Origin: Candidatus Iainarchaeum sp. | Lineage (GTDB): Archaea > Iainarchaeota > Iainarchaeia > Iainarchaeales > JAZDEL01 | Assembly (NCBI GenBank): GCA_043808785.1 | Contig: JAZDEL010000010.1 | Coordinates: 60,001 to 92,000, forward strand | DNA: 32,000 nucleotides | Direction: 5' to 3' | Part shown: positions 1 through 32,000 of the stretch, in pieces | How the letters are laid out: every line of letters starts with the position of its first letter | Position numbering within the stretch: position 1 is the stretch's first letter | Translations under genes and position numbers: made by a program | The notes under the pieces: model-generated | What the model saw: only the letters and a program-made list of their open reading frames with translations | Databases searched by the model: none | What the model was told of the DNA's origin: nothing

Positions 1-25
1 TTTCCAGAAATCTATGCTGCGCATA

Positions 26-739
26 TCACCACTTCTTCCAGGGCGCCTTCCTGCTTTTCCAAAGTTCATCTAGTTCGGACCATTCTTTAAAGTTATTCAT
101 GCAGCCCCAGAAACCCGAATGTCTGTACGCTACCAACTCCTCGTCTTTTGCAAGAGCTGTGAAAACCTCACCTTCAAGTTCCCCCTTGACCCTGTGCAGG
201 TAATCGAAAATTTTTTTGTTGAATACGAAAAATCCGCCGTTAATCCACTGGTCCTTTATTTTCGGCTTCTCCTCGAATTCTATGACAGCCCCGCTCAGCA
301 TGTCGCAGCGCAGGGTTCCGAATTGGCTCGGGGGGTTTACGGTTGTGAGAGTTGCCACCTTCTTCTTCTGTTTGTGGAACTCGAGGACTTTTCTTATGTC
401 AACATCACTCACATCATCTCCGTATGCAACGAAGAAATTCTCTTCGCCATCCATGTATTTCTTAATTTGCCTCAGCCTTTCAGCCTTGTTGCTCTCAAGG
501 CCCGTATCAATATACTCGATTTTCCAGTTTTCGGGATTGTTATTTTCAAAATGCTCCTTTATTTGTTCCCCATAATAGCCCATGCATAATACAAAATCCG
601 TGAATCCTTGTGCGGCGTAAATTTTCATTATGTGCCAAAGTATTGGTTTGCCCCCTATTTGCACGAGCGCCTTCGGCATCTCCTTAGTGAACTCATGCAG
701 GCGCATGCCTTTTCCCCCGACCAAAATTGCAGTTTTCAT
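26..739 (-). CDS. rfbF: Glucose-1-phosphate cytidylyltransferase (CDP-glucose pyrophosphorylase, RfbF-type)
   Basis: ORF track gives 26..919. I trimmed it to the ATG at 739 (MKTAILVGGKGMRL...), which places the nucleotidyltransferase G-loop at the N-terminus. The 60 upstream codons are Arg/Ala-rich and run into the upstream GT2 gene (stop at 748). RfbF-like blocks run end to end: IGGKPILWHIMKIY, INGGFFVF, SGFWGCMNN and a C-terminal KAPWKKW. Confidence 0.8.
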   Translation of the reverse strand: MKTAILVGGKGMRLHEFTKEMPKALVQIGGKPILWHIMKIYAAQGFTDFVLCMGYYGEQIKEHFENNNPENWKIEYIDTGLESNKAERLRQIKKYMDGEENFFVAYGDDVSDVDIRKVLEFHKQKKKVATLTTVNPPSQFGTLRCDMLSGAVIEFEEKPKIKDQWINGGFFVFNKKIFDYLHRVKGELEGEVFTALAKDEELVAYRHSGFWGCMNNFKEWSELDELWKSRKAPWKKW

Positions 740-747
740 CGCCACAC

Positions 748-1650
748 CTAAATCAAAAATTTCCCGAATTTTATGCTCGCCCCGAGCCTGTACGCCTTCA
801 CGCAAATCACGTATCCCCATGCCACGGAAATTACCGCAAGCGCGTGCAGGGGCGTGCTGCCGCGCATGAATGTTATGCCGCGCGGCGAGCCGAGCTTCAG
901 TTCCCCTTTCTCGCCCCACTGATTTGTTGCCGCAGCCCAGTCCGCAAAAGGGTTCACGAGGAAGCCGAACCTCACATCAAGGAACTTCCGCGCGCGCGAG
1001 GGGTTTTTTTTGTAGAGCAGCACGTCGTTCATATGGTAGCCGCACCTCTCCAGCCCGTATTTCACCCAGCCAGCAAAGCCGCGCGGGTTCTCCATTTTGT
1101 GCTCGTGCACGAATTTCGCGTCCTGCACAACCCTGTTTTCATATCCCGCATCAAGCACCCTGAAAACCAAATCCGTGTCCTCGCGGTAATACCTGTATGC
1201 CTCGTCGTATCCGCCCGCCTTCTCAAGCGCCTCGCGCCTGAATGCGGTGCTTGTTCCGCCGAACTCGTGGAAAGAGCTCACGACCCCGATTTTTTTATTC
1301 AGGGCGCCGTTATCGAAAAAACCGCGCATCAGTTTCTTGAGCCAGTCCCTTGCAGGTATGCAGTCGTCGTCCATAATCGCCACAAACCCGTACCTCGCCT
1401 TTTTTATCCCGTTGTTCCTTGCCCTGCAGGGGAAAGAACGTGCCTGGTTCAGCACGCGCACGCGCTTCTCCTTGCCGAACGCGCTGCGCAGCATCTGTTC
1501 GGTGCCGTCCGTGCCGCCGTCATTTACAACTATGATTTCATAAGGCGCGGGATAATCCTGCCTCAGCATCGCGCGCAGCGTCCTTTCCAGCACTTCGCAG
1601 CGGTTGTGCGTCATCACAACTATTGAAACCGCAGGCATTTCCTTGCCCAT
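748..1650 (-). CDS. Glycosyltransferase family 2 (GT-A fold)
   Basis: 300-aa ORF. The N-terminus VSIVVMTHNRCEVLERTL...YEIIVVNDGGTDGT is a typical GT2 signature, and a DDD acidic motif (AIMDDDCIP) follows. It is tightly packed in the minus-strand operon (stop 748, next start 739). Confidence 0.8.
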   Translation of the reverse strand: MGKEMPAVSIVVMTHNRCEVLERTLRAMLRQDYPAPYEIIVVNDGGTDGTEQMLRSAFGKEKRVRVLNQARSFPCRARNNGIKKARYGFVAIMDDDCIPARDWLKKLMRGFFDNGALNKKIGVVSSFHEFGGTSTAFRREALEKAGGYDEAYRYYREDTDLVFRVLDAGYENRVVQDAKFVHEHKMENPRGFAGWVKYGLERCGYHMNDVLLYKKNPSRARKFLDVRFGFLVNPFADWAAATNQWGEKGELKLGSPRGITFMRGSTPLHALAVISVAWGYVICVKAYRLGASIKFGKFLI

Positions 1651-1651
1651 C

Positions 1652-2383
1652 TTAAGCCTCCGCTTCCCCTGTTTCCTTACCCCTCACAAGCCTTGCCGCC
1701 CTGTGCAGGCTCTCTATGCTTCCCGCGTCCGTCCAGAAGCCGCGCAGCACGTGCGCATTCATTGTTCCGCGCTTTATGTAGGCGTTGTTCACGTCCGTAA
1801 TCTCATACTCCCCGCGCGCGCTCGGCCTGAGCCCGCGGATAATATCGAATGCCGCGGAATTGTACATGTAAAGCCCCACTACCGCAAGTTTTGTCTTCGG
1901 CTTTGCAGGCTTCTCCTCTATTCCAATAACCTTATCGCCCTTCAGTTCCGCAACACCGAACCTGTTGGCGTCAGGCACCTCCTTGAGGAAGATGCGTGCC
2001 TCCTCATTTCCCTTCCCAAAGCCCTTCACGAATTCAGTTATTTCGTCCTCCATTATGTTGTCCCCCAGCACGACAACAAACTTCTCGCCCTGCACAAAAT
2101 CCTCCGCAAGCCTCAGCGCGTCCGCAATCCCGCCAGCCTTGTCCTGCAGTTCGTATGTAAGCCGCACGCCGAACTCTTTTCCCGAACCCAGCAGTTTGAG
2201 GAAATCCCCCGCGTGCTCGGGGCCTGTTACTATGAGTATTTCCTTTATCCCCGCCTTCACAAGCATCCCAATAGGGTAATAAATCATCGGCTTGTTGTAA
2301 ACAGGCAGCAGGTGTTTGTTGGTCACCTTTGTGAGGGGCATGAGCCTTGTCCCCATCCCCCCCGCGAGAATAACGCCCTTCAT
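1652..2383 (-). CDS. rmlA: Glucose-1-phosphate thymidylyltransferase-like sugar nucleotidyltransferase (short archaeal RmlA form)
   Basis: ORF 1652..2467 trimmed to the ATG at 2383 (MKGVILAGGMGTRLMPLT...). That start forms an ATGA overlap with the stop of the upstream rmlB ORF (2380). The G-loop GGxGTRL and the downstream LGDN and EKP blocks are typical of RmlA-family enzymes. Confidence 0.8.
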   Translation of the reverse strand: MKGVILAGGMGTRLMPLTKVTNKHLLPVYNKPMIYYPIGMLVKAGIKEILIVTGPEHAGDFLKLLGSGKEFGVRLTYELQDKAGGIADALRLAEDFVQGEKFVVVLGDNIMEDEITEFVKGFGKGNEEARIFLKEVPDANRFGVAELKGDKVIGIEEKPAKPKTKLAVVGLYMYNSAAFDIIRGLRPSARGEYEITDVNNAYIKRGTMNAHVLRGFWTDAGSIESLHRAARLVRGKETGEAEA

Positions 2384-3414
2384 TTTCTCCGCCCCCTTTG
2401 CGCCTTTTTTCCGCCGGCGGAAGCGGCAGGCTCCGCGCCTCCCCTTGCCAGAAGCGGCTTCCACCACTTTTCATTTCCCGCATACCATGCAACGGTGCGC
2501 CTGAGGTTTTCCGAAAAATTCCCCGCGGGTCTCCAGCCGAGCGCGCGGATTTTCGCGCCGTCTATCGAATATCTCCTGTCGTGCCCTAACCTGTCCTTGA
2601 CATAATCTATCATTTCCTCGCCCTTTCCGAGTTCGCGCAGCAGCGCCCTTGTGAGTTCTATGTTTTTCATTCCCTCCCCGCCGCCTATGTTGTATATCCC
2701 CCCCGCGGCGCCCTTTTGCAGCGCAATATCTATCCCCGCGCAGTTGTCCTCCACATAAAGCCACTCCCTCACGTTCATCCCGTCCCCGTAAAGCGGAACC
2801 TTCTTCCCGCGCATAAGGTTTGTTATGAAAAGCGGAATCACTTTTTCCGGGAACTGGCAGGGGCCGAAATTGTTCGAGGAGCGCGTTATTATTGTGTCCA
2901 TGCCGTATGTTTCACGGTAAGAGTTCACGAGCAAATCCGCCGCGGCCTTTGATGCGGAGTAAGGGTTGCGCGGGTTAAGCGCGTCGCCCTCCTTCGAGGA
3001 GCCCTGCGCTATGCTGCCGTAAACCTCGTCGGTTGAAACCTGCAAAAACCTTCCCGTGCCTTCCGCCCTTGCCGCCTCGAGCAGTACCCTTACGCCGAAA
3101 ACATTCGTGCTTATGAAAGCGCCCGCGTCGTTTATTGCGCGGTCCACATGGCTCTCCGCAGCGAAATTCACAACAGCATCGCAGCCCTTCATCGCCCTTG
3201 CCGCGCCTTTCGCGCTGCATATGTCCCCCTTTATGAAAGTGTAATTCCCGTTCCCCTTCAAATCAGCGAGGTTTGCCTTGTTGCCCGCATAAGTCAATTT
3301 ATCCAGGCTCACAACCTCGCTTTCGGGATGCGCGCGCATGAAGTGGCGTATGAAATTGCTGCCTATGAACCCCGCACCGCCGGTGACGAGGATTCTGCCG
3401 AATTCGCCCTTCAT
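2380..3414 (-). CDS. rmlB: dTDP-glucose 4,6-dehydratase
   Basis: Extended SDR. Rossmann motif VTGGAGFIGSNF, catalytic blocks STDEVYG and YSASKAAAD, and a C-terminal RPGHD-like DRLGHDRRYSID block typical of RmlB. Start placed at ATG 3414 (MKGEFGRILVTGG); the alternative start is 3447. Confidence 0.85.
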   Translation of the reverse strand: MKGEFGRILVTGGAGFIGSNFIRHFMRAHPESEVVSLDKLTYAGNKANLADLKGNGNYTFIKGDICSAKGAARAMKGCDAVVNFAAESHVDRAINDAGAFISTNVFGVRVLLEAARAEGTGRFLQVSTDEVYGSIAQGSSKEGDALNPRNPYSASKAAADLLVNSYRETYGMDTIITRSSNNFGPCQFPEKVIPLFITNLMRGKKVPLYGDGMNVREWLYVEDNCAGIDIALQKGAAGGIYNIGGGEGMKNIELTRALLRELGKGEEMIDYVKDRLGHDRRYSIDGAKIRALGWRPAGNFSENLRRTVAWYAGNEKWWKPLLARGGAEPAASAGGKKAQRGRRK

Positions 3415-3457
3415 GCTGAGCCCCCCGCATCGAGCCGCATTGCCCAATTCGCGCCCG

Positions 3458-4576
3458 TCATATAAGCCCCCTCTTTTTCATCTCCTCCGCAGCGTCCTCG
3501 AACCTGTCCTCGGCATCGGTGCTTGCCGCCCACTCCGCAAGTTCCCGCATCCCTTCCGCAAACCCGAACTTCGGCGCGAACCCGAGCCTGCTTTTTATTT
3601 TTGTTATGTCCGCAAAGCAGTGCCTTACGTCGCCCTTCCTGAAACTCCCCCCTATCTCAGGTTTTATTTCCTTACCCAGAAGTTCGGCAAGCATTTCCGC
3701 AATTCCCTTTATCGTCTGCGGCTTCCCGCTGCCTACATTGAAGCTTTCGTAATCCGCCGCATTAGATTCCATTGCAAGCATGTTCGCCTGCGCAACGTCA
3801 TGCACCGAGATGAAATCCCTTGTCTGCACGCCGTCCTCGTTAACCACTGGCCTGTTGTTGTTCTTCAGCCTGCTCATGAATATCGCCGCAACCCCCGTGT
3901 AAGGGTTGTTCAGCGACTGCCTTGGGCCGAAGACATTGAAATACCTGAGCGCGCAGGTTTTTATGCCGTAGGTTTTCCCTATGAGATGGATCATGCCCTC
4001 CTGCTCTTTTTTCGTGAGCGCGTAAATGGAATTCGGGTTCTGGATTTTTGTCTCCGGTGTTGCAATCGGCGTGAGTTGCTTCCCGCAGGCAGGGCACTGA
4101 GGCTCCCACTGTGCCTTCCTCATCTGCCCCTCGGAACGCAGAGGCGGCGCAACAATGCCGCATTTTTCGCATTTGTAACAGCCCTCCCCATAGGAGCTCA
4201 TCGATGCAGCGGCAATAACCTTTTTCACGGCGCCCTTTCCGTTCACAAGCAGGTCCATAAGGCACGCCGTGCCGCGCACGTTCACATCCACATATTTTTC
4301 GATTTCATACATGCTCTGCCCTACTCCCACGGCAGAAGCCTCGTGGAAAACAACATCGATTCCCTCAAGCGCAGCCCCGAGTTCCGCGCGCTCCCTGACA
4401 TCGCCCTTTACGAATTCCGCTTTAGGGTTCAGGTATTCGGGTTTCTCCCCGTTCTTATGCACCTGCGGCTCAAGATTGTCGAAAATCCTGACATCGTGCC
4501 CGCGCTTAACAAGTTCGTCGGCTATGAACGAGCCTATGAACCCCGCACCGCCTGTTACAAGAACCTTCTTTTTCAT
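3458..4576 (-). CDS. NAD-dependent sugar epimerase/dehydratase (extended SDR) with an internal Cys-rich zinc-ribbon-like insertion
   Basis: 372-aa ORF with VTGGAGFIGSFI Rossmann motif and a YALTKK catalytic YxxxK. A CYKCEKCG...(21 aa)...CPACG insertion lies at aa 133-164 (nt 4085-4180). Confidence 0.75.
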   Translation of the reverse strand: MKKKVLVTGGAGFIGSFIADELVKRGHDVRIFDNLEPQVHKNGEKPEYLNPKAEFVKGDVRERAELGAALEGIDVVFHEASAVGVGQSMYEIEKYVDVNVRGTACLMDLLVNGKGAVKKVIAAASMSSYGEGCYKCEKCGIVAPPLRSEGQMRKAQWEPQCPACGKQLTPIATPETKIQNPNSIYALTKKEQEGMIHLIGKTYGIKTCALRYFNVFGPRQSLNNPYTGVAAIFMSRLKNNNRPVVNEDGVQTRDFISVHDVAQANMLAMESNAADYESFNVGSGKPQTIKGIAEMLAELLGKEIKPEIGGSFRKGDVRHCFADITKIKSRLGFAPKFGFAEGMRELAEWAASTDAEDRFEDAAEEMKKRGLI

Positions 4577-4615
4577 CTGGGCACCATTCCCCTAATATTC
4601 AACCAAACATACCTT

Positions 4616-5737
4616 TTAATTGCTTAGCAGTTCCGCATAAATGCGCTCCAGCCTGTCCGCGCTCTTCTTTATCGTGTACTTCTCCTCTACAATCTCCCTC
4701 GCCTTCCTGCCGAGCCTTTCGCGCAGCGCCCTGTCCTCTATAAGCCTGATTATTCCCTCCGCAATGCTGTCCGCGTTTTCGGGCTTCACAAGCAGCGCGC
4801 TCTCCCCCACAAGCTCCTTAACCGAGCCTATGTCCGTGACAACGCATGCCTTTCCCGTTGCCATATATTCAAGCAGGCTTATGGATGTGGAGAATTCATA
4901 AACAAAAGAGTGCGGCGCTATTTCCGTTGCCTGCCAGACTTCCCTGCACTTCTGCGGCTGTATTGCGCCCGCAAATTTCACGTTCTCCCGCAGGCCGAGT
5001 TTTTCCGTGTAATCCTCGAGCATCTTCCTGTGCGTGCCCTCCCCAAAAATCACGTATTTGTATTCTGCGTGCTCCTTTGAAACCTTTTCCATCGCCTTTA
5101 TCACGTATTTCAGCCCCAGTGCATTCGTTCCCCAGAGGGTTTTTATGCTTGTTATCAGGTGCTCGCCGAATTCCTTTTTTACCTCATCCCCCCCGCCGCA
5201 CGCGGGGTAATTCGCAAGGTTCAGCGCAGCGGGCATTACCTCTATTTTGCCCTCCTCAATCCCCCAGGGCAGGAGGAATTTTTGCTTCATGTTCTCCGTC
5301 CACACAACAAGCCTGTCGTAGTTAAGTTTCGGGAGCATGAACTTTTCCATCCGGAATATCGCCTTTGTGTGCAGGCTCCTGTTCTGCGAACTTATCAGTT
5401 CGATAAGCAGCACATGCGGCACACCCAGCCTGCGCTTCACCCTGTGCCCCACATAGCCCATGAGCGAATTAGAGTGGCTCTGCACAATGTCGGGCCCGAA
5501 TTTCTCCGCGGCCTTCAGCGCGCCCCCGCAGAAAAGCGCGGCCTCGAATTTGTGGAACGCGTGGTGCCCCCACACGGGCGTGTGGACCATTTCCGCGCCC
5601 TCGAGGTCGTAATTTATGGGGGTGAAAACGCAGAGCTCGTGCCCCCTGCCAAGCAGTTCGGTGAGCAGGTCGCGCGTATAAATCTCGCTCCCCCCCGCGT
5701 CCCCGAGCACGCTTGTTGCATAAAAAATTTTCATCAA
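4616..5737 (-). CDS. Glycosyltransferase, GT-B fold (GT4/GT1 family)
   Basis: 373-aa ORF. The N-terminus (GDAGGSEIYTRDLLTELLGRGHEL) and the C-terminal half (GEG...E.FS.S.LEYMATGKACVVTDIGS..E) match the retaining GT4 EX7E-type pattern. Confidence 0.75.
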   Translation of the reverse strand: MMKIFYATSVLGDAGGSEIYTRDLLTELLGRGHELCVFTPINYDLEGAEMVHTPVWGHHAFHKFEAALFCGGALKAAEKFGPDIVQSHSNSLMGYVGHRVKRRLGVPHVLLIELISSQNRSLHTKAIFRMEKFMLPKLNYDRLVVWTENMKQKFLLPWGIEEGKIEVMPAALNLANYPACGGGDEVKKEFGEHLITSIKTLWGTNALGLKYVIKAMEKVSKEHAEYKYVIFGEGTHRKMLEDYTEKLGLRENVKFAGAIQPQKCREVWQATEIAPHSFVYEFSTSISLLEYMATGKACVVTDIGSVKELVGESALLVKPENADSIAEGIIRLIEDRALRERLGRKAREIVEEKYTIKKSADRLERIYAELLSN

Positions 5738-5780
5738 TCAGCACCGCCGTATGCCGTCTCAAAGCGGACGAAAAACCGCA

Positions 5781-6815
5781 TCATGGGAATACAACCGATT
5801 CGATTTCGCCGCTGTTCCGCTTCACCCATTCTACAAGGCTTCCTGCCCCTTCCTTTGCGCGGATTTTCGGCTCCCAGCCGAGCTCGTTTTTTGCCTTCCT
5901 TATGTCGCTCACGTAAAGCGGCTGGTCCCCCGGGCGCCAATCGCCGAACCCGTACTCGATCTTCTTCCCGAGCATTTCCCCGAGCATTTCCAGGTACTCG
6001 AGCAGCGAGAGCGTGTTCTTCGGCCCCCCGCCGATGTTGTATATTTTACCGCTGGTTTTTTTTATTTTTTTCACAGCAAGCGTGAAAGAATTTATAAGGT
6101 CGGAAACATGCAGCACATCCCTTGCCTGCTTGCCGTTGCCGTATATCGTGAGTTTTTTCCCGAGAACTGCCGCAATAGCGAACCACGCAACCCAGCCCTG
6201 GTCCTCTATGCCGAACTGCCTCTCGCCGTAGATGCAGCTCTGCCTCATTACAACCGTGTTAAGCCCGTATATCCTCGCGTAATCCCTGACATACTGGTCG
6301 GCGCAGCCCTTGCTGCAGCCGTAAGGCGAGTAAAAATCAACTGGCATCTCCTCGGAAACGCCGTTAGGGAGCGCCTTATACTCGTAGCGCTTTCCCTTTT
6401 CCTCGACCTCAGCCCGTTCCATTTTGCCGTACACCTTATTTGTCGAGGCGAAAACAAGCGGCGCTTCGCTTCCCGCTTCCCTCATTGCCTCAAGAACATT
6501 GAGCGTGCCAAGCGCGTTTATCCCGAAATCCTCGCGGGGGTTTTCAACCGAGGTTGTAACAGCAACCTGCGCAGCCATGTGGTATATTTCATCCGCGTTT
6601 TTCACGGCATCCTCAAGTTTTCTGCCGTGCTCCCTTATATCCGCCCTTATAACCTTCACATTCCCGTGCCTGCCCTTCAGCCATGCAAGGTTCTGCTCCG
6701 TGCCGTTGCGCGAGAAATTGTCAAGCACGGCTACATCCTTGCCCTCCTTAAGCAGCGAATCAGCAAGGTTCACGCCTATGAACCCCGCACCGCCGATTAC
6801 AAGCGAATATGCCAT
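5781..6815 (-). CDS. NAD-dependent sugar epimerase, CDP-paratose 2-epimerase-like (rfbE-like)
   Basis: 344-aa ORF with GGAGFIGVNLA. The blocks DNFSRNGTEQNLAWL, STNKVYG, FYSPYGCSKGCADQY, DYARIYGLNTVVMR, RQFGIEDQGWVAWF and GNGKQARDVLH follow the pattern I recall for CDP-paratose/tyvelose 2-epimerases. The assignment is from memory of the family, not from a search. Confidence 0.7.
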   Translation of the reverse strand: MAYSLVIGGAGFIGVNLADSLLKEGKDVAVLDNFSRNGTEQNLAWLKGRHGNVKVIRADIREHGRKLEDAVKNADEIYHMAAQVAVTTSVENPREDFGINALGTLNVLEAMREAGSEAPLVFASTNKVYGKMERAEVEEKGKRYEYKALPNGVSEEMPVDFYSPYGCSKGCADQYVRDYARIYGLNTVVMRQSCIYGERQFGIEDQGWVAWFAIAAVLGKKLTIYGNGKQARDVLHVSDLINSFTLAVKKIKKTSGKIYNIGGGPKNTLSLLEYLEMLGEMLGKKIEYGFGDWRPGDQPLYVSDIRKAKNELGWEPKIRAKEGAGSLVEWVKRNSGEIESVVFP

Positions 6816-6886
6816 TTGAACATCCCCTGCGCGCCAAAACGCAGATAACTATGGTTTGCTAAGGTATATATTATATGCCTTCTCAG

Positions 6887-6975
6887 GCATAAAACTGCTT
6901 TTTGGTACATGGTTCAAACCGCGGGGCATGCCGCCGCGCATAAAACCGCTTTTTGGCGCGCGGTTCAAACCGCGG
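6887..6975. repeat. Two 38-nt direct repeats (6887-6924 and 6938-6975, period 51 nt, 33/38 identical) in the intergenic region upstream of the rfbE-like gene
   Basis: Copy 1 is GCATAAAACTGCTTTTTGGTACATGGTTCAAACCGCGG. Copy 2 is GCATAAAACCGCTTTTTGGCGCGCGGTTCAAACCGCGG. Each ends in a CGCGG-TTCAAA-CCGCG hairpin. An AT-rich TATA-like element (6861-6880) lies between the repeats and the ATG at 6815. Confidence 0.8.
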
Positions 6976-6998
6976 AACAGGCGTAACCGCACAGGGCA

Positions 6999-8027
6999 TT
7001 ATGTGTATTTCCCCAGCCTTTCCCTGTAGAATGAAATCGTCCTTTCAATTCCCTCATCAAGCCCTGTGCTCGGCTTCCAGCCCGTGTCCCTTGAAAACAT
7101 CCTGTGCGAGAAATACATGTCCCCTATTTCAATCCTCTTCCTTTCGGGCGGGAATTCGACATTTCTCCAGCTGCCCGAACCCGCCTCCTTTATTATTTTT
7201 TTCACAATCTCGACAAACCTTATCCCCTTTCCGTTGCCGAGAGAGTAAAATTTCCCCGCGCATTTGCCCTCCTGCGCAGCCATAACCATCGCGTCCGCAA
7301 CATCGCGCACGTATAAATAGTCCCTAAGCATTTTCCCGCCCCCGTAGAGAGGTATTTCCTTTCCTTCAAGCGCGAGCCTTATGAACCAGTTCATTATCCC
7401 GTATTTTGCGTGCTTCATCTGGTGCCTCTCGCCGTAAGTGTTTGTCAGGCGAAGGGAGCAGGCCTTTATCCCGTAAGTGCTTGCGTAGAGCAAATGGTAT
7501 TTCTCCGCCGCAAGCTTGTTTATCCCGTAAACATCCACAGGGTCCGCGGGATGCTTCTCGTCCATGGGCAGGTAAAGCGCCCTGCCGAACTCGCCGCGCG
7601 TTCCCGCGTAAACAACGGTTGCCTTATCGTTGTATTTCCTGCACGCCTCGAGCAGGTTTATGTTCGCGCCTATGTTCAGCTCCATGTCGAGCATCGGGTT
7701 CTCCATGGAATCCACGTGCGAAACCTGCCCCGCGCAGTTGAAAATAATGCCCTTTCCCTTCACTTCTTCCGCGAGCGCCGAAAAGTCGCGCATATCCGCC
7801 TTTACAAACTTCACCCTTTCCCTTATGCCCTCAAGGTTCTCCATATTGAAGCCGTAGGGTTCGAGCATTGCGTCGAAAACAGCCACTTCCGCGCCGAGTT
7901 CGCAGCAGCGGTGTGCGGTGTTCGAGCCTATGAAGCCAAGGCCGCCGAGCACGAGCACGCTCTTTCCCTCCATGCTTTTGATTTTGTAATGTGGCGATTT
8001 TTTCATAATGAATACCTTCCCGCGCAA
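6999..8027 (-). CDS. NAD-dependent epimerase/dehydratase family protein (extended SDR)
   Basis: 342-aa ORF with LGGLGFIGSN Rossmann motif and a YGINKLAAEK catalytic YxxxK. The start is uncertain: 8027 or the ATG at 8006 (MKKSPHYK...). Confidence 0.7.
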   Translation of the reverse strand: MRGKVFIMKKSPHYKIKSMEGKSVLVLGGLGFIGSNTAHRCCELGAEVAVFDAMLEPYGFNMENLEGIRERVKFVKADMRDFSALAEEVKGKGIIFNCAGQVSHVDSMENPMLDMELNIGANINLLEACRKYNDKATVVYAGTRGEFGRALYLPMDEKHPADPVDVYGINKLAAEKYHLLYASTYGIKACSLRLTNTYGERHQMKHAKYGIMNWFIRLALEGKEIPLYGGGKMLRDYLYVRDVADAMVMAAQEGKCAGKFYSLGNGKGIRFVEIVKKIIKEAGSGSWRNVEFPPERKRIEIGDMYFSHRMFSRDTGWKPSTGLDEGIERTISFYRERLGKYT

Positions 8028-8073
8028 ACCATTAAAACAATTGCCCCACTAACCTTGTGCCTGTTTTTCGCCC

Positions 8074-8892
8074 TCATCCCTTTACACCTGTTGCCCAGAG
8101 CCTCGGTGAGAAAAACAGCGCAAGAGGCATCGTGCCCAGAACTTTCGAGACGGCGCGGTTCTCTACAATCCGCAGCAGCACGCCGAACGCGCCGCTCGCG
8201 CGCTTGTTGCCGACAGCGGCCCTGAACCAGCGCGTGTCCATCTCGAGCCATACCTTTGCAGTGAAGCCGTGCCTTTTCAGCAGCGCGCGCAGGCTGAACC
8301 AGCTCTGCTCATTCACATGCACAACCTGGTTTATCGGCCCGCGCCCCAAGCCCACAATTCCCGCAACAGCGTAAAGCGGCTTTGCAAGAAGCGCGTTCGG
8401 GCTTGTTTCCATCACAAGCGTGCCGCCCTTCTTCATCACGCGCGATATCTCGCGCATTGTTTCCTCCGCCTCCCACGGATGGAGATGTTCTACGGTGTCT
8501 ATGAAAAAAACCGTTCCGAAGGCCCCGCTTTTGTACGGCAGTTTTTTCGCGTCCGCGCGCACGAACAAAACCTTTTTCCCCGCAAGCCCCCCCGCGGCGG
8601 AGTTCGCAATTTCAAGCCCGTCCGCGGAATAATCCGTTCCGAATGCCATCGCCCCCTGCCTTGCGGCATTGATTGTTATTTCTCCCCTTCCGCAGCCGAG
8701 GTCAAGCACCGCATTTCCTTGCCCTATGCGCGCAAGCGCAAGGCACTTCCCCAGCCTTTCCGGCAGTGTTCCCGCACGCGTTTCGGCAAACTCCTCGAAC
8801 CCGTCGCAGACGTGCATGAAATATTCCCTGCCGTAAATTTCCGCAGGAACCGGCTGTCCCCTGTTTTTTTCAGCCATGCTCATCACAACCAA
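8074..8892 (-). CDS. Class I SAM-dependent methyltransferase
   Basis: 272-aa ORF. Motif I is VLDLGCGRGEIT, followed by an acidic post-I residue (GTDYS) and the blocks FDTVFFIDTVEHL and KKGGTLVMET. Alternative starts are at 8883 and 8877. Confidence 0.75.
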   Translation of the reverse strand: MVVMSMAEKNRGQPVPAEIYGREYFMHVCDGFEEFAETRAGTLPERLGKCLALARIGQGNAVLDLGCGRGEITINAARQGAMAFGTDYSADGLEIANSAAGGLAGKKVLFVRADAKKLPYKSGAFGTVFFIDTVEHLHPWEAEETMREISRVMKKGGTLVMETSPNALLAKPLYAVAGIVGLGRGPINQVVHVNEQSWFSLRALLKRHGFTAKVWLEMDTRWFRAAVGNKRASGAFGVLLRIVENRAVSKVLGTMPLALFFSPRLWATGVKG

Positions 8893-8970
8893 TCTGCCAA
8901 ACCATTCCCGAAAACCAACCGCGGTTGGGTTTTTTCATTCCCCCGCAAACCAAACCCGCTTTGCTTTTTT

Positions 8971-9837
8971 TCATTCACCGAAAATCTTTCTCCTGATTTC
9001 CCCCGCCCTCGCAAACCTTTTCTTCCTCTCATCCAGAATCCTGCGCAGGTTTTTTATGTTCGCCCAGTACGTGCCAAGCAGGAAATGCGCCCTGCCCTCA
9101 CGGACGCTGTTCACGAATATCAGCCCCAGGCCGGGCACGTGCCTCAAAAGGTCGGGCAGCGCAAGGTTGTAGAGCATCGCCTTGAGCCTGTTTGTGTTTG
9201 CGAGCACGTACTGCTTTTCCTTCCCGAGCTGGCTGCTGCTTTTCCCCCCGTAATGCATTATGGAACTTTTATATGTCTGCACAATCCTGTATCCCGAGTT
9301 CCTTGCCCTGTAGTTCAGGTCGCTCTCCTCCCCATATGCGGGGCTGAATTCCTTCTCGTCAAGCATCCCGACATTTTCGATTACTTCCCGCTTAATCAGC
9401 ATTGTCGCGCCGCTTACAGTGAGCGCGTCCCTGTCCTCTCCCTTCCCGTATCTTCCCGCACGGAAATCGTCGAGGTTCGTGACTTCCTCGCACCCCACAA
9501 CCCCTATGCGCGCGCCGCTCTCCATCACCTTTACGGCATTCGTTAACCAGCCCTTTGTGAGGATTGTGTCGTTGCTCAGCATGAAAAAATATTCCCCTTT
9601 CCCCGCTTTGAAGCCCTGGTTGTTTGCAGCTGCAAACCCGAGGTTTTTTTTGTTCGCAATAAGCCTTGCCCCGGGGAATTCCTTTTTTATTTTCCCCGCG
9701 CTTCCGTCCGTGCTGCCGTTGTCGACAACAATAACCTCGTAATCCGCATAATCGGTATTTTCCCTCAGTGAATTCAGGCAGTCGCGCGTCAGTTCCCAGC
9801 GGTTCCAGTTCAGGATTATTATCGTGGCCTTTTTCAT
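8971..9837 (-). CDS. Glycosyltransferase family 2
   Basis: 288-aa ORF. ATIIILNWNRWELTRDCLNSL...YEVIVVDNGSTDGS is a classic GT2 N-terminus, and a later NDTIL acidic motif follows. The ATG at 9837 directly abuts the stop (9838-9840) of the upstream gene. Confidence 0.8.
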   Translation of the reverse strand: MKKATIIILNWNRWELTRDCLNSLRENTDYADYEVIVVDNGSTDGSAGKIKKEFPGARLIANKKNLGFAAANNQGFKAGKGEYFFMLSNDTILTKGWLTNAVKVMESGARIGVVGCEEVTNLDDFRAGRYGKGEDRDALTVSGATMLIKREVIENVGMLDEKEFSPAYGEESDLNYRARNSGYRIVQTYKSSIMHYGGKSSSQLGKEKQYVLANTNRLKAMLYNLALPDLLRHVPGLGLIFVNSVREGRAHFLLGTYWANIKNLRRILDERKKRFARAGEIRRKIFGE

Positions 9838-10812
9838 TTACTCACGCCCCCTTATGCGCGCAAGCTCCCCCCAGGACATGCCGAGGCTGTTCAGCGAAAT
9901 TATGCCGAACACAAGCGGCACCACGAATGTCACGATGTGCACGATTACCGCAACCGTTATTGCGGTGTTCATGTCAAGCCCGAATGCGAGGAAAACAAAC
10001 CCCACAAGCGCCTCGTGCGTGCCTATGTAAGCGGGCGCGGACGGAAGCATAACCCCCAGGCTTGTTATGCCTGTCAGCACGAAAATCCCGCCTATTCCCA
10101 TGTTCACGCCGAAGTGCGAGAGCACGAGCCAGTACATCAGCGCAATCCCCAGCCACACAAGCAGTGATGAAATTGAGACGATTGCCGCCGAGCGCGCCCC
10201 TTGCCTGAGTGCCAGCCCGCCGTGCATCAGGTCCTCCGCAAGCCCGTGGAGCCTTGCCCCTATATATGGCGTGCGCCCGAGTATTCCGCGGATGAGCGGC
10301 AGGAACCTCGCGGGAAAGAGAAATACGATGAATAAAACCGCAAAGAACGCCAGCGGAAGCAGGACCACGCTGCCGATTTCCGCGGGCATCTCAGGCACAA
10401 GCAGTATTCCCGCGGCAAAAATCCCGAGCAGGGTTATGCCGTCAAGAACCCTCTCCACTATAACCGTTGAAAGGGATTTCGCCTTTCCCGCACCCTTAAG
10501 TTTCGCCAGCAGGTATGCCCTTGCAAGTTCCCCTACCCTCAGCGGGAGGATGTTGTTCACCATGAACGAAACAGCCACTATGTGCGTCGATTCCGCCGTG
10601 CTTATCTCCGCCGCTGGCTTTGCAAGGAACTTCCAGCGCACGCCCCTTGCTATGAGATTCAATGTGAATATCCCGCACAGCAGCAGGAATCCCGCAATGC
10701 CGTATCCTGCAACGTCCTCCGCGACCTTTTGCACGTCCACAATGGCGATAATTGCAATAACCAGCGCAATGCTCACAATCCACGGGATTGCACCCTTTAT
10801 CGCCTTATTCAT
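9838..10812 (-). CDS. Flippase-like multi-pass membrane protein (UPF0104 / LPG-synthase-TM-like family)
   Basis: ORF 9838..10842 trimmed to ATG 10812 (MNKAIKGAIPWIV...). It has about 8 hydrophobic segments. The ARGVRWKFL motif after TM2 resembles the conserved R-W motif of this family. Its position inside a glycosylation operon supports the call. The 10812 start overlaps the alg13-like stop by 8 nt. Confidence 0.55.
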   Translation of the reverse strand: MNKAIKGAIPWIVSIALVIAIIAIVDVQKVAEDVAGYGIAGFLLLCGIFTLNLIARGVRWKFLAKPAAEISTAESTHIVAVSFMVNNILPLRVGELARAYLLAKLKGAGKAKSLSTVIVERVLDGITLLGIFAAGILLVPEMPAEIGSVVLLPLAFFAVLFIVFLFPARFLPLIRGILGRTPYIGARLHGLAEDLMHGGLALRQGARSAAIVSISSLLVWLGIALMYWLVLSHFGVNMGIGGIFVLTGITSLGVMLPSAPAYIGTHEALVGFVFLAFGLDMNTAITVAVIVHIVTFVVPLVFGIISLNSLGMSWGELARIRGRE

Positions 10813-11371
10813 TTTTTCCCTTCCCCTCGAGTGCAAGTGCAAACCTTTCCAGGCATTCCACGACCTTCTTCCTCTCGCTCCTGCAGGTGGGGAGTTTCGT
10901 GCATGCCTTTATCTTGCCCTCAAGTTCCCCGATTGAAAATGCCGCGAGCGCCTTTCCCCTTTCCTGCATCGCCCTTGCAAGGTCAGTCTGATGTGAATCC
11001 GTGTGCTCGCCGAACTCCTTAAGCCTCGGCACTATTATAAGCCTTTTTCCAGCGCGCAGCGCGCTTATTATCGCCCCCGCTCCGCCGTGGCTTATCACAA
11101 GCGAACTCGCCCTTATGGCCTCCTCGTATTCGCGCGCATCGAGGAATTTTTTCCACCCGTAATTCTTCGGCACGTATTTTGAATTTCCCGTCTGGGCGAA
11201 AACACGCGCCTTTATTTTTCCGCCCGCAACCAGTCCGTCGACTTCCCTGAGCAGCCTGTCGAACTGCTGCGTGTGCGTGCCGACAGTGACAAAAATTTCC
11301 CCGCCAAATGCGGGGCGTTCGTCGCGCCGCCCGCCGCGCGGGGCGCCGCCCGCCGGTTTCGTGCGGGGCAT
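10805..11371 (-). CDS. Alg13-like glycosyltransferase catalytic subunit (Glyco_tran_28_C, MurG C-terminal-half homologue)
   Basis: ORF 10805..11473 trimmed to ATG 11371 (MPRTKPAGG...), which overlaps the Alg14-like stop as TGATG. IFVTVGTHTQQFDRLL and ISHGGAGAI are the hallmark Alg13/PssE/CpsF-type blocks. Confidence 0.75.
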   Translation of the reverse strand: MPRTKPAGGAPRGGRRDERPAFGGEIFVTVGTHTQQFDRLLREVDGLVAGGKIKARVFAQTGNSKYVPKNYGWKKFLDAREYEEAIRASSLVISHGGAGAIISALRAGKRLIIVPRLKEFGEHTDSHQTDLARAMQERGKALAAFSIGELEGKIKACTKLPTCRSERKKVVECLERFALALEGKGKNE

Positions 11372-11820
11372 CAGAAAACCCCCCCCGCGCAAACAGCCCT
11401 GGGGAAAAACCTCCCCCCCTCTTCCCACTGCACGAGGAACAAATCGCTTATCGGATACATTATCCTGCCGCAAAGGGATGCGCTGTCTACTCTGCAGAAA
11501 CTCTCAATATACACAACCTTTTTCCCGAACAATTTTGCGATATAGCTTATCGGCACCGCAACCCCCGCGCCAGTTGTAAGCACCATGTCAGGCCTTTCTT
11601 TCAGGAAGATGCGGAGGCTCTGCACGATATTTGCCGCGAGTTTCAGCGGGTTCCTGCCGGGGTCGGAGACAAAATGCACCATTTCCCCGCTTTTTGCAAG
11701 GCTCTCCGAATTCGGCCGCCTGAATGTTAGGAAAAAATGCTCCCTGCCCCTGTAGAATTCCTCCAATTGCATGAGTTCGCTGAGGTGCCCTCCTCCCGAG
11801 CATGCAAGGCAGATTTTCAA
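11371..11820 (-). CDS. Alg14-like glycosyltransferase membrane-anchoring subunit (MurG N-terminal-half homologue)
   Basis: 149-aa ORF. MKICLACSGGGHLSELMQL matches the Alg14 GSGGH..EM motif. The TTGAGVAVP and YIESFCRV blocks fit the Alg14/PssD family. Confidence 0.75.
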   Translation of the reverse strand: MKICLACSGGGHLSELMQLEEFYRGREHFFLTFRRPNSESLAKSGEMVHFVSDPGRNPLKLAANIVQSLRIFLKERPDMVLTTGAGVAVPISYIAKLFGKKVVYIESFCRVDSASLCGRIMYPISDLFLVQWEEGGRFFPRAVCAGGVF

Positions 11821-11829
11821 TCGTACACC

Positions 11830-12858
11830 TCATATTAATTTGAAAAGCTTGAACCATGAAAGCGAGAATACCGCGGCGCACACAAGCGCCTGCATCCCGA
11901 GCAATATCGCCACAACCTGCGGTTCCGTGAACTTCCCGCGCCTCATCACCCAGTGCGTAAGCGAGCCGCCGCGCGGATCCGCCTTCAGGGTGCCGTCCTT
12001 TTGCGGAATGCCGTAGCATTCGCTTTTGAACCCGTGCTTTGCCTTGAACACGAGTTCGATAAAATACAGCGCAAAAAGCAGGAGCGCGATTTTCTCCATG
12101 TTGCCTATTATCGCAACCGCGGCCGCGCTCGCGCCTATCATAAGCGTCAATGAGTCGCCGCCGAAAACCTTCGCGGGGAACCAGTTGTAGCGCAGGAACG
12201 CCAGCAGTGCGCCGAGCATCGCGCTCGTTATTATTATTGCCTCGAGCTTTCCCGCGTGGTCGAATGGCAGTGATGCTGCAGTCGCAAGGAGCGTGGCCAT
12301 TATGAGCGCGCCCATTCCCGCCTCAAGCCCGTTAAAGCCCGCAAGCATGTTCACCGCATTGCTCGCCCCTGTTATCGCAATCGGCACTATGAATATCGCA
12401 TAATAAATCCCGAAACTGACAACCATGCCCATGAACGGTATCGTCATGTCGGTAAACCCTATGCTCTGCGGCAGAACCATGAGCGGCAGCGCGGCAAACA
12501 GCGGCGCAATCGCGTGCTGCCATTGCTTTATCCCATTTCTCCACCCTATGAGGTCGTCGACAATGCCTATCGCCCCCACAAGCACTATCGTGGAGAATGC
12601 GGCAAGCAGCGCTGTCAGGTTCATTTCGGGCGTTCCCCCGAAGCCGCATATCGCGAGCGCGAACATAGCCGAGAATGCGAACCCGAAAAGCACGGCAATG
12701 CCGCCCATCTCGGGCACTTTAGGCCTGCCGAGCTTGTTCATGTCCCCGCCGCAGATGCCCCTTTTCCTTAGCCTTTCCGCTATGAATGGCACAAGCAGCC
12801 AGCACGCCAGGAAAGATGCGAGAAGCGTTACGGTAATTATTGCAAAAACAGGGTACAT
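11830..12858 (-). CDS. aglH: UDP-GlcNAc:dolichyl-phosphate GlcNAc-1-phosphotransferase (AglH/Alg7, MraY-WecA superfamily)
   Basis: 342-aa protein with about 10 TM segments. It carries the DMNK...PKVPEMGG, VDDLIGW and NAVNMLAGFNGLEAG blocks typical of the polyprenyl-phosphate HexNAc-1-P transferase family. It lies adjacent to aglB. Confidence 0.8.
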   Translation of the reverse strand: MYPVFAIITVTLLASFLACWLLVPFIAERLRKRGICGGDMNKLGRPKVPEMGGIAVLFGFAFSAMFALAICGFGGTPEMNLTALLAAFSTIVLVGAIGIVDDLIGWRNGIKQWQHAIAPLFAALPLMVLPQSIGFTDMTIPFMGMVVSFGIYYAIFIVPIAITGASNAVNMLAGFNGLEAGMGALIMATLLATAASLPFDHAGKLEAIIITSAMLGALLAFLRYNWFPAKVFGGDSLTLMIGASAAAVAIIGNMEKIALLLFALYFIELVFKAKHGFKSECYGIPQKDGTLKADPRGGSLTHWVMRRGKFTEPQVVAILLGMQALVCAAVFSLSWFKLFKLI

Positions 12859-12888
12859 TTTGCATCAACTTCGGCGGCTGCGGGTGCG

Positions 12889-14847
12889 CTACGGCACCAC
12901 CTTGAATATCTTGACCTGACCGCTATTGGTGTAAACTTCCTTGAAGTGCCTTATTGTGGGGTCGTTCGCCCACAGTTTCGCTATGAATGTGTTGTTCGTT
13001 GCCTCGTTGAGTATGAAAATTATCGAATTATCCTCTTCGCGGTATATGAAGCCGGCCATATCCTTTGCTATCGGCCTCGGCTTGTCGGTCCACTGCGTCG
13101 GCAGTGCGTTCATCTCCGCAGCGGGTATTTTGTTCGACCCGCAGTCATATGTCACGCTGCCGCCCAGCGGATCGGTACTTTTGCCGCAAGGCATGACGAC
13201 GCCGAAATAGTTCTTGAACCTCGGGTCGCTGAAGTTTGTCGTGTCATACGCGTACATCACCAGCGATATCTGCTTGTCAAGCAGGTCGGAGCTCAATATG
13301 ACATAATCCGCCTTGTATCTCCCGCTCACTATGGAATACGCAGTGTTTTCATCCTCGGCAATCACAAACTTTGCCATGTCTGCATTCGCCTCGCCGTCTA
13401 TATTCCTGTTGTCCGCGCTGGCCCCCCTTTCCCCTATGAAAGTTATCCAGTGCCCCTCGTCCCACCAGTTCAGGAATTTCGAGCCCTCCGGCGTGTTCTT
13501 CTGCATCCAGTAAAGCGTGTCCTTCCAGCCCGTCATTATCTCTATGTTGGGCGGGTTCTGCGTCATGAAATACGTTGCCGAGCCTATTCCGAGCAGGAGC
13601 ATGAACCCCAACGCTGCGGCAACAGCCATCTTCTCGAACTGCGTCCTGCCGCCGAGGAATATCATAATCTCATTGAACACAAACCCCCCGCACGCGGCAA
13701 TCGGCAGGCCCAATGTGTATGTGAACTTCAGCTTGCTTGCGGCCATGTAAAGCGTTATCGCCGCCCACACGAATATTATTATTGAGAGGTGTTCCTTCTT
13801 GTCCCTGTAGAGTTTCCACGGTATCAGCAGGAACGCCAGCAGCGGGAAGATTATTAGCGCGTTGTATTTCGTGCCGAAGAACTGCAGGCCCAGGTTTTCC
13901 TCGCCCACGGTCTGCGCAAGGACATCCGAGCCCTTGCTCTGCGCGCGGTCTATGTTCTGCGCGGTTACAGGTATGTAATTCCTGACGTAATCGAAAGCCC
14001 TGTCAATCCAGCCAGTGCCCTGCACCGCAATGGCAAATGCCGAGAACAGCAGGAACGCTATCGCGAATATCTTGACAAAAGAAATTATTTTTTCCTTCCC
14101 CGCATTCCTGAACCAGAGAATCGTGATTGTGATGCCGAAGTACCCCACAAGCACGAGCGGTATAAGCAAAAACATTTCCCACGTCCACGCCATGAGCCCG
14201 AAGAAAAACGCCGCGATTGCCGCGTTTATTATCGACTCCCTGTTGAACTCCATGCCCTTTATCGCCCTTACAAAAAACACAAACCCTATTATCAGCCAGA
14301 GGAAGCCTAGGCAGTCGTCCTCGAAAAATCCCGCCATTGTCCTGTACACAAAGGCGGGCACAACCGCGGCAAATATCCCCATTGCCGCGCCCGCGCGCCT
14401 GCCGTACATGTTCTTGCCGAGGAAGTACATCGCCAGCGCGGTAAGCGCGCCGAAAAGCGCGGGCAGAAGCTTCACGAACGAAATCCACAGTTCCTTGTTA
14501 TATGCCGCGCCCAGCGTGAACACTTTGTAAATTATCGCGGTAAACGCCCAGAAGAACGCGCCTGTTTTCGGCATGGGCCCGCCGTCGATCTGGTAATACG
14601 CCAGCGGGTCGTGTGTCGGGATGCTGAAATCCTGTATTACATATGACGCCATCCTTGCGTGGTAATATGAGTCGAATTCGAACATTAAGTCGTAGCGCAT
14701 GAGGTGGCCGCGTATGGAGAGGCCGAGAAGGAATATGAGGAACACGAGGAATAGTTCCCTCTTGCCGGTTTTTTTGAGCGCGGACTTAATCCTGCCTAAA
14801 ATTCCGTCTTCACCCATCGGCCCACCAGCGAAAAACAAAAAACGCAC
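12889..14847 (-). CDS. aglB: Dolichyl-(mono/di)phosphooligosaccharide-protein glycosyltransferase AglB (STT3 homologue)
   Basis: 652-aa ORF. The multi-TM N-terminal half has an FEFDSYYH first acidic loop and a TVGE (TIXE-type) motif. The WWDEGH motif (WWDYG variant) is at nt 13450-13467. The C-terminal domain is soluble. An alternative start is ATG 14817. Confidence 0.85.
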   Translation of the reverse strand: MRFLFFAGGPMGEDGILGRIKSALKKTGKRELFLVFLIFLLGLSIRGHLMRYDLMFEFDSYYHARMASYVIQDFSIPTHDPLAYYQIDGGPMPKTGAFFWAFTAIIYKVFTLGAAYNKELWISFVKLLPALFGALTALAMYFLGKNMYGRRAGAAMGIFAAVVPAFVYRTMAGFFEDDCLGFLWLIIGFVFFVRAIKGMEFNRESIINAAIAAFFFGLMAWTWEMFLLIPLVLVGYFGITITILWFRNAGKEKIISFVKIFAIAFLLFSAFAIAVQGTGWIDRAFDYVRNYIPVTAQNIDRAQSKGSDVLAQTVGEENLGLQFFGTKYNALIIFPLLAFLLIPWKLYRDKKEHLSIIIFVWAAITLYMAASKLKFTYTLGLPIAACGGFVFNEIMIFLGGRTQFEKMAVAAALGFMLLLGIGSATYFMTQNPPNIEIMTGWKDTLYWMQKNTPEGSKFLNWWDEGHWITFIGERGASADNRNIDGEANADMAKFVIAEDENTAYSIVSGRYKADYVILSSDLLDKQISLVMYAYDTTNFSDPRFKNYFGVVMPCGKSTDPLGGSVTYDCGSNKIPAAEMNALPTQWTDKPRPIAKDMAGFIYREEDNSIIFILNEATNNTFIAKLWANDPTIRHFKEVYTNSGQVKIFKVVP

Positions 14848-14962
14848 TTTCCGCCGCGGGTTCCCGCCCGCGGCATCAATGCATCTATATAACTGAAACC
14901 AATAGGTTATAAAGGTTATTTTTTTGTTTTGCCGCTGCGGGGTGTTTTTTATTTTCCGCGCC

Positions 14963-15592
14963 TCAGGTGGACTTTATCACAATTCCCTCGATAAGCATCG
15001 CCGCATGGTGGCATTTGTCTATCGCGTCCTCCGCGAACTCAATCAGTTCCTTCTCGACAAGTATGCCCTTCACGTCCCTCTTCCTGAAAAGTTCCTCAAG
15101 CATGTCCCTGTAATATATGTCCGCCTTCTCCTCGAGTTCGCTTATCCTCCTGCAGCGTTCCAGCAGTTCCATGCCGCACTTCGGCAGCCCCGCAACGGCC
15201 TTGTCGAGTTCCTCCATGCTCTCGAGCAGGATTTTCGCCATTTCCTTTGTCTCCTTTGAGGGGCGGAGCTTGTTGTATGTCTTGAACCTGTACATCAGCC
15301 TGTCCGTCGCGTCGAGGATGTTGTCCAGCGCGCCCGAGAGCGCGTAAATATCTTCCCTATCCAGCGGCGTGATTAGGCTCTGGTTCAGTTTTACCACCGT
15401 CTCGTGCCTTACCTTGTCCCCCGCCTCCTCTATTTTGTGCATCAGCTCTATGTCCTTGCTTTTTATCGGGTTGTTTGCGAGCGACCTGTTCAGCAGCACG
15501 GTTCCGTCGAGGGCGTGCCTGGACTGCTGCGCAAGGAGATGGAAAAACATTTTCTCGTTCGGAATCAGCCATGCTATTATGCGTCTTGGCAT
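14963..15592 (-). CDS. DUF47-family phosphate transport regulator (PhoU-like, TIGR00153-type)
   Basis: 209-aa all-helical ORF. The N-terminus (PNEKMFFHLLAQQSRHA) and the overall pattern fit DUF47 proteins that accompany PiT transporters. It is divergent from the PiT gene. Confidence 0.7.
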   Translation of the reverse strand: MPRRIIAWLIPNEKMFFHLLAQQSRHALDGTVLLNRSLANNPIKSKDIELMHKIEEAGDKVRHETVVKLNQSLITPLDREDIYALSGALDNILDATDRLMYRFKTYNKLRPSKETKEMAKILLESMEELDKAVAGLPKCGMELLERCRRISELEEKADIYYRDMLEELFRKRDVKGILVEKELIEFAEDAIDKCHHAAMLIEGIVIKST

Positions 15593-15686
15593 TCCCCTCG
15601 CCCCTTCACTTTCCCATTCACGTTACTAAACATTTACCCACGGGGTTAGTTTAAATTCCTTCCCCCCCAGATAATTCTCACATTGC

Positions 15687-16712
15687 TTGGTTTTTCACAC
15701 GGTGTTTCGCTTGGTCGATTCCTTTATCCTCGTTTTTTTCGGTGTTGCCGCCGCTTTAATTTTCGATTTCGGCAACGGCTTCAATGATGCCGCGAACGCG
15801 ATTTCAACGGTTATTGCCACGCGCGTCCTTTCCCCCTGGAAAGCGGTTCTCCTCGCCGCTGGGGCGAATTTTGTTGCCGCGTTCCTCTTCACAACCGCGG
15901 TTGCCGCAACCATAGGCAAGGGCATTATAATGCCCGGCGCCCTTACCGAGGTCATGATTATAAGCGGCCTCTTCGGCGCGATATTCTGGGTTTACCTCGC
16001 AACCTGGCTCGGCTTCCCCATTTCGGCGAGCCACGCGCTGATAGGCGGCTTGGTGGGGGCTGCACTTGTTTCCGCCGGTCCCTCTTCGCTTGTGCTCTCC
16101 GGCATATTCATGATATTCATTTTCATTTTCATCGCCCCCATGCTCGGCCTCGCCGCGGCGTTCCTCCTGAGCGCGCTTGTTATGCGCATTGCAAGGCACT
16201 ATCCGTTGCACACAGTGAATAAATATTTCCGAAAGCTCCAGCTTGTTTCGGTTTCGGTTTACAGCCTGGGGCACGGCACCAATGATGCGCAGAAAACAAT
16301 GGGCGTTATTTCCGCGCTGCTTTTCGCGGGCGGCTTCCTCGGGGGCGAGTTCTATGTCCCCGCATGGGTAATTTTCGCGTCATACGGCGCAATCGCGCTC
16401 GGCACCCTCCTTGGCGGGTGGAACGTCGTGAAAACAATGGGCTTCAAACTTACCAAACTTAAGCCCATGGACGGATTCTGTGCGGAAAGCGCGGGCGCAG
16501 CCACTATAATCGGCTGCTCGCTTTTCGGCATTCCCGTGAGCACAACCCATGTTATCTCAGGTTCGATTGTGGGCACGGGCGCGGCGCACAGGATAAAGTC
16601 CGTGCGCTGGGGCATTGCAAGGAACATGGCCTGGGCATGGGTTTTTACAGTGCCCGTGGCGATGGTTGTGGGGGCGGGCGTTTACCTCGTGCTCGGGCCG
16701 CTGCTGGGCTGA
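15687..16712 (+). CDS. pitA: Inorganic phosphate transporter, PiT (PHO4) family
   Basis: 341-aa multi-TM ORF with the duplicated PiT signature: GNGFNDAANAIST in the N-terminal half and GHGTNDAQKTMG in the C-terminal half. The track start is TTG 15687; GTG 15702 or TTG 15711 are also possible. Confidence 0.85.
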   Translation: MVFHTVFRLVDSFILVFFGVAAALIFDFGNGFNDAANAISTVIATRVLSPWKAVLLAAGANFVAAFLFTTAVAATIGKGIIMPGALTEVMIISGLFGAIFWVYLATWLGFPISASHALIGGLVGAALVSAGPSSLVLSGIFMIFIFIFIAPMLGLAAAFLLSALVMRIARHYPLHTVNKYFRKLQLVSVSVYSLGHGTNDAQKTMGVISALLFAGGFLGGEFYVPAWVIFASYGAIALGTLLGGWNVVKTMGFKLTKLKPMDGFCAESAGAATIIGCSLFGIPVSTTHVISGSIVGTGAAHRIKSVRWGIARNMAWAWVFTVPVAMVVGAGVYLVLGPLLG

Positions 16713-16857
16713 TGCCCTGCATGCACCCGCCCCCGTAGTTCGCCTGCATGGCGTGCGCATTTAAACCCCGCAGAGGAAATGAGCCCTGCGCAGGTTTATT
16801 AACGCGCGCAAGCACATTCGTTATTGCCTCTGCTTCTTCAGTAAGGGTGGTGAGAAT

Positions 16858-17355
16858 TTGAAGCCGAAACTTCGTGTCATGCTTGACACTAACGTCTATG
16901 ATTCAATAATTTCAGGAAACCCTACCGAGTTCTCGAAGGCGATAAAAAACTCGAAAAACGTGACCGTTTACGGAAACAAGGTAATACGCGGCGAGCTGCG
17001 CGGCATCCCTATGGGGCATACAAGCGGCGGCAGGAGCACAAGAAACTGGCTCCTCACAACATATGACTTCATTGTCGGGAAGCACAATCTGGAGGTTGGG
17101 AACGTAGTGAGGTTTCTTGCAATGCAGTATTGGGAATCCTACCACGGCGGGCAATCCTTCGCAAATATAATCGACGGCTTCCTTATTGTCGCGTGCGCCT
17201 CAATCCACAAACTCGACATAGTGTGCTCGCAGGACGCGCGCACAATGAAATCCGGGCGATGCCTGCGCATTTACTTGGCTGTCAACAAAAGAAATGGCTT
17301 CTACACGCCGCGCTTCATTTCCTTTGGGGAATTCAAGGGGCTCATAGAGACCTAA
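16858..17355 (+). CDS. PIN-domain ribonuclease (VapC-like), no recognisable cognate antitoxin
   Basis: 165-aa ORF. The acidic tetrad has PIN spacing: D10 (MLDTNV), E46 (IRGEL), D106 (IIDGFLIVACA) and D126 (CSQD). The TTG start at 16858 is preceded by GGTGGTGA (16846-16853), which is SD-like. An alternative ATG is at 16879. Confidence 0.6.
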   Translation: MKPKLRVMLDTNVYDSIISGNPTEFSKAIKNSKNVTVYGNKVIRGELRGIPMGHTSGGRSTRNWLLTTYDFIVGKHNLEVGNVVRFLAMQYWESYHGGQSFANIIDGFLIVACASIHKLDIVCSQDARTMKSGRCLRIYLAVNKRNGFYTPRFISFGEFKGLIET

Positions 17356-17498
17356 AGCGCCCTGCCTGTATGCATCTTATAGTGGGCTTTTATTATGCCC
17401 ATCACTGCGGGGTTCTTTCTCGCTTTCGCGGCAACCTTCTTAAGCTTGCTAAATGAAACCGCCCTGGTCATTTTTATCGCCTTGCCGTTATAGTAAAA

Positions 17499-17620
17499 GC
17501 GATTAGCAGCGCCTTGCGAGCTCCGGGCAGAAACCCAGTGCAGCACAAATCGCGAGCGGGCTTAACTTCCGGGTTCGGAATGAGACCGGGTGTTTCCCCG
17601 CTGCCATGACCGCTAATCAA
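17499..17620 (-). rRNA. rrf: 5S ribosomal RNA
   Basis: The minus strand reads GATTAGCGGTCATGGCAGCGGGGAAACACCCGGTCTCATTCCGAACCCGGAAGTTAAGCCCGCTCGCG...GCGCTGCTAATC. It contains the universal CCGAAC..GGAAGTTAAGC loop C/helix III block. The termini pair as helix I (GATTAGCGG/CTGCTAATC with one G-U). Length is about 118-122 nt. A TTTT run follows the 3' end. Confidence 0.85.
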
Positions 17621-17641
17621 TAATATCTGGCTTTGCTGGAG

Positions 17642-17649
17642 TTTTTAAA
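17642..17649 (-). promoter_or_regulatory. TATA box (TTTAAAAA on the minus strand) for the 5S rRNA gene
   Basis: The TTTAAAAA element lies about 22-29 nt upstream of the inferred 5S 5' end (about 17618-17620). That is the canonical archaeal TATA-to-TSS distance. Confidence 0.5.
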
Positions 17650-17725
17650 CCTATCTTCAGGGGGCTTCTGCCGCGCTTTGCTAACCCGAACCCGCCTATT
17701 GTGTTTTTTGCAGGCTTCGGGGGGG

Positions 17726-18364
17726 CTACTTCTTCCCCTTTTTCGCCTTCGCAGCCTTGGGTTTCTTCGCGGGCTTCTCCCTCTTCCCTTTCCCCGCACC
17801 TTTCCCCTCCCCTTTGGCAGGCTTCTCCCTGTTGACGCCCCTTATCAGTTCCGCTGCCTTCCTGAGCCCCCTGCGCAGGAATTCCTCGCGCTTTGCGCCC
17901 GCGCAGATTAACTTTCCGTTCTTGAAAAGCAGGAGCGTGAGTTTCGGCTCGGTTATGCGCAGAATCGCCCCGGGAAACTGCTCCGGCTCGTACTCCACGT
18001 TGTCCAATTGCATCGCTGTCTTGAACAAATCAAGCGTCATGTTCAGGTTCGCCGTGGCGACAAGGTTCACGACATTGTACTCGACATTCTTCTGAATCTT
18101 TACGTCCTTCTGAATTTCATTTATTAATTTGCTCGCCTTGTAAACCGCAAGCGAAATCTCCTTTTCGCTGGAAGCGCCGGAACATATGATTTTGCCGTTC
18201 TTGAAAAGGAGCATCGAAACCTTGGGCTCCTTGAGTTTCAAAATCGCCCCGGGAAACTGCTCGGGCTCGTACTCTATGTTCGGGATTGTTACCGCCAGAT
18301 TGTACAAATCAAGGGTTGCGTGCAAATTAGCGCTCGCAACAAGGTTAACGATATTATACTGCAT
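17726..18364 (-). CDS. tbp: TATA-box binding protein with a C-terminal lysine-rich extension
   Basis: 212-aa ORF with two direct TBP repeats (NIVNLVASANL...EYEPEQFPGAILKL...LLFKNGKIICSGA and NVVNLVATANL...EYEPEQFPGAILRI...LLFKNGKLICAGA). About 36 residues of K/G/A/P-rich tail follow. Confidence 0.9.
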   Translation of the reverse strand: MQYNIVNLVASANLHATLDLYNLAVTIPNIEYEPEQFPGAILKLKEPKVSMLLFKNGKIICSGASSEKEISLAVYKASKLINEIQKDVKIQKNVEYNVVNLVATANLNMTLDLFKTAMQLDNVEYEPEQFPGAILRITEPKLTLLLFKNGKLICAGAKREEFLRRGLRKAAELIRGVNREKPAKGEGKGAGKGKREKPAKKPKAAKAKKGKK

Positions 18365-18563
18365 AAAAATAACACCCTCCTTTCATTCCGCCCCTTTTTC
18401 CTGCTTTTTCCGCTTGCCTTGTTTTTAAACCCTTTTTAAAGGCGGGTTTTTCATATATAAAGGGCAAACAAAGATTTAAAAAGGCATTTAAAAAGGGGGA
18501 ATAAACCCGCCCCTGTCCCTTGCCAAAACCCGCCAAAGCCCCCATTTTCGCCCCCGAAAAAAA

Positions 18564-18576
18564 GTATATATATAAG
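18564..18576 (+). promoter_or_regulatory. TATA-like element upstream of the eL21 gene
   Basis: GTATATATATAAG lies about 60 nt upstream of the ATG at 18637. It is the strongest TATA run on the + strand of this divergent intergenic region. Confidence 0.4.
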
Positions 18577-18636
18577 CATTTCCGCGCAGACTGATATATT
18601 TCAATCAGTTTTGGCTAGGCGGATAAGGCGATAATT

Positions 18637-18996
18637 ATGGCGAGCAAGAAGGCGAAGGGAAAGCGCGCAAAGAGCAGGGATAAGGGCAAGAGGCGCCGTA
18701 CCCGTGCAACCGTAAACAAGAAACTGCGCAATTTCCGCAAGGGCTGCAAGGTTACTCTTATGATAGACAGTTCAATCCACTCAGGCATGCCGCCAATGCG
18801 CTACCACGGGCTGACAGGGACTGTACAGGGCAAGCGCGGTTCGGTTTTCCTTATAGAGCTCAAGGACGGCAACCTCTCCAAATTCCTGCTCGTGCACCCC
18901 GCGCACCTGAACGCGGCAAAGGCCGGCGGCAGCCCCGTGAAGGCGCCGGATGGCACCACGGCGGGGCCCGGGATTGGGAGCGAATTCGCCGCATAG
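18637..18996 (+). CDS. rpl21e: 50S ribosomal protein eL21 (L21e)
   Basis: 119-aa basic ORF. The core (FRKGCKVTLMIDSSIHSGMPPMRYHGLTGTVQGKRGSVFLIEL...K.LLVHPAHL) fits the L21e SH3-like fold pattern. It heads the conserved archaeal rpl21e-rpoF-DUF655-ksgA block. Confidence 0.8.
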   Translation: MASKKAKGKRAKSRDKGKRRRTRATVNKKLRNFRKGCKVTLMIDSSIHSGMPPMRYHGLTGTVQGKRGSVFLIELKDGNLSKFLLVHPAHLNAAKAGGSPVKAPDGTTAGPGIGSEFAA

Positions 18997-19074
18997 GGGG
19001 AAATTTTCTTTTTCGCAACTGAGGCATGCTTGGCACTGCAGGAAAAATGCAAACGCGCAAACGGAGGCACTCAC

Positions 19075-19410
19075 ATGATAGGGAAAAAAATGAACAGCAG
19101 CAGGGATATACCCCTTTACGAGGTAAAGGAACTGCTCAAGGAGCGTGTTGAAGCAGGCGAACCCACCTATGAGCAGAGCCTGACTTACGATTATGTGAAG
19201 AAGTTCTCGAAACTTACAGAGTCCAAAGGCGGGAAGCTCATCGCGGAACTGAAGAAATCGCACGCGGTTTCCGACGAGCTTGCGATAAAGATTGCGGACC
19301 TGCTGCCAGACAACGCCGAGAGGCTCAAACTGCTGATTCCCAAAGAGGGTTCCTTAGACGATGCAGCGCTTGAAGGCATAGTAAAAACCGTGGAGAAATA
19401 CCGCAAATAA
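19075..19410 (+). CDS. rpoF: DNA-directed RNA polymerase subunit Rpo4 (RpoF)
   Basis: ORF 19030..19410 trimmed to ATG 19075 (MIGKK...), which is preceded by GGAGG at 19062-19066. The sequence parallels archaeal RpoF (MIGRK..., EAKELL, YDYVKKFSKL, IADLLP). Confidence 0.75.
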   Translation: MIGKKMNSSRDIPLYEVKELLKERVEAGEPTYEQSLTYDYVKKFSKLTESKGGKLIAELKKSHAVSDELAIKIADLLPDNAERLKLLIPKEGSLDDAALEGIVKTVEKYRK

Positions 19411-19435
19411 TTTTGCAGGTTTTGGGGGATTTCCC

Positions 19436-20065
19436 GTGAAGGCGGAAGAATACGCTATTGTGCTCGATTACCTGCCGCGCGGCAAGTCCTCCGCGCACAA
19501 GAGCGAGCCGATTGCCCAGGTTCTGGGCACGGAATACTTCACGTTCCTTGAGGTTGTTCCCAAGGAGGGCGTGGAACTCAAGGGCATGGAAAAGGTTTAT
19601 GTCGGCAAGGAGAACCGCGACAAGATAGATTTCATACGCAGGCGCATAGGTTTTTCAGACCTCACATCAAACTCGGTTTCGGAAGTGGAGAAAGCCGTTG
19701 AAATGCTTGTAAGGGAGAACGAGGCGAAGTTTGTCGCGTTCTTCAACAACGCCCAGCCCATAACCCTGAAGCGCCACCAGTTCGAACTCCTGCCTGGCCT
19801 GGGAAAGAAGCACATGCTCGCCCTGGTGCAGGAGCGCGAGAGGGAACCTTTCAAATCATACAAGGATATCGAGGAGCGCGTGCGCCTCATGCCCAACCCG
19901 GTGAAAACCCTTATAAGGCGCATAATGGAGGAACTCGAGGGAGAGGAGGAGAAGCACTACCTCTTTGCGCGCCCTCCCGCACTCGAGCGCGACCAGGGCA
20001 GGTTCGGGGATAGGGAAGGGTTCGGAGCGCGCAGGCAGTTCGTGAAGCCGGCGGAGCAGGCGTAA
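19436..20065 (+). CDS. DUF655-family protein (predicted RNA/nucleic-acid-binding, OB + HhH)
   Basis: 209-aa ORF with a GTG start. EEYAIVLDYLPRGK...AQVLG..YFTLLE and a C-terminal RHQFELLPGLGKKHM helix-hairpin-helix are typical DUF655 features. Its position between rpoF and ksgA is conserved in archaea. Confidence 0.8.
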   Translation: MKAEEYAIVLDYLPRGKSSAHKSEPIAQVLGTEYFTFLEVVPKEGVELKGMEKVYVGKENRDKIDFIRRRIGFSDLTSNSVSEVEKAVEMLVRENEAKFVAFFNNAQPITLKRHQFELLPGLGKKHMLALVQEREREPFKSYKDIEERVRLMPNPVKTLIRRIMEELEGEEEKHYLFARPPALERDQGRFGDREGFGARRQFVKPAEQA

Positions 20066-20164
20066 TTCCTGCCACTTCTGCAAAGCGGAAAACAATTAAG
20101 CGCCCTTCATTGCCCCCGCTTCCCCGCTGAAAACAATTAAAATACCGCCGCCACATATTCCCAT

Positions 20165-20998
20165 ATGCCCTCCCTTTTTCAGGAACTCAACAGCCTCATG
20201 GTGAAGCACGGCTTCAAGCCCAACAGGCGGATGGGGCAGAATTTCATTATAGAGGAGAAAATAATCGGGCGCATGCTCGAGGCGGCGCACCTGCATGCAG
20301 GGGACACGGTTCTCGAAATCGGTGCGGGCACCGGCTTCCTCACGCGCGAACTGCTGAAGAACGCGAAGGTTGTTGCCGTGGAGCTGGACGAAACGCTCTG
20401 TGCGGTGCTCTCCGAAACCCTCGGTCAGAACCCGAACTTCACGCTTATCTGCGGCGATTTCCTCAATGCGCAGCTGCCTCCCTTTGCCAAAATCGTTTCC
20501 CTCCCTCCCTATGCGATTTCCTCGGGCCTCATTTACCGCCTCTCGGAACTCGAATTCGAATTTGCCCTTCTCGTTTTCCAGCGCGAATTTGCGAACAAGC
20601 TCACTGCCGAACCCGGCTTCATGGAATACGGCACAATTTCCGTTGCCGCGAATTATTTCTTCGAGCCGCAAATAATAATCGGCAACATTTCTCCCGCCTG
20701 CTTTTTTCCCAAGCCGAATTCCTTCTCCTCGCTCGTGAAGTTAACGCCGAAAAAGCGCTTCGGAAAGGCGCGCAACGAAAAAATGTTCCTCAAGTTCGTG
20801 AAATCCGTTTTCAGGTACAAGAACAAGAACCTCAGGAACGCGCTGGACAAGGCTTACCCGTTCTTTGCGAAGGAATGCAAAATCGGCGCGGAAAAGTTCT
20901 CCGCGCTTGTGGACTCCCTTGAACACAAGGACGAAAAGGTGTGCTTCCTGCCCGTGGGGAGCTTTGTGGAAATTTCGAATAAATTGTTCCCCAAATGA
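20165..20998 (+). CDS. rsmA: 16S rRNA (adenine-N6,N6)-dimethyltransferase KsgA/RsmA (Dim1 homologue)
   Basis: 277-aa ORF. RMGQNFIIEEKII, SAM motif VLEIGAGTGFLTREL and SLPPYAISS (NLPY-type motif) are diagnostic. Confidence 0.85.
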   Translation: MPSLFQELNSLMVKHGFKPNRRMGQNFIIEEKIIGRMLEAAHLHAGDTVLEIGAGTGFLTRELLKNAKVVAVELDETLCAVLSETLGQNPNFTLICGDFLNAQLPPFAKIVSLPPYAISSGLIYRLSELEFEFALLVFQREFANKLTAEPGFMEYGTISVAANYFFEPQIIIGNISPACFFPKPNSFSSLVKLTPKKRFGKARNEKMFLKFVKSVFRYKNKNLRNALDKAYPFFAKECKIGAEKFSALVDSLEHKDEKVCFLPVGSFVEISNKLFPK

Positions 20999-21058
20999 AC
21001 CCGCAAAAAAATCAGGCGAACCTTTCGGGCACAGTTTTCCGGGTTTCCGCAGGCTTGC

Positions 21059-22576
21059 TTACGCGAACCTTTCCAGCACCATCTTCTCCATCTCCACCGG
21101 CTGGTTTACCTTTGCATAACTTACCGCAATCTCGAGGCGCCTCTTGTTTGTTGCGTAAATCTCGAAAAGCAGCGCGTTCTTCTGTATCTGCAGGTCCTCC
21201 CTCACTTTTAGGAGGACGCCCGCCTTCTTGTCCGCGGGCGCGCCCGCGAGCCTGGCAATGGTGTTCAGGGTTTTAACATTTACCTTCTTTATCTCCCCCG
21301 CCGCCTGCGCGGTGATGGCTTCCTTGTATTTCCCGATTTCTATGTCCTCGGACCTGAAAATGGTGCCGTGCTGCGCCTTTATTATCTCCTTCATTTTCGC
21401 GAGCGCCTTTCCGCTTGTGAGTATCTCCTTTGCCTTTGCATAGCCCTTGCCAACAGGTGCGCCACCTGCCATCTCAATGAGAACTCCCGCAAGTTCGCAG
21501 CTTTTATCCGCAAGGTTGTCAAACCTTTTCCCCTCGAGGATTTCCATAAGCCATTTCGCCTCAAGCGCGGGGCCGAAAGCCATTCCGCAAGGCTCTGTTC
21601 CGTCCGTTAGTATCGCCTCTACTTTTATTCCCATTGCCTTCCCGACCTCGAGGAACTTCAGTGCCATGCTCTCGGCCTGCTCCTTTGATTTCACCTTCAT
21701 GTCCGGCCCCACAGGCAGGTCAATCACAACAAATTTCGCCCCCACGGATGCCTTTTTCGCCATTACCGAGGCCACAACCTGCCCTTCGGGATCCAGAAGC
21801 AGGGGGTGCTCTATCTTGATTATTTTATCGTCCGCAGGCGCGAGCTCGACAGCCCCGCCCCATGCAATAACCCCCCCGACCTTCTCGGTTATCTGCTTTA
21901 TCTCCGCGAGGGGAAGTGAAACATTGCACATCACTTCCATCGCATCCGCGGTTCCCGCTGCCGAGGTTATCGAGCGCGAGGAAGTTTTCGGCATATTGTA
22001 GCCCGCAGCCGCGATTATGGGCACAATCGCCATTGTTGTCCTGCCGTTCAGCCCCCCTATGCTGTGCTTGTCAACACACAATCCCTTTATTTCAAGTGTT
22101 TTGCCGTTCTCCACAAGCGCCTTTGTCATTGAAACCGATTCATCGAGATCGAAGCCGTTTACGTAAACCGCGGAAACGAACGCGGCAGCCTCCACTTCGC
22201 TCAGCCTGTTCTCCGCAAGGTCATTGACAATCTCCTTTATCTCCGCAAACTTCAGTTTCCTGCCGTCCAGTTTCGCCTTTATGTATTCCACGCTCTTCGG
22301 CTTGTCCACAACAGTAACCTCGACCCTCTTTCCGCCCTTCGTGCCGAGGAACCTGCTCACGTCCCTGAACATCCCGATTTCGTCCTTCTTCACCATTGTT
22401 TCCGTGAAATCGACAACCGTGTTCATGCACTTCCCGTTCTTGGGGTTTGCAATAGAAACCCTGTCCAGCGGCAGTATTCCGAGCTCCTTCGCGGTCTGGC
22501 TGTTCATTATGGAGACCATCTTTCCGGAGGCTATGTCAATGCTCCTCACGCGCATGATTTTCGTGTACTGCTCCAT
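21059..22576 (-). CDS. deoA: AMP phosphorylase (archaeal thymidine-phosphorylase family, DeoA-type)
   Basis: About 505 aa. It has an archaeal-type N-terminal extension domain (RVRSIDIASGKMVSIMNSQTAKELGILPLDRVSI). The glycosyl-transferase family 3 core follows (DKHSIGG, TSSRSITSAAGTAD). Start placed at ATG 22576 rather than GTG 22588, because the TTAAATAC element (22607-22614) then sits about 30 nt upstream. Confidence 0.8.
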   Translation of the reverse strand: MEQYTKIMRVRSIDIASGKMVSIMNSQTAKELGILPLDRVSIANPKNGKCMNTVVDFTETMVKKDEIGMFRDVSRFLGTKGGKRVEVTVVDKPKSVEYIKAKLDGRKLKFAEIKEIVNDLAENRLSEVEAAAFVSAVYVNGFDLDESVSMTKALVENGKTLEIKGLCVDKHSIGGLNGRTTMAIVPIIAAAGYNMPKTSSRSITSAAGTADAMEVMCNVSLPLAEIKQITEKVGGVIAWGGAVELAPADDKIIKIEHPLLLDPEGQVVASVMAKKASVGAKFVVIDLPVGPDMKVKSKEQAESMALKFLEVGKAMGIKVEAILTDGTEPCGMAFGPALEAKWLMEILEGKRFDNLADKSCELAGVLIEMAGGAPVGKGYAKAKEILTSGKALAKMKEIIKAQHGTIFRSEDIEIGKYKEAITAQAAGEIKKVNVKTLNTIARLAGAPADKKAGVLLKVREDLQIQKNALLFEIYATNKRRLEIAVSYAKVNQPVEMEKMVLERFA

Positions 22577-22659
22577 TTTCCCGCCCACAATAGAACGGTT
22601 TTTTTGTATTTAACCTTAATGGTTTGCCCCTTGGTGTGCGCAAAAAATAACAAAAACAA

Positions 22660-22682
22660 AAACCGCGGGTTTCCCGCGGTTT
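22660..22682 (-). terminator. Perfect 10-bp hairpin followed (on the minus strand) by a T-rich tract
   Basis: AAACCGCGGG-TTT-CCCGCGGTTT. On the minus strand it is followed by TTTTGTTTTTGTTATTTTTT (22630-22659). It lies about 57 nt downstream of the small ORF stop at 22740 and upstream of the deoA promoter. Confidence 0.45.
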
Positions 22683-22739
22683 GCGGAAACTGCGAACCAC
22701 GGGTTTGTAAGGAGGGTTGCAAGGCGCGGTTAATCACAA

Positions 22740-22886
22740 CTACTTCCTGAAATACCATGCCGCCAGAATCGCAATCACCGCGACCAGAATAAGCCATGAA
22801 TAAATATTCCAGTCAATCATTGCAGTAAAAAGCAGAAGAACCACCGCCGCAGTCGTCAGGATGTGGTCTTTTGTAAAGTTGGCCAT
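22740..22886 (-). CDS. Small hypothetical membrane protein (48 aa, two hydrophobic segments)
   Basis: This ORF is not in the track because it is under 60 aa. I translated it by hand: MANFTKDHILTTAAVVLLLFTAMIDWNIYSWLILVAVIAILAAWYFRK. It has an ATG start and TAG stop, sits in an otherwise empty 520-nt gap, and has a terminator-like hairpin downstream. Confidence 0.35.
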   Translation of the reverse strand: MANFTKDHILTTAAVVLLLFTAMIDWNIYSWLILVAVIAILAAWYFRK

Positions 22887-23109
22887 GCACACTTATATGG
22901 CTTGGCGGAATTTAAATTTTGCGGCAGTGGCGGTTTCCCGCGGTTTGGCAAAGCCCCGCACAGCCACGCACACAGCGTGATTTTCGCGAAGCGAAAATCC
23001 TTCTTTTCCCCAGGCTTTTCTTGCAAAGAAAAGGCTGCCCGAAACCTTTATATTAAGAAACTTCGTTAATTACCGTAAATATGGGTTTTTTATAAAGCGG
23101 GGCGGAAGC

Positions 23110-23562
23110 ATGAAAGGCAGTTTCAGGATATTGGCAAATGAAAAGAACGTAATCACGGAGCGCGGCGTGAGGGTTTTCATAATGGAGCGCCTCCTTAATT
23201 CCCCGTTCGAAAGGGGCACTGTGCTGAACATTGACGAGAAAACCGTAGAGGTAAGGATGGAAGGCACGAAAAAGCAGATTCTCGAATTTAAAGCCGAGCT
23301 TGAAAAAGAACTTATTGCCAAGTACGGAAACCCGGTTATTTTGTTCACGCCTTTGCAGTCAAATCGCGCGCTGCAACTTCCCGCGCTCATGAGGTCGGGG
23401 CAGGCGCTGGTTCTCGGGCAGCTGAGCAAGGGCGTTGATGTGCAGTTGAAGATTCTGGAGACGCTTACGGGGCAGAAAACAGAATTAGGCAGCCTGCCAG
23501 AAAGGCTGGGAAAAGTCATAGTGGAATACTTAAAATCTGAGCGTCCATCTGCAAAATCTTAA
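23110..23562 (+). CDS. Hypothetical protein (weak acylphosphatase-like alpha/beta pattern in the N-terminal half)
   Basis: 150-aa ORF with balanced composition, unlike its Ser/Cys-rich antisense partner 23070..23519. TATA-like TTTTTTATAAAG lies at 23085-23096. GVRVFI...RGTVLN.DEKTVEVRMEGTKKQILEF loosely resembles acylphosphatase-like domains; this is not confirmed. Confidence 0.5.
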   Translation: MKGSFRILANEKNVITERGVRVFIMERLLNSPFERGTVLNIDEKTVEVRMEGTKKQILEFKAELEKELIAKYGNPVILFTPLQSNRALQLPALMRSGQALVLGQLSKGVDVQLKILETLTGQKTELGSLPERLGKVIVEYLKSERPSAKS

Positions 23563-23563
23563 T

Positions 23564-24277
23564 TCACAATTCCTTCCCCAGTTCTTCCGCCGCCTTCTTC
23601 ATGTCCTTCGCGGCGTAAATCCCGCGCCCGACAATCGCGTGCCAGCTTTCCCCCGCAGCCTTTGCCCCTTCGCTCAGCGAGCCGCCCTGCGCAACAAGGC
23701 CGGGGGAGTAGAGTACAGGTTTTACACCTTTTGCCTCAAGCAGTTCGCGGTACTCGCGGATTTTCTCGGGCTTGTTTCCTGGAACGACAAAATCCTTCAC
23801 GCCGAGTTCAGCGGCAATTTCGTAAATTTTCTTCGGCGCGGCTGGCGCGATGAAACCGCCGTCGCTTTCCAAAAACTTCGGGTGGGTCATTTCCCCCCCG
23901 ACAATTACCCCGAGCCCCGCCTTTTGGCACGCCTTTATCCACGCCCTCTCGGTTTCGGGCCCCGTAAGGGGGAACAAAATCACGGCATCCACGCCCGCCT
24001 TTTTGCAGACGCCCGCAAATTTCTCAGCAACATCGGGAATATCAGTCGCAGCTTTCTGGTGGTCGTAAATTATCGGCTTTTTAGTGTGCTTCCTCGCCGC
24101 TTTCACAACCGCACCCAACCCGTACGCAAGCGCGAGTTCAAACCCGACCTTGTACCCGCCGATTTTTTTTATGTTTGCGGTTTCCTTGACAAGTTTCTCA
24201 AACTGTGCAAGGGTAGGGACGTCGCAGGCAGGGATTATGCTGCGCTCAATGCTGATTATGCTTTTTGCAGCGCACAT
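23564..24277 (-). CDS. pyrF: Orotidine 5'-phosphate decarboxylase
   Basis: ORF 23564..24304 trimmed to ATG 24277, which overlaps the pyrE stop as TAATG. DHQKAATDIPDV (DxKxxDIP), SPGLVAQGG and IVGRGIY are the OMP decarboxylase family blocks. Confidence 0.75.
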   Translation of the reverse strand: MCAAKSIISIERSIIPACDVPTLAQFEKLVKETANIKKIGGYKVGFELALAYGLGAVVKAARKHTKKPIIYDHQKAATDIPDVAEKFAGVCKKAGVDAVILFPLTGPETERAWIKACQKAGLGVIVGGEMTHPKFLESDGGFIAPAAPKKIYEIAAELGVKDFVVPGNKPEKIREYRELLEAKGVKPVLYSPGLVAQGGSLSEGAKAAGESWHAIVGRGIYAAKDMKKAAEELGKEL

Positions 24278-24921
24278 TATTTCCCCTCCTCCCCCTCCTG
24301 CCACTTCTGCGGGTTTTTGAAGTACTCGGCTGCGCTTTTGTACTCCTCCCCCGAAAGTTTCCCCGCCTTGTGCAGTTCCTCTAAGAGTTCCCCCACAGCG
24401 AGAACTGAATGCAGTTTGTAACCCCGCTCCGCTAACTGTTCCTTCCCCCCCTGCCCCCTGTCGACAAGCACGATAACATCCTTCACAACAAGCCCCGCTC
24501 CCTTGAGCACTTCAATAGCCTCGAACTTGCTTTCCGCAGTGGTTATCAAATCGTCGCAGAGCAGGATCGTTTCCCCTTTTTTGAAAACACCCTCTATCCC
24601 CTGCCCCGTGCCGTAATCCTTCCTCTCCTTGCGCGGGTAAATCATGGGCACGTTCGCCTCGAGGCTGAACGCGGTGGCAATCGGCAGCGCGGCATAAGGA
24701 ACCCCCGCAACCCTGTCGAACTTAAGTTTGTTTTTTTTCGCGAGCGCATCGAATTCCTTTGCAACCAGCCCCAAAGTTTTCGGGTATGAAACAAGCAGGC
24801 GCAGGTCGAGGTATATCGGGCTTTTCAAACCCGATTTAAGGGTGAACAAACCAAACTTCACGGCTCCTATTTTGTGCAATTCGATGCAGAGGTTTTTTTT
24901 GTTGTCCTTAACCATACACAA
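24277..24921 (-). CDS. pyrE: Orotate phosphoribosyltransferase
   Basis: 214-aa ORF. VKFGLFTLKSGLKSPIYLDLR and the PRPP loop ILLCDDLITTAES, then VLVDRGQGG, resemble the UMP-synthase-type OPRTase lineage. Confidence 0.85.
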   Translation of the reverse strand: MCMVKDNKKNLCIELHKIGAVKFGLFTLKSGLKSPIYLDLRLLVSYPKTLGLVAKEFDALAKKNKLKFDRVAGVPYAALPIATAFSLEANVPMIYPRKERKDYGTGQGIEGVFKKGETILLCDDLITTAESKFEAIEVLKGAGLVVKDVIVLVDRGQGGKEQLAERGYKLHSVLAVGELLEELHKAGKLSGEEYKSAAEYFKNPQKWQEGEEGK

Positions 24922-26095
24922 CTTCCCCCTTCACTATAGTCTTCACCACAACGCCTTTTATCCTTTTCCCGTCGAAGGGGGTCCAGCCGCACTTGCTCAT
25001 CTGCTCCGAGTTCCTTATCTCGTGCTCCCTGCCCATGTCGACAACAGCCAAATCCGCGTCAAATCCCGTTCTTATTTCCCCCTTCCCCCGCAAACCAAAA
25101 ATCCTTGCAGGGTTTCTGGAGGACACTTCAACCAGCTTGCGCATGGTTATTTTCTTTTGGTTCACGGCGTCAATCATAAGCGGCAGCATTGTCTGCACGC
25201 CCGGCATTCCGTTCGCGCCCTTTGCCTTGTCCCCGCGCGTGTGCGGGGCGTGGTCTGAGGATAGGCAGTCGATTGTGCCCTCGGCGAGCGCCTCCCACAG
25301 CGCCTTCGCATCCGCGCGCGTGCGCAGGGGAGGGCTGACAGATGAAAAATTCCCAAGCCTTTCGGAATCATCCTCCGTGAGTAAGAGATGGTGCGGGCAA
25401 ACTTCACACGTGAGTAAGCCCTTCGCGCTTTTTTTCTCCCTCACGATTGCCCTTGTCCCGTCCTTCGTGGAAACGTGGCACACATGCAACTTATTTCCCA
25501 CCTCGCGCCTGACCTCGAGCGCCCTTTCAATTACCCCCTTCTCCTCCCCCCTGTCCTCCGCATGCACACAAACAACAAACCCGCGCGCCTTCGCGATTTC
25601 GAAAATTTCCTTCAGTTTTTTTCCATCGCCGACAAAAAGGTCGCCGTATTGCGAACCCAAATAAACCTTGAACGAGTTCACGCCCTGAACTTTTTTCAGT
25701 TCCGCAATGTTCCTCTCCGTAGCGCCAAAGTGCATTCCGAACCCTATCCAGGAACCCGCGGATGCGATTTTCATTTTTTCATCAAGTGCCTGCTGCGTTG
25801 TTGTCGCGGGCTTCGTGTTCGGCATGTCGAAAACCTTGGCAACCCCTCCCGCAGCTGCAGCCGCGCTCCCCGTTTTCCAGTCCTCCTTGTATTCAAATCC
25901 AGGCGTGCGAAAGTGAACATGCGCATCTATTGCAGCGGGAATTACCGCCATGCCCGCGCAGTTAACCGTGCGCGCTGCGGGGGTTTTTATTTTCCCCTCG
26001 CTTGCAGCAGTGATTTTCCCGCCATCAATCCCTATCCACATCCTCTGCAATTTTCCCCTGTAGAAAGCCCTGCAGTTTTCAAGGATTAAGTCCAT
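24908..26095 (-). CDS. pyrC: Dihydroorotase
   Basis: 395-aa ORF with the amidohydrolase metal motif IDAHVHFRTPG, later HAED and SDHAPH blocks, and a DADLAVVD tail. Its 3' end overlaps the pyrE start, giving a pyrC-pyrE-pyrF operon. Confidence 0.85.
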   Translation of the reverse strand: MDLILENCRAFYRGKLQRMWIGIDGGKITAASEGKIKTPAARTVNCAGMAVIPAAIDAHVHFRTPGFEYKEDWKTGSAAAAAGGVAKVFDMPNTKPATTTQQALDEKMKIASAGSWIGFGMHFGATERNIAELKKVQGVNSFKVYLGSQYGDLFVGDGKKLKEIFEIAKARGFVVCVHAEDRGEEKGVIERALEVRREVGNKLHVCHVSTKDGTRAIVREKKSAKGLLTCEVCPHHLLLTEDDSERLGNFSSVSPPLRTRADAKALWEALAEGTIDCLSSDHAPHTRGDKAKGANGMPGVQTMLPLMIDAVNQKKITMRKLVEVSSRNPARIFGLRGKGEIRTGFDADLAVVDMGREHEIRNSEQMSKCGWTPFDGKRIKGVVVKTIVKGEVVYG

Positions 26096-26148
26096 GTGAC
26101 CGCCTTTTTACTATTGATTTAAGGATATATATAATATGGGCTGGTGCA
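26025..26148. repeat. Direct repeat copy A (pyrC first about 24 codons + 5' UTR + promoter)
   Basis: Hand alignment to 27091-27213 (offset 1066 nt). About 100 nt are near-identical with 5 substitutions, then the promoter part has small indels. The two + strand shadow ORFs in the track end in the same peptide (...LQFSPVESPAVFKD), which confirms the duplication independently. Confidence 0.9.
26125..26137 (-). promoter_or_regulatory. TATA-rich putative pyrC promoter element
   Basis: An ATATATATAATAT run lies about 30-40 nt upstream of the pyrC ATG (26095). The same element is duplicated in degenerate form at about 27193-27203 in repeat copy B. Confidence 0.4.
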
Positions 26149-26247
26149 CTTGTTTCGGGCAATATTTCGGGCGGATGCCGGAGCCGCAGATGGCGTTCGG
26201 GCGAGGTGGCGGAGTCGGCTGGCTGGCCCGGATGAACGAACAAAGCA

Positions 26248-26844
26248 TTATTCCCTGAAATCCTTTATCGGGAATATGAGGTTAACGTATGTAGCGCCAT
26301 CCTGCTTAATCAGCGTGTTCTCCCTGAAGTTGAACTTCTTTTTGTACCACTCCGCCCTGTGCGGGTATGAGTCAAGGGTAATGTACATCCCCCCCACAAG
26401 CGGGACAATCTTCTTCACTATAAAGCCCATTGCATAGCAAACCAAAAAAGGGCCGACAACGCCCTTGTTCTGGCAAGCCTTGTCCACAGCCAGCCGCCCT
26501 ATTTTGATTGCGGGAATCTTGCCGTAATCCTTCCCGCGCCTGCGCCGGGTTTCCCTGTCTATCGTGATTGCATCCTGCGACAAAGCAAAGAAGCCCATGA
26601 CTTTTTTGCCGCCTTTTTGGACCGCCACATATGTGCGGTTCCAGCCCTCTTCTTTCTGGGCAAGCGCGTCGTTTTTTATGAAATCGTTCAGGTCCCTGTC
26701 CCCGGCATGCCCGGAAAAGCAGTCGAACGCCGACACGTCATGCTCTTCTGTAAACGGCTCCACTACGAGGCAGGAGGCGTGAAGTTCTTCGCTCATCGTC
26801 AACGGCGAGGCTATCTCTCGTGGCTTTCGTAAGTCGCTATGCAT
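26248..26844 (-). CDS. GNAT-family N-acetyltransferase toxin (TacT/KacT/AtaT-like)
   Basis: The blocks FDCFSGH..DLNDFIKNDALAQKEEGWNRTYVAV, VMGFFALSQDAI, IPAIKIGRLAVDKACQNKGVVG follow the pattern of DUF1778-associated GNAT toxins (FDCG...L..FL, TYV, GYY.LS, IGRLAVD..QG.G). The start is ambiguous: 26844, which overlaps the upstream small gene, or ATG 26796. Confidence 0.7.
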   Translation of the reverse strand: MHSDLRKPREIASPLTMSEELHASCLVVEPFTEEHDVSAFDCFSGHAGDRDLNDFIKNDALAQKEEGWNRTYVAVQKGGKKVMGFFALSQDAITIDRETRRRRGKDYGKIPAIKIGRLAVDKACQNKGVVGPFLVCYAMGFIVKKIVPLVGGMYITLDSYPHRAEWYKKKFNFRENTLIKQDGATYVNLIFPIKDFRE

Positions 26845-26957
26845 GACTGCAGTATCCGCACGTCCTTTTCAGTCATGCCCTTTCCCGTATGCAAATCCAG
26901 AAACCTTTCGGCATCCTTCCCCTTCAGTTCGGGGGTCATAATAATCGGCTTTGCCAT
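26811..26957 (-). CDS. Putative cognate antitoxin (48-aa small protein immediately upstream of the GNAT toxin)
   Basis: ORF 26811..27056 trimmed to ATG 26957 (MAKPIIMTPELKGKDAERFLDLHTGKGMTEKDVRILQSCIATYESHER). AGGTGA lies 6 nt upstream and a TATA-rich run sits at about 26975-26990. The position and size fit an antitoxin. The sequence is not an obvious DUF1778/RHH match by eye. Confidence 0.45.
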   Translation of the reverse strand: MAKPIIMTPELKGKDAERFLDLHTGKGMTEKDVRILQSCIATYESHER

Positions 26958-27083
26958 GCATTTCACCTTTATACGTATATATCGCCGGTTAGTGTATTTA
27001 TTCTTTACTGTGGGGCGCCGGTGATTCCCCTGTGCCATAAATGCCACATGCACCACTATATCGGAATTTCCCTTCCCGGTTTT

Positions 27084-27161
27084 TCACGCGTCAATCCCTA
27101 TCCACATCTTCTGCAATTTTCCCCTGTAGAAAGCCCTGCAGTTTTCAAGGATTAAATCCAT
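27084..27161 (-). pseudogene. Truncated pyrC 5' remnant (25 codons then TGA)
   Basis: The minus strand translates to MDLILENCRAFYRGKLQKMWIGIDA*, against MDLILENCRAFYRGKLQRMWIGIDGGK... for the intact gene. Weaker similarity with a roughly 12-nt deletion seems to continue to about 27064. Confidence 0.8.
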
Positions 27162-27213
27162 AATGCCGCCTTTTTACTATTGATTTAAGGAACTATATAA
27201 ATGGGGATGGTGC
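27091..27213. repeat. Direct repeat copy B (decayed duplicate of the pyrC 5' end + promoter)
   Basis: See copy A. TCAATCCCTATCCACATC[T]TCTGCAATTTTCCCCTGTAGAAAGCCCTGCAGTTTTCAAGGATTAA... is shared by both copies. Confidence 0.9.
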
Positions 27214-27261
27214 GGGGGGTTGGAGGGGCGGGTGCAACATGATTGCACAGCCAACACAGCG

Positions 27262-27489
27262 CTATTGCCCGGTTATTCTAAACTGTAGTTCTTTCAGGAA
27301 GCGCTTCAATCTGTGAAAAGGGCCCATTTTAATCGGCTGAGATTTTAAAATATTTTCGATCCGCTGACGCTCCTTAGCCTCTTCACGTGCCTTATCAATT
27401 TTTGAGGCGTCCTCGGGGCTAAGCTTGCCGTTATTTCTGCCAGTATCTACAAAATCAACTGTTGCTCCGCTCCTCCTTATATTAAACAC
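27262..27489 (-). CDS. Hypothetical small protein (75 aa)
   Basis: The GTG start at 27489 is preceded by GAGGAG (27495-27500). The central segment is charged and helical (SPEDASKIDKAREEAKERQRIENIL). I recognise no family. GC is lower than in the core genes. Confidence 0.35.
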   Translation of the reverse strand: MFNIRRSGATVDFVDTGRNNGKLSPEDASKIDKAREEAKERQRIENILKSQPIKMGPFHRLKRFLKELQFRITGQ

Positions 27490-27558
27490 CAGAACTCCTC
27501 ATACTAATTGCCGTGCAATAAGCTTTTTACGTGTTTCCTCCATATACTTTTCGTTTAT

Positions 27559-28299
27559 ATGCGCCGAAAAAGCGGGAGAAATTGGAAAACGCGGCACGGG
27601 GCATGGAACCCCCAGCGGCACGGAAACCAGCCCCAAGATACGCCGGCATCCGCGAGCCAGCTTTTCCGCAGATACAGGAAATTCATAGCGCCAATCGGAA
27701 TAATCCTGCTGATAATGCTCCAATACCTTCCCGAATATGCTTTCCCTGCCTGGATTCTGGAGAATGGGTTCCTTGCTTCGGTTCTTGCCTCCTTTGCCTT
27801 CACCTCGCTTAACGGCATGCTGTTTTTGGCTGTTTTATTGATAACCGCATGGTTTGCATATAAGTCCTGGCTGTTAAGGATACGGTTCCTGAGGGCAAGG
27901 AACCCCCTCCTGAAAAAGCTGGTTATTGTGTTCATGGCGCTGATTTTAATAAGCAGCATAAAGGCGGATTCCGCCCCCGGCTGGATTGCGGGCTGGCTTT
28001 TGTTCTTTGCATCGGCTTACTTCTGCCTTGCCCTGTTCTGGCTTGCCCTAAAGTGGATAGACAACCTTGACCTGAGTTCCGACCTCACAATCTGGCTCCT
28101 GAGGATTGGCGGCGCAATACTCGCCATGTTCGGGCTTTTTTCGCTGCTTTTCGGGACGGTTGTTTCGGTTATTTCTTTCTCGTTCACAAATTCGATGCTT
28201 TCATTGATTCCCCCTCTCATCGGGGCGTTAATCCTGCTCCTTGGCCTGTTCGGCATCTTCCGCGCAAACAGAAGGCATGCGATGGTTAGGGTTTGGTGA
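27559..28299 (+). CDS. Hypothetical multi-pass membrane protein
   Basis: ORF 27508..28299. At least 5 hydrophobic segments follow a basic N-terminal stretch. Start uncertain: ATG 27559 or ATG 27715. No recognisable domain. Confidence 0.5.
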   Translation: MRRKSGRNWKTRHGAWNPQRHGNQPQDTPASASQLFRRYRKFIAPIGIILLIMLQYLPEYAFPAWILENGFLASVLASFAFTSLNGMLFLAVLLITAWFAYKSWLLRIRFLRARNPLLKKLVIVFMALILISSIKADSAPGWIAGWLLFFASAYFCLALFWLALKWIDNLDLSSDLTIWLLRIGGAILAMFGLFSLLFGTVVSVISFSFTNSMLSLIPPLIGALILLLGLFGIFRANRRHAMVRVW

Positions 28300-28431
28300 G
28301 CGAGAAAACAGTGAGCATTTACTAGATAACGCCGAAAGGGAGCGGCGTGATGAAGAAGATTAGGGTGATGTAGTGCGGACCTGCTCTGGCGGGCAAATAT
28401 AGTGGCATGAACTATTTTTGAGTATGAGTGC

Positions 28432-29148
28432 TTAATCAGGTTTTGACGTTAAGAACTTTGCCCCTCTAAAGTTTTTGGCAGAGATTTTAGTAAGGGCGAT
28501 CCCAAACCATATAAAAAGCAAAGCAACCAAACTCAACAACAAAACTTCTATCTCAGTCGCTTTAATTATGAAAAATGCTGCCACTATTGAAAGGAACAAA
28601 ATTACTGAAAAAGACAAAGTTCCCACAAAGAACCACCAAGCTTTAACTAAGATGACCCATGCATTGTGCAGAACGCGGAAATTTTTTATGGTTTGAGGGA
28701 TTATAAAAAAATAAACTAGGATTACAATGCTTAATAGAAACGCCGAATAAAATAAAACAAATGGCGGAATCTGCGCCATACCGGATAGCAAATTTTCATT
28801 TAGATTTAATGCCGCTAAAACGAAGGCCAAGTCCACGATAAGGAATGCATATGAAAACGTAAAAAACAGCCCAAGTAGTAAAGCAGCCAAAATGATGGGG
28901 ACACTCAGAAATAGAGGCCCAACCACATTATCATAGCTTGAATCCAAGTGCAAATCAAAATTTGTGTTGCGGCCTATGCCGCTATATGGTGTCTTTTTTA
29001 AATAGTAGATTATCGCATATCCTCCAAGTAAGACTAATGCAGTAAAATAGGGCAAAATATCTAATATGTTAGGGATTTTAGAAATGTAGTCCCATGCGAA
29101 AATTATCTTAAATGTTTCAAGGAACCCAAACCAATCGGTCCAAACCAT
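28432..29148 (-). CDS. Hypothetical multi-pass membrane protein (about 6 TM), low-GC
   Basis: 238-aa ORF, strongly hydrophobic and rich in Phe/Ile/Leu, with AT-rich codon usage unlike the core genes. It is divergent from the NTPase gene across a 160-nt AT-rich spacer. Confidence 0.6.
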   Translation of the reverse strand: MVWTDWFGFLETFKIIFAWDYISKIPNILDILPYFTALVLLGGYAIIYYLKKTPYSGIGRNTNFDLHLDSSYDNVVGPLFLSVPIILAALLLGLFFTFSYAFLIVDLAFVLAALNLNENLLSGMAQIPPFVLFYSAFLLSIVILVYFFIIPQTIKNFRVLHNAWVILVKAWWFFVGTLSFSVILFLSIVAAFFIIKATEIEVLLLSLVALLFIWFGIALTKISAKNFRGAKFLTSKPD

Positions 29149-29310
29149 ACTGGATTTTGCAGGTAAACGGTTTAAAATAGGCTATTGAAGAGCGTTGGAA
29201 GCATGTGTTCCTCATATGGTCCACCGGAAATGCGGTCTAAGAACATTTTTAAGTAATCGCTTGCAAGTAGTTATGGTATGCATAGGTGGCAACAACGATA
29301 GTTGGTCGAG

Positions 29311-31563
29311 ATGGATGAAGATATTGTCTTAACTCTAAAAAACGATTGGGATTACCCGCCACATTATGAAAAACAACAAGGTCATTTTATTGGGCGCAAA
29401 GAAGAGCTTGAAAACTTAGTGGATAATTTATCAAGAAAAAATAGTGGCTCTATTTTGATAGCAGGGGATAGGGGGGTAGGTAAAACTGCCCTTGTATACA
29501 AAGCGTTGCAAGAAGTCAAAAAGAGTAAGGATAGGTCTATTTTCATAATCCTCAATGCATCTCAACTGGAGATGGCGTGTGAGGCTGACGGCACAAGTGA
29601 CTTGAAAGAAAAAATAATAAAAAATCTAATCAGGAGGCTTTATGCCATAATGCGAGACGAGAAGGATCTCAAAGACGTCTTCCCCTTTATCGAAATGCTC
29701 TATAGAAAAGTAAGGTTTAAAGAAGAGACCGTAACAATGGTAAGAAACATTAGACGAGAGGAATCTGAAACAGAATCGGTTGAATACGAAAAACAACTTA
29801 AACTGCCGGTGGAATACACAGTAAGTATTGGGTCAAGTCTGGCGGCATTGTTCTTAATTCTGAATCCACTTACCCCGAATGTAGCAATTAACGCAATACT
29901 GCCAATAGCAACGGCAAGTGTTGGTCCGTTTGCGTTTCTGTATGCTCGGAAATATCAAAAGACAAAGTCAGCAAAGAAATCACAAGCCGCGAATGCTGAG
30001 CAATACTATGAATTAGACGATAATATTGGAAATCTCGAATTTGACTTGGAACAAGTACTTGAGAGAGTGCATTCCAAGGGCTACAAAGTGGTTTTTGTAA
30101 TTGATGAGTTAGACAAAATAGATAACCAAAATGTCACAATAGGTGCAATAAAAAGTTTCAAAAATTTATTCAATCTCTCATCCGCAATTTTTGTCCTGAT
30201 TGCAGGGCGGGACACGTTTGATAGGATTCAAGCTGGTAAAGGGCCAAGGACCCCAGACTACACACTTTTTACGCACAAGATATTTTTAAAGCGGCCAACA
30301 TTCTGGGATATTGAGAGTTTTGTGGATGAGATAATAGCAAAGCCAGACATGGCAAAGCTCAAACAAAACGACAAATATAAAGAATTCAGAAATTTTCTTT
30401 CTTTTGAAGCAAAAACTGACTTTTTTGAGTTGTATGCCATACTCCGAGACTACATCAAATTTGATAGGAGCGGCTCTACCCTTGCAATACCTAGATTAAC
30501 GACTAAGGAATTGACCAAAGCAAGGCTGCAAAAAGCAATGGGTCAAGTATTTGGTCGGAGCGGGTGGGGCGTGCCCTCCAAGTGGCATATGGATGAAGAA
30601 ATACTAACAAGCCTATATCTCTTAATAGATGGGCTTGCTGAGAAGGATAAAGGTGACGAGTTTGAAGATGACTTTGGAAATCATCCTACGGATGGTGAAA
30701 ATGCACCCATAAAGCGGGATTTGTGCAAATACTTAGAGCGGCTCGGTGCCATCGAAAAAATCAGTGTTCGGGAAGAGGTAGTTGGCAATAAACCTAAAAA
30801 AATTACGAAGTATCGATGGATGGGCTTCTGCAGTAAGGTTCCTTCTGAGATACGGGAAATAATGATGGAGCATGAGATGACATTTATCGATAGGGCTAGT
30901 TCGCTCAAAAAAATGGTTGTGGAGATAGGTAACCTTTACAAAGTAGCTAACTCTGAAAGAACTTATTCAATGAACGGCTTTCAAAGCAACTCTCGAGAGA
31001 TACTGACGCTTGTTCAAAAACTGACGAATAGAAACTTGGTGCCAATCTTTGATCAGATAACGCCTATAGAGCAAGACCTTAATACTAAATTTCCAAAATT
31101 GCATAAACGTGAGGAAGTAGAGCAACACATAAAGAATCTTGAGGGGGAGATTAATGCCCTTAAAGAGTACTCCCGAATCGCTCTAGAAAATATTATTAAA
31201 GAAAAAGTCGCAGATATGGAATCTTCCCAACTCCAGACAAATGTGGGATTGTTTAGTGCCATTCAAGGATTAAGAAATAACGTAGTACATGGGGGCATAT
31301 TGCACTCAGTAATTTTCAAAAAAGATCTTTCTAAACAATTATTAATGTCTGTAAATATGTCCTCTGATCTAATAAACCAGAATAAACAATTAATACGCCA
31401 AAATTCAAAAACATTAAAAATCGTAAATATTCAAACGGACCCCTCTTTTGACTATAAAGATATGAAACATTTGGGAGGTGGTTTTTCAAGCGTAAAAGTG
31501 ACAGATAATTTTGAAGAACTTGGGCGGGTAATCAAGAAACTAATGCACTGGTTTTTATCATAA
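29311..31563 (+). CDS. KAP-like P-loop NTPase with an intramolecular TM hairpin and a C-terminal HEPN-like (RNxxxH) region
   Basis: The track ORF starts at TTG 29302; I prefer ATG 29311. Walker A GDRGVGKT is at 29464-29487. Two hydrophobic helices lie at 29818-29946. Walker B VVFVIDELDK is at 30088-30117. A coiled-coil-like segment follows, then LRNNVVHGG (RNNVVH at 31273-31290). The codon usage is low-GC. Confidence 0.8.
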   Translation: MDEDIVLTLKNDWDYPPHYEKQQGHFIGRKEELENLVDNLSRKNSGSILIAGDRGVGKTALVYKALQEVKKSKDRSIFIILNASQLEMACEADGTSDLKEKIIKNLIRRLYAIMRDEKDLKDVFPFIEMLYRKVRFKEETVTMVRNIRREESETESVEYEKQLKLPVEYTVSIGSSLAALFLILNPLTPNVAINAILPIATASVGPFAFLYARKYQKTKSAKKSQAANAEQYYELDDNIGNLEFDLEQVLERVHSKGYKVVFVIDELDKIDNQNVTIGAIKSFKNLFNLSSAIFVLIAGRDTFDRIQAGKGPRTPDYTLFTHKIFLKRPTFWDIESFVDEIIAKPDMAKLKQNDKYKEFRNFLSFEAKTDFFELYAILRDYIKFDRSGSTLAIPRLTTKELTKARLQKAMGQVFGRSGWGVPSKWHMDEEILTSLYLLIDGLAEKDKGDEFEDDFGNHPTDGENAPIKRDLCKYLERLGAIEKISVREEVVGNKPKKITKYRWMGFCSKVPSEIREIMMEHEMTFIDRASSLKKMVVEIGNLYKVANSERTYSMNGFQSNSREILTLVQKLTNRNLVPIFDQITPIEQDLNTKFPKLHKREEVEQHIKNLEGEINALKEYSRIALENIIKEKVADMESSQLQTNVGLFSAIQGLRNNVVHGGILHSVIFKKDLSKQLLMSVNMSSDLINQNKQLIRQNSKTLKIVNIQTDPSFDYKDMKHLGGGFSSVKVTDNFEELGRVIKKLMHWFLS

Positions 31564-31626
31564 TTGCTTTAAAAATTGCGCAGGATCGTAGGATTGATTT
31601 ATGAATCAGATAAAACACTTTCAGGA

Positions 31627-32000
31627 GTGTCGGCTGCCGTGAACCGCAACAATATCGCAGATTGGATAATCGTAATTTTCACATTTTTGGCACTCATAAC
31701 TTTAGTTTATCTCGGAGAAGCAGGAGAACTTGACGTTTTCGCAGCGCTGGTCATGCTGGCGAGTGTGATTTTCAGCATTTTGCTCTCCGCAATCGCCGCA
31801 GGCGGTGCCCTCTGGCTGATTTACCTTATTTTTAAAGAATTGGAAAACGTATCTATAGAAAAACCGCCACAAATCTGGAAGGCTTTTTTCAGATTAATTA
31901 GGCCTAATGCTAATGTTGAGGGCCAATTGCCCCTAACGGATTTGCTTATTGCCCTTATTTTTTTGTATGTGCTCGCAATGGCGCTTACCGAAATTTTCTT
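31627..32000 (+). CDS. Hypothetical membrane protein, 3'-truncated by the window end
   Basis: This frame is not in the track because it has no stop in the window. It is open from the stop at 31570 to 32000. GTG 31627 is preceded by AGGAG; TTG 31576/31594 are alternative starts. My hand translation is VSAAVNRNNIADWIIVIFTFLALITLVYLGEAGELDVFAALVMLASVIFSILLSAIAAGGALWLIYLIFKEL..., with at least 3 hydrophobic segments. Confidence 0.4.
   Translation, partial: MSAAVNRNNIADWIIVIFTFLALITLVYLGEAGELDVFAALVMLASVIFSILLSAIAAGGALWLIYLIFKELENVSIEKPPQIWKAFFRLIRPNANVEGQLPLTDLLIALIFLYVLAMALTEIF

Follow-up and report, generated by a model that had tools for sequence, protein, structure and literature searches.

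The window, the whole 32,000-nt stretch of DNA analyzed here, comes from a metagenome-assembled genome of a DPANN archaeon and carries a pyrC–pyrE–pyrF run whose first gene encodes an intact dihydroorotase. The PyrC protein matches Pfam Amidohydro_1 (E 1e-26) and NCBIfam TIGR00857 (350 bits, cut-off 279), and its alignment to the family models and to the nearest homolog begins at residue 2–3. The pyrE product is 77% identical to that of the gene following pyrC in locus L003, one of the loci retrieved for comparison; the searched collections held no close relatives of the source genome, the nearest pyrC being at most 56% identical. The promoter and 5′ end of pyrC are present twice, and the two copies enclose a segment in which a 48-codon gene and a GNAT acetyltransferase gene are the only genes (Table 1). 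The initial annotation had described this arrangement correctly, placing only these two genes between the copies, although the 942 bp it gave for the interval measures 932 bp. Beyond the distal copy, GC content drops from 0.54 to 0.50 and then to 0.385, and a neighboring 75-aa ORF has a weaker match to a PHROG family (E 7.5e-4). Other short tandem duplications, all intergenic, lie elsewhere in the window (45 nt at 6887–6982, 33 nt at 8911–8979, and 30 nt at 20070–20140).

Table 1. Features of the pyrC locus, in window coordinates
Feature	Position	Strand	Description
pyrF	23564–24304	−	Downstream of pyrC; Pfam OMPdecase
pyrE	24277–24921	−	Downstream of pyrC; Pfam Pribosyltran
pyrC	24908–26095	−	Intact dihydroorotase, 395 aa; first gene of the pyrC–pyrE–pyrF run; MFH1225515.1
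Direct repeat copy A	26014–26147		TATA-like box, short leader, ATG (26095), and first 27 codons; runs on into pyrC
TATA-like element of copy A	26125–26137	−	A/T-rich, ATATTATATATAT; ~30 nt upstream of the pyrC ATG; putative function, from sequence
Segment between repeats	26148–27079	−	932 bp, GC 0.524; read as an inserted cassette
Downstream spacer	26148–26247	−	100 nt, GNAT stop to copy A; G+C-rich, without T-run or significant hairpin; no match elsewhere
GNAT gene	26248–26796	−	Acetyltransferase, 182 aa; homolog of the tRNA-acetylating toxins TacT, AtaT, KacT, and GmvT; MFH1225516.1, V1676_06970
Partner gene	26811–26957	−	48 aa; N-terminal motif MAKPIxxTPxLxGKDAxxF; presumed antitoxin of an undescribed family
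Upstream spacer	26958–27079	−	122 nt; A/T-rich TATA-like elements at 27001–26994 and 26982–26975, function putative
Direct repeat copy B	27080–27213		Displaced relic of the pyrC promoter and 5′ end
Relic ORF	27084–27161	−	25 codons, MDLILENCRAFYRGKLQKMWIGIDA*; differences from pyrC before the break: one synonymous, one R-to-K
TATA box of copy B	27194–27201	−	Archaeal consensus, TTTATATA; 32 nt upstream of the relic ATG; function putative
Atypical region	27214–32000		Upstream of copy B; orphan small ORFs, two multi-pass membrane ORFs, KAP/STAND-like NTPase

The two copies form the sole repeat family reported by a repeat search of the window, a direct pair with a spacing of 1066 nt and 87% ungapped identity. 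Pairwise alignment, which the initial annotation had called for, confirmed the repeat (blastn, 88.8% over 134 nt, E 1.5e-45); the repeat and its offset thus stand as first described, but its length is 134 nt and not the ~124 bp (26025–26148 and 27091–27213) originally assigned. A 65-nt core of the repeat occurs twice in the window and in none of 100 shuffles, and neither nhmmer nor blastn found a third copy in the window. Each copy contains a TATA box, the pyrC ATG, and 24–27 codons. Copy A is continuous with intact pyrC, and copy B is indeed a decayed remnant, matched at 27161–27090 when the PyrC protein of L003 is used as a tblastn query (E 1.5e-4), with its TATA box now facing the cassette. 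The copies are equal in extent at both ends and flank the whole insert, as would be expected of a Campbell-type insertion-duplication. Weaker homology had been proposed to continue to about 27064, but the collinear flanks score no better than shuffles, and a non-collinear flank match (27072–27032 versus 25947–25905) reaches only p ~0.03 before correction for four tests.

Divergence between the copies is unevenly distributed. Ungapped, they differ at 15 positions, which a gapped alignment resolves into ~10 substitutions and several one-base indels. The description of the copies as matching almost base for base holds for the coding part, with 2 changes in 69 nt, but not for the 52 nt upstream, with 8–10 changes including indels (Fisher p 0.004–0.02); at synonymous sites alone, 1 of 11.8 is changed, which is no different from the upstream part. 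The longest exact runs common to both copies are 18, 46, and 26 nt, which makes the copies distinguishable at the k-mer lengths normally used in assembly.

Within the segment, both genes are read toward pyrC, in agreement with the orientation first noted. An AGGTGA Shine–Dalgarno-like motif lies 5 nt ahead of the partner's ATG, and the AAAGGTGAAA...ATGGCAAA motif of the upstream spacer also precedes the partner gene in two other loci (L028 and L059). Because the 100-nt downstream spacer lacks a T-run or hairpin, cassette transcription running into pyrC is plausible. An integron gene cassette was considered and rejected: predicted folding of the spacers is not stronger than that of shuffled sequences (z −0.16 to +1.1), with no sign of an attC hairpin, and no integrase was found with Pfam or PHROGs.

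The GNAT is, by sequence family and predicted fold, of the TacT/AtaT type. A profile built from 29 GNAT homologs matches AtaT2, TacT1–3, AtaT, KacT, and GmvT in the PDB at E values of 4e-23 to 6e-15, while other GNATs are matched by the same profile only above 7e-5; used alone, the GNAT protein of the window matches none of the Pfam GNAT models at E below 0.1. In a Foldseek search of the PDB with its AF2 model (pLDDT 92), the top 38 hits comprise 34 chains of AtaT, TacT, KacT, or GmvT and 4 chains of 7byy (“bacterial toxin”), with TM scores of 0.65–0.75 compared with ~0.55 for other GNATs. The protein also matches phrog_1758 (E 1e-27) and is 33–34% identical to the products of enterobacterial plasmid GNAT genes, one of which is listed with a DUF1778 gene under the same match. 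All 29 GNAT sequences have Y151, whose counterpart in the alignment is a Tyr in AtaT2 (7f37) and a Phe in TacT3 chain 6g96; we take the latter chain to be a Tyr-to-Phe mutant construct. The organization of the pair likewise resembles that of the GNAT/DUF1778 toxin–antitoxin systems TacAT, AtaRT, KacAT, and GmvAT, two-gene operons in which the small gene comes first. It differs from them in the acetyl-CoA loop (Q/RxxGxG/A), which has a one-residue insertion (QNKGVVG) in the window GNAT and its nearest relative (P0002), and in the partner.

The 48-aa partner has no match in Pfam, NCBIfam, or the PDB, either on its own or in profiles built from 5 and 27 sequences, which rules it out as a DUF1778/RHH antitoxin; it does match phrog_13585 (E 5e-5). 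The gene is conserved directly upstream of GNAT in four of the loci compared (L001, L002, L008, and L009), and an HMM of the partner finds a 46- to 54-aa homolog adjoining GNAT in 46 of 90 fetched loci, the positive loci belonging to methanogens, DPANN archaea, and a few bacteria. Compared with L001, dN/dS is 0.12 for the partner and 0.16 for the GNAT, and both genes are under purifying selection. The initial annotation had named the two genes a toxin–antitoxin pair. For the GNAT, profile and fold agree with that name; the partner is not of the expected DUF1778/RHH class, and toxin–antitoxin activity of the pair is something we infer from homology. GNATs with short non-DUF1778 upstream ORFs are regarded as unproven toxin–antitoxin pairs (PMC9177977).

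The cassette is a discrete unit that occurs in unrelated contexts. The window and L001 have only 26250–26958 in common, at 81% identity, and the flanks of L001 are unrelated. Four loci of the Methanosarcina group (L045, L070, L060, and L046) have only 760–990 nt in common, at 87–91% identity, with unrelated flanks; the common part begins ~110 nt ahead of the partner gene and ends ~40 nt past the GNAT stop. Two Methanolobus loci (L034 and L053) have 827 nt in common at 92.5% identity. These copies (87–92% identical) are the outcome of the search for the cassette elsewhere that the initial annotation had proposed.

Bracketing by direct repeats is a recurrent property of these units. A direct repeat of at least 30 nt lies closely on both sides of 11 of the 76 cassettes with full flanks, compared with 32 of 2103 control intervals (1.5%), which were taken in the same loci and overlap one another. 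With redundancy collapsed, 11 of 66 cassettes are bracketed (10 of 65 if the window is excluded), and the binomial p of 5e-9 is approximate because the control intervals overlap and share loci. Against a null in which the left flank of one locus was paired with the right flank of another, 12 of 81 loci lie above the 99th percentile. The repeats are 33–303 nt long, involve different genes, and show no similarity between loci, each being locus-specific. In nine clear loci the distance between copies is 914–1263 nt, similar to the 1066 nt at pyrC, and the 932-bp insert at pyrC agrees in size with the ~880- to 1150-bp inserts of the other loci. A tenth locus above the null cut-off (L022) was discounted as a low-complexity A/T-rich match at 1346 nt. 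Some positive loci are of a different kind, L051 containing two HicA genes and L045, in the complete isolate genome of Methanosarcina hadiensis, having a 250-nt flanking repeat distant from the unit. The bracketing signature may not be specific to the GNAT cassette family.

The pattern at pyrC of an intact gene end on one side and a relic on the other is found at three of these loci. The repeat covers the final 47 nt of an upstream ORF through its TAA stop, at 98% identity, in L028; 128 nt in L077, made up of the final 115 nt of an intact HI0933-like oxidoreductase gene and the 13 nt beyond it, with a 33-nt deletion in the relic copy; and the final 104 nt of a convergent Csa3/HFX_2341-like gene in L056. 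The inserts themselves have no end motif in common and contain no recombinase gene, no consistent terminal inverted repeats were found in the 10 inserts tested (lowest p 0.013), and in some loci 50–320 nt of extra DNA separates the conserved unit from the repeat. With no inverted repeats, end motifs, or recombinase and with this extra DNA, imprecise capture of a fragment fits better than a dedicated transposase.

Several known systems share elements of this structure. The e14 and phage 21 elements in the 3′ end of icd double the gene end, leaving the gene functional and a relic across the insert. The dusA islands of DAI integrases similarly double a gene end as imperfect direct repeats, with a functional gene and a relic on the far side (PMC4482086). 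Such dusA and icd elements, however, are many kilobases long and encode an integrase next to att, whereas the pyrC insert is 932 bp and has no recombinase gene; dusA att cores are conserved across hosts as a 21-bp consensus, while related cassettes are flanked by unrelated local sequences. A site-specific element of this type is matched only in part: the gene-end repeat and relic are present, but no recombinase domain was found in the ORFs of 26148–32000, and the repeats around related cassettes have no common att sequence or target gene. In Streptococcus thermophilus, the CIMEs related to ICESt1/3 are small integrase-less segments between att-like direct repeats, located beside a larger island. 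They resemble the pyrC segment in this structure, but no cognate integrative element, integrase, or common att sequence was found here. IS elements, MITEs, and casposons share with the cassette locus-specific direct repeats around a unit found in many contexts. Known prokaryotic target-site duplications, however, are short and of fixed length, 2–15 bp, whereas the repeats around the cassettes are variable and 33–303 nt long, with imprecise ends and neither terminal inverted repeats nor a transposase, and these elements were rejected. Casposon target duplications are mentioned in the literature (PMC6563490).

Collectively, these observations are best read as the duplicative insertion of a discrete ~0.9-kb two-gene cassette accompanied by a long target duplication of variable length, a reading to which we assign a probability of about 0.5. 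The cassette, with its own promoter, the 48-aa partner, and the TacT-like GNAT, would have inserted 81 nt into the pyrC coding region, and the insertion itself would have doubled a 134-bp target that comprises the first 27 codons together with the 52 nt of promoter and leader in front of them. Two strand breaks ~134 nt apart, filled in once the fragment was joined, could produce such a duplication, as could an equivalent template switch in the course of repair or replication. Copy A, on the downstream side, would have stayed fused to pyrC, so that pyrC–pyrE–pyrF retained a promoter and a full reading frame, while the upstream copy B became the 25-codon relic and the ~11% divergence of the copies accrued after insertion. 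If the pair is an addiction module, this would account for the repeats not having recombined it away. Equal repeat extent and flanks without significant homology are both predicted by a single event that duplicates one target segment, and the bracketing across loci favors an insertion event that itself duplicates its target. This is close to one of the two routes initially proposed, insertion into pyrC followed by a rescuing duplication, minus the separate rescue step. The origin of the duplication in the insertion itself, the break-and-fill-in step, and promoter activity are what we infer. Because the search for an empty site proposed by the initial annotation found none in the searched collections, for pyrC or for any other cassette locus, insertion is read from the structure of the locus. 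Other points also count against duplicative insertion: we know of no prokaryotic mechanism that makes target duplications of variable length in the range of 33–300 nt; the ~11% divergence could equally have been there from the start, as a difference between host DNA and a mimic carried by an element; and the lower divergence of the coding part is not predicted for a decaying relic.

The last of these points is what two functional versions of the sequence would show, and it is one of several that speak for the other route initially proposed, which we consider a serious though less likely alternative. Here a circle with its own pyrC promoter and 5′ end would have integrated, either by homologous single crossover (Campbell-type) or, as in dusA islands or e14 in icd, through a site-specific recombinase that acted in trans or has since disappeared; copy A would be partly element-derived, copy B the displaced native start, and the cassette either the element or the remnant of a larger one. 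Such integration is classically recognized by an imperfect direct repeat that takes in a gene end and leaves the gene reconstituted, and in dusA islands the new 5′ end comes from the island and the original is left as a relic (PMC4482086). The locus also marks the exact boundary between core-like genes (GC 0.54) and an atypical low-GC region with orphan and defense-like genes, both cassette genes and, more weakly, the 75-aa ORF match PHROG families, and tandem arrays at a single site are known for integrated elements in archaea (PMC6563490). However, searches with Pfam, NCBIfam, PHROGs, and PADLOC detected no recombinase gene, of integrase type or otherwise, either between the copies (932 bp) or over the next 4.8 kb to the right, no third repeat copy as in an array is present in the window, and neither pyrC 5′ fragments nor the cassette spacers were found in the virus and metagenome contigs searched. 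Moreover, related cassettes are bracketed by differing local sequences, so that a circle would have to gain a piece of each target beforehand, and repeated decay of large elements is an unlikely source of ~0.9- to 1.1-kb inserts in independent loci.

A history of two separate steps seems improbable to us, whether the pyrC 5′ end was first tandemly duplicated and the cassette later arrived at the junction or the cassette disrupted pyrC and a later duplication restored it. The short tandem duplications in the window's intergenic regions show that such changes occur here, and a relic copy would be a permissive landing site. Yet the cassette would have had to land exactly at the junction, both copies being of full and identical extent, or the rescue would have had to restore frame and promoter precisely, and the same coincidence would be needed at each of 10 other non-redundant loci; no relative with the duplication but without the cassette was found, which further weakens the idea. 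More improbable still is an assembly artefact in which two strains or molecules were joined through pyrC 5′ sequence or the cassette. The source is a metagenome-assembled genome, one repeat copy of L034 lies at a contig end, and the sequence of L001 stops 9 nt past the GNAT stop. However, the copies differ at 15 positions and their longest identical run is 46 bases, which excludes collapsed or falsely duplicated k-mers; the junction of copy B with non-pyrC DNA lies inside the gene, that of copy A is with the cassette spacer, and both must be present in real molecules; and like structures occur in independent assemblies, while the complete M. hadiensis isolate genome has the 250-nt flanking repeat.

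Toxin–antitoxin modules have been called “mobile cassettes”; most lack mobility genes, and their movement within and between chromosomes is poorly understood. The pyrC locus and its recurrent signature provide a testable footprint of such movement: a ~0.9-kb unit whose ends are imprecise, accompanied by long local duplications that keep the neighboring gene intact. More speculatively, and in our estimation with a rather small likelihood, the cassette could represent a new kind of small archaeal mobile module that lacks its own recombinase and defined ends, duplicates tens to hundreds of target bases on entry, lands in gene ends, even that of biosynthetic pyrC, without destroying them, and is able to take over promoters. 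The duplications span ~33 to 300 nt, a range that might be set by some property of the host, for example gaps on the lagging strand or histone-wrapped units. The partner family, which is widespread among methanogens and DPANN archaea, would join DUF1778 and DUF4065 as a third type of antitoxin for TacT-like GNATs. The locus also illustrates how insertion can alter expression, with the relocated pyrC promoter pointing at the cassette and transcripts of the cassette perhaps entering pyrC–pyrE–pyrF; such read-through would link pyrimidine synthesis to an addiction-type module in a DPANN archaeon with a small genome. Furthermore, the recurrence of bracketing points to an insertion route that spares the genes in which these cassettes land.

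A repeat search of the window yielded one family, a 134-nt direct repeat that is present in two copies spaced 1066 nt apart, with 87% ungapped identity (88.8% by blastn, E 1.5e-45) and no third copy. Its 65-nt core, present twice in the window, appears in 0 of 100 shuffles. The repeat search, the blastn comparison, and the shuffle control together confirm the proposal of the initial annotation that the pyrC promoter and 5′ coding end are directly repeated here. On the minus strand, both copies present a TATA element (ATATTATATATAT in copy A and TTTATATA in copy B), a leader of ~30 nt that includes AGGCGG, and an ATG followed by codons for MDLILENCRAFYRGKLQ(R/K)MWIGID. Copy A runs on into a 395-aa dihydroorotase gene, the product of which scores above the TIGR00857 cut-off in an alignment that starts from the second residue, while the reading frame of copy B meets a stop after 25 codons. 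Two substitutions separate the copies over the first 69 coding nt, and 8–10 changes, some of them one-base indels, over the 52 nt upstream; the longest identical runs between them are 18, 46, and 26 nt. Past the 134 nt, homology is not significant, and the collinear flanks give shuffle-level scores; the weaker homology that the same annotation had followed to about 27064 reduces to, at best, a non-collinear match (uncorrected p ~0.03).

Features of the window, with coordinates in window positions
Feature	Position	Strand	Remarks
Glycosylation cluster with AglB/STT3	within 1-26100		four paralogous NAD-dependent epimerase/dehydratase genes at 2380-8027
PHO4 phosphate transporter	within 1-26100
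5S rRNA gene	17501-17617 (within 1-26100)	minus	lone gene, 80 bits; adjoins TBP gene
TBP gene	17726-18364 (within 1-26100)	minus	half-domains form a 107-nt direct repeat, 75% identity (17895-18001 and 18174-18280)
KsgA-type methylase	within 1-26100
pyrF, pyrE, pyrC	within 1-26100	minus
Repeat copy A	26014-26147		fused to intact pyrC
182-aa GNAT ORF	26248-26796	minus	14 nt downstream of 48-aa ORF
48-aa partner ORF	26811-26957	minus	presumed antitoxin
Repeat copy B	27080-27213		displaced pyrC relic
Small ORF	27262-27489	minus	directly upstream of copy B
Small ORF	27499-27723	minus	directly upstream of copy B
Orphan multi-pass membrane ORF	about 27745-28299	plus	precedes 753-aa NTPase
Orphan multi-pass membrane ORF	28432-29148	minus	precedes 753-aa NTPase
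KAP/AAA_16/STAND-like NTPase, 753 aa	29302-31563		in low-GC (0.385) block 28400-32000; weak matches to PADLOC PDC-S27 and the NCBIfam DS41_1 anti-phage protein

The window belongs to a metagenome-assembled genome from the DPANN archaea, under the label Candidatus Diapherotrites archaeon, and the genes for pyrC (MFH1225515.1) and the GNAT (NCBI MFH1225516.1, locus tag V1676_06970) lie on one 233,549-bp contig. Positions 1–26100 carry ordinary core genes at a GC content of 0.52–0.56. To the right of pyrC the character of the sequence shifts to the cassette, orphan small ORFs, the two membrane ORFs, and the NTPase, and GC drops first to 0.50 and later to 0.385; the block from 28400 to 32000 resembles a defence island or foreign island continuing past the window end. 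Upstream of copy B, the 75-aa ORF (annotated V1676_06980) has a weak phrog_13227 match only and is a singleton, with zero homologues among 5.8 billion proteins, and the 74-aa ORF, which shares sequence with a plus-strand ORF that it overlaps, is possibly not a real gene. Four short tandem duplications of 30–47 nt and 70–82% identity lie in or near intergenic regions (6887–6982, 8911–8979, 20070–20140, and 21016–21109), and small local duplications may be common in this genome. A 30-nt stretch at the 5′ ends of the four epimerase/dehydratase paralogues is also repeated four times, at 73–100% identity.

The 932 bp between the repeat copies (26148–27079) contain two genes, both on the minus strand, which encode the GNAT and its 48-aa partner. 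By sequence and by fold, the GNAT groups with the TacT/AtaT/KacT toxins. Its family profile matches the solved tRNA-acetylating toxins AtaT2, TacT1-3, AtaT, KacT, and GmvT with E values of 4e-23 to 6e-15, as against values above 7e-5 for all other GNATs, and the 38 best PDB matches of its AlphaFold model (pLDDT 92) are 34 chains of tRNA-acetylating toxins and four of 7byy (“bacterial toxin”). The tyrosine that aligns with a Tyr of AtaT2 is invariant. Searched alone, the 182-aa protein matches none of the Pfam GNAT models, which match 27 of 29 of its homologues. In the window protein and its closest relative, P0002 (82% identical), the acetyl-CoA pyrophosphate loop is one residue longer than in all other homologues (QNKGVVG vs. 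QxKG-xG; residues ~110–120, 26430–26470); this insertion may be the reason that the Pfam models were missed, and it might weaken the predicted activity. GNAT genes 33–34% identical to that of the window occur on 3,207 plasmid records, with a DUF1778 gene listed under the top plasmid match, and viral contigs yielded distant relatives only (≤36% identical).

The window pair differs from the GNAT/DUF1778 toxin–antitoxin family in its 48-aa partner, which we rejected as a DUF1778 antitoxin: it has no Pfam, NCBIfam, or PDB match, even with a 27-sequence profile. It belongs instead to a conserved family with the motif MA[KR]PIxxTPxLxGKDAxxF, and at 46 of 90 loci an HMM of that family detects a member of 46–54 aa adjacent to the GNAT. 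The hosts are methanogens, Micrarchaeota, Nanoarchaeota, Aenigmatarchaeota, Woesearchaeota, Iainarchaeum, and a few bacteria. The partner mostly lies just upstream of the GNAT, but is downstream in some Methanobacterium and Methanobrevibacter loci; we observed it downstream and convergent, on the opposite strand, in Methanobacterium and some Methanobrevibacter (L013, L021, L023–L025, L054, L061, L075, L079, and L089) and downstream on the same strand at three loci (L033, L062, and L077). A search with the single 48-aa sequence gave three real relatives along with spurious matches in repetitive proteins; P0220, P0222, and P0223 were rejected because they are long and highly repetitive, contain several weak matches to the N-terminal motif, and look like translated tandem repeats. 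Relative to the copy on the Logan contig L001, dN/dS is 0.12 and 0.16 for the two cassette genes, which points to purifying selection on both. TacT-like GNATs behind short non-DUF1778 ORFs have been described, and their toxin–antitoxin status is undecided (PMC9177977); we therefore call the cassette toxin–antitoxin-like, probably with a new type of antitoxin.

Comparison with other genomes places the cassette elsewhere in unrelated contexts. L001 has only window positions 26250–26958 in common with the window (81% identity), from one base before the partner ATG to inside its GNAT stop codon, and its flanks are unrelated. Four Methanosarcina-group loci (L045, L070, L060, and L046) have only 760–990 nt in common, at 87–91% identity; the common part begins at the promoter TTTTTTATATAA, ~110 nt ahead of the partner start codon, and stops ~40 nt past the GNAT stop, with pairs of loci having an extra 60–85 nt in common on one or both sides and the rest unrelated. 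Two Methanolobus loci have 827 nt in common (92.5%). The cassette therefore appears to be a near-identical unit of ~0.85–1.0 kb at differing places, with ends that are not sharp. Two homologues, P0016 and P0054, were looked up for one cassette in several contexts, and each gave a single context. Other toxin–antitoxin genes are often found near the cassette, as with two VapBC pairs in L004 (1233–4058) and, by eye, two minus-strand ORFs in the Methanolobus locus L034 (1566–2200) that resemble a nucleotidyltransferase/HEPN pair.

A first check of six loci for flanking repeats gave none; self-comparison of 99 fetched GNAT loci revealed cassette-bracketing direct repeats in 18 loci besides the window. 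When a repeat had to be at least 30 nt long, with both copies no more than 600 nt from the cassette, 11 of 76 cassettes with full flanks were positive, compared with 32 of 2103 control intervals of the same length from the same loci. After loci with ≥90% identity were collapsed, the proportion was 11/66 (10/65 without the window), with a binomial p of 5e-9 calculated from control intervals that are not independent of one another. A second null combined left and right flanks taken from different loci, and its 99th percentile was exceeded at 12 of 81 loci. The positive set is small and mixed, and most loci come from metagenome bins. In nine clear loci the start-to-start repeat spacing is 914–1263 nt (1066 in the window) and the insert is 881–1153 bp (932 in the window), and the flanking repeats show no similarity between loci. 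Two loci, L049 and L053, have borderline repeats of 23–24 nt, and L022, which lies above the null cut-off, was discounted as a low-complexity A/T-rich match at 1346 nt.

Three loci follow the logic of the window at the 3′ end of a gene. In L028 the repeat is the final 47 nt of the upstream ORF, up to its TAA stop (98% identity). In the Methanobrevibacter locus L077 it spans the final 115 nt of an intact gene for an HI0933-like FAD oxidoreductase, together with 13 nt downstream; the relic copy, downstream of the cassette, carries a 33-nt deletion and is followed by cbiC and a 420-aa ORF, possibly hemL. In the Methanosarcina locus L056 it is the final 104 nt of a convergent Csa3/HFX_2341-like gene, with the relic upstream of the cassette. 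At L046 the repeat consists of 131 nt from the 5′ end of a Schlafen/AlbA_2-type gene, and the left copy ends ~12 nt ahead of the conserved unit; nine 11-nt tandem repeats (AAAGCCGCACT; 5989–6127) directly follow the right copy, where the AlbA_2-type gene is broken. L051 and L045 are positives of a different kind: two HicA toxin genes flank the cassette in L051, one on each side (1527–2985), and in L045, which covers 771049–781522 of NZ_CP136241.1, the 250-nt repeat lies 185–320 nt away from the unit. Ten inserts were compared for terminal inverted repeats or a shared end motif and had neither, their only common feature being a Shine-Dalgarno-like sequence with the partner gene start; the window spacers contain no unusual hairpin, attC-like hairpin, or terminator. 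The L001 contig (10552–10561) ends 9 nt past the GNAT stop, and a flanking repeat copy sits at the contig end in L034 (1–131). Contig ends at or near the cassette are expected if assemblers break at bracketing repeats, so the frequency of the signature may be underestimated.

The genome, metagenome, and viral collections searched contained no empty site, at pyrC or at any other locus. An exact 45-mer of the repeat had 0 matches in species-representative genomes, a 44-nt degenerate pattern for the codons of the pyrC N terminus had 0 matches in JGI metagenomes and IMG/VR, and the exact pyrC and GNAT proteins of the window were absent from indexed contigs. Patterns of 24 and 32 nt from the cassette spacers found nothing elsewhere, and plasmids and phages gave no blastn match to the complete unit. 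Among 5.8 billion proteins, the next-best PyrC is 56% identical and comes from the relative at L003, where pyrC lies inside a pyrB-I-D-K-C-E operon and overlaps pyrK. With a promoter of its own, the window pyrC leads a pyrC-pyrE-pyrF run, and its 5′ end is therefore also a synteny breakpoint; relics of pyrB/I/D/K are absent beside copy B. Identity between the window and L003 is 77% for pyrE but only 56% for pyrC.

The evidence is computational throughout. We favor, with a probability of roughly 0.5, a single event in which a DNA fragment was inserted and its target duplicated, because the two copies are equal in extent, bracketing occurs at unrelated targets, the ends of the unit are imprecise, with passenger DNA now and then, and neither a recombinase gene nor inverted repeats accompany it. 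In such an event, two strand breaks separated by tens to hundreds of bases could receive the fragment and then be filled in; alternatively, a template switch could re-enter the chromosome upstream of its exit point. Selection would retain events in which a gene survives because its end is included in the duplicated segment, and at pyrC the retained segment would be the promoter and 27 codons.

The main rival, which we regard as possible but on balance doubtful, is that a circle already carrying a mimic of the pyrC 5′ end integrated here, in the way that dusA islands integrate carrying a mimic of the 5′ end of their target gene (PMC4482086). The locus does lie at the border of a low-GC island, both cassette genes match PHROG families (as the next ORF does weakly), and the repeat is better conserved in its coding part than in its promoter part; however, Pfam, NCBIfam, PHROGs, and PADLOC scans of the neighborhood found no integrase or transposase gene around the cassette, the window has no third repeat copy, and the local repeats at other loci are diverse. 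The insertion site has no tRNA or known RNA. Although the architecture is like that of gene-end-replacing integrative elements, their integrase and shared att site are missing, as are the inverted repeats and short fixed duplication of transposons. A two-step history seems to us improbable, and an assembly artefact more improbable still. The literature that we searched, with incomplete coverage, contained no description of toxin–antitoxin cassettes bracketed by long local duplications.

If the duplicated structure is real, the copy B promoter, with its consensus TATA box, would now be aimed through the 25-codon relic into the cassette, which also appears to have A/T-rich promoter-like elements and an AGGTGA motif of its own. 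Transcripts may run on into pyrC-pyrE-pyrF, as the 100-nt spacer that follows the GNAT stop lacks a T-run. Recombination between the repeats would release a 1066-bp circle and leave a single pyrC start, and cells without the cassette would be counterselected if it is an addiction module. With a footprint that can be followed across loci, the old question of how such cassettes move becomes directly testable.

Follow-up and report, generated by a model that had tools for sequence, protein, structure and literature searches.

The DNA analysed here, a stretch of 32,000 nt (hereafter the window), ends in a segment far richer in AT than the sequence before it, which raises the question of whether this segment was horizontally acquired and what function it might bring to its host. 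The host belongs to the DPANN archaea and is related to Candidatus Iainarchaeum. Left of the compositional break lies a host core which contains an N-glycosylation cluster with AglB, PHO4, TBP, KsgA and pyrF-pyrE-pyrC, as well as a 5S rRNA gene. Compared with a Ca. Iainarchaeum locus (L005), pyrE is 77% identical and pyrC 56%. The collections hold no close relatives of the host; the best match for pyrC is 56% among genomes and 44% among metagenomes.

The break is real, very strong and far beyond chance. Non-overlapping 1-kb windows left of position 27,000 (n = 27) have a GC content of 0.536 ± 0.021 (range 0.487–0.566), while the four 1-kb windows to the right of 28,395 fall to 0.371–0.395 (z = −6.7 to −7.8). 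A two-segment likelihood model, scanned across 20,000–32,000, places the change-point at 28,395, with a gain in log-likelihood of 94 nats and a drop in GC from 0.534 on the left to 0.385 on the right. The tetranucleotide signature is likewise non-uniform: the segment 28,396–32,000 lies at a distance of 0.048 from the profile of positions 1–26,000, compared with 0.010–0.019 for all 3.6-kb windows ending before 28,800. The shift is located at synonymous sites. Host genes (n = 15) have a third-position GC content (GC3) of 0.696 ± 0.034, with a range of 0.63–0.75, against 0.389 in the first gene of the segment, which encodes a 238-residue membrane protein, and 0.377 in the second, scored as an ORF of 753 residues, which encodes a KAP-family P-loop NTPase. 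Scored with the host model, these two genes have codon-usage log-odds of −0.335 and −0.36, and host genes of +0.11 to +0.29. A preliminary description of this DNA had claimed a sharp drop in GC, and the 1-kb windows, change-point, GC3 and codon log-odds all bear it out.

Such a bias could in principle be native, reflecting local mutational or selective pressure, such as the amino acid demands of membrane proteins or low expression, rather than transfer. Phe, Ile and Leu are abundant in membrane proteins and have AT-rich codons, and the genes of the segment have a second-position GC content of only 0.30–0.32. Nevertheless, third codon positions show the largest gap, with 0.70 in host genes and 0.38 in the block (z about −9), and membrane genes elsewhere in the window are not affected: a neighbouring six-helix gene has a GC3 of 0.64, and the host genes for LPG-synthase-TM, AglB and PHO4 have values of 0.68–0.72. 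The KAP protein is mostly soluble, and it matches the block's membrane proteins in AT-richness. Moreover, no relatives whatever were found for two of the three genes, and the remaining one lacks any in the genomes closest to the host. We therefore give a native origin almost no credence.

The AT-rich block of foreign composition thus extends from 28,396 to 32,000 (GC 0.385), and its composition persists to the final base of the window, so that its right edge lies beyond position 32,000. AT-rich DNA with different codon usage that runs past the window had been anticipated, and it is present from 28,395 onward. The left edge, however, had been placed at 27,214, at the junction of a toxin–antitoxin (TA) cassette and a repeat, and this has to be corrected. 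The TA cassette, which encodes a GNAT toxin, is compositionally native (GC3 0.67), carries its own 134-nt direct repeat on both sides and is an insertion separate from the AT-rich block. Between the pyrC repeat and 28,395 there follows ~1.2 kb of mostly host-like DNA, a transition zone (27,214–28,395) with a GC content of 0.498 (z = −1.8). Its only AT-rich ORF is one of 75 codons on the reverse strand (27,262–27,489; GC 0.434, GC3 0.447), which had been correctly singled out as AT-rich. The other gene of the zone (P0088; 27,559–28,299, forward strand) encodes the 246-residue six-helix membrane protein mentioned above, with host-like GC3. It has 48 relatives among representatives at 50% identity, many of the longer of which carry zf-AN1 fingers, and it belongs to a family of archaea associated with zf-AN1. 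In functional terms, the whole region upstream of pyrC resembles a mosaic of accessory genes that differ in age, for which ‘variable region’ is a fair label, but it is not a single compositional island.

The transition at the left edge takes place within ~100 nt, and the sequence comes from an uncultured organism; both would fit an assembly artefact in which contigs from two organisms were joined near 28,300–28,430. In a gene-dense genome, however, a random join would have had to fall exactly in the 132-nt spacer between convergent ORFs that are both intact and have stop codons of their own, an unlikely coincidence. The two orphan genes of the block match no other organism's genes. In addition, the KAP family is found in equally sharp AT-rich islets of GC-rich genomes in independent assemblies (L172–L174 and L177/L178), and the pattern is therefore biological elsewhere. 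A chimeric origin of the block is accordingly very improbable.

The block contains three genes: two orphan membrane proteins and, between them, the KAP-family NTPase. The first orphan (P0086; 28,432–29,148, reverse strand) has 238 residues and five hydrophobic helices, as judged by Kyte–Doolittle segments. Among 5.8 billion proteins it has no relatives besides itself, and it has no match in Pfam, NCBIfam, PADLOC or PHROG. Its gene and the KAP gene are divergently transcribed, and both promoters presumably lie within the intergenic region between them (29,149–29,310). The second orphan (P0087; forward strand) starts at 31,576, 12 nt past the KAP stop codon, and its first 141 codons reach to the end of the window (GC3 0.447, codon log-odds −0.196). 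Its own full-length protein was recovered and has 238 residues, and the gene would end at ~32,292, outside the window; no relatives were found. The flanking membrane genes accompany the KAP gene in no other locus examined, and its neighbours are never conserved. The two orphans are co-located foreign genes, and cooperation between them and the NTPase is unsupported. Hydrophobic-segment counts agree with the preliminary description that four of the five ORFs right of 27,214 encode membrane proteins; its statement that every gene is hypothetical does not stand, since the large ORF encodes a KAP-family P-loop NTPase.

This NTPase gene is the functional core of the AT-rich block. It spans 29,311–31,563 on the forward strand (with an alternative TTG start at 29,302) and encodes a protein of 750 residues (P0001), whose assignment is based on PF07693, homologues and an AlphaFold2 model (pLDDT 85.7). 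The match to PF07693 (KAP_NTPase) reaches 41.3 bits against a gathering cut-off of 20; AAA_16 scores as well, with 42.7 bits. The Walker A motif, GDRGVGKT (residues 52–59; 29,464–29,487), and the Walker B motif, VFVIDELDK (residues 261–269; 30,091–30,117), are strongly conserved: G52, R54, G55, G57, K58 and T59 of the former and D265, E266, D268 and K269 of the latter are invariant across 46 homologues. As in other KAP proteins, the two motifs are split by a two-helix hydrophobic hairpin (residues ~165–212; 29,803–29,946), and hydrophobic segments occur at this site in nearly all of the 46 homologues. In the model, helices cover residues 124–163, 167–184 and 191–234, with long stalk helices flanking the hairpin. 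The predicted cytoplasmic topology, patchy phyletic spread and association with mobile DNA are also typical of the family. Unlike other KAP proteins, the protein has a pre-P-loop motif, F-x-G-R-x-x-E-L, and a lid and winged helix which resemble AAA_16, Orc/Cdc6 or STAND proteins; the closest folds to the model are Orc1/Cdc6, CED-4/Apaf-1 and RdrA rings.

A further departure from the family is the C-terminal half of ~400 residues, which matches no Pfam family. Modelled separately, residues 505–750 (30,823–31,560) form a helical bundle and an alpha/beta domain (pLDDT 91.4). A strand motif, D672-x-S674-(K/R)-Q676 (31,324–31,338), is 89–97% conserved. The top Foldseek matches of the C-terminal domain are the restriction endonucleases Ecl18kI (E = 3e-3, TM 0.28), Kpn2I, EcoT38I and BbvCI. 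The nuclease-like match has a TM score of at most 0.35 and the canonical PD-(D/E)xK motif is absent from the domain; the modelled fold thus weakly resembles that of a restriction endonuclease.

The NTPase is the only protein of the block with relatives. Its 85 homologues (best identity 47%) are scattered across bacteria and archaea, including Thermoleophilia, Elusimicrobia, Anaerolineales, Thermotoga and low-GC contigs. None was found in the genomes closest to the host, or in phage, plasmid and IMG/VR collections. In nine of nine loci the KAP gene has a lower GC content than its own locus; GC3 is 0.30 against 0.63–0.73 in its surroundings at L172, and 0.34 against 0.70–0.79 at L177. Mobility or defence genes occur in eight of nine homologue contexts. 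These include a DDE transposase (L001), a tyrosine integrase (L002), an integrase with PrimPol and a methyltransferase (L004), a large serine recombinase (L165), and an integrase with an IS240 transposase, HsdR and MazE (L166/L167). At L172 the homologue lies between NurA/HerA on one side and DpnI and AbiEii on the other, in a context that is identical in three assemblies (L172–L174), with the protein present on 24 contigs. In two lineages whose proteins share just 60% identity (L168 and L175), the gene forms part of type I restriction–modification (R-M) operons with the order hsdR-KAP-hsdS-hsdM.

Guards of the PrrC and RloC type are also embedded in type I R-M loci. The homologues in the two operons (P0022 and P0028) resemble them in where they sit, flanked by hsdR and hsdS-hsdM at distances of 2–43 nt, and in joining an NTPase at the N terminus to a putative nuclease-like domain at the C terminus. 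They differ in that the NTPase is of the KAP rather than an ABC-like class and the anticodon-nuclease motif is absent, and the P0001 gene is itself not beside R-M genes. Given the patchy family and its mobile, R-M and DpnI–AbiEii neighbourhoods, the block is best read as an accessory or defence segment gained by horizontal transfer. To this extent the island proposed in the preliminary description stands, although it does not begin at the junction of the TA cassette and the repeat.

The visible block may be only the left-hand end of a longer mobile element that has integrated, such as a provirus, a plasmid, a casposon-like element or an integrase-borne island, with the KAP gene as cargo; the integrase, att site and right end of such an element would lie past 32,000. 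The AT-rich composition reaches the last base of the window, and the three consecutive foreign genes include two orphan membrane proteins of a type common in archaeal mobile elements. Integrases or recombinases adjoin homologues at L002, L004, L165 and L166, and an archaeal casposon is reported to carry a KAP ATPase among its cargo (PMC4046053). The block also shares with classical genomic and defence islands its deviant GC, codon usage and oligonucleotide signature, its accessory cargo and a nearby TA cassette, except that the cassette is a separate insertion of native composition. What sets it apart is that the visible 3.6 kb carries no mobility gene, tRNA target, flanking direct repeat, att-like or terminal repeat, including at the visible boundary. 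There is no tRNA in the whole window and no integrase among the scanned ORFs of the region, and any such feature would lie outside the window, as had been supposed. The equivalent islet at L172 is just ~2.8 kb long, consisting of the KAP gene and one small ORF, without an integrase; GC3 has already risen to 0.447 in the third gene of the block, and PHROG yields nothing except matches to the P-loop. A larger element is quite possible, at somewhat short of an even chance. It is compatible with an acquired cassette, from which it differs solely in scale.

The KAP-family P-loop NTPases were reportedly described by Aravind, Iyer, Leipe and Koonin in 2004 (Genome Biol 5:R30), and are said to have been proposed as regulators of the assembly of membrane-associated complexes, with eukaryotic members acting as signalling scaffolds. 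The protein could accordingly serve the cell itself, in NTP-dependent signalling or assembly at the membrane, and the block could be an accessory cassette for a membrane function. All three genes of the block encode membrane-associated proteins, one homologue context (L177) has no defence genes, and no curated defence model gives an above-threshold match: PADLOC matches are confined to the P-loop, and the score with NCBIfam DS41_1_antiphage is 26.7 bits, where the cut-off is 370. A role outside defence is nonetheless unlikely, given the mobility and defence genes around most homologues, two lineages of which have the gene inserted between hsdR and hsdS. Conflict genes typically show such foreign composition and patchy distribution, conservation of the flanking membrane genes with the KAP gene is seen nowhere, and KAP fusions are experimentally supported as defence proteins (PMC13552941).

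The latter comprise EF_KAP and three metagenomic KAP-fusion antiphage proteins (PLoS Biol 2026), in which protection required Walker B and the C-terminal region (PMC13552941). Compared by description, P0001 is likewise a single-gene, membrane-anchored KAP NTPase with a large C-terminal region in which no domain is recognised and with recombinases adjoining family members, and its family conserves the parts on which protection by the fusions depended, both NTPase motifs and C-terminal region. EF_KAP is described with a helix at the N terminus, another inside the KAP domain and a tail of 322 residues (PMC13552941), whereas in P0001 the domain contains a hairpin of two helices and the tail has ~400 residues. 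The fusions come from gut Firmicutes; P0001 is archaeal. Defence experiments on KAP proteins concern bacteria only, and proteins with other C-terminal regions.

Other KAP-type NTPases also take part in conflict with phage. PifA of the F plasmid, a KAP member, excludes T7 and is said to have no transmembrane helices (PMC13001434), unlike P0001. QatA of qatABCD is a KAP NTPase which forms heptamers or octamers (PMC13279940); it works with QueC-like and TatD proteins encoded in the same operon of four genes, whereas P0001 has no such partners and matches no PADLOC Qat model. Tmn is a transmembrane P-loop NTPase and single-gene defence system, which two papers assign to different families, YobI and KAP; its mechanism involves a decameric ring, stimulation of ATP turnover by a phage protein, and ion export with plasmolysis (PMC13001434, PMC11846954). 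Like Tmn, P0001 is a membrane-anchored NTPase with two transmembrane helices inserted in its P-loop domain, and by analogy Tmn is a possible mechanistic template. P0001 differs from Tmn in that its model has no cytosolic solenoid arms and no PADLOC Tmn model matches.

The block is probably a recently acquired AT-rich accessory cassette whose KAP NTPase is likely to be a stand-alone defence protein against viruses or other mobile elements. The hairpin between Walker A and Walker B would tether the protein to the membrane on its cytoplasmic side. The NTPase is followed by a lid of helices, a module like a winged helix, a helical bundle and, last, a small alpha/beta domain whose fold resembles that of a restriction endonuclease. 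The data show the compositional break, the domain architecture, membership of the KAP family, and the family's patchy spread and mobile or defence neighbourhoods; defence activity in this host, its trigger, oligomerisation and effector chemistry are inferred. An infection cue may be sensed at the membrane or by the C-terminal half. NTP binding and hydrolysis would then power a conformational or oligomeric switch, the output of which might be attack on nucleic acid by the C-terminal domain or perturbation of the membrane, halting virus replication. KAP-type ATPases have recently been found to protect microbes from viruses, which makes the main gene of the block a credible acquired defence gene. 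It is best read as a horizontally acquired single-gene antiviral defence candidate, credible and fairly ordinary of its kind.

Base composition changes abruptly near the right end of the window. In a 1-kb sliding profile the GC fraction lies between 0.48 and 0.57 over the first 27 kb and between 0.37 and 0.40 from 28,500 to the window end; in 200-nt windows it holds at 0.44–0.55 until 28,399 and then falls to 0.35–0.41. A two-segment likelihood fitted over 20,000–32,000 places the change-point at 28,395, with a gain of 94 nats and a GC of 0.534 on the left and 0.385 on the right. Measured against a baseline of 0.536 ± 0.021, set by 27 non-overlapping windows of 1 kb that precede position 27,000, the four 1-kb windows right of the break are 6.7 to 7.8 SD low; the stretch 27,214–28,395, at GC 0.498, is just 1.8 SD low on the same baseline. 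The sharp drop in GC noticed in the preliminary description is thus borne out, the sliding GC and tetranucleotide profiles of the window being far from uniform. Its left edge, which had been set at 27,214, lies 1.2 kb further right, at the true change-point.

The deviation extends to coding sequence. GC3 is 0.696 ± 0.034 across 15 host genes, compared with 0.389 for the gene at 28,432–29,148 and 0.377 for the gene at 29,302–31,563, which encodes a KAP-family P-loop NTPase. Scored for codon usage with a host model, these two genes have log-odds of −0.34 and −0.36 and host genes +0.11 to +0.29, while the tetranucleotide distance to the bulk profile is 0.048 for 28,396–32,000 and 0.010–0.019 for other 3.6-kb windows. 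Since GC3, codon log-odds and tetranucleotide distance all deviate, the AT-rich signal is not an amino-acid effect. A native AT bias, under which the block would be host sequence of unusual composition, is scarcely credible given the contrast in GC3 with native membrane genes. The AT-rich compositional island is real and starts at approximately 28,395; as is typical of genomic islands, it departs from the host in base composition, in codon usage and in oligonucleotide signature. The break itself sits in a 132-nt spacer between convergent, intact ORFs with stop codons ending at 28,299 and 28,432.

The left 26 kb provide the host background. An N-glycosylation cluster (1–14847, nearly all on the minus strand), with AglB/STT3 at its end, contains several NAD-dependent sugar epimerases/dehydratases, glycosyltransferases of the GT2, GT4 and GT28 types, a methyltransferase and an LPG-synthase-TM-like protein; GC skew there is strongly negative. 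The same 26 kb include a PHO4 transporter with a PhoU-like partner, TATA-binding protein, DUF655, the KsgA dimethylase, a 509-aa protein with family 3 glycosyl transferase domains (Pfam Glycos_trans_3N and Glycos_transf_3), and pyrF, pyrE and pyrC. A 5S rRNA gene (17,501–17,617, minus strand; Rfam RF00001, 80.3 bits), the window's sole Rfam match, lies just downstream of the TATA-binding protein gene (17726–18364). The nearest genome is a Candidatus Iainarchaeum MAG (L005), whose pyrC and pyrE are 56% and 77% identical to those of the window; identity of pyrC falls to 42% in L006, the other of the two nearest genomes, and to 44% at best in metagenomes. Judged by these identities, the host is a DPANN-group archaeon without a close sequenced relative. 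L005, L006 and L057 share just pyrC and pyrE with the window. The comparison of synteny that had been proposed for defining the island ends therefore recovered these common genes and gave no island ends, because the nearest genomes are too distant and the genes upstream vary even between L005 and L006.

Between pyrC and the break lies a separate set of accessory genes. A 134-nt direct repeat, whose copies at 26,014–26,147 and 27,080–27,213 share 87% identity, comprises a duplication of the TATA-box promoter and first 24 codons of pyrC and flanks a two-gene cassette of 0.9 kb. The distal copy retains the ATG and a 25-codon pyrC pseudo-N-terminus which ends in TGA. The 198-aa protein of the cassette resembles solved GNAT tRNA-acetylating toxins, with TacT (PDB 6g96, E 2.5e-11) accompanied by further structural matches to 7ak8, 6ajn and 5zgn (KacT) and with AtaT also among the likenesses; Pfam and NCBIfam gave no match for the cassette. 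A small upstream ORF overlaps the start of the toxin gene, and this arrangement, together with the toxin likeness, justifies the label of toxin–antitoxin (TA) cassette that it had been given. Its composition is native (GC 0.52, GC3 0.67), indicating an insertion distinct from the AT-rich block, so the earlier view that the island begins at the cassette and repeat has to be abandoned.

Next to the distal repeat copy, a 75-codon ORF (27,262–27,489, minus strand) is AT-rich, as had been described, if mildly so (GC 0.434, GC3 0.447). Searched against Pfam, NCBIfam and PHROG, it produced a single, weak family match, to a PHROG whose function is unknown (E 7.5e-4); the ORF may be the remnant of an older insertion, or non-coding. 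It is followed by a gene of near-host composition (27,559–28,299, plus strand; GC3 0.64) for a 246-aa membrane protein with six hydrophobic segments. Its family is rare, represented by 48 relatives in a set of 1.8 billion proteins (50%-identity representatives); of the ten longer relatives that were scanned, six have N-terminal AN1-type zinc fingers, accompanied in two of the six by C2H2-type fingers. The accessory genes upstream of pyrC thus form a mosaic of differing ages and not a single compositional unit.

Within the AT-rich block, the KAP gene is flanked by two orphan membrane genes. The product of the first (28,432–29,148, minus strand) has 238 aa and five strongly hydrophobic helices; a search of 5.8 billion proteins returned no relative, and Pfam, NCBIfam, PADLOC and PHROG gave no family match. 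The second, also of 238 aa, starts at 31,576 on the plus strand, 12 nt beyond the stop codon of the KAP gene, and runs past the window end to approximately 32,292; its full length was recovered from the protein database, the window holding part only. Its GC3 is intermediate (0.447), and neither relatives nor a precomputed Pfam domain were found for it. The three membrane proteins of 238 to 246 aa show no mutual similarity and were rejected as paralogues.

The KAP gene (29,311–31,563, plus strand) encodes a protein of 750 aa; its ATG start is that of the database gene call, and a TTG at 29,302 is also possible. The protein scores 41.3 bits with PF07693 (KAP_NTPase), where the cut-off is 20; its residues 36–310 align with positions 8–199 of the 293-position model. 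It also matches the Pfam family AAA_16, with 42.7 bits. The statement that every gene of the island is hypothetical consequently fails for its large ORF. Walker A (GDRGVGKT, residues 52–59; pattern GxxxxGK[ST]) and Walker B (VFVIDELDK, residues 261–269; pattern hhhhDE) are both intact and invariant in 46 homologues. A distinguishing mark of KAP NTPases is that the segment separating Walker A from Walker B in the NTPase domain contains two or four transmembrane helices. In the window protein a hydrophobic hairpin, LPVEYTVSIGSSLAALFLILNPLTPNVAINAILPIATASVGPFAFLYA, occupies this place at residues ~165–212, and equivalent hydrophobic segments occur at the same position in nearly all 46 homologues; the hairpin is predicted as a hydrophobic pair and is helical in an AlphaFold2 model. 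From the Lys/Arg-rich stretch that follows the second helix, and from the shortness of the connecting loop, the two NTPase halves are both predicted to lie on the cytoplasmic side.

The AlphaFold2 model, built from the 46 homologues (pLDDT 85.7, pTM 0.70), has a P-loop core broken by long helices at 124–163, 167–184 and 191–234, which form a stalk and the hairpin. The core is followed by a helical lid, a beta-hairpin/winged-helix-like module (~450–503), a helical bundle (520–632) and a small alpha/beta domain (633–750). A Foldseek search of the PDB ranked Orc1/Cdc6 and ORC subunits highest (E 1e-4 to 1e-3); behind them came CED-4, Apaf-1, plant NLR proteins, Clp ATPases and the RADAR RdrA ring, with low global TM-scores throughout. 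A sequence profile search of the PDB matched the P-loop alone. When the C-terminal 246 residues were modelled separately (pLDDT 91.4), the top PDB matches were all restriction endonucleases, namely Ecl18kI (E 3e-3, probability 0.91), Kpn2I, EcoT38I, BbvCI and MspJI, the fold matches being weak (TM 0.25–0.35, rmsd > 12 Å). A viral library yielded scattered RecB-, Mrr- and PD-(D/E)xK-annotated proteins at E values of at least 0.014. The conserved polar residues of the C-terminal domain, D672-x-S674-(K/R)-Q676, lie on one strand. A canonical PD-(D/E)xK site was rejected for residues 633–750, which contain no conserved spaced D ... (D/E)xK motif. A nuclease-like fold is plausible for the C-terminal domain on the basis of these models, and catalysis is putative.

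A word-indexed search recovered 85 relatives, most of them of 740–770 aa and aligning end to end, the best being 47%, 47%, 45% and 43% identical; PF07693 is present in most. Unrelated bacterial phyla and archaea-like contigs are represented, the named relatives belonging to Thermoleophilia, Elusimicrobia, Anaerolineales, Dehalococcoidia and Thermotoga. Nine independent genomic contexts were read. Mobile genes adjoin the KAP homologue in three of them: a DDE transposase immediately downstream (L001), a tyrosine integrase immediately upstream (L002) and, in Thermotoga, a large serine recombinase immediately upstream (L165). An integrase, a DNA methyltransferase and PrimPol are found nearby in L004, and an integrase, an IS240-type transposase, MazE and HsdR in L166/L167. 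In Elusimicrobia (L168/L169; L168 5208–13014) and in L175/L176 (L175 5187–13194) the gene is inserted into a type I restriction–modification (R-M) operon in the order hsdR-KAP-hsdS-hsdM, with gaps of 2–43 nt, and the KAP proteins of these two lineages have a mutual identity of only 60%. The prrC gene occupies a comparable position inside type I R-M operons, and the KAP homologues between hsdR and hsdS-hsdM resemble it in this respect. The Anaerolineales loci (L172–L174) carry NurA and HerA on one side and DpnI with an AbiEii-like gene on the other; the Thermoleophilia locus (L177) is without a recognisable defence gene.

The neighbouring ORFs of the window have no counterpart in 18 homologue loci, so that a multi-gene KAP system was rejected and the conserved unit is the KAP gene alone. 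A virus or plasmid origin was likewise rejected, as no family member occurs in IMG/VR, GenBank phages (INPHARED) or PLSDB plasmids and PHROG matches are confined to the P-loop. PADLOC v2, which according to its library description includes Tmn and QatA models, gave no full-length match to the KAP protein. Its matches are of P-loop length alone, to PDC-S27 (residues 28–71, E 8e-8), mad8 and PDC-S01, and the NCBIfam anti-phage model DS41_1 covers the NTPase part alone and reaches 26.7 bits, where the cut-off is 370. With these matches sub-threshold and restricted to the P-loop, assignment to a named defence system was rejected. The KAP family is already known; the window protein is a further member, and its ~750-aa subfamily is uncharacterised.

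Low GC recurs among the relatives. The KAP gene lies below the rest of its locus in all nine loci, by 0.02 to 0.19, and the patchy distribution and transfer associated with the KAP family are seen here in this AT-richness and in the spread of the relatives. Both high-GC hosts repeat the window pattern. In L172 the KAP gene has a GC3 of 0.30 against 0.63–0.73 in its flanks, the AT-rich islet being confined to ~7,600–10,400; in L177 the values are 0.34 and 0.70–0.79, and an AT-rich tract at ~4500–10400 ends right after the gene. L172–L174 are independent assemblies with identical context. The two nearest homologues lie on contigs of 30–31% GC. Sharp AT-rich KAP islets in GC-rich genomes are thus a biological trait of the subfamily. 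The trait may reflect repeated recent transfer or selection for AT-rich sequence. A chimeric assembly, in which the break would be an artefact of joining, is most improbable: the break is intergenic and the same pattern recurs elsewhere. The recurrence of these islets in independent assemblies weighs against dismissing the break in the window as a chimeric join.

Any integrase or tRNA had been expected, like the right boundary of the island, outside the window; the search of the flanks accordingly bears on the visible 3.6 kb, where no integrase, tRNA, att-like repeat or other sign of mobility was found. The 32-kb window contains no tRNA gene, none of the ORFs scanned between 26,248 and 31,563 matches an integrase or recombinase Pfam family, and no repeat of at least 10 nt is shared by 28,250–28,480 and 31,500–32,000. 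A scan for sigma-70 promoters and terminators remained at background level, the sigma-70 model not being meaningful for an archaeon. There is a considerable chance, if one short of probable, that the block is the leftmost part of a larger integrated element.

Such an element would be compatible with the main reading, which the data support, namely that the block is a recently acquired, still unameliorated accessory cassette with the KAP-family NTPase as its functional core. Of the acquired accessory or defence island originally proposed, what stands is a foreign AT-rich block with a KAP defence candidate; the stretch by pyrC does not form one unit with it. The KAP gene is a candidate for a horizontally acquired defence gene, the defence role being putative. 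This role is suggested by the mobile and defence neighbourhoods of the homologues, above all the insertion into type I R-M operons, by the patchy distribution and foreign composition, and by the part played in defence by PifA, QatA and Tmn, which are NTPases of the KAP type or similar membrane NTPases (PMC13279940, PMC13001434). In KAP-fusion antiphage proteins, protection against viruses depends on Walker B and the C-terminal region (PMC13552941); the window protein is likened to these by architecture only. That the KAP protein serves a membrane function outside defence is unlikely.

As a defence protein it would act as a membrane-anchored, NTP-driven switch, probably oligomeric. The C-terminal half may sense infection, act on nucleic acid, or both; alternatively, the output could be a membrane effect like that of Tmn or PifA. 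Taken further, the ~750-residue proteins may represent a distinct, uncharacterised KAP subfamily, combining an N-terminal L-K-x-D-W-D motif with an intramembrane hairpin, winged helix and helical bundle and bearing D-x-S-(K/R)-Q in its restriction-endonuclease-like domain, and at the same time a new single-protein, membrane-anchored antiviral system common to bacteria and archaea. This system would travel as an unusually AT-rich one-gene cassette and serve as a PrrC-like back-up in the type I R-M operons of some lineages, and the window gene would be among the first such candidates for innate immunity in DPANN. We advance this joint reading tentatively, as nearly an even matter with the balance slightly against it.

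For annotation, the boundary is placed at 28,395, the large 'hypothetical' ORF becomes a KAP NTPase, and the TA cassette is treated as a separate insertion of native composition. The analysis also defines a conserved 750-residue subfamily with ~85 members and a recurring AT-rich signature, sometimes in a PrrC-like position. Added interest comes from the DPANN host and from the persistent AT-richness and occasional R-M position of a subfamily so far uncharacterised. The arrest of phage by membrane-bound KAP NTPases was shown experimentally in bacteria only in 2026 (PMC13552941). If the defence reading is true, a small-genome DPANN archaeon has recently gained a stand-alone membrane-bound NTPase of this kind, which would extend the defence class to archaea.

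Follow-up and report, generated by a model that had tools for sequence, protein, structure and literature searches.

A KAP-type NTPase with a rare C-terminal module in Candidatus Iainarchaeum sp., probably from a mobile antiviral defence family

The gene and its KAP-type NTPase core

A complete gene for a P-loop NTPase was located in the window, the 32,000-nucleotide stretch of contig JAZDEL010000010.1 of Candidatus Iainarchaeum sp. analysed here, and its features are collected in Table 1. Besides the ATG at 29311, an in-frame TTG at 29302 offers an alternative start giving a protein of 753 aa, the numbering adopted by an earlier sequence-only reading of this DNA. The ATG is favoured by the database copy (P0001, 'MAG: ATP-binding protein [Candidatus Diapherotrites archaeon]'), which is identical to the encoded protein, and by the alignment of homologues. 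Positions in the 753-aa numbering equal those in the 750-aa numbering plus 3, and the latter is used unless stated otherwise. The ORF and all the motifs listed by the earlier reading were found where it had placed them. The low-GC island that it had claimed around the gene was also recovered: the GC content falls from about 0.55 to 0.38-0.43 across the last 4 kb, and the gene lies within this tract.

A KAP-type P-loop NTPase makes up the N-terminal half of the protein. The match to Pfam KAP_NTPase (PF07693) over aa 36-310 scored 41.3 bits (cut-off 20; E 1.5e-10) and spanned only profile positions 8-199 out of 293, and AAA_16 scored equally (42.7 bits, cut-off 32.6); PF07693 is also precomputed for most of 70 homologues. 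Together with the invariant Walker motifs, the PF07693 match bears out the KAP-like assignment made in the sequence-only reading. The core is preceded by a conserved segment in which L9, K10, W13, D14 and G24 are nearly invariant, and G28, R29 and E32 invariant, in an alignment of 33 sequences, and which carries a strand at E5-9 in the AlphaFold model. KAP NTPases have a Walker B motif of the form hhhhD[DE]hD[KR], which VVFVIDELDK fits, and reportedly contain two or four transmembrane (TM) helices within the P-loop domain, in the interval between Walker A and Walker B.

In this protein the interval holds a hydrophobic helical hairpin, inserted in the AlphaFold model after strand 2 and before the Walker B strand. 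TM1 and TM2 occupy aa 174-190 and 195-215 of the 753-aa numbering (171-187 and 192-212 of the 750-aa numbering), and the model places helices in this region at 167-184 and 191-203. Over the full length of the protein, hydropathy peaks at the hairpin in 33/33 homologues, so the TM-type hairpin claimed between Walker A and B holds up. Across the homologues the hairpin is variable in sequence and retains its hydrophobicity, and in most it is followed by a basic cluster, which in the window protein may act as a positive-inside signal. The hydropathy of the window protein is the lowest in the family (1.81 and 1.60, for segments of about 17-21 residues each). Judged by hydropathy, the protein is predicted to be anchored in the membrane through this hairpin.

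A helical lid and a winged-helix-like domain follow the core in the full-length AlphaFold model (pLDDT 85.4), in which the NTPase fold appears AAA+/STAND-like. The best PDB matches of this model in Foldseek were ORC4, Cdc6/Orc1, RdrA, CED-4 and Sr35, the ORC/Cdc6- and STAND-like matches covering 500-570 query columns. E-values ranged from 1e-5 to 1e-3 for ORC4 and Cdc6/Orc1 and were weaker for CED-4 and Sr35 (0.007-0.016), and TM-scores of the ORC/STAND matches were low (0.24 query-normalised, 0.40-0.45 target-normalised).

Table 1. Features of the KAP-type NTPase gene (nucleotide positions in the window)
Feature	Position	Strand	Basis or remark
Complete gene, TAA stop at 31561-31563	29311..31563	+	750 aa from ATG
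N-terminal conserved segment: LKxDWDxPP strand (aa 9-17), then GHFxGRxxEL motif (aa 24-33) ahead of the P-loop	29335..29409	+	750-aa numbering
P-loop NTPase core, KAP_NTPase / AAA_16 type, aa 27-345	29389..30345	+	Pfam, Foldseek
Walker A GDRGVGKT	29464..29487	+	aa 55-62 of 753 (52-59 of 750); G, K, T invariant 33/33
Hydrophobic helical hairpin: TM1 VSIGSSLAALFLILNPL and TM2 AINAILPIATASVGPFAFLYA, joined by a short loop with Pro	29821..29946	+	Sequence, model, hydropathy
Basic cluster RKYQKTKSAKKSQ, immediately past TM2	29947..29985	+	Sequence
Walker B VVFVIDELDK	30088..30117	+	aa 263-272 of 753 (260-269 of 750); D, E, D, K invariant 33/33
Helical lid domain, aa 354-444	30370..30642	+	AlphaFold secondary structure, ORC/Cdc6- and STAND-like matches
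Winged-helix-like domain, aa 450-503, one helix and long beta-hairpin	30658..30819	+	AlphaFold model, Foldseek
Helical, coiled-coil-like part of family-specific module, aa 520-632	30868..31206	+	AlphaFold model, pLDDT 94
Alpha/beta domain at the C-terminus, aa 636-750, with weak likeness to restriction endonucleases, without canonical catalytic triad	31216..31560	+	AlphaFold, Foldseek
RNNVVH, taken earlier as a HEPN motif	31273..31290	+	aa 658-663 of 753
Family signature D-L-S-K-Q-L-L (D672, S674, K675, Q676), turn and start of next strand	31324..31344	+	Conservation

The C-terminal module

The remainder of the protein forms a family-specific module in which an alpha/beta domain follows a helical part. 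The latter holds the conserved E520-x-E522 (E522 in 96% and E520 in 82% of 105 module sequences), a K-R-E-E motif (aa 599-602) and the coiled-coil-like stretch EEVEQHIKNLEGEINALKEY (aa 604-623 in the 753-aa numbering). In the model of the C-terminal region (pLDDT 94.3) the alpha/beta domain has the order beta-alpha-beta-beta-alpha-beta-beta-alpha. In the D-L-S-K-Q-L-L signature, Q is kept in all 33 aligned sequences, K or R in 32, and D and S in 29 each, and Q is present in 87% of the 105 sequences. The signature of the module as a whole reads E522...R655...D-x-S-[KR]-Q676. The module is rare, being found in 105 of 1.84 billion representative proteins, and is almost always placed at about 520-750 within proteins of about 750 aa. 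When compared by sequence with solved structures, the whole module matched coiled-coil proteins only and the alpha/beta domain alone gave nothing significant, and Pfam searches with 25 C-terminal modules returned no consistent family.

By structure, the C-terminal model matched restriction endonucleases best: these (Ecl18kI, EcoT38I, Kpn2I) took the first eight places among its PDB matches, followed by the cA4-binding protein Cdn1 and VC1899, and its matches in BFVD, all weak, were rich in RecB, Mrr and restriction endonucleases and included RPB5. These matches would suit a divergent but active PD-(D/E)xK-type nuclease, an effector cutting invading or host DNA upon activation of the NTPase, as would the conserved acidic or polar residues E520, E522, D672, K/R675 and Q676 and the standing of PD-(D/E)xK as the commonest effector domain among newly validated systems (bioRxiv 10.1101/2025.01.08.631726). 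An active nuclease is nevertheless unlikely. The structural matches are weak, none reaching E 1e-3 (E 0.011-0.5 and probability up to 0.82 in the PDB; TM-score 0.2-0.34, rmsd 11-19 A), and no sequence similarity to solved nucleases or to any Pfam family was found. D672 and K675 lie three residues apart at a hairpin turn and not on two neighbouring strands, and the canonical D...(D/E)xK positions (start of strand 665-670, end of strand 676-681) are occupied by H/P/C and N/D. One protein (P0164), moreover, combines the same module with TPR repeats and a SIR2-like domain in a fusion in which SIR2 would be the effector. Relatives of P0164's N-terminal module were looked for and none was found, so that the combination of module, TPR and SIR2 comes from one metagenomic protein.

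Distribution and genomic setting

This rare family has a patchy distribution that spans Archaea and Bacteria and includes DPANN, Asgard and methanogen genomes. In five of the 21 module-bearing loci (L005, L006, L011, L012 and L018; from Elusimicrobia, Archaeoglobus, Kryptoniota and others), the gene is embedded in a type I restriction-modification (R-M) operon, where it is placed between hsdM or hsdR and hsdS, on the hsdS strand and directly upstream of hsdS, with a gap of 3-9 nt or an overlap. All the R-M-embedded copies fall in the sister clade and none in the clade of the window protein, whose members adjoin IS elements, integrases and a Prim-Pol. Other homologous loci adjoin IS elements, integrases or serine recombinases, and D5 primase and transposases are also found among the neighbours of homologues. 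The family moves horizontally, on mobile DNA or within type I R-M operons.

No recognisable defence gene adjoins the window copy, its neighbours being membrane ORFs without Pfam matches, and no hsd gene is present within 29311 +/- 3 kb, in a window that ends 437 nt past the stop codon. The flanking membrane ORFs and a neighbouring TA-like cassette were conserved in 0 of 84 related loci, and the genes read as a 'TA cassette' gave GNAT matches only (E about 0.15-0.2) and nothing against NCBIfam. Of the context proposed by the sequence-only reading, the mobile or defence setting holds for homologues and the low-GC tract for the window copy. These Pfam-less neighbours of the window copy and the confinement of the R-M copies to the sister clade count against a defence reading.

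A function in mobile-element biology would also be compatible with the ORC/Cdc6-like fold and with the integrase and Prim-Pol neighbours. The protein could accordingly be imagined to serve its carrier element and not defence, as a membrane-tethered ORC/Cdc6-like initiator, a partition factor or a DNA-transfer ATPase, a role with which the winged-helix ORC/Cdc6 initiators among the best structural matches, the source name 'Cdc6-like AAA superfamily ATPase' of some homologues and the D5 primases and transposases nearby would agree. Such a role is quite improbable, however. The tight embedding between hsdM or hsdR and hsdS at five loci in distant phyla is typical of defence cargo and untypical of genes for replication, and no single mobile-element partner gene is conserved across the homologous loci. 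The family was absent from 2.9 million viral contigs, and a KAP assignment combined with a TM insertion is tied to phage exclusion, as in PifA (PMC13552941, PMC13001434).

Possible role and comparison with known systems

The RNNVVH motif had earlier been read as a HEPN RNase motif of the RNxxxH form, and the C-terminal third as a HEPN RNase (R658/H663, 753-aa numbering) gated by the NTPase in a membrane-tethered abortive-infection ribonuclease. R658 is indeed conserved in 31/33 sequences, PADLOC run on the window C-terminal region alone gave weak matches to two models that contain HEPN, Csx1 (E 8.7e-4) and CARF_HEPN_CSX20 (E 0.048), the family profile matched a 'Dandelion-hepn' chain without significance (E 0.51), and homologues lie inside type I R-M operons, a setting familiar from PrrC. 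H663, however, is found in only 1/33 homologues, and any Rx4-6H beginning at the RNNVVH column in 3/33 (H at +5 in 1/33). Shuffles of the protein gave 1.9 expected Rx4-6H matches against 4 observed, with P = 0.87 for at least one, and P = 0.036 for the specific RNxxxH form, judged post hoc. No four-helix bundle with these residues at a helix N-terminus was predicted: the AlphaFold models (pLDDT 85-94) place R658 (655 in the 750-aa numbering) in the middle of a helix (649-660) in an alpha/beta domain, and the His closes that helix just ahead of a strand. Pfam HEPN models matched neither the protein nor any of 25 C-terminal modules, no HEPN protein was present among the 50 PDB matches listed by Foldseek for the C-terminal model, and PADLOC HEPN models matched 1 of 25 family members, so that those matches are driven by this one motif. 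The HEPN module was therefore rejected: RNNVVH is a chance motif, the protein is not a HEPN RNase, and the NTP-gated, membrane-tethered RNase, left without support by conservation, profiles, model and Foldseek alike, is highly improbable. A perfect short HEPN motif can evidently arise as a one-sequence coincidence.

We favour with moderate confidence the reading of the protein as a single-polypeptide, predicted membrane-anchored KAP-type NTPase from a rare family linked to mobile DNA and R-M operons, with defence against viruses or other invading DNA as its most likely role. A family that is rare, moves horizontally and is often found inside R-M operons probably consists of antiviral defence proteins. 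In the predicted order of domains (P-loop core with hairpin, helical lid, winged helix, coiled-coil-like part, alpha/beta domain), a cytoplasmic C-terminal module would sense an infection cue, perhaps, in the R-M-embedded relatives, the status of the type I R-M complex, and NTP binding or hydrolysis would then make the protein oligomerise or change its conformation in an ORC/STAND-like manner. The output could be a perturbation of the membrane by clustered hairpins, by analogy with what has been reported for Tmn and PifA, or some other activity of the C-terminal module.

A more specific version is possible, if doubtful. The protein might belong to a new archaeal-bacterial defence family, in which a membrane-anchored KAP/STAND-like NTPase is joined to a new module of a coiled coil and a catalytically degenerate restriction-endonuclease-like domain (signature E-x-E...R...D-x-S-[KR]-Q). 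The module would monitor either a type I R-M complex or an anti-restriction factor of viral origin, and the activated protein would turn NTP hydrolysis into a membrane-level abortive response, the window copy being a stand-alone member. Monitoring of this sort is suggested by the recurrent position directly upstream of hsdS, which points to a guard relationship of the PrrC kind. If this were true, the window copy would count among the earliest KAP-type immune proteins known from a DPANN archaeon.

Searches against named defence families in PADLOC gave P-loop-level matches only (PDC-S27, mad8), as did PHROGs, and the DS-41 antiphage protein (NCBIfam NF053860, DS41_1) matched in the NTPase core only, with 26.7 bits against an equivalog cut-off of 370. 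The PADLOC matches contained no Pif, PrrC or RloC model and, to an E of 10, no tmn model; the best 25 of 29 Pfam matches did not include YobI. The protein resembles the KAP family (PF07693; Kidins220/ARMS, F-plasmid PifA) in its Pfam match, in the helices between Walker A and B, in the hhhhDELDK motif and in its sporadic distribution on mobile DNA, the likeness being to the Pfam model and the topology. It differs from that family in the lid, the winged helix and the C-terminal module, which are specific to its own family.

Phage protection has been reported for KAP NTPases that carry unrelated C-terminal regions without a known function, and it depends on the C-terminal region as well as on the Walker B motif (PMC13552941). 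Such fusions form a published class, to which the present family adds one with a distinct and rare module. Like EF_KAP-type systems, the family unites predicted TM helices and a KAP NTPase with a large, uncharacterised C-terminal part in one polypeptide and is linked to recombinases; it differs in having DELDK and a hairpin, in place of the DD Walker B (D246, D247) and the N-terminal TM helix of EF_KAP, and in including archaea and R-M-embedded members. A KAP-like protein of Enterococcus raffinosus (L046) is encoded 1.3 kb from a serine recombinase and could be aligned with the family over aa 24-305 (hhalign probability 98.5%), the similarity ending with the NTPase core and the C-terminal halves being unrelated.

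Tmn, which is phylogenetically distinct from KAP, has two TM helices in its P-loop domain, forms a decameric membrane complex and has a sensing arm of a coiled coil plus alpha/beta (PMC13001434). Two predicted TM helices within the P-loop domain, a coiled-coil and alpha/beta cytosolic arm and a single-gene organisation are likewise seen in the present family, for which a defence role is inferred, whereas a decameric pore and Mg2+ export are known for Tmn alone. In common with STAND and ORC-Cdc6 proteins, the predicted architecture runs from a nucleotide-binding domain to a helical domain and a winged helix, with GxFxGRxxEL ahead of the P-loop; unlike them, the protein has the putative TM hairpin within its core and neither a repeat-type sensor nor a recognisable N-terminal effector.

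The sequence-only reading had drawn a parallel with PrrC and RloC. As in those systems, an NTPase with a C-terminal module is encoded in type I R-M operons at the five homologous loci noted above, the window copy not among them. PrrC and RloC, however, are classed as ABC ATPases (bioRxiv 10.1101/2024.01.29.577857) and are not known to be membrane-anchored, whereas the ATPase here is AAA+/STAND-like in its model and conserves no anticodon-nuclease or HEPN motif.

Membrane-associated NTPase defences are so far little understood: Tmn was characterised only in a 2026 preprint (PMC13001434), and the first experimental evidence of phage blocking by KAP NTPases with unknown C-terminal regions dates from 2025-2026. 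To these the family contributes a distinct and rare C-terminal module, archaeal members, including those in DPANN, Asgard and methanogen genomes, and a repeated position just ahead of hsdS in type I R-M operons, and the high-confidence structural models supply concrete residues for mutation.

NTPase core and hydrophobic hairpin

In its N-terminal half the window protein is an NTPase of KAP type, AAA+/STAND-like, whose catalytic motifs are intact and whose core holds a hydrophobic hairpin. Residues are numbered on the 750-aa version read from the ATG, which is identical to the database protein 'MAG: ATP-binding protein [Candidatus Diapherotrites archaeon]'; the numbers of the sequence-only reading are higher by 3. 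The motifs listed in the sequence-only reading were all found in the window ORF at the positions given there, and its KAP-like assignment was supported. Pfam KAP_NTPase scored 41.3 bits (cut-off 20), and the Walker A G, K and T and the Walker B D, E, D and K were invariant across 33 aligned relatives (alignment A1); Pfam AAA_16 scored 42.7 bits (cut-off 32.6). Among 5.8 billion proteins searched, 70 relatives were found, archaeal as well as bacterial; most measure about 750 aa and are collinear with the window protein from end to end.

An AlphaFold2 model built on A1 (pLDDT 85.4, pTM 0.72) showed a P-loop core in which strand 2 and the Walker B strand are separated by an insertion. Foldseek comparison of the full model with the PDB identified ORC4 and archaeal Cdc6/Orc1 at E 1e-5 to 1e-3 and, more weakly, RdrA, CED-4 and the plant NLR Sr35 at E 0.002-0.016; ORC and STAND proteins share with the window protein the order nucleotide-binding domain, helical domain, winged helix. 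The hydrophobic pair noticed between Walker A and B agrees with the predicted insertion, and this helix pair was the whole-protein hydropathy maximum in 33/33 homologues. Its residues vary among homologues with hydrophobicity retained, and a Lys/Arg-rich stretch follows it in most of the 33. For these reasons, lipid-facing segments would fit the hydropathy pattern better than core helices. The lowest hairpin hydropathy of the family was that of the window protein (1.81 and 1.60).

Features of the window, of the window protein and of homologous loci
Feature	Position	Strand	Remarks
Pyrimidine-metabolism genes			upstream of NTPase gene in window
134-nt direct repeat	26014-26147 and 27080-27213		87% identical; flanks two-ORF cassette
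Cassette ORF 1	26248-26844	-	198 aa; GNAT matches very weak
Cassette ORF 2	26811-27056	-	small; upstream of ORF 1
Multi-transmembrane ORF	27508-28299	+	low-GC tract
Multi-transmembrane ORF	28432-29148	-	low-GC tract
NTPase gene ORF	29302-31563	+	TTG start, 753 aa; ATG at 29311, 750 aa
Walker A GDRGVGKT	29464-29487	+	sequence read-out
Two hydrophobic stretches	29821-29871 and 29884-29946	+	sequence read-out
Walker B VVFVIDELDK	30088-30117	+	sequence read-out
Helical stretch EEVEQH...		+	sequence read-out; C-terminal part
RNNVVH	31273-31290	+	sequence read-out
Multi-transmembrane ORF	~31576 to beyond 32000	+	low-GC tract; runs off window end
Helical lid	aa 354-444		AlphaFold2 model
Winged helix	aa 450-503		AlphaFold2 model; helix and long beta-hairpin
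C-terminal module, helical part	aa 520-632		coiled-coil-like
C-terminal module, alpha/beta domain	aa 636-750
Homologue, L005	10001-12277		inside type I R-M operon
Homologue, L006	10001-12283		inside type I R-M operon
Homologues, L011, L012, L018	about 10000-12250		inside type I R-M operons

C-terminal module

Out of 1.84 billion representatives, a profile of the C-terminal module recovered only 105 proteins. In nearly all of them the protein measures about 750 aa and the module occupies ~520-750; short contigs with truncated genes probably account for the shorter hits. Conserved residues included E520 (82% of the 105), E522 (96%), an R-[ED] pair near aa 600, F648, R655 and D672-x-S674-[KR]675-Q676, with Q676 present in 33/33 sequences of A1 and 87% of the 105.

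Aa 515-750 were modelled separately on a second alignment (A2), with pLDDT 94.3. The top eight Foldseek matches of this model in the PDB were all restriction endonucleases (Ecl18kI, EcoT38I, Kpn2I), followed by Cdn1 and VC1899; these matches had E 0.011-0.5 and TM-scores of at most 0.34. Top matches among viral models were likewise weak, and included RecB, Mrr, restriction-endonuclease and RPB5. This modelled resemblance to restriction endonucleases, the only structural likeness of the module, is weak but recurrent, and would speak for the module being an active nuclease effector. However, the canonical D...(D/E)xK positions showed no conservation in the family alignment and the conserved D-x-S-K-Q was located at a single hairpin turn of the model, so that an active nuclease is possible but not indicated, and we consider such an effector unlikely.

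Additionally, a complete module was found at the N-terminus of P0164, an 822-aa protein from a 5-kb JGI metagenome contig (sample 3300067032; hhalign probability 93%), where it is followed by TPR repeats and then a SIR2_2 domain. This hints that, alongside a separate effector, the module may be able to act as sensor or adaptor; as no relatives of this singleton were detected, it is a lead only.

Homologous loci and putative role

Across 185,579 species genomes the family proved sparse, with members in Actinomycetes, Omnitrophota, Archaeoglobus, Kryptoniota, Chloroflexota, Promethearchaeia, Methanothrix, Elusimicrobia and others. For homologues, the proposed mobile or defence context was borne out: five of the 21 loci coding for a protein with the module (L005, L006, L011, L012 and L018, from distant phyla) lie in type I R-M operons, and others adjoin a DDE transposase (L001), an integrase with methyltransferase and Prim-Pol (L002), a large serine recombinase (L003), or an integrase, IS element and hsdR (L007). 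In all five operons, arranged as R-KAP-S-M or M-KAP-S-R, the gene immediately precedes hsdS and shares its strand, the two being 3-9 nt apart or overlapping. In a neighbour-joining tree the R-M-embedded copies formed one clade, and the window protein fell in its sister clade, which is tied to IS elements and integrases. A housekeeping role for the window protein on mobile elements appears quite improbable. A scan of 2.9 million viral contigs yielded no family members. Type I R-M genes also border more distant KAP-like genes that lack the module (L024, L025, L036 and L057).

KAP-type NTPases are an established class of defence candidates, and the window protein is a variant within it, set apart by its C-terminal module. 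Phage protection has recently been shown for KAP NTPases carrying unrelated C-terminal 'regions of unknown function'; it depends on this C-terminal part as well as on the Walker B motif (PMC13552941). A 731-aa KAP-like protein of Enterococcus raffinosus DSM 5633 (L046, 5421-7613), encoded 1.3 kb from a serine recombinase, may belong to these recombinase-linked antiphage proteins; it matches the family in NTPase core and hairpin (98.5% probability, aa 24-305) but differs in its C-terminal half, and its Walker B reads DEIDK, against D246/D247 reported for EF_KAP (PMC13552941). Tmn, of the YobI family, likewise has two transmembrane helices within its P-loop domain, comparable to the hairpin of the window protein; ten copies assemble into a membrane complex whose arm combines a coiled coil with an alpha/beta part, and which exports Mg2+ upon sensing a phage protein (PMC13001434). 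Tmn models were absent among the PADLOC hits of the window protein and YobI among the Pfam hits listed, and the NCBIfam DS-41 model scored far below its cut-off. PrrC and RloC share the R-M-embedded setting of the R-M-embedded homologues, but are ABC ATPases (bioRxiv 10.1101/2024.01.29.577857), unlike the AAA+/STAND-like family.

On balance, we cautiously favour a KAP-type NTPase defence factor combining sensing by the module, nucleotide-driven oligomerisation, and output through the membrane or the module. The window protein would act in defence, with its C-terminal module sensing a cue; for the R-M-embedded clade, candidates for this cue are the type I R-M complex and its inhibition. Oligomerisation would be driven by the nucleotide state, and the output may be membrane perturbation of the kind reported for Tmn and PifA, or another activity of the module. 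The family is of moderate interest because it has archaeal members and a previously undescribed module, and because the placement upstream of hsdS is conserved among the R-M-embedded copies.

The RNNVVH motif and the window neighbourhood

The KAP-type half of the sequence-only reading stood, but its fusion to a HEPN RNase module, based on RNNVVH, did not. The Arg (R655) is kept in 31/33 sequences of A1, and the His five residues on (H660) occurs in the window protein alone (1/33); H665, a further five residues on, is found in 18/33. Four Rx4-6H matches were present in the window protein against 1.9 expected, and at least one occurred in 87% of shuffles. No Pfam HEPN family matched the window protein or any of 25 C-terminal modules, and HEPN proteins were absent among the 50 listed PDB matches of the C-terminal model. 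In that model the motif lies in a beta-alpha-beta-beta-alpha-beta-beta-alpha domain, the Arg mid-helix (649-660) and the His at the helix end just ahead of a strand. PADLOC gave weak matches of the window module (30853-31560) to the HEPN-containing, CRISPR-ancillary Csx1 (E 8.7e-4) and CARF_HEPN_CSX20 (E 0.048), limited to this copy among the 25 modules tested. As a single chance RNxxxH on a helical background would yield HEPN matches in one of 25 modules, these are read as an effect of the lineage-specific RNNVVHG, a curious coincidence nonetheless. With conservation, chance rate, profiles and alpha/beta fold all against it, the KAP-HEPN fusion was rejected, and a HEPN RNase is hardly credible.

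None of the window neighbours of the NTPase gene was found again beside homologues. The three surrounding multi-transmembrane ORFs had no Pfam or NCBIfam matches; the third, which shares the strand of the NTPase gene and begins 12-30 nt past its stop codon, may be co-transcribed with it. The 134-nt repeat, whose first copy overlaps the 5' end of an amidohydrolase (dihydroorotase-like) gene (24908-26095), looks like a target duplication from insertion of a toxin-antitoxin-like cassette. GC content falls from ~0.55 to 0.38-0.43 across the final 4 kb. Over 1-26000, where the minus strand carries most of the long ORFs, GC skew stays negative (about -0.1 to -0.25) up to ~15 kb and again at 21-23 kb and 24-26 kb, and it becomes positive in the low-GC tract beyond ~28 kb.
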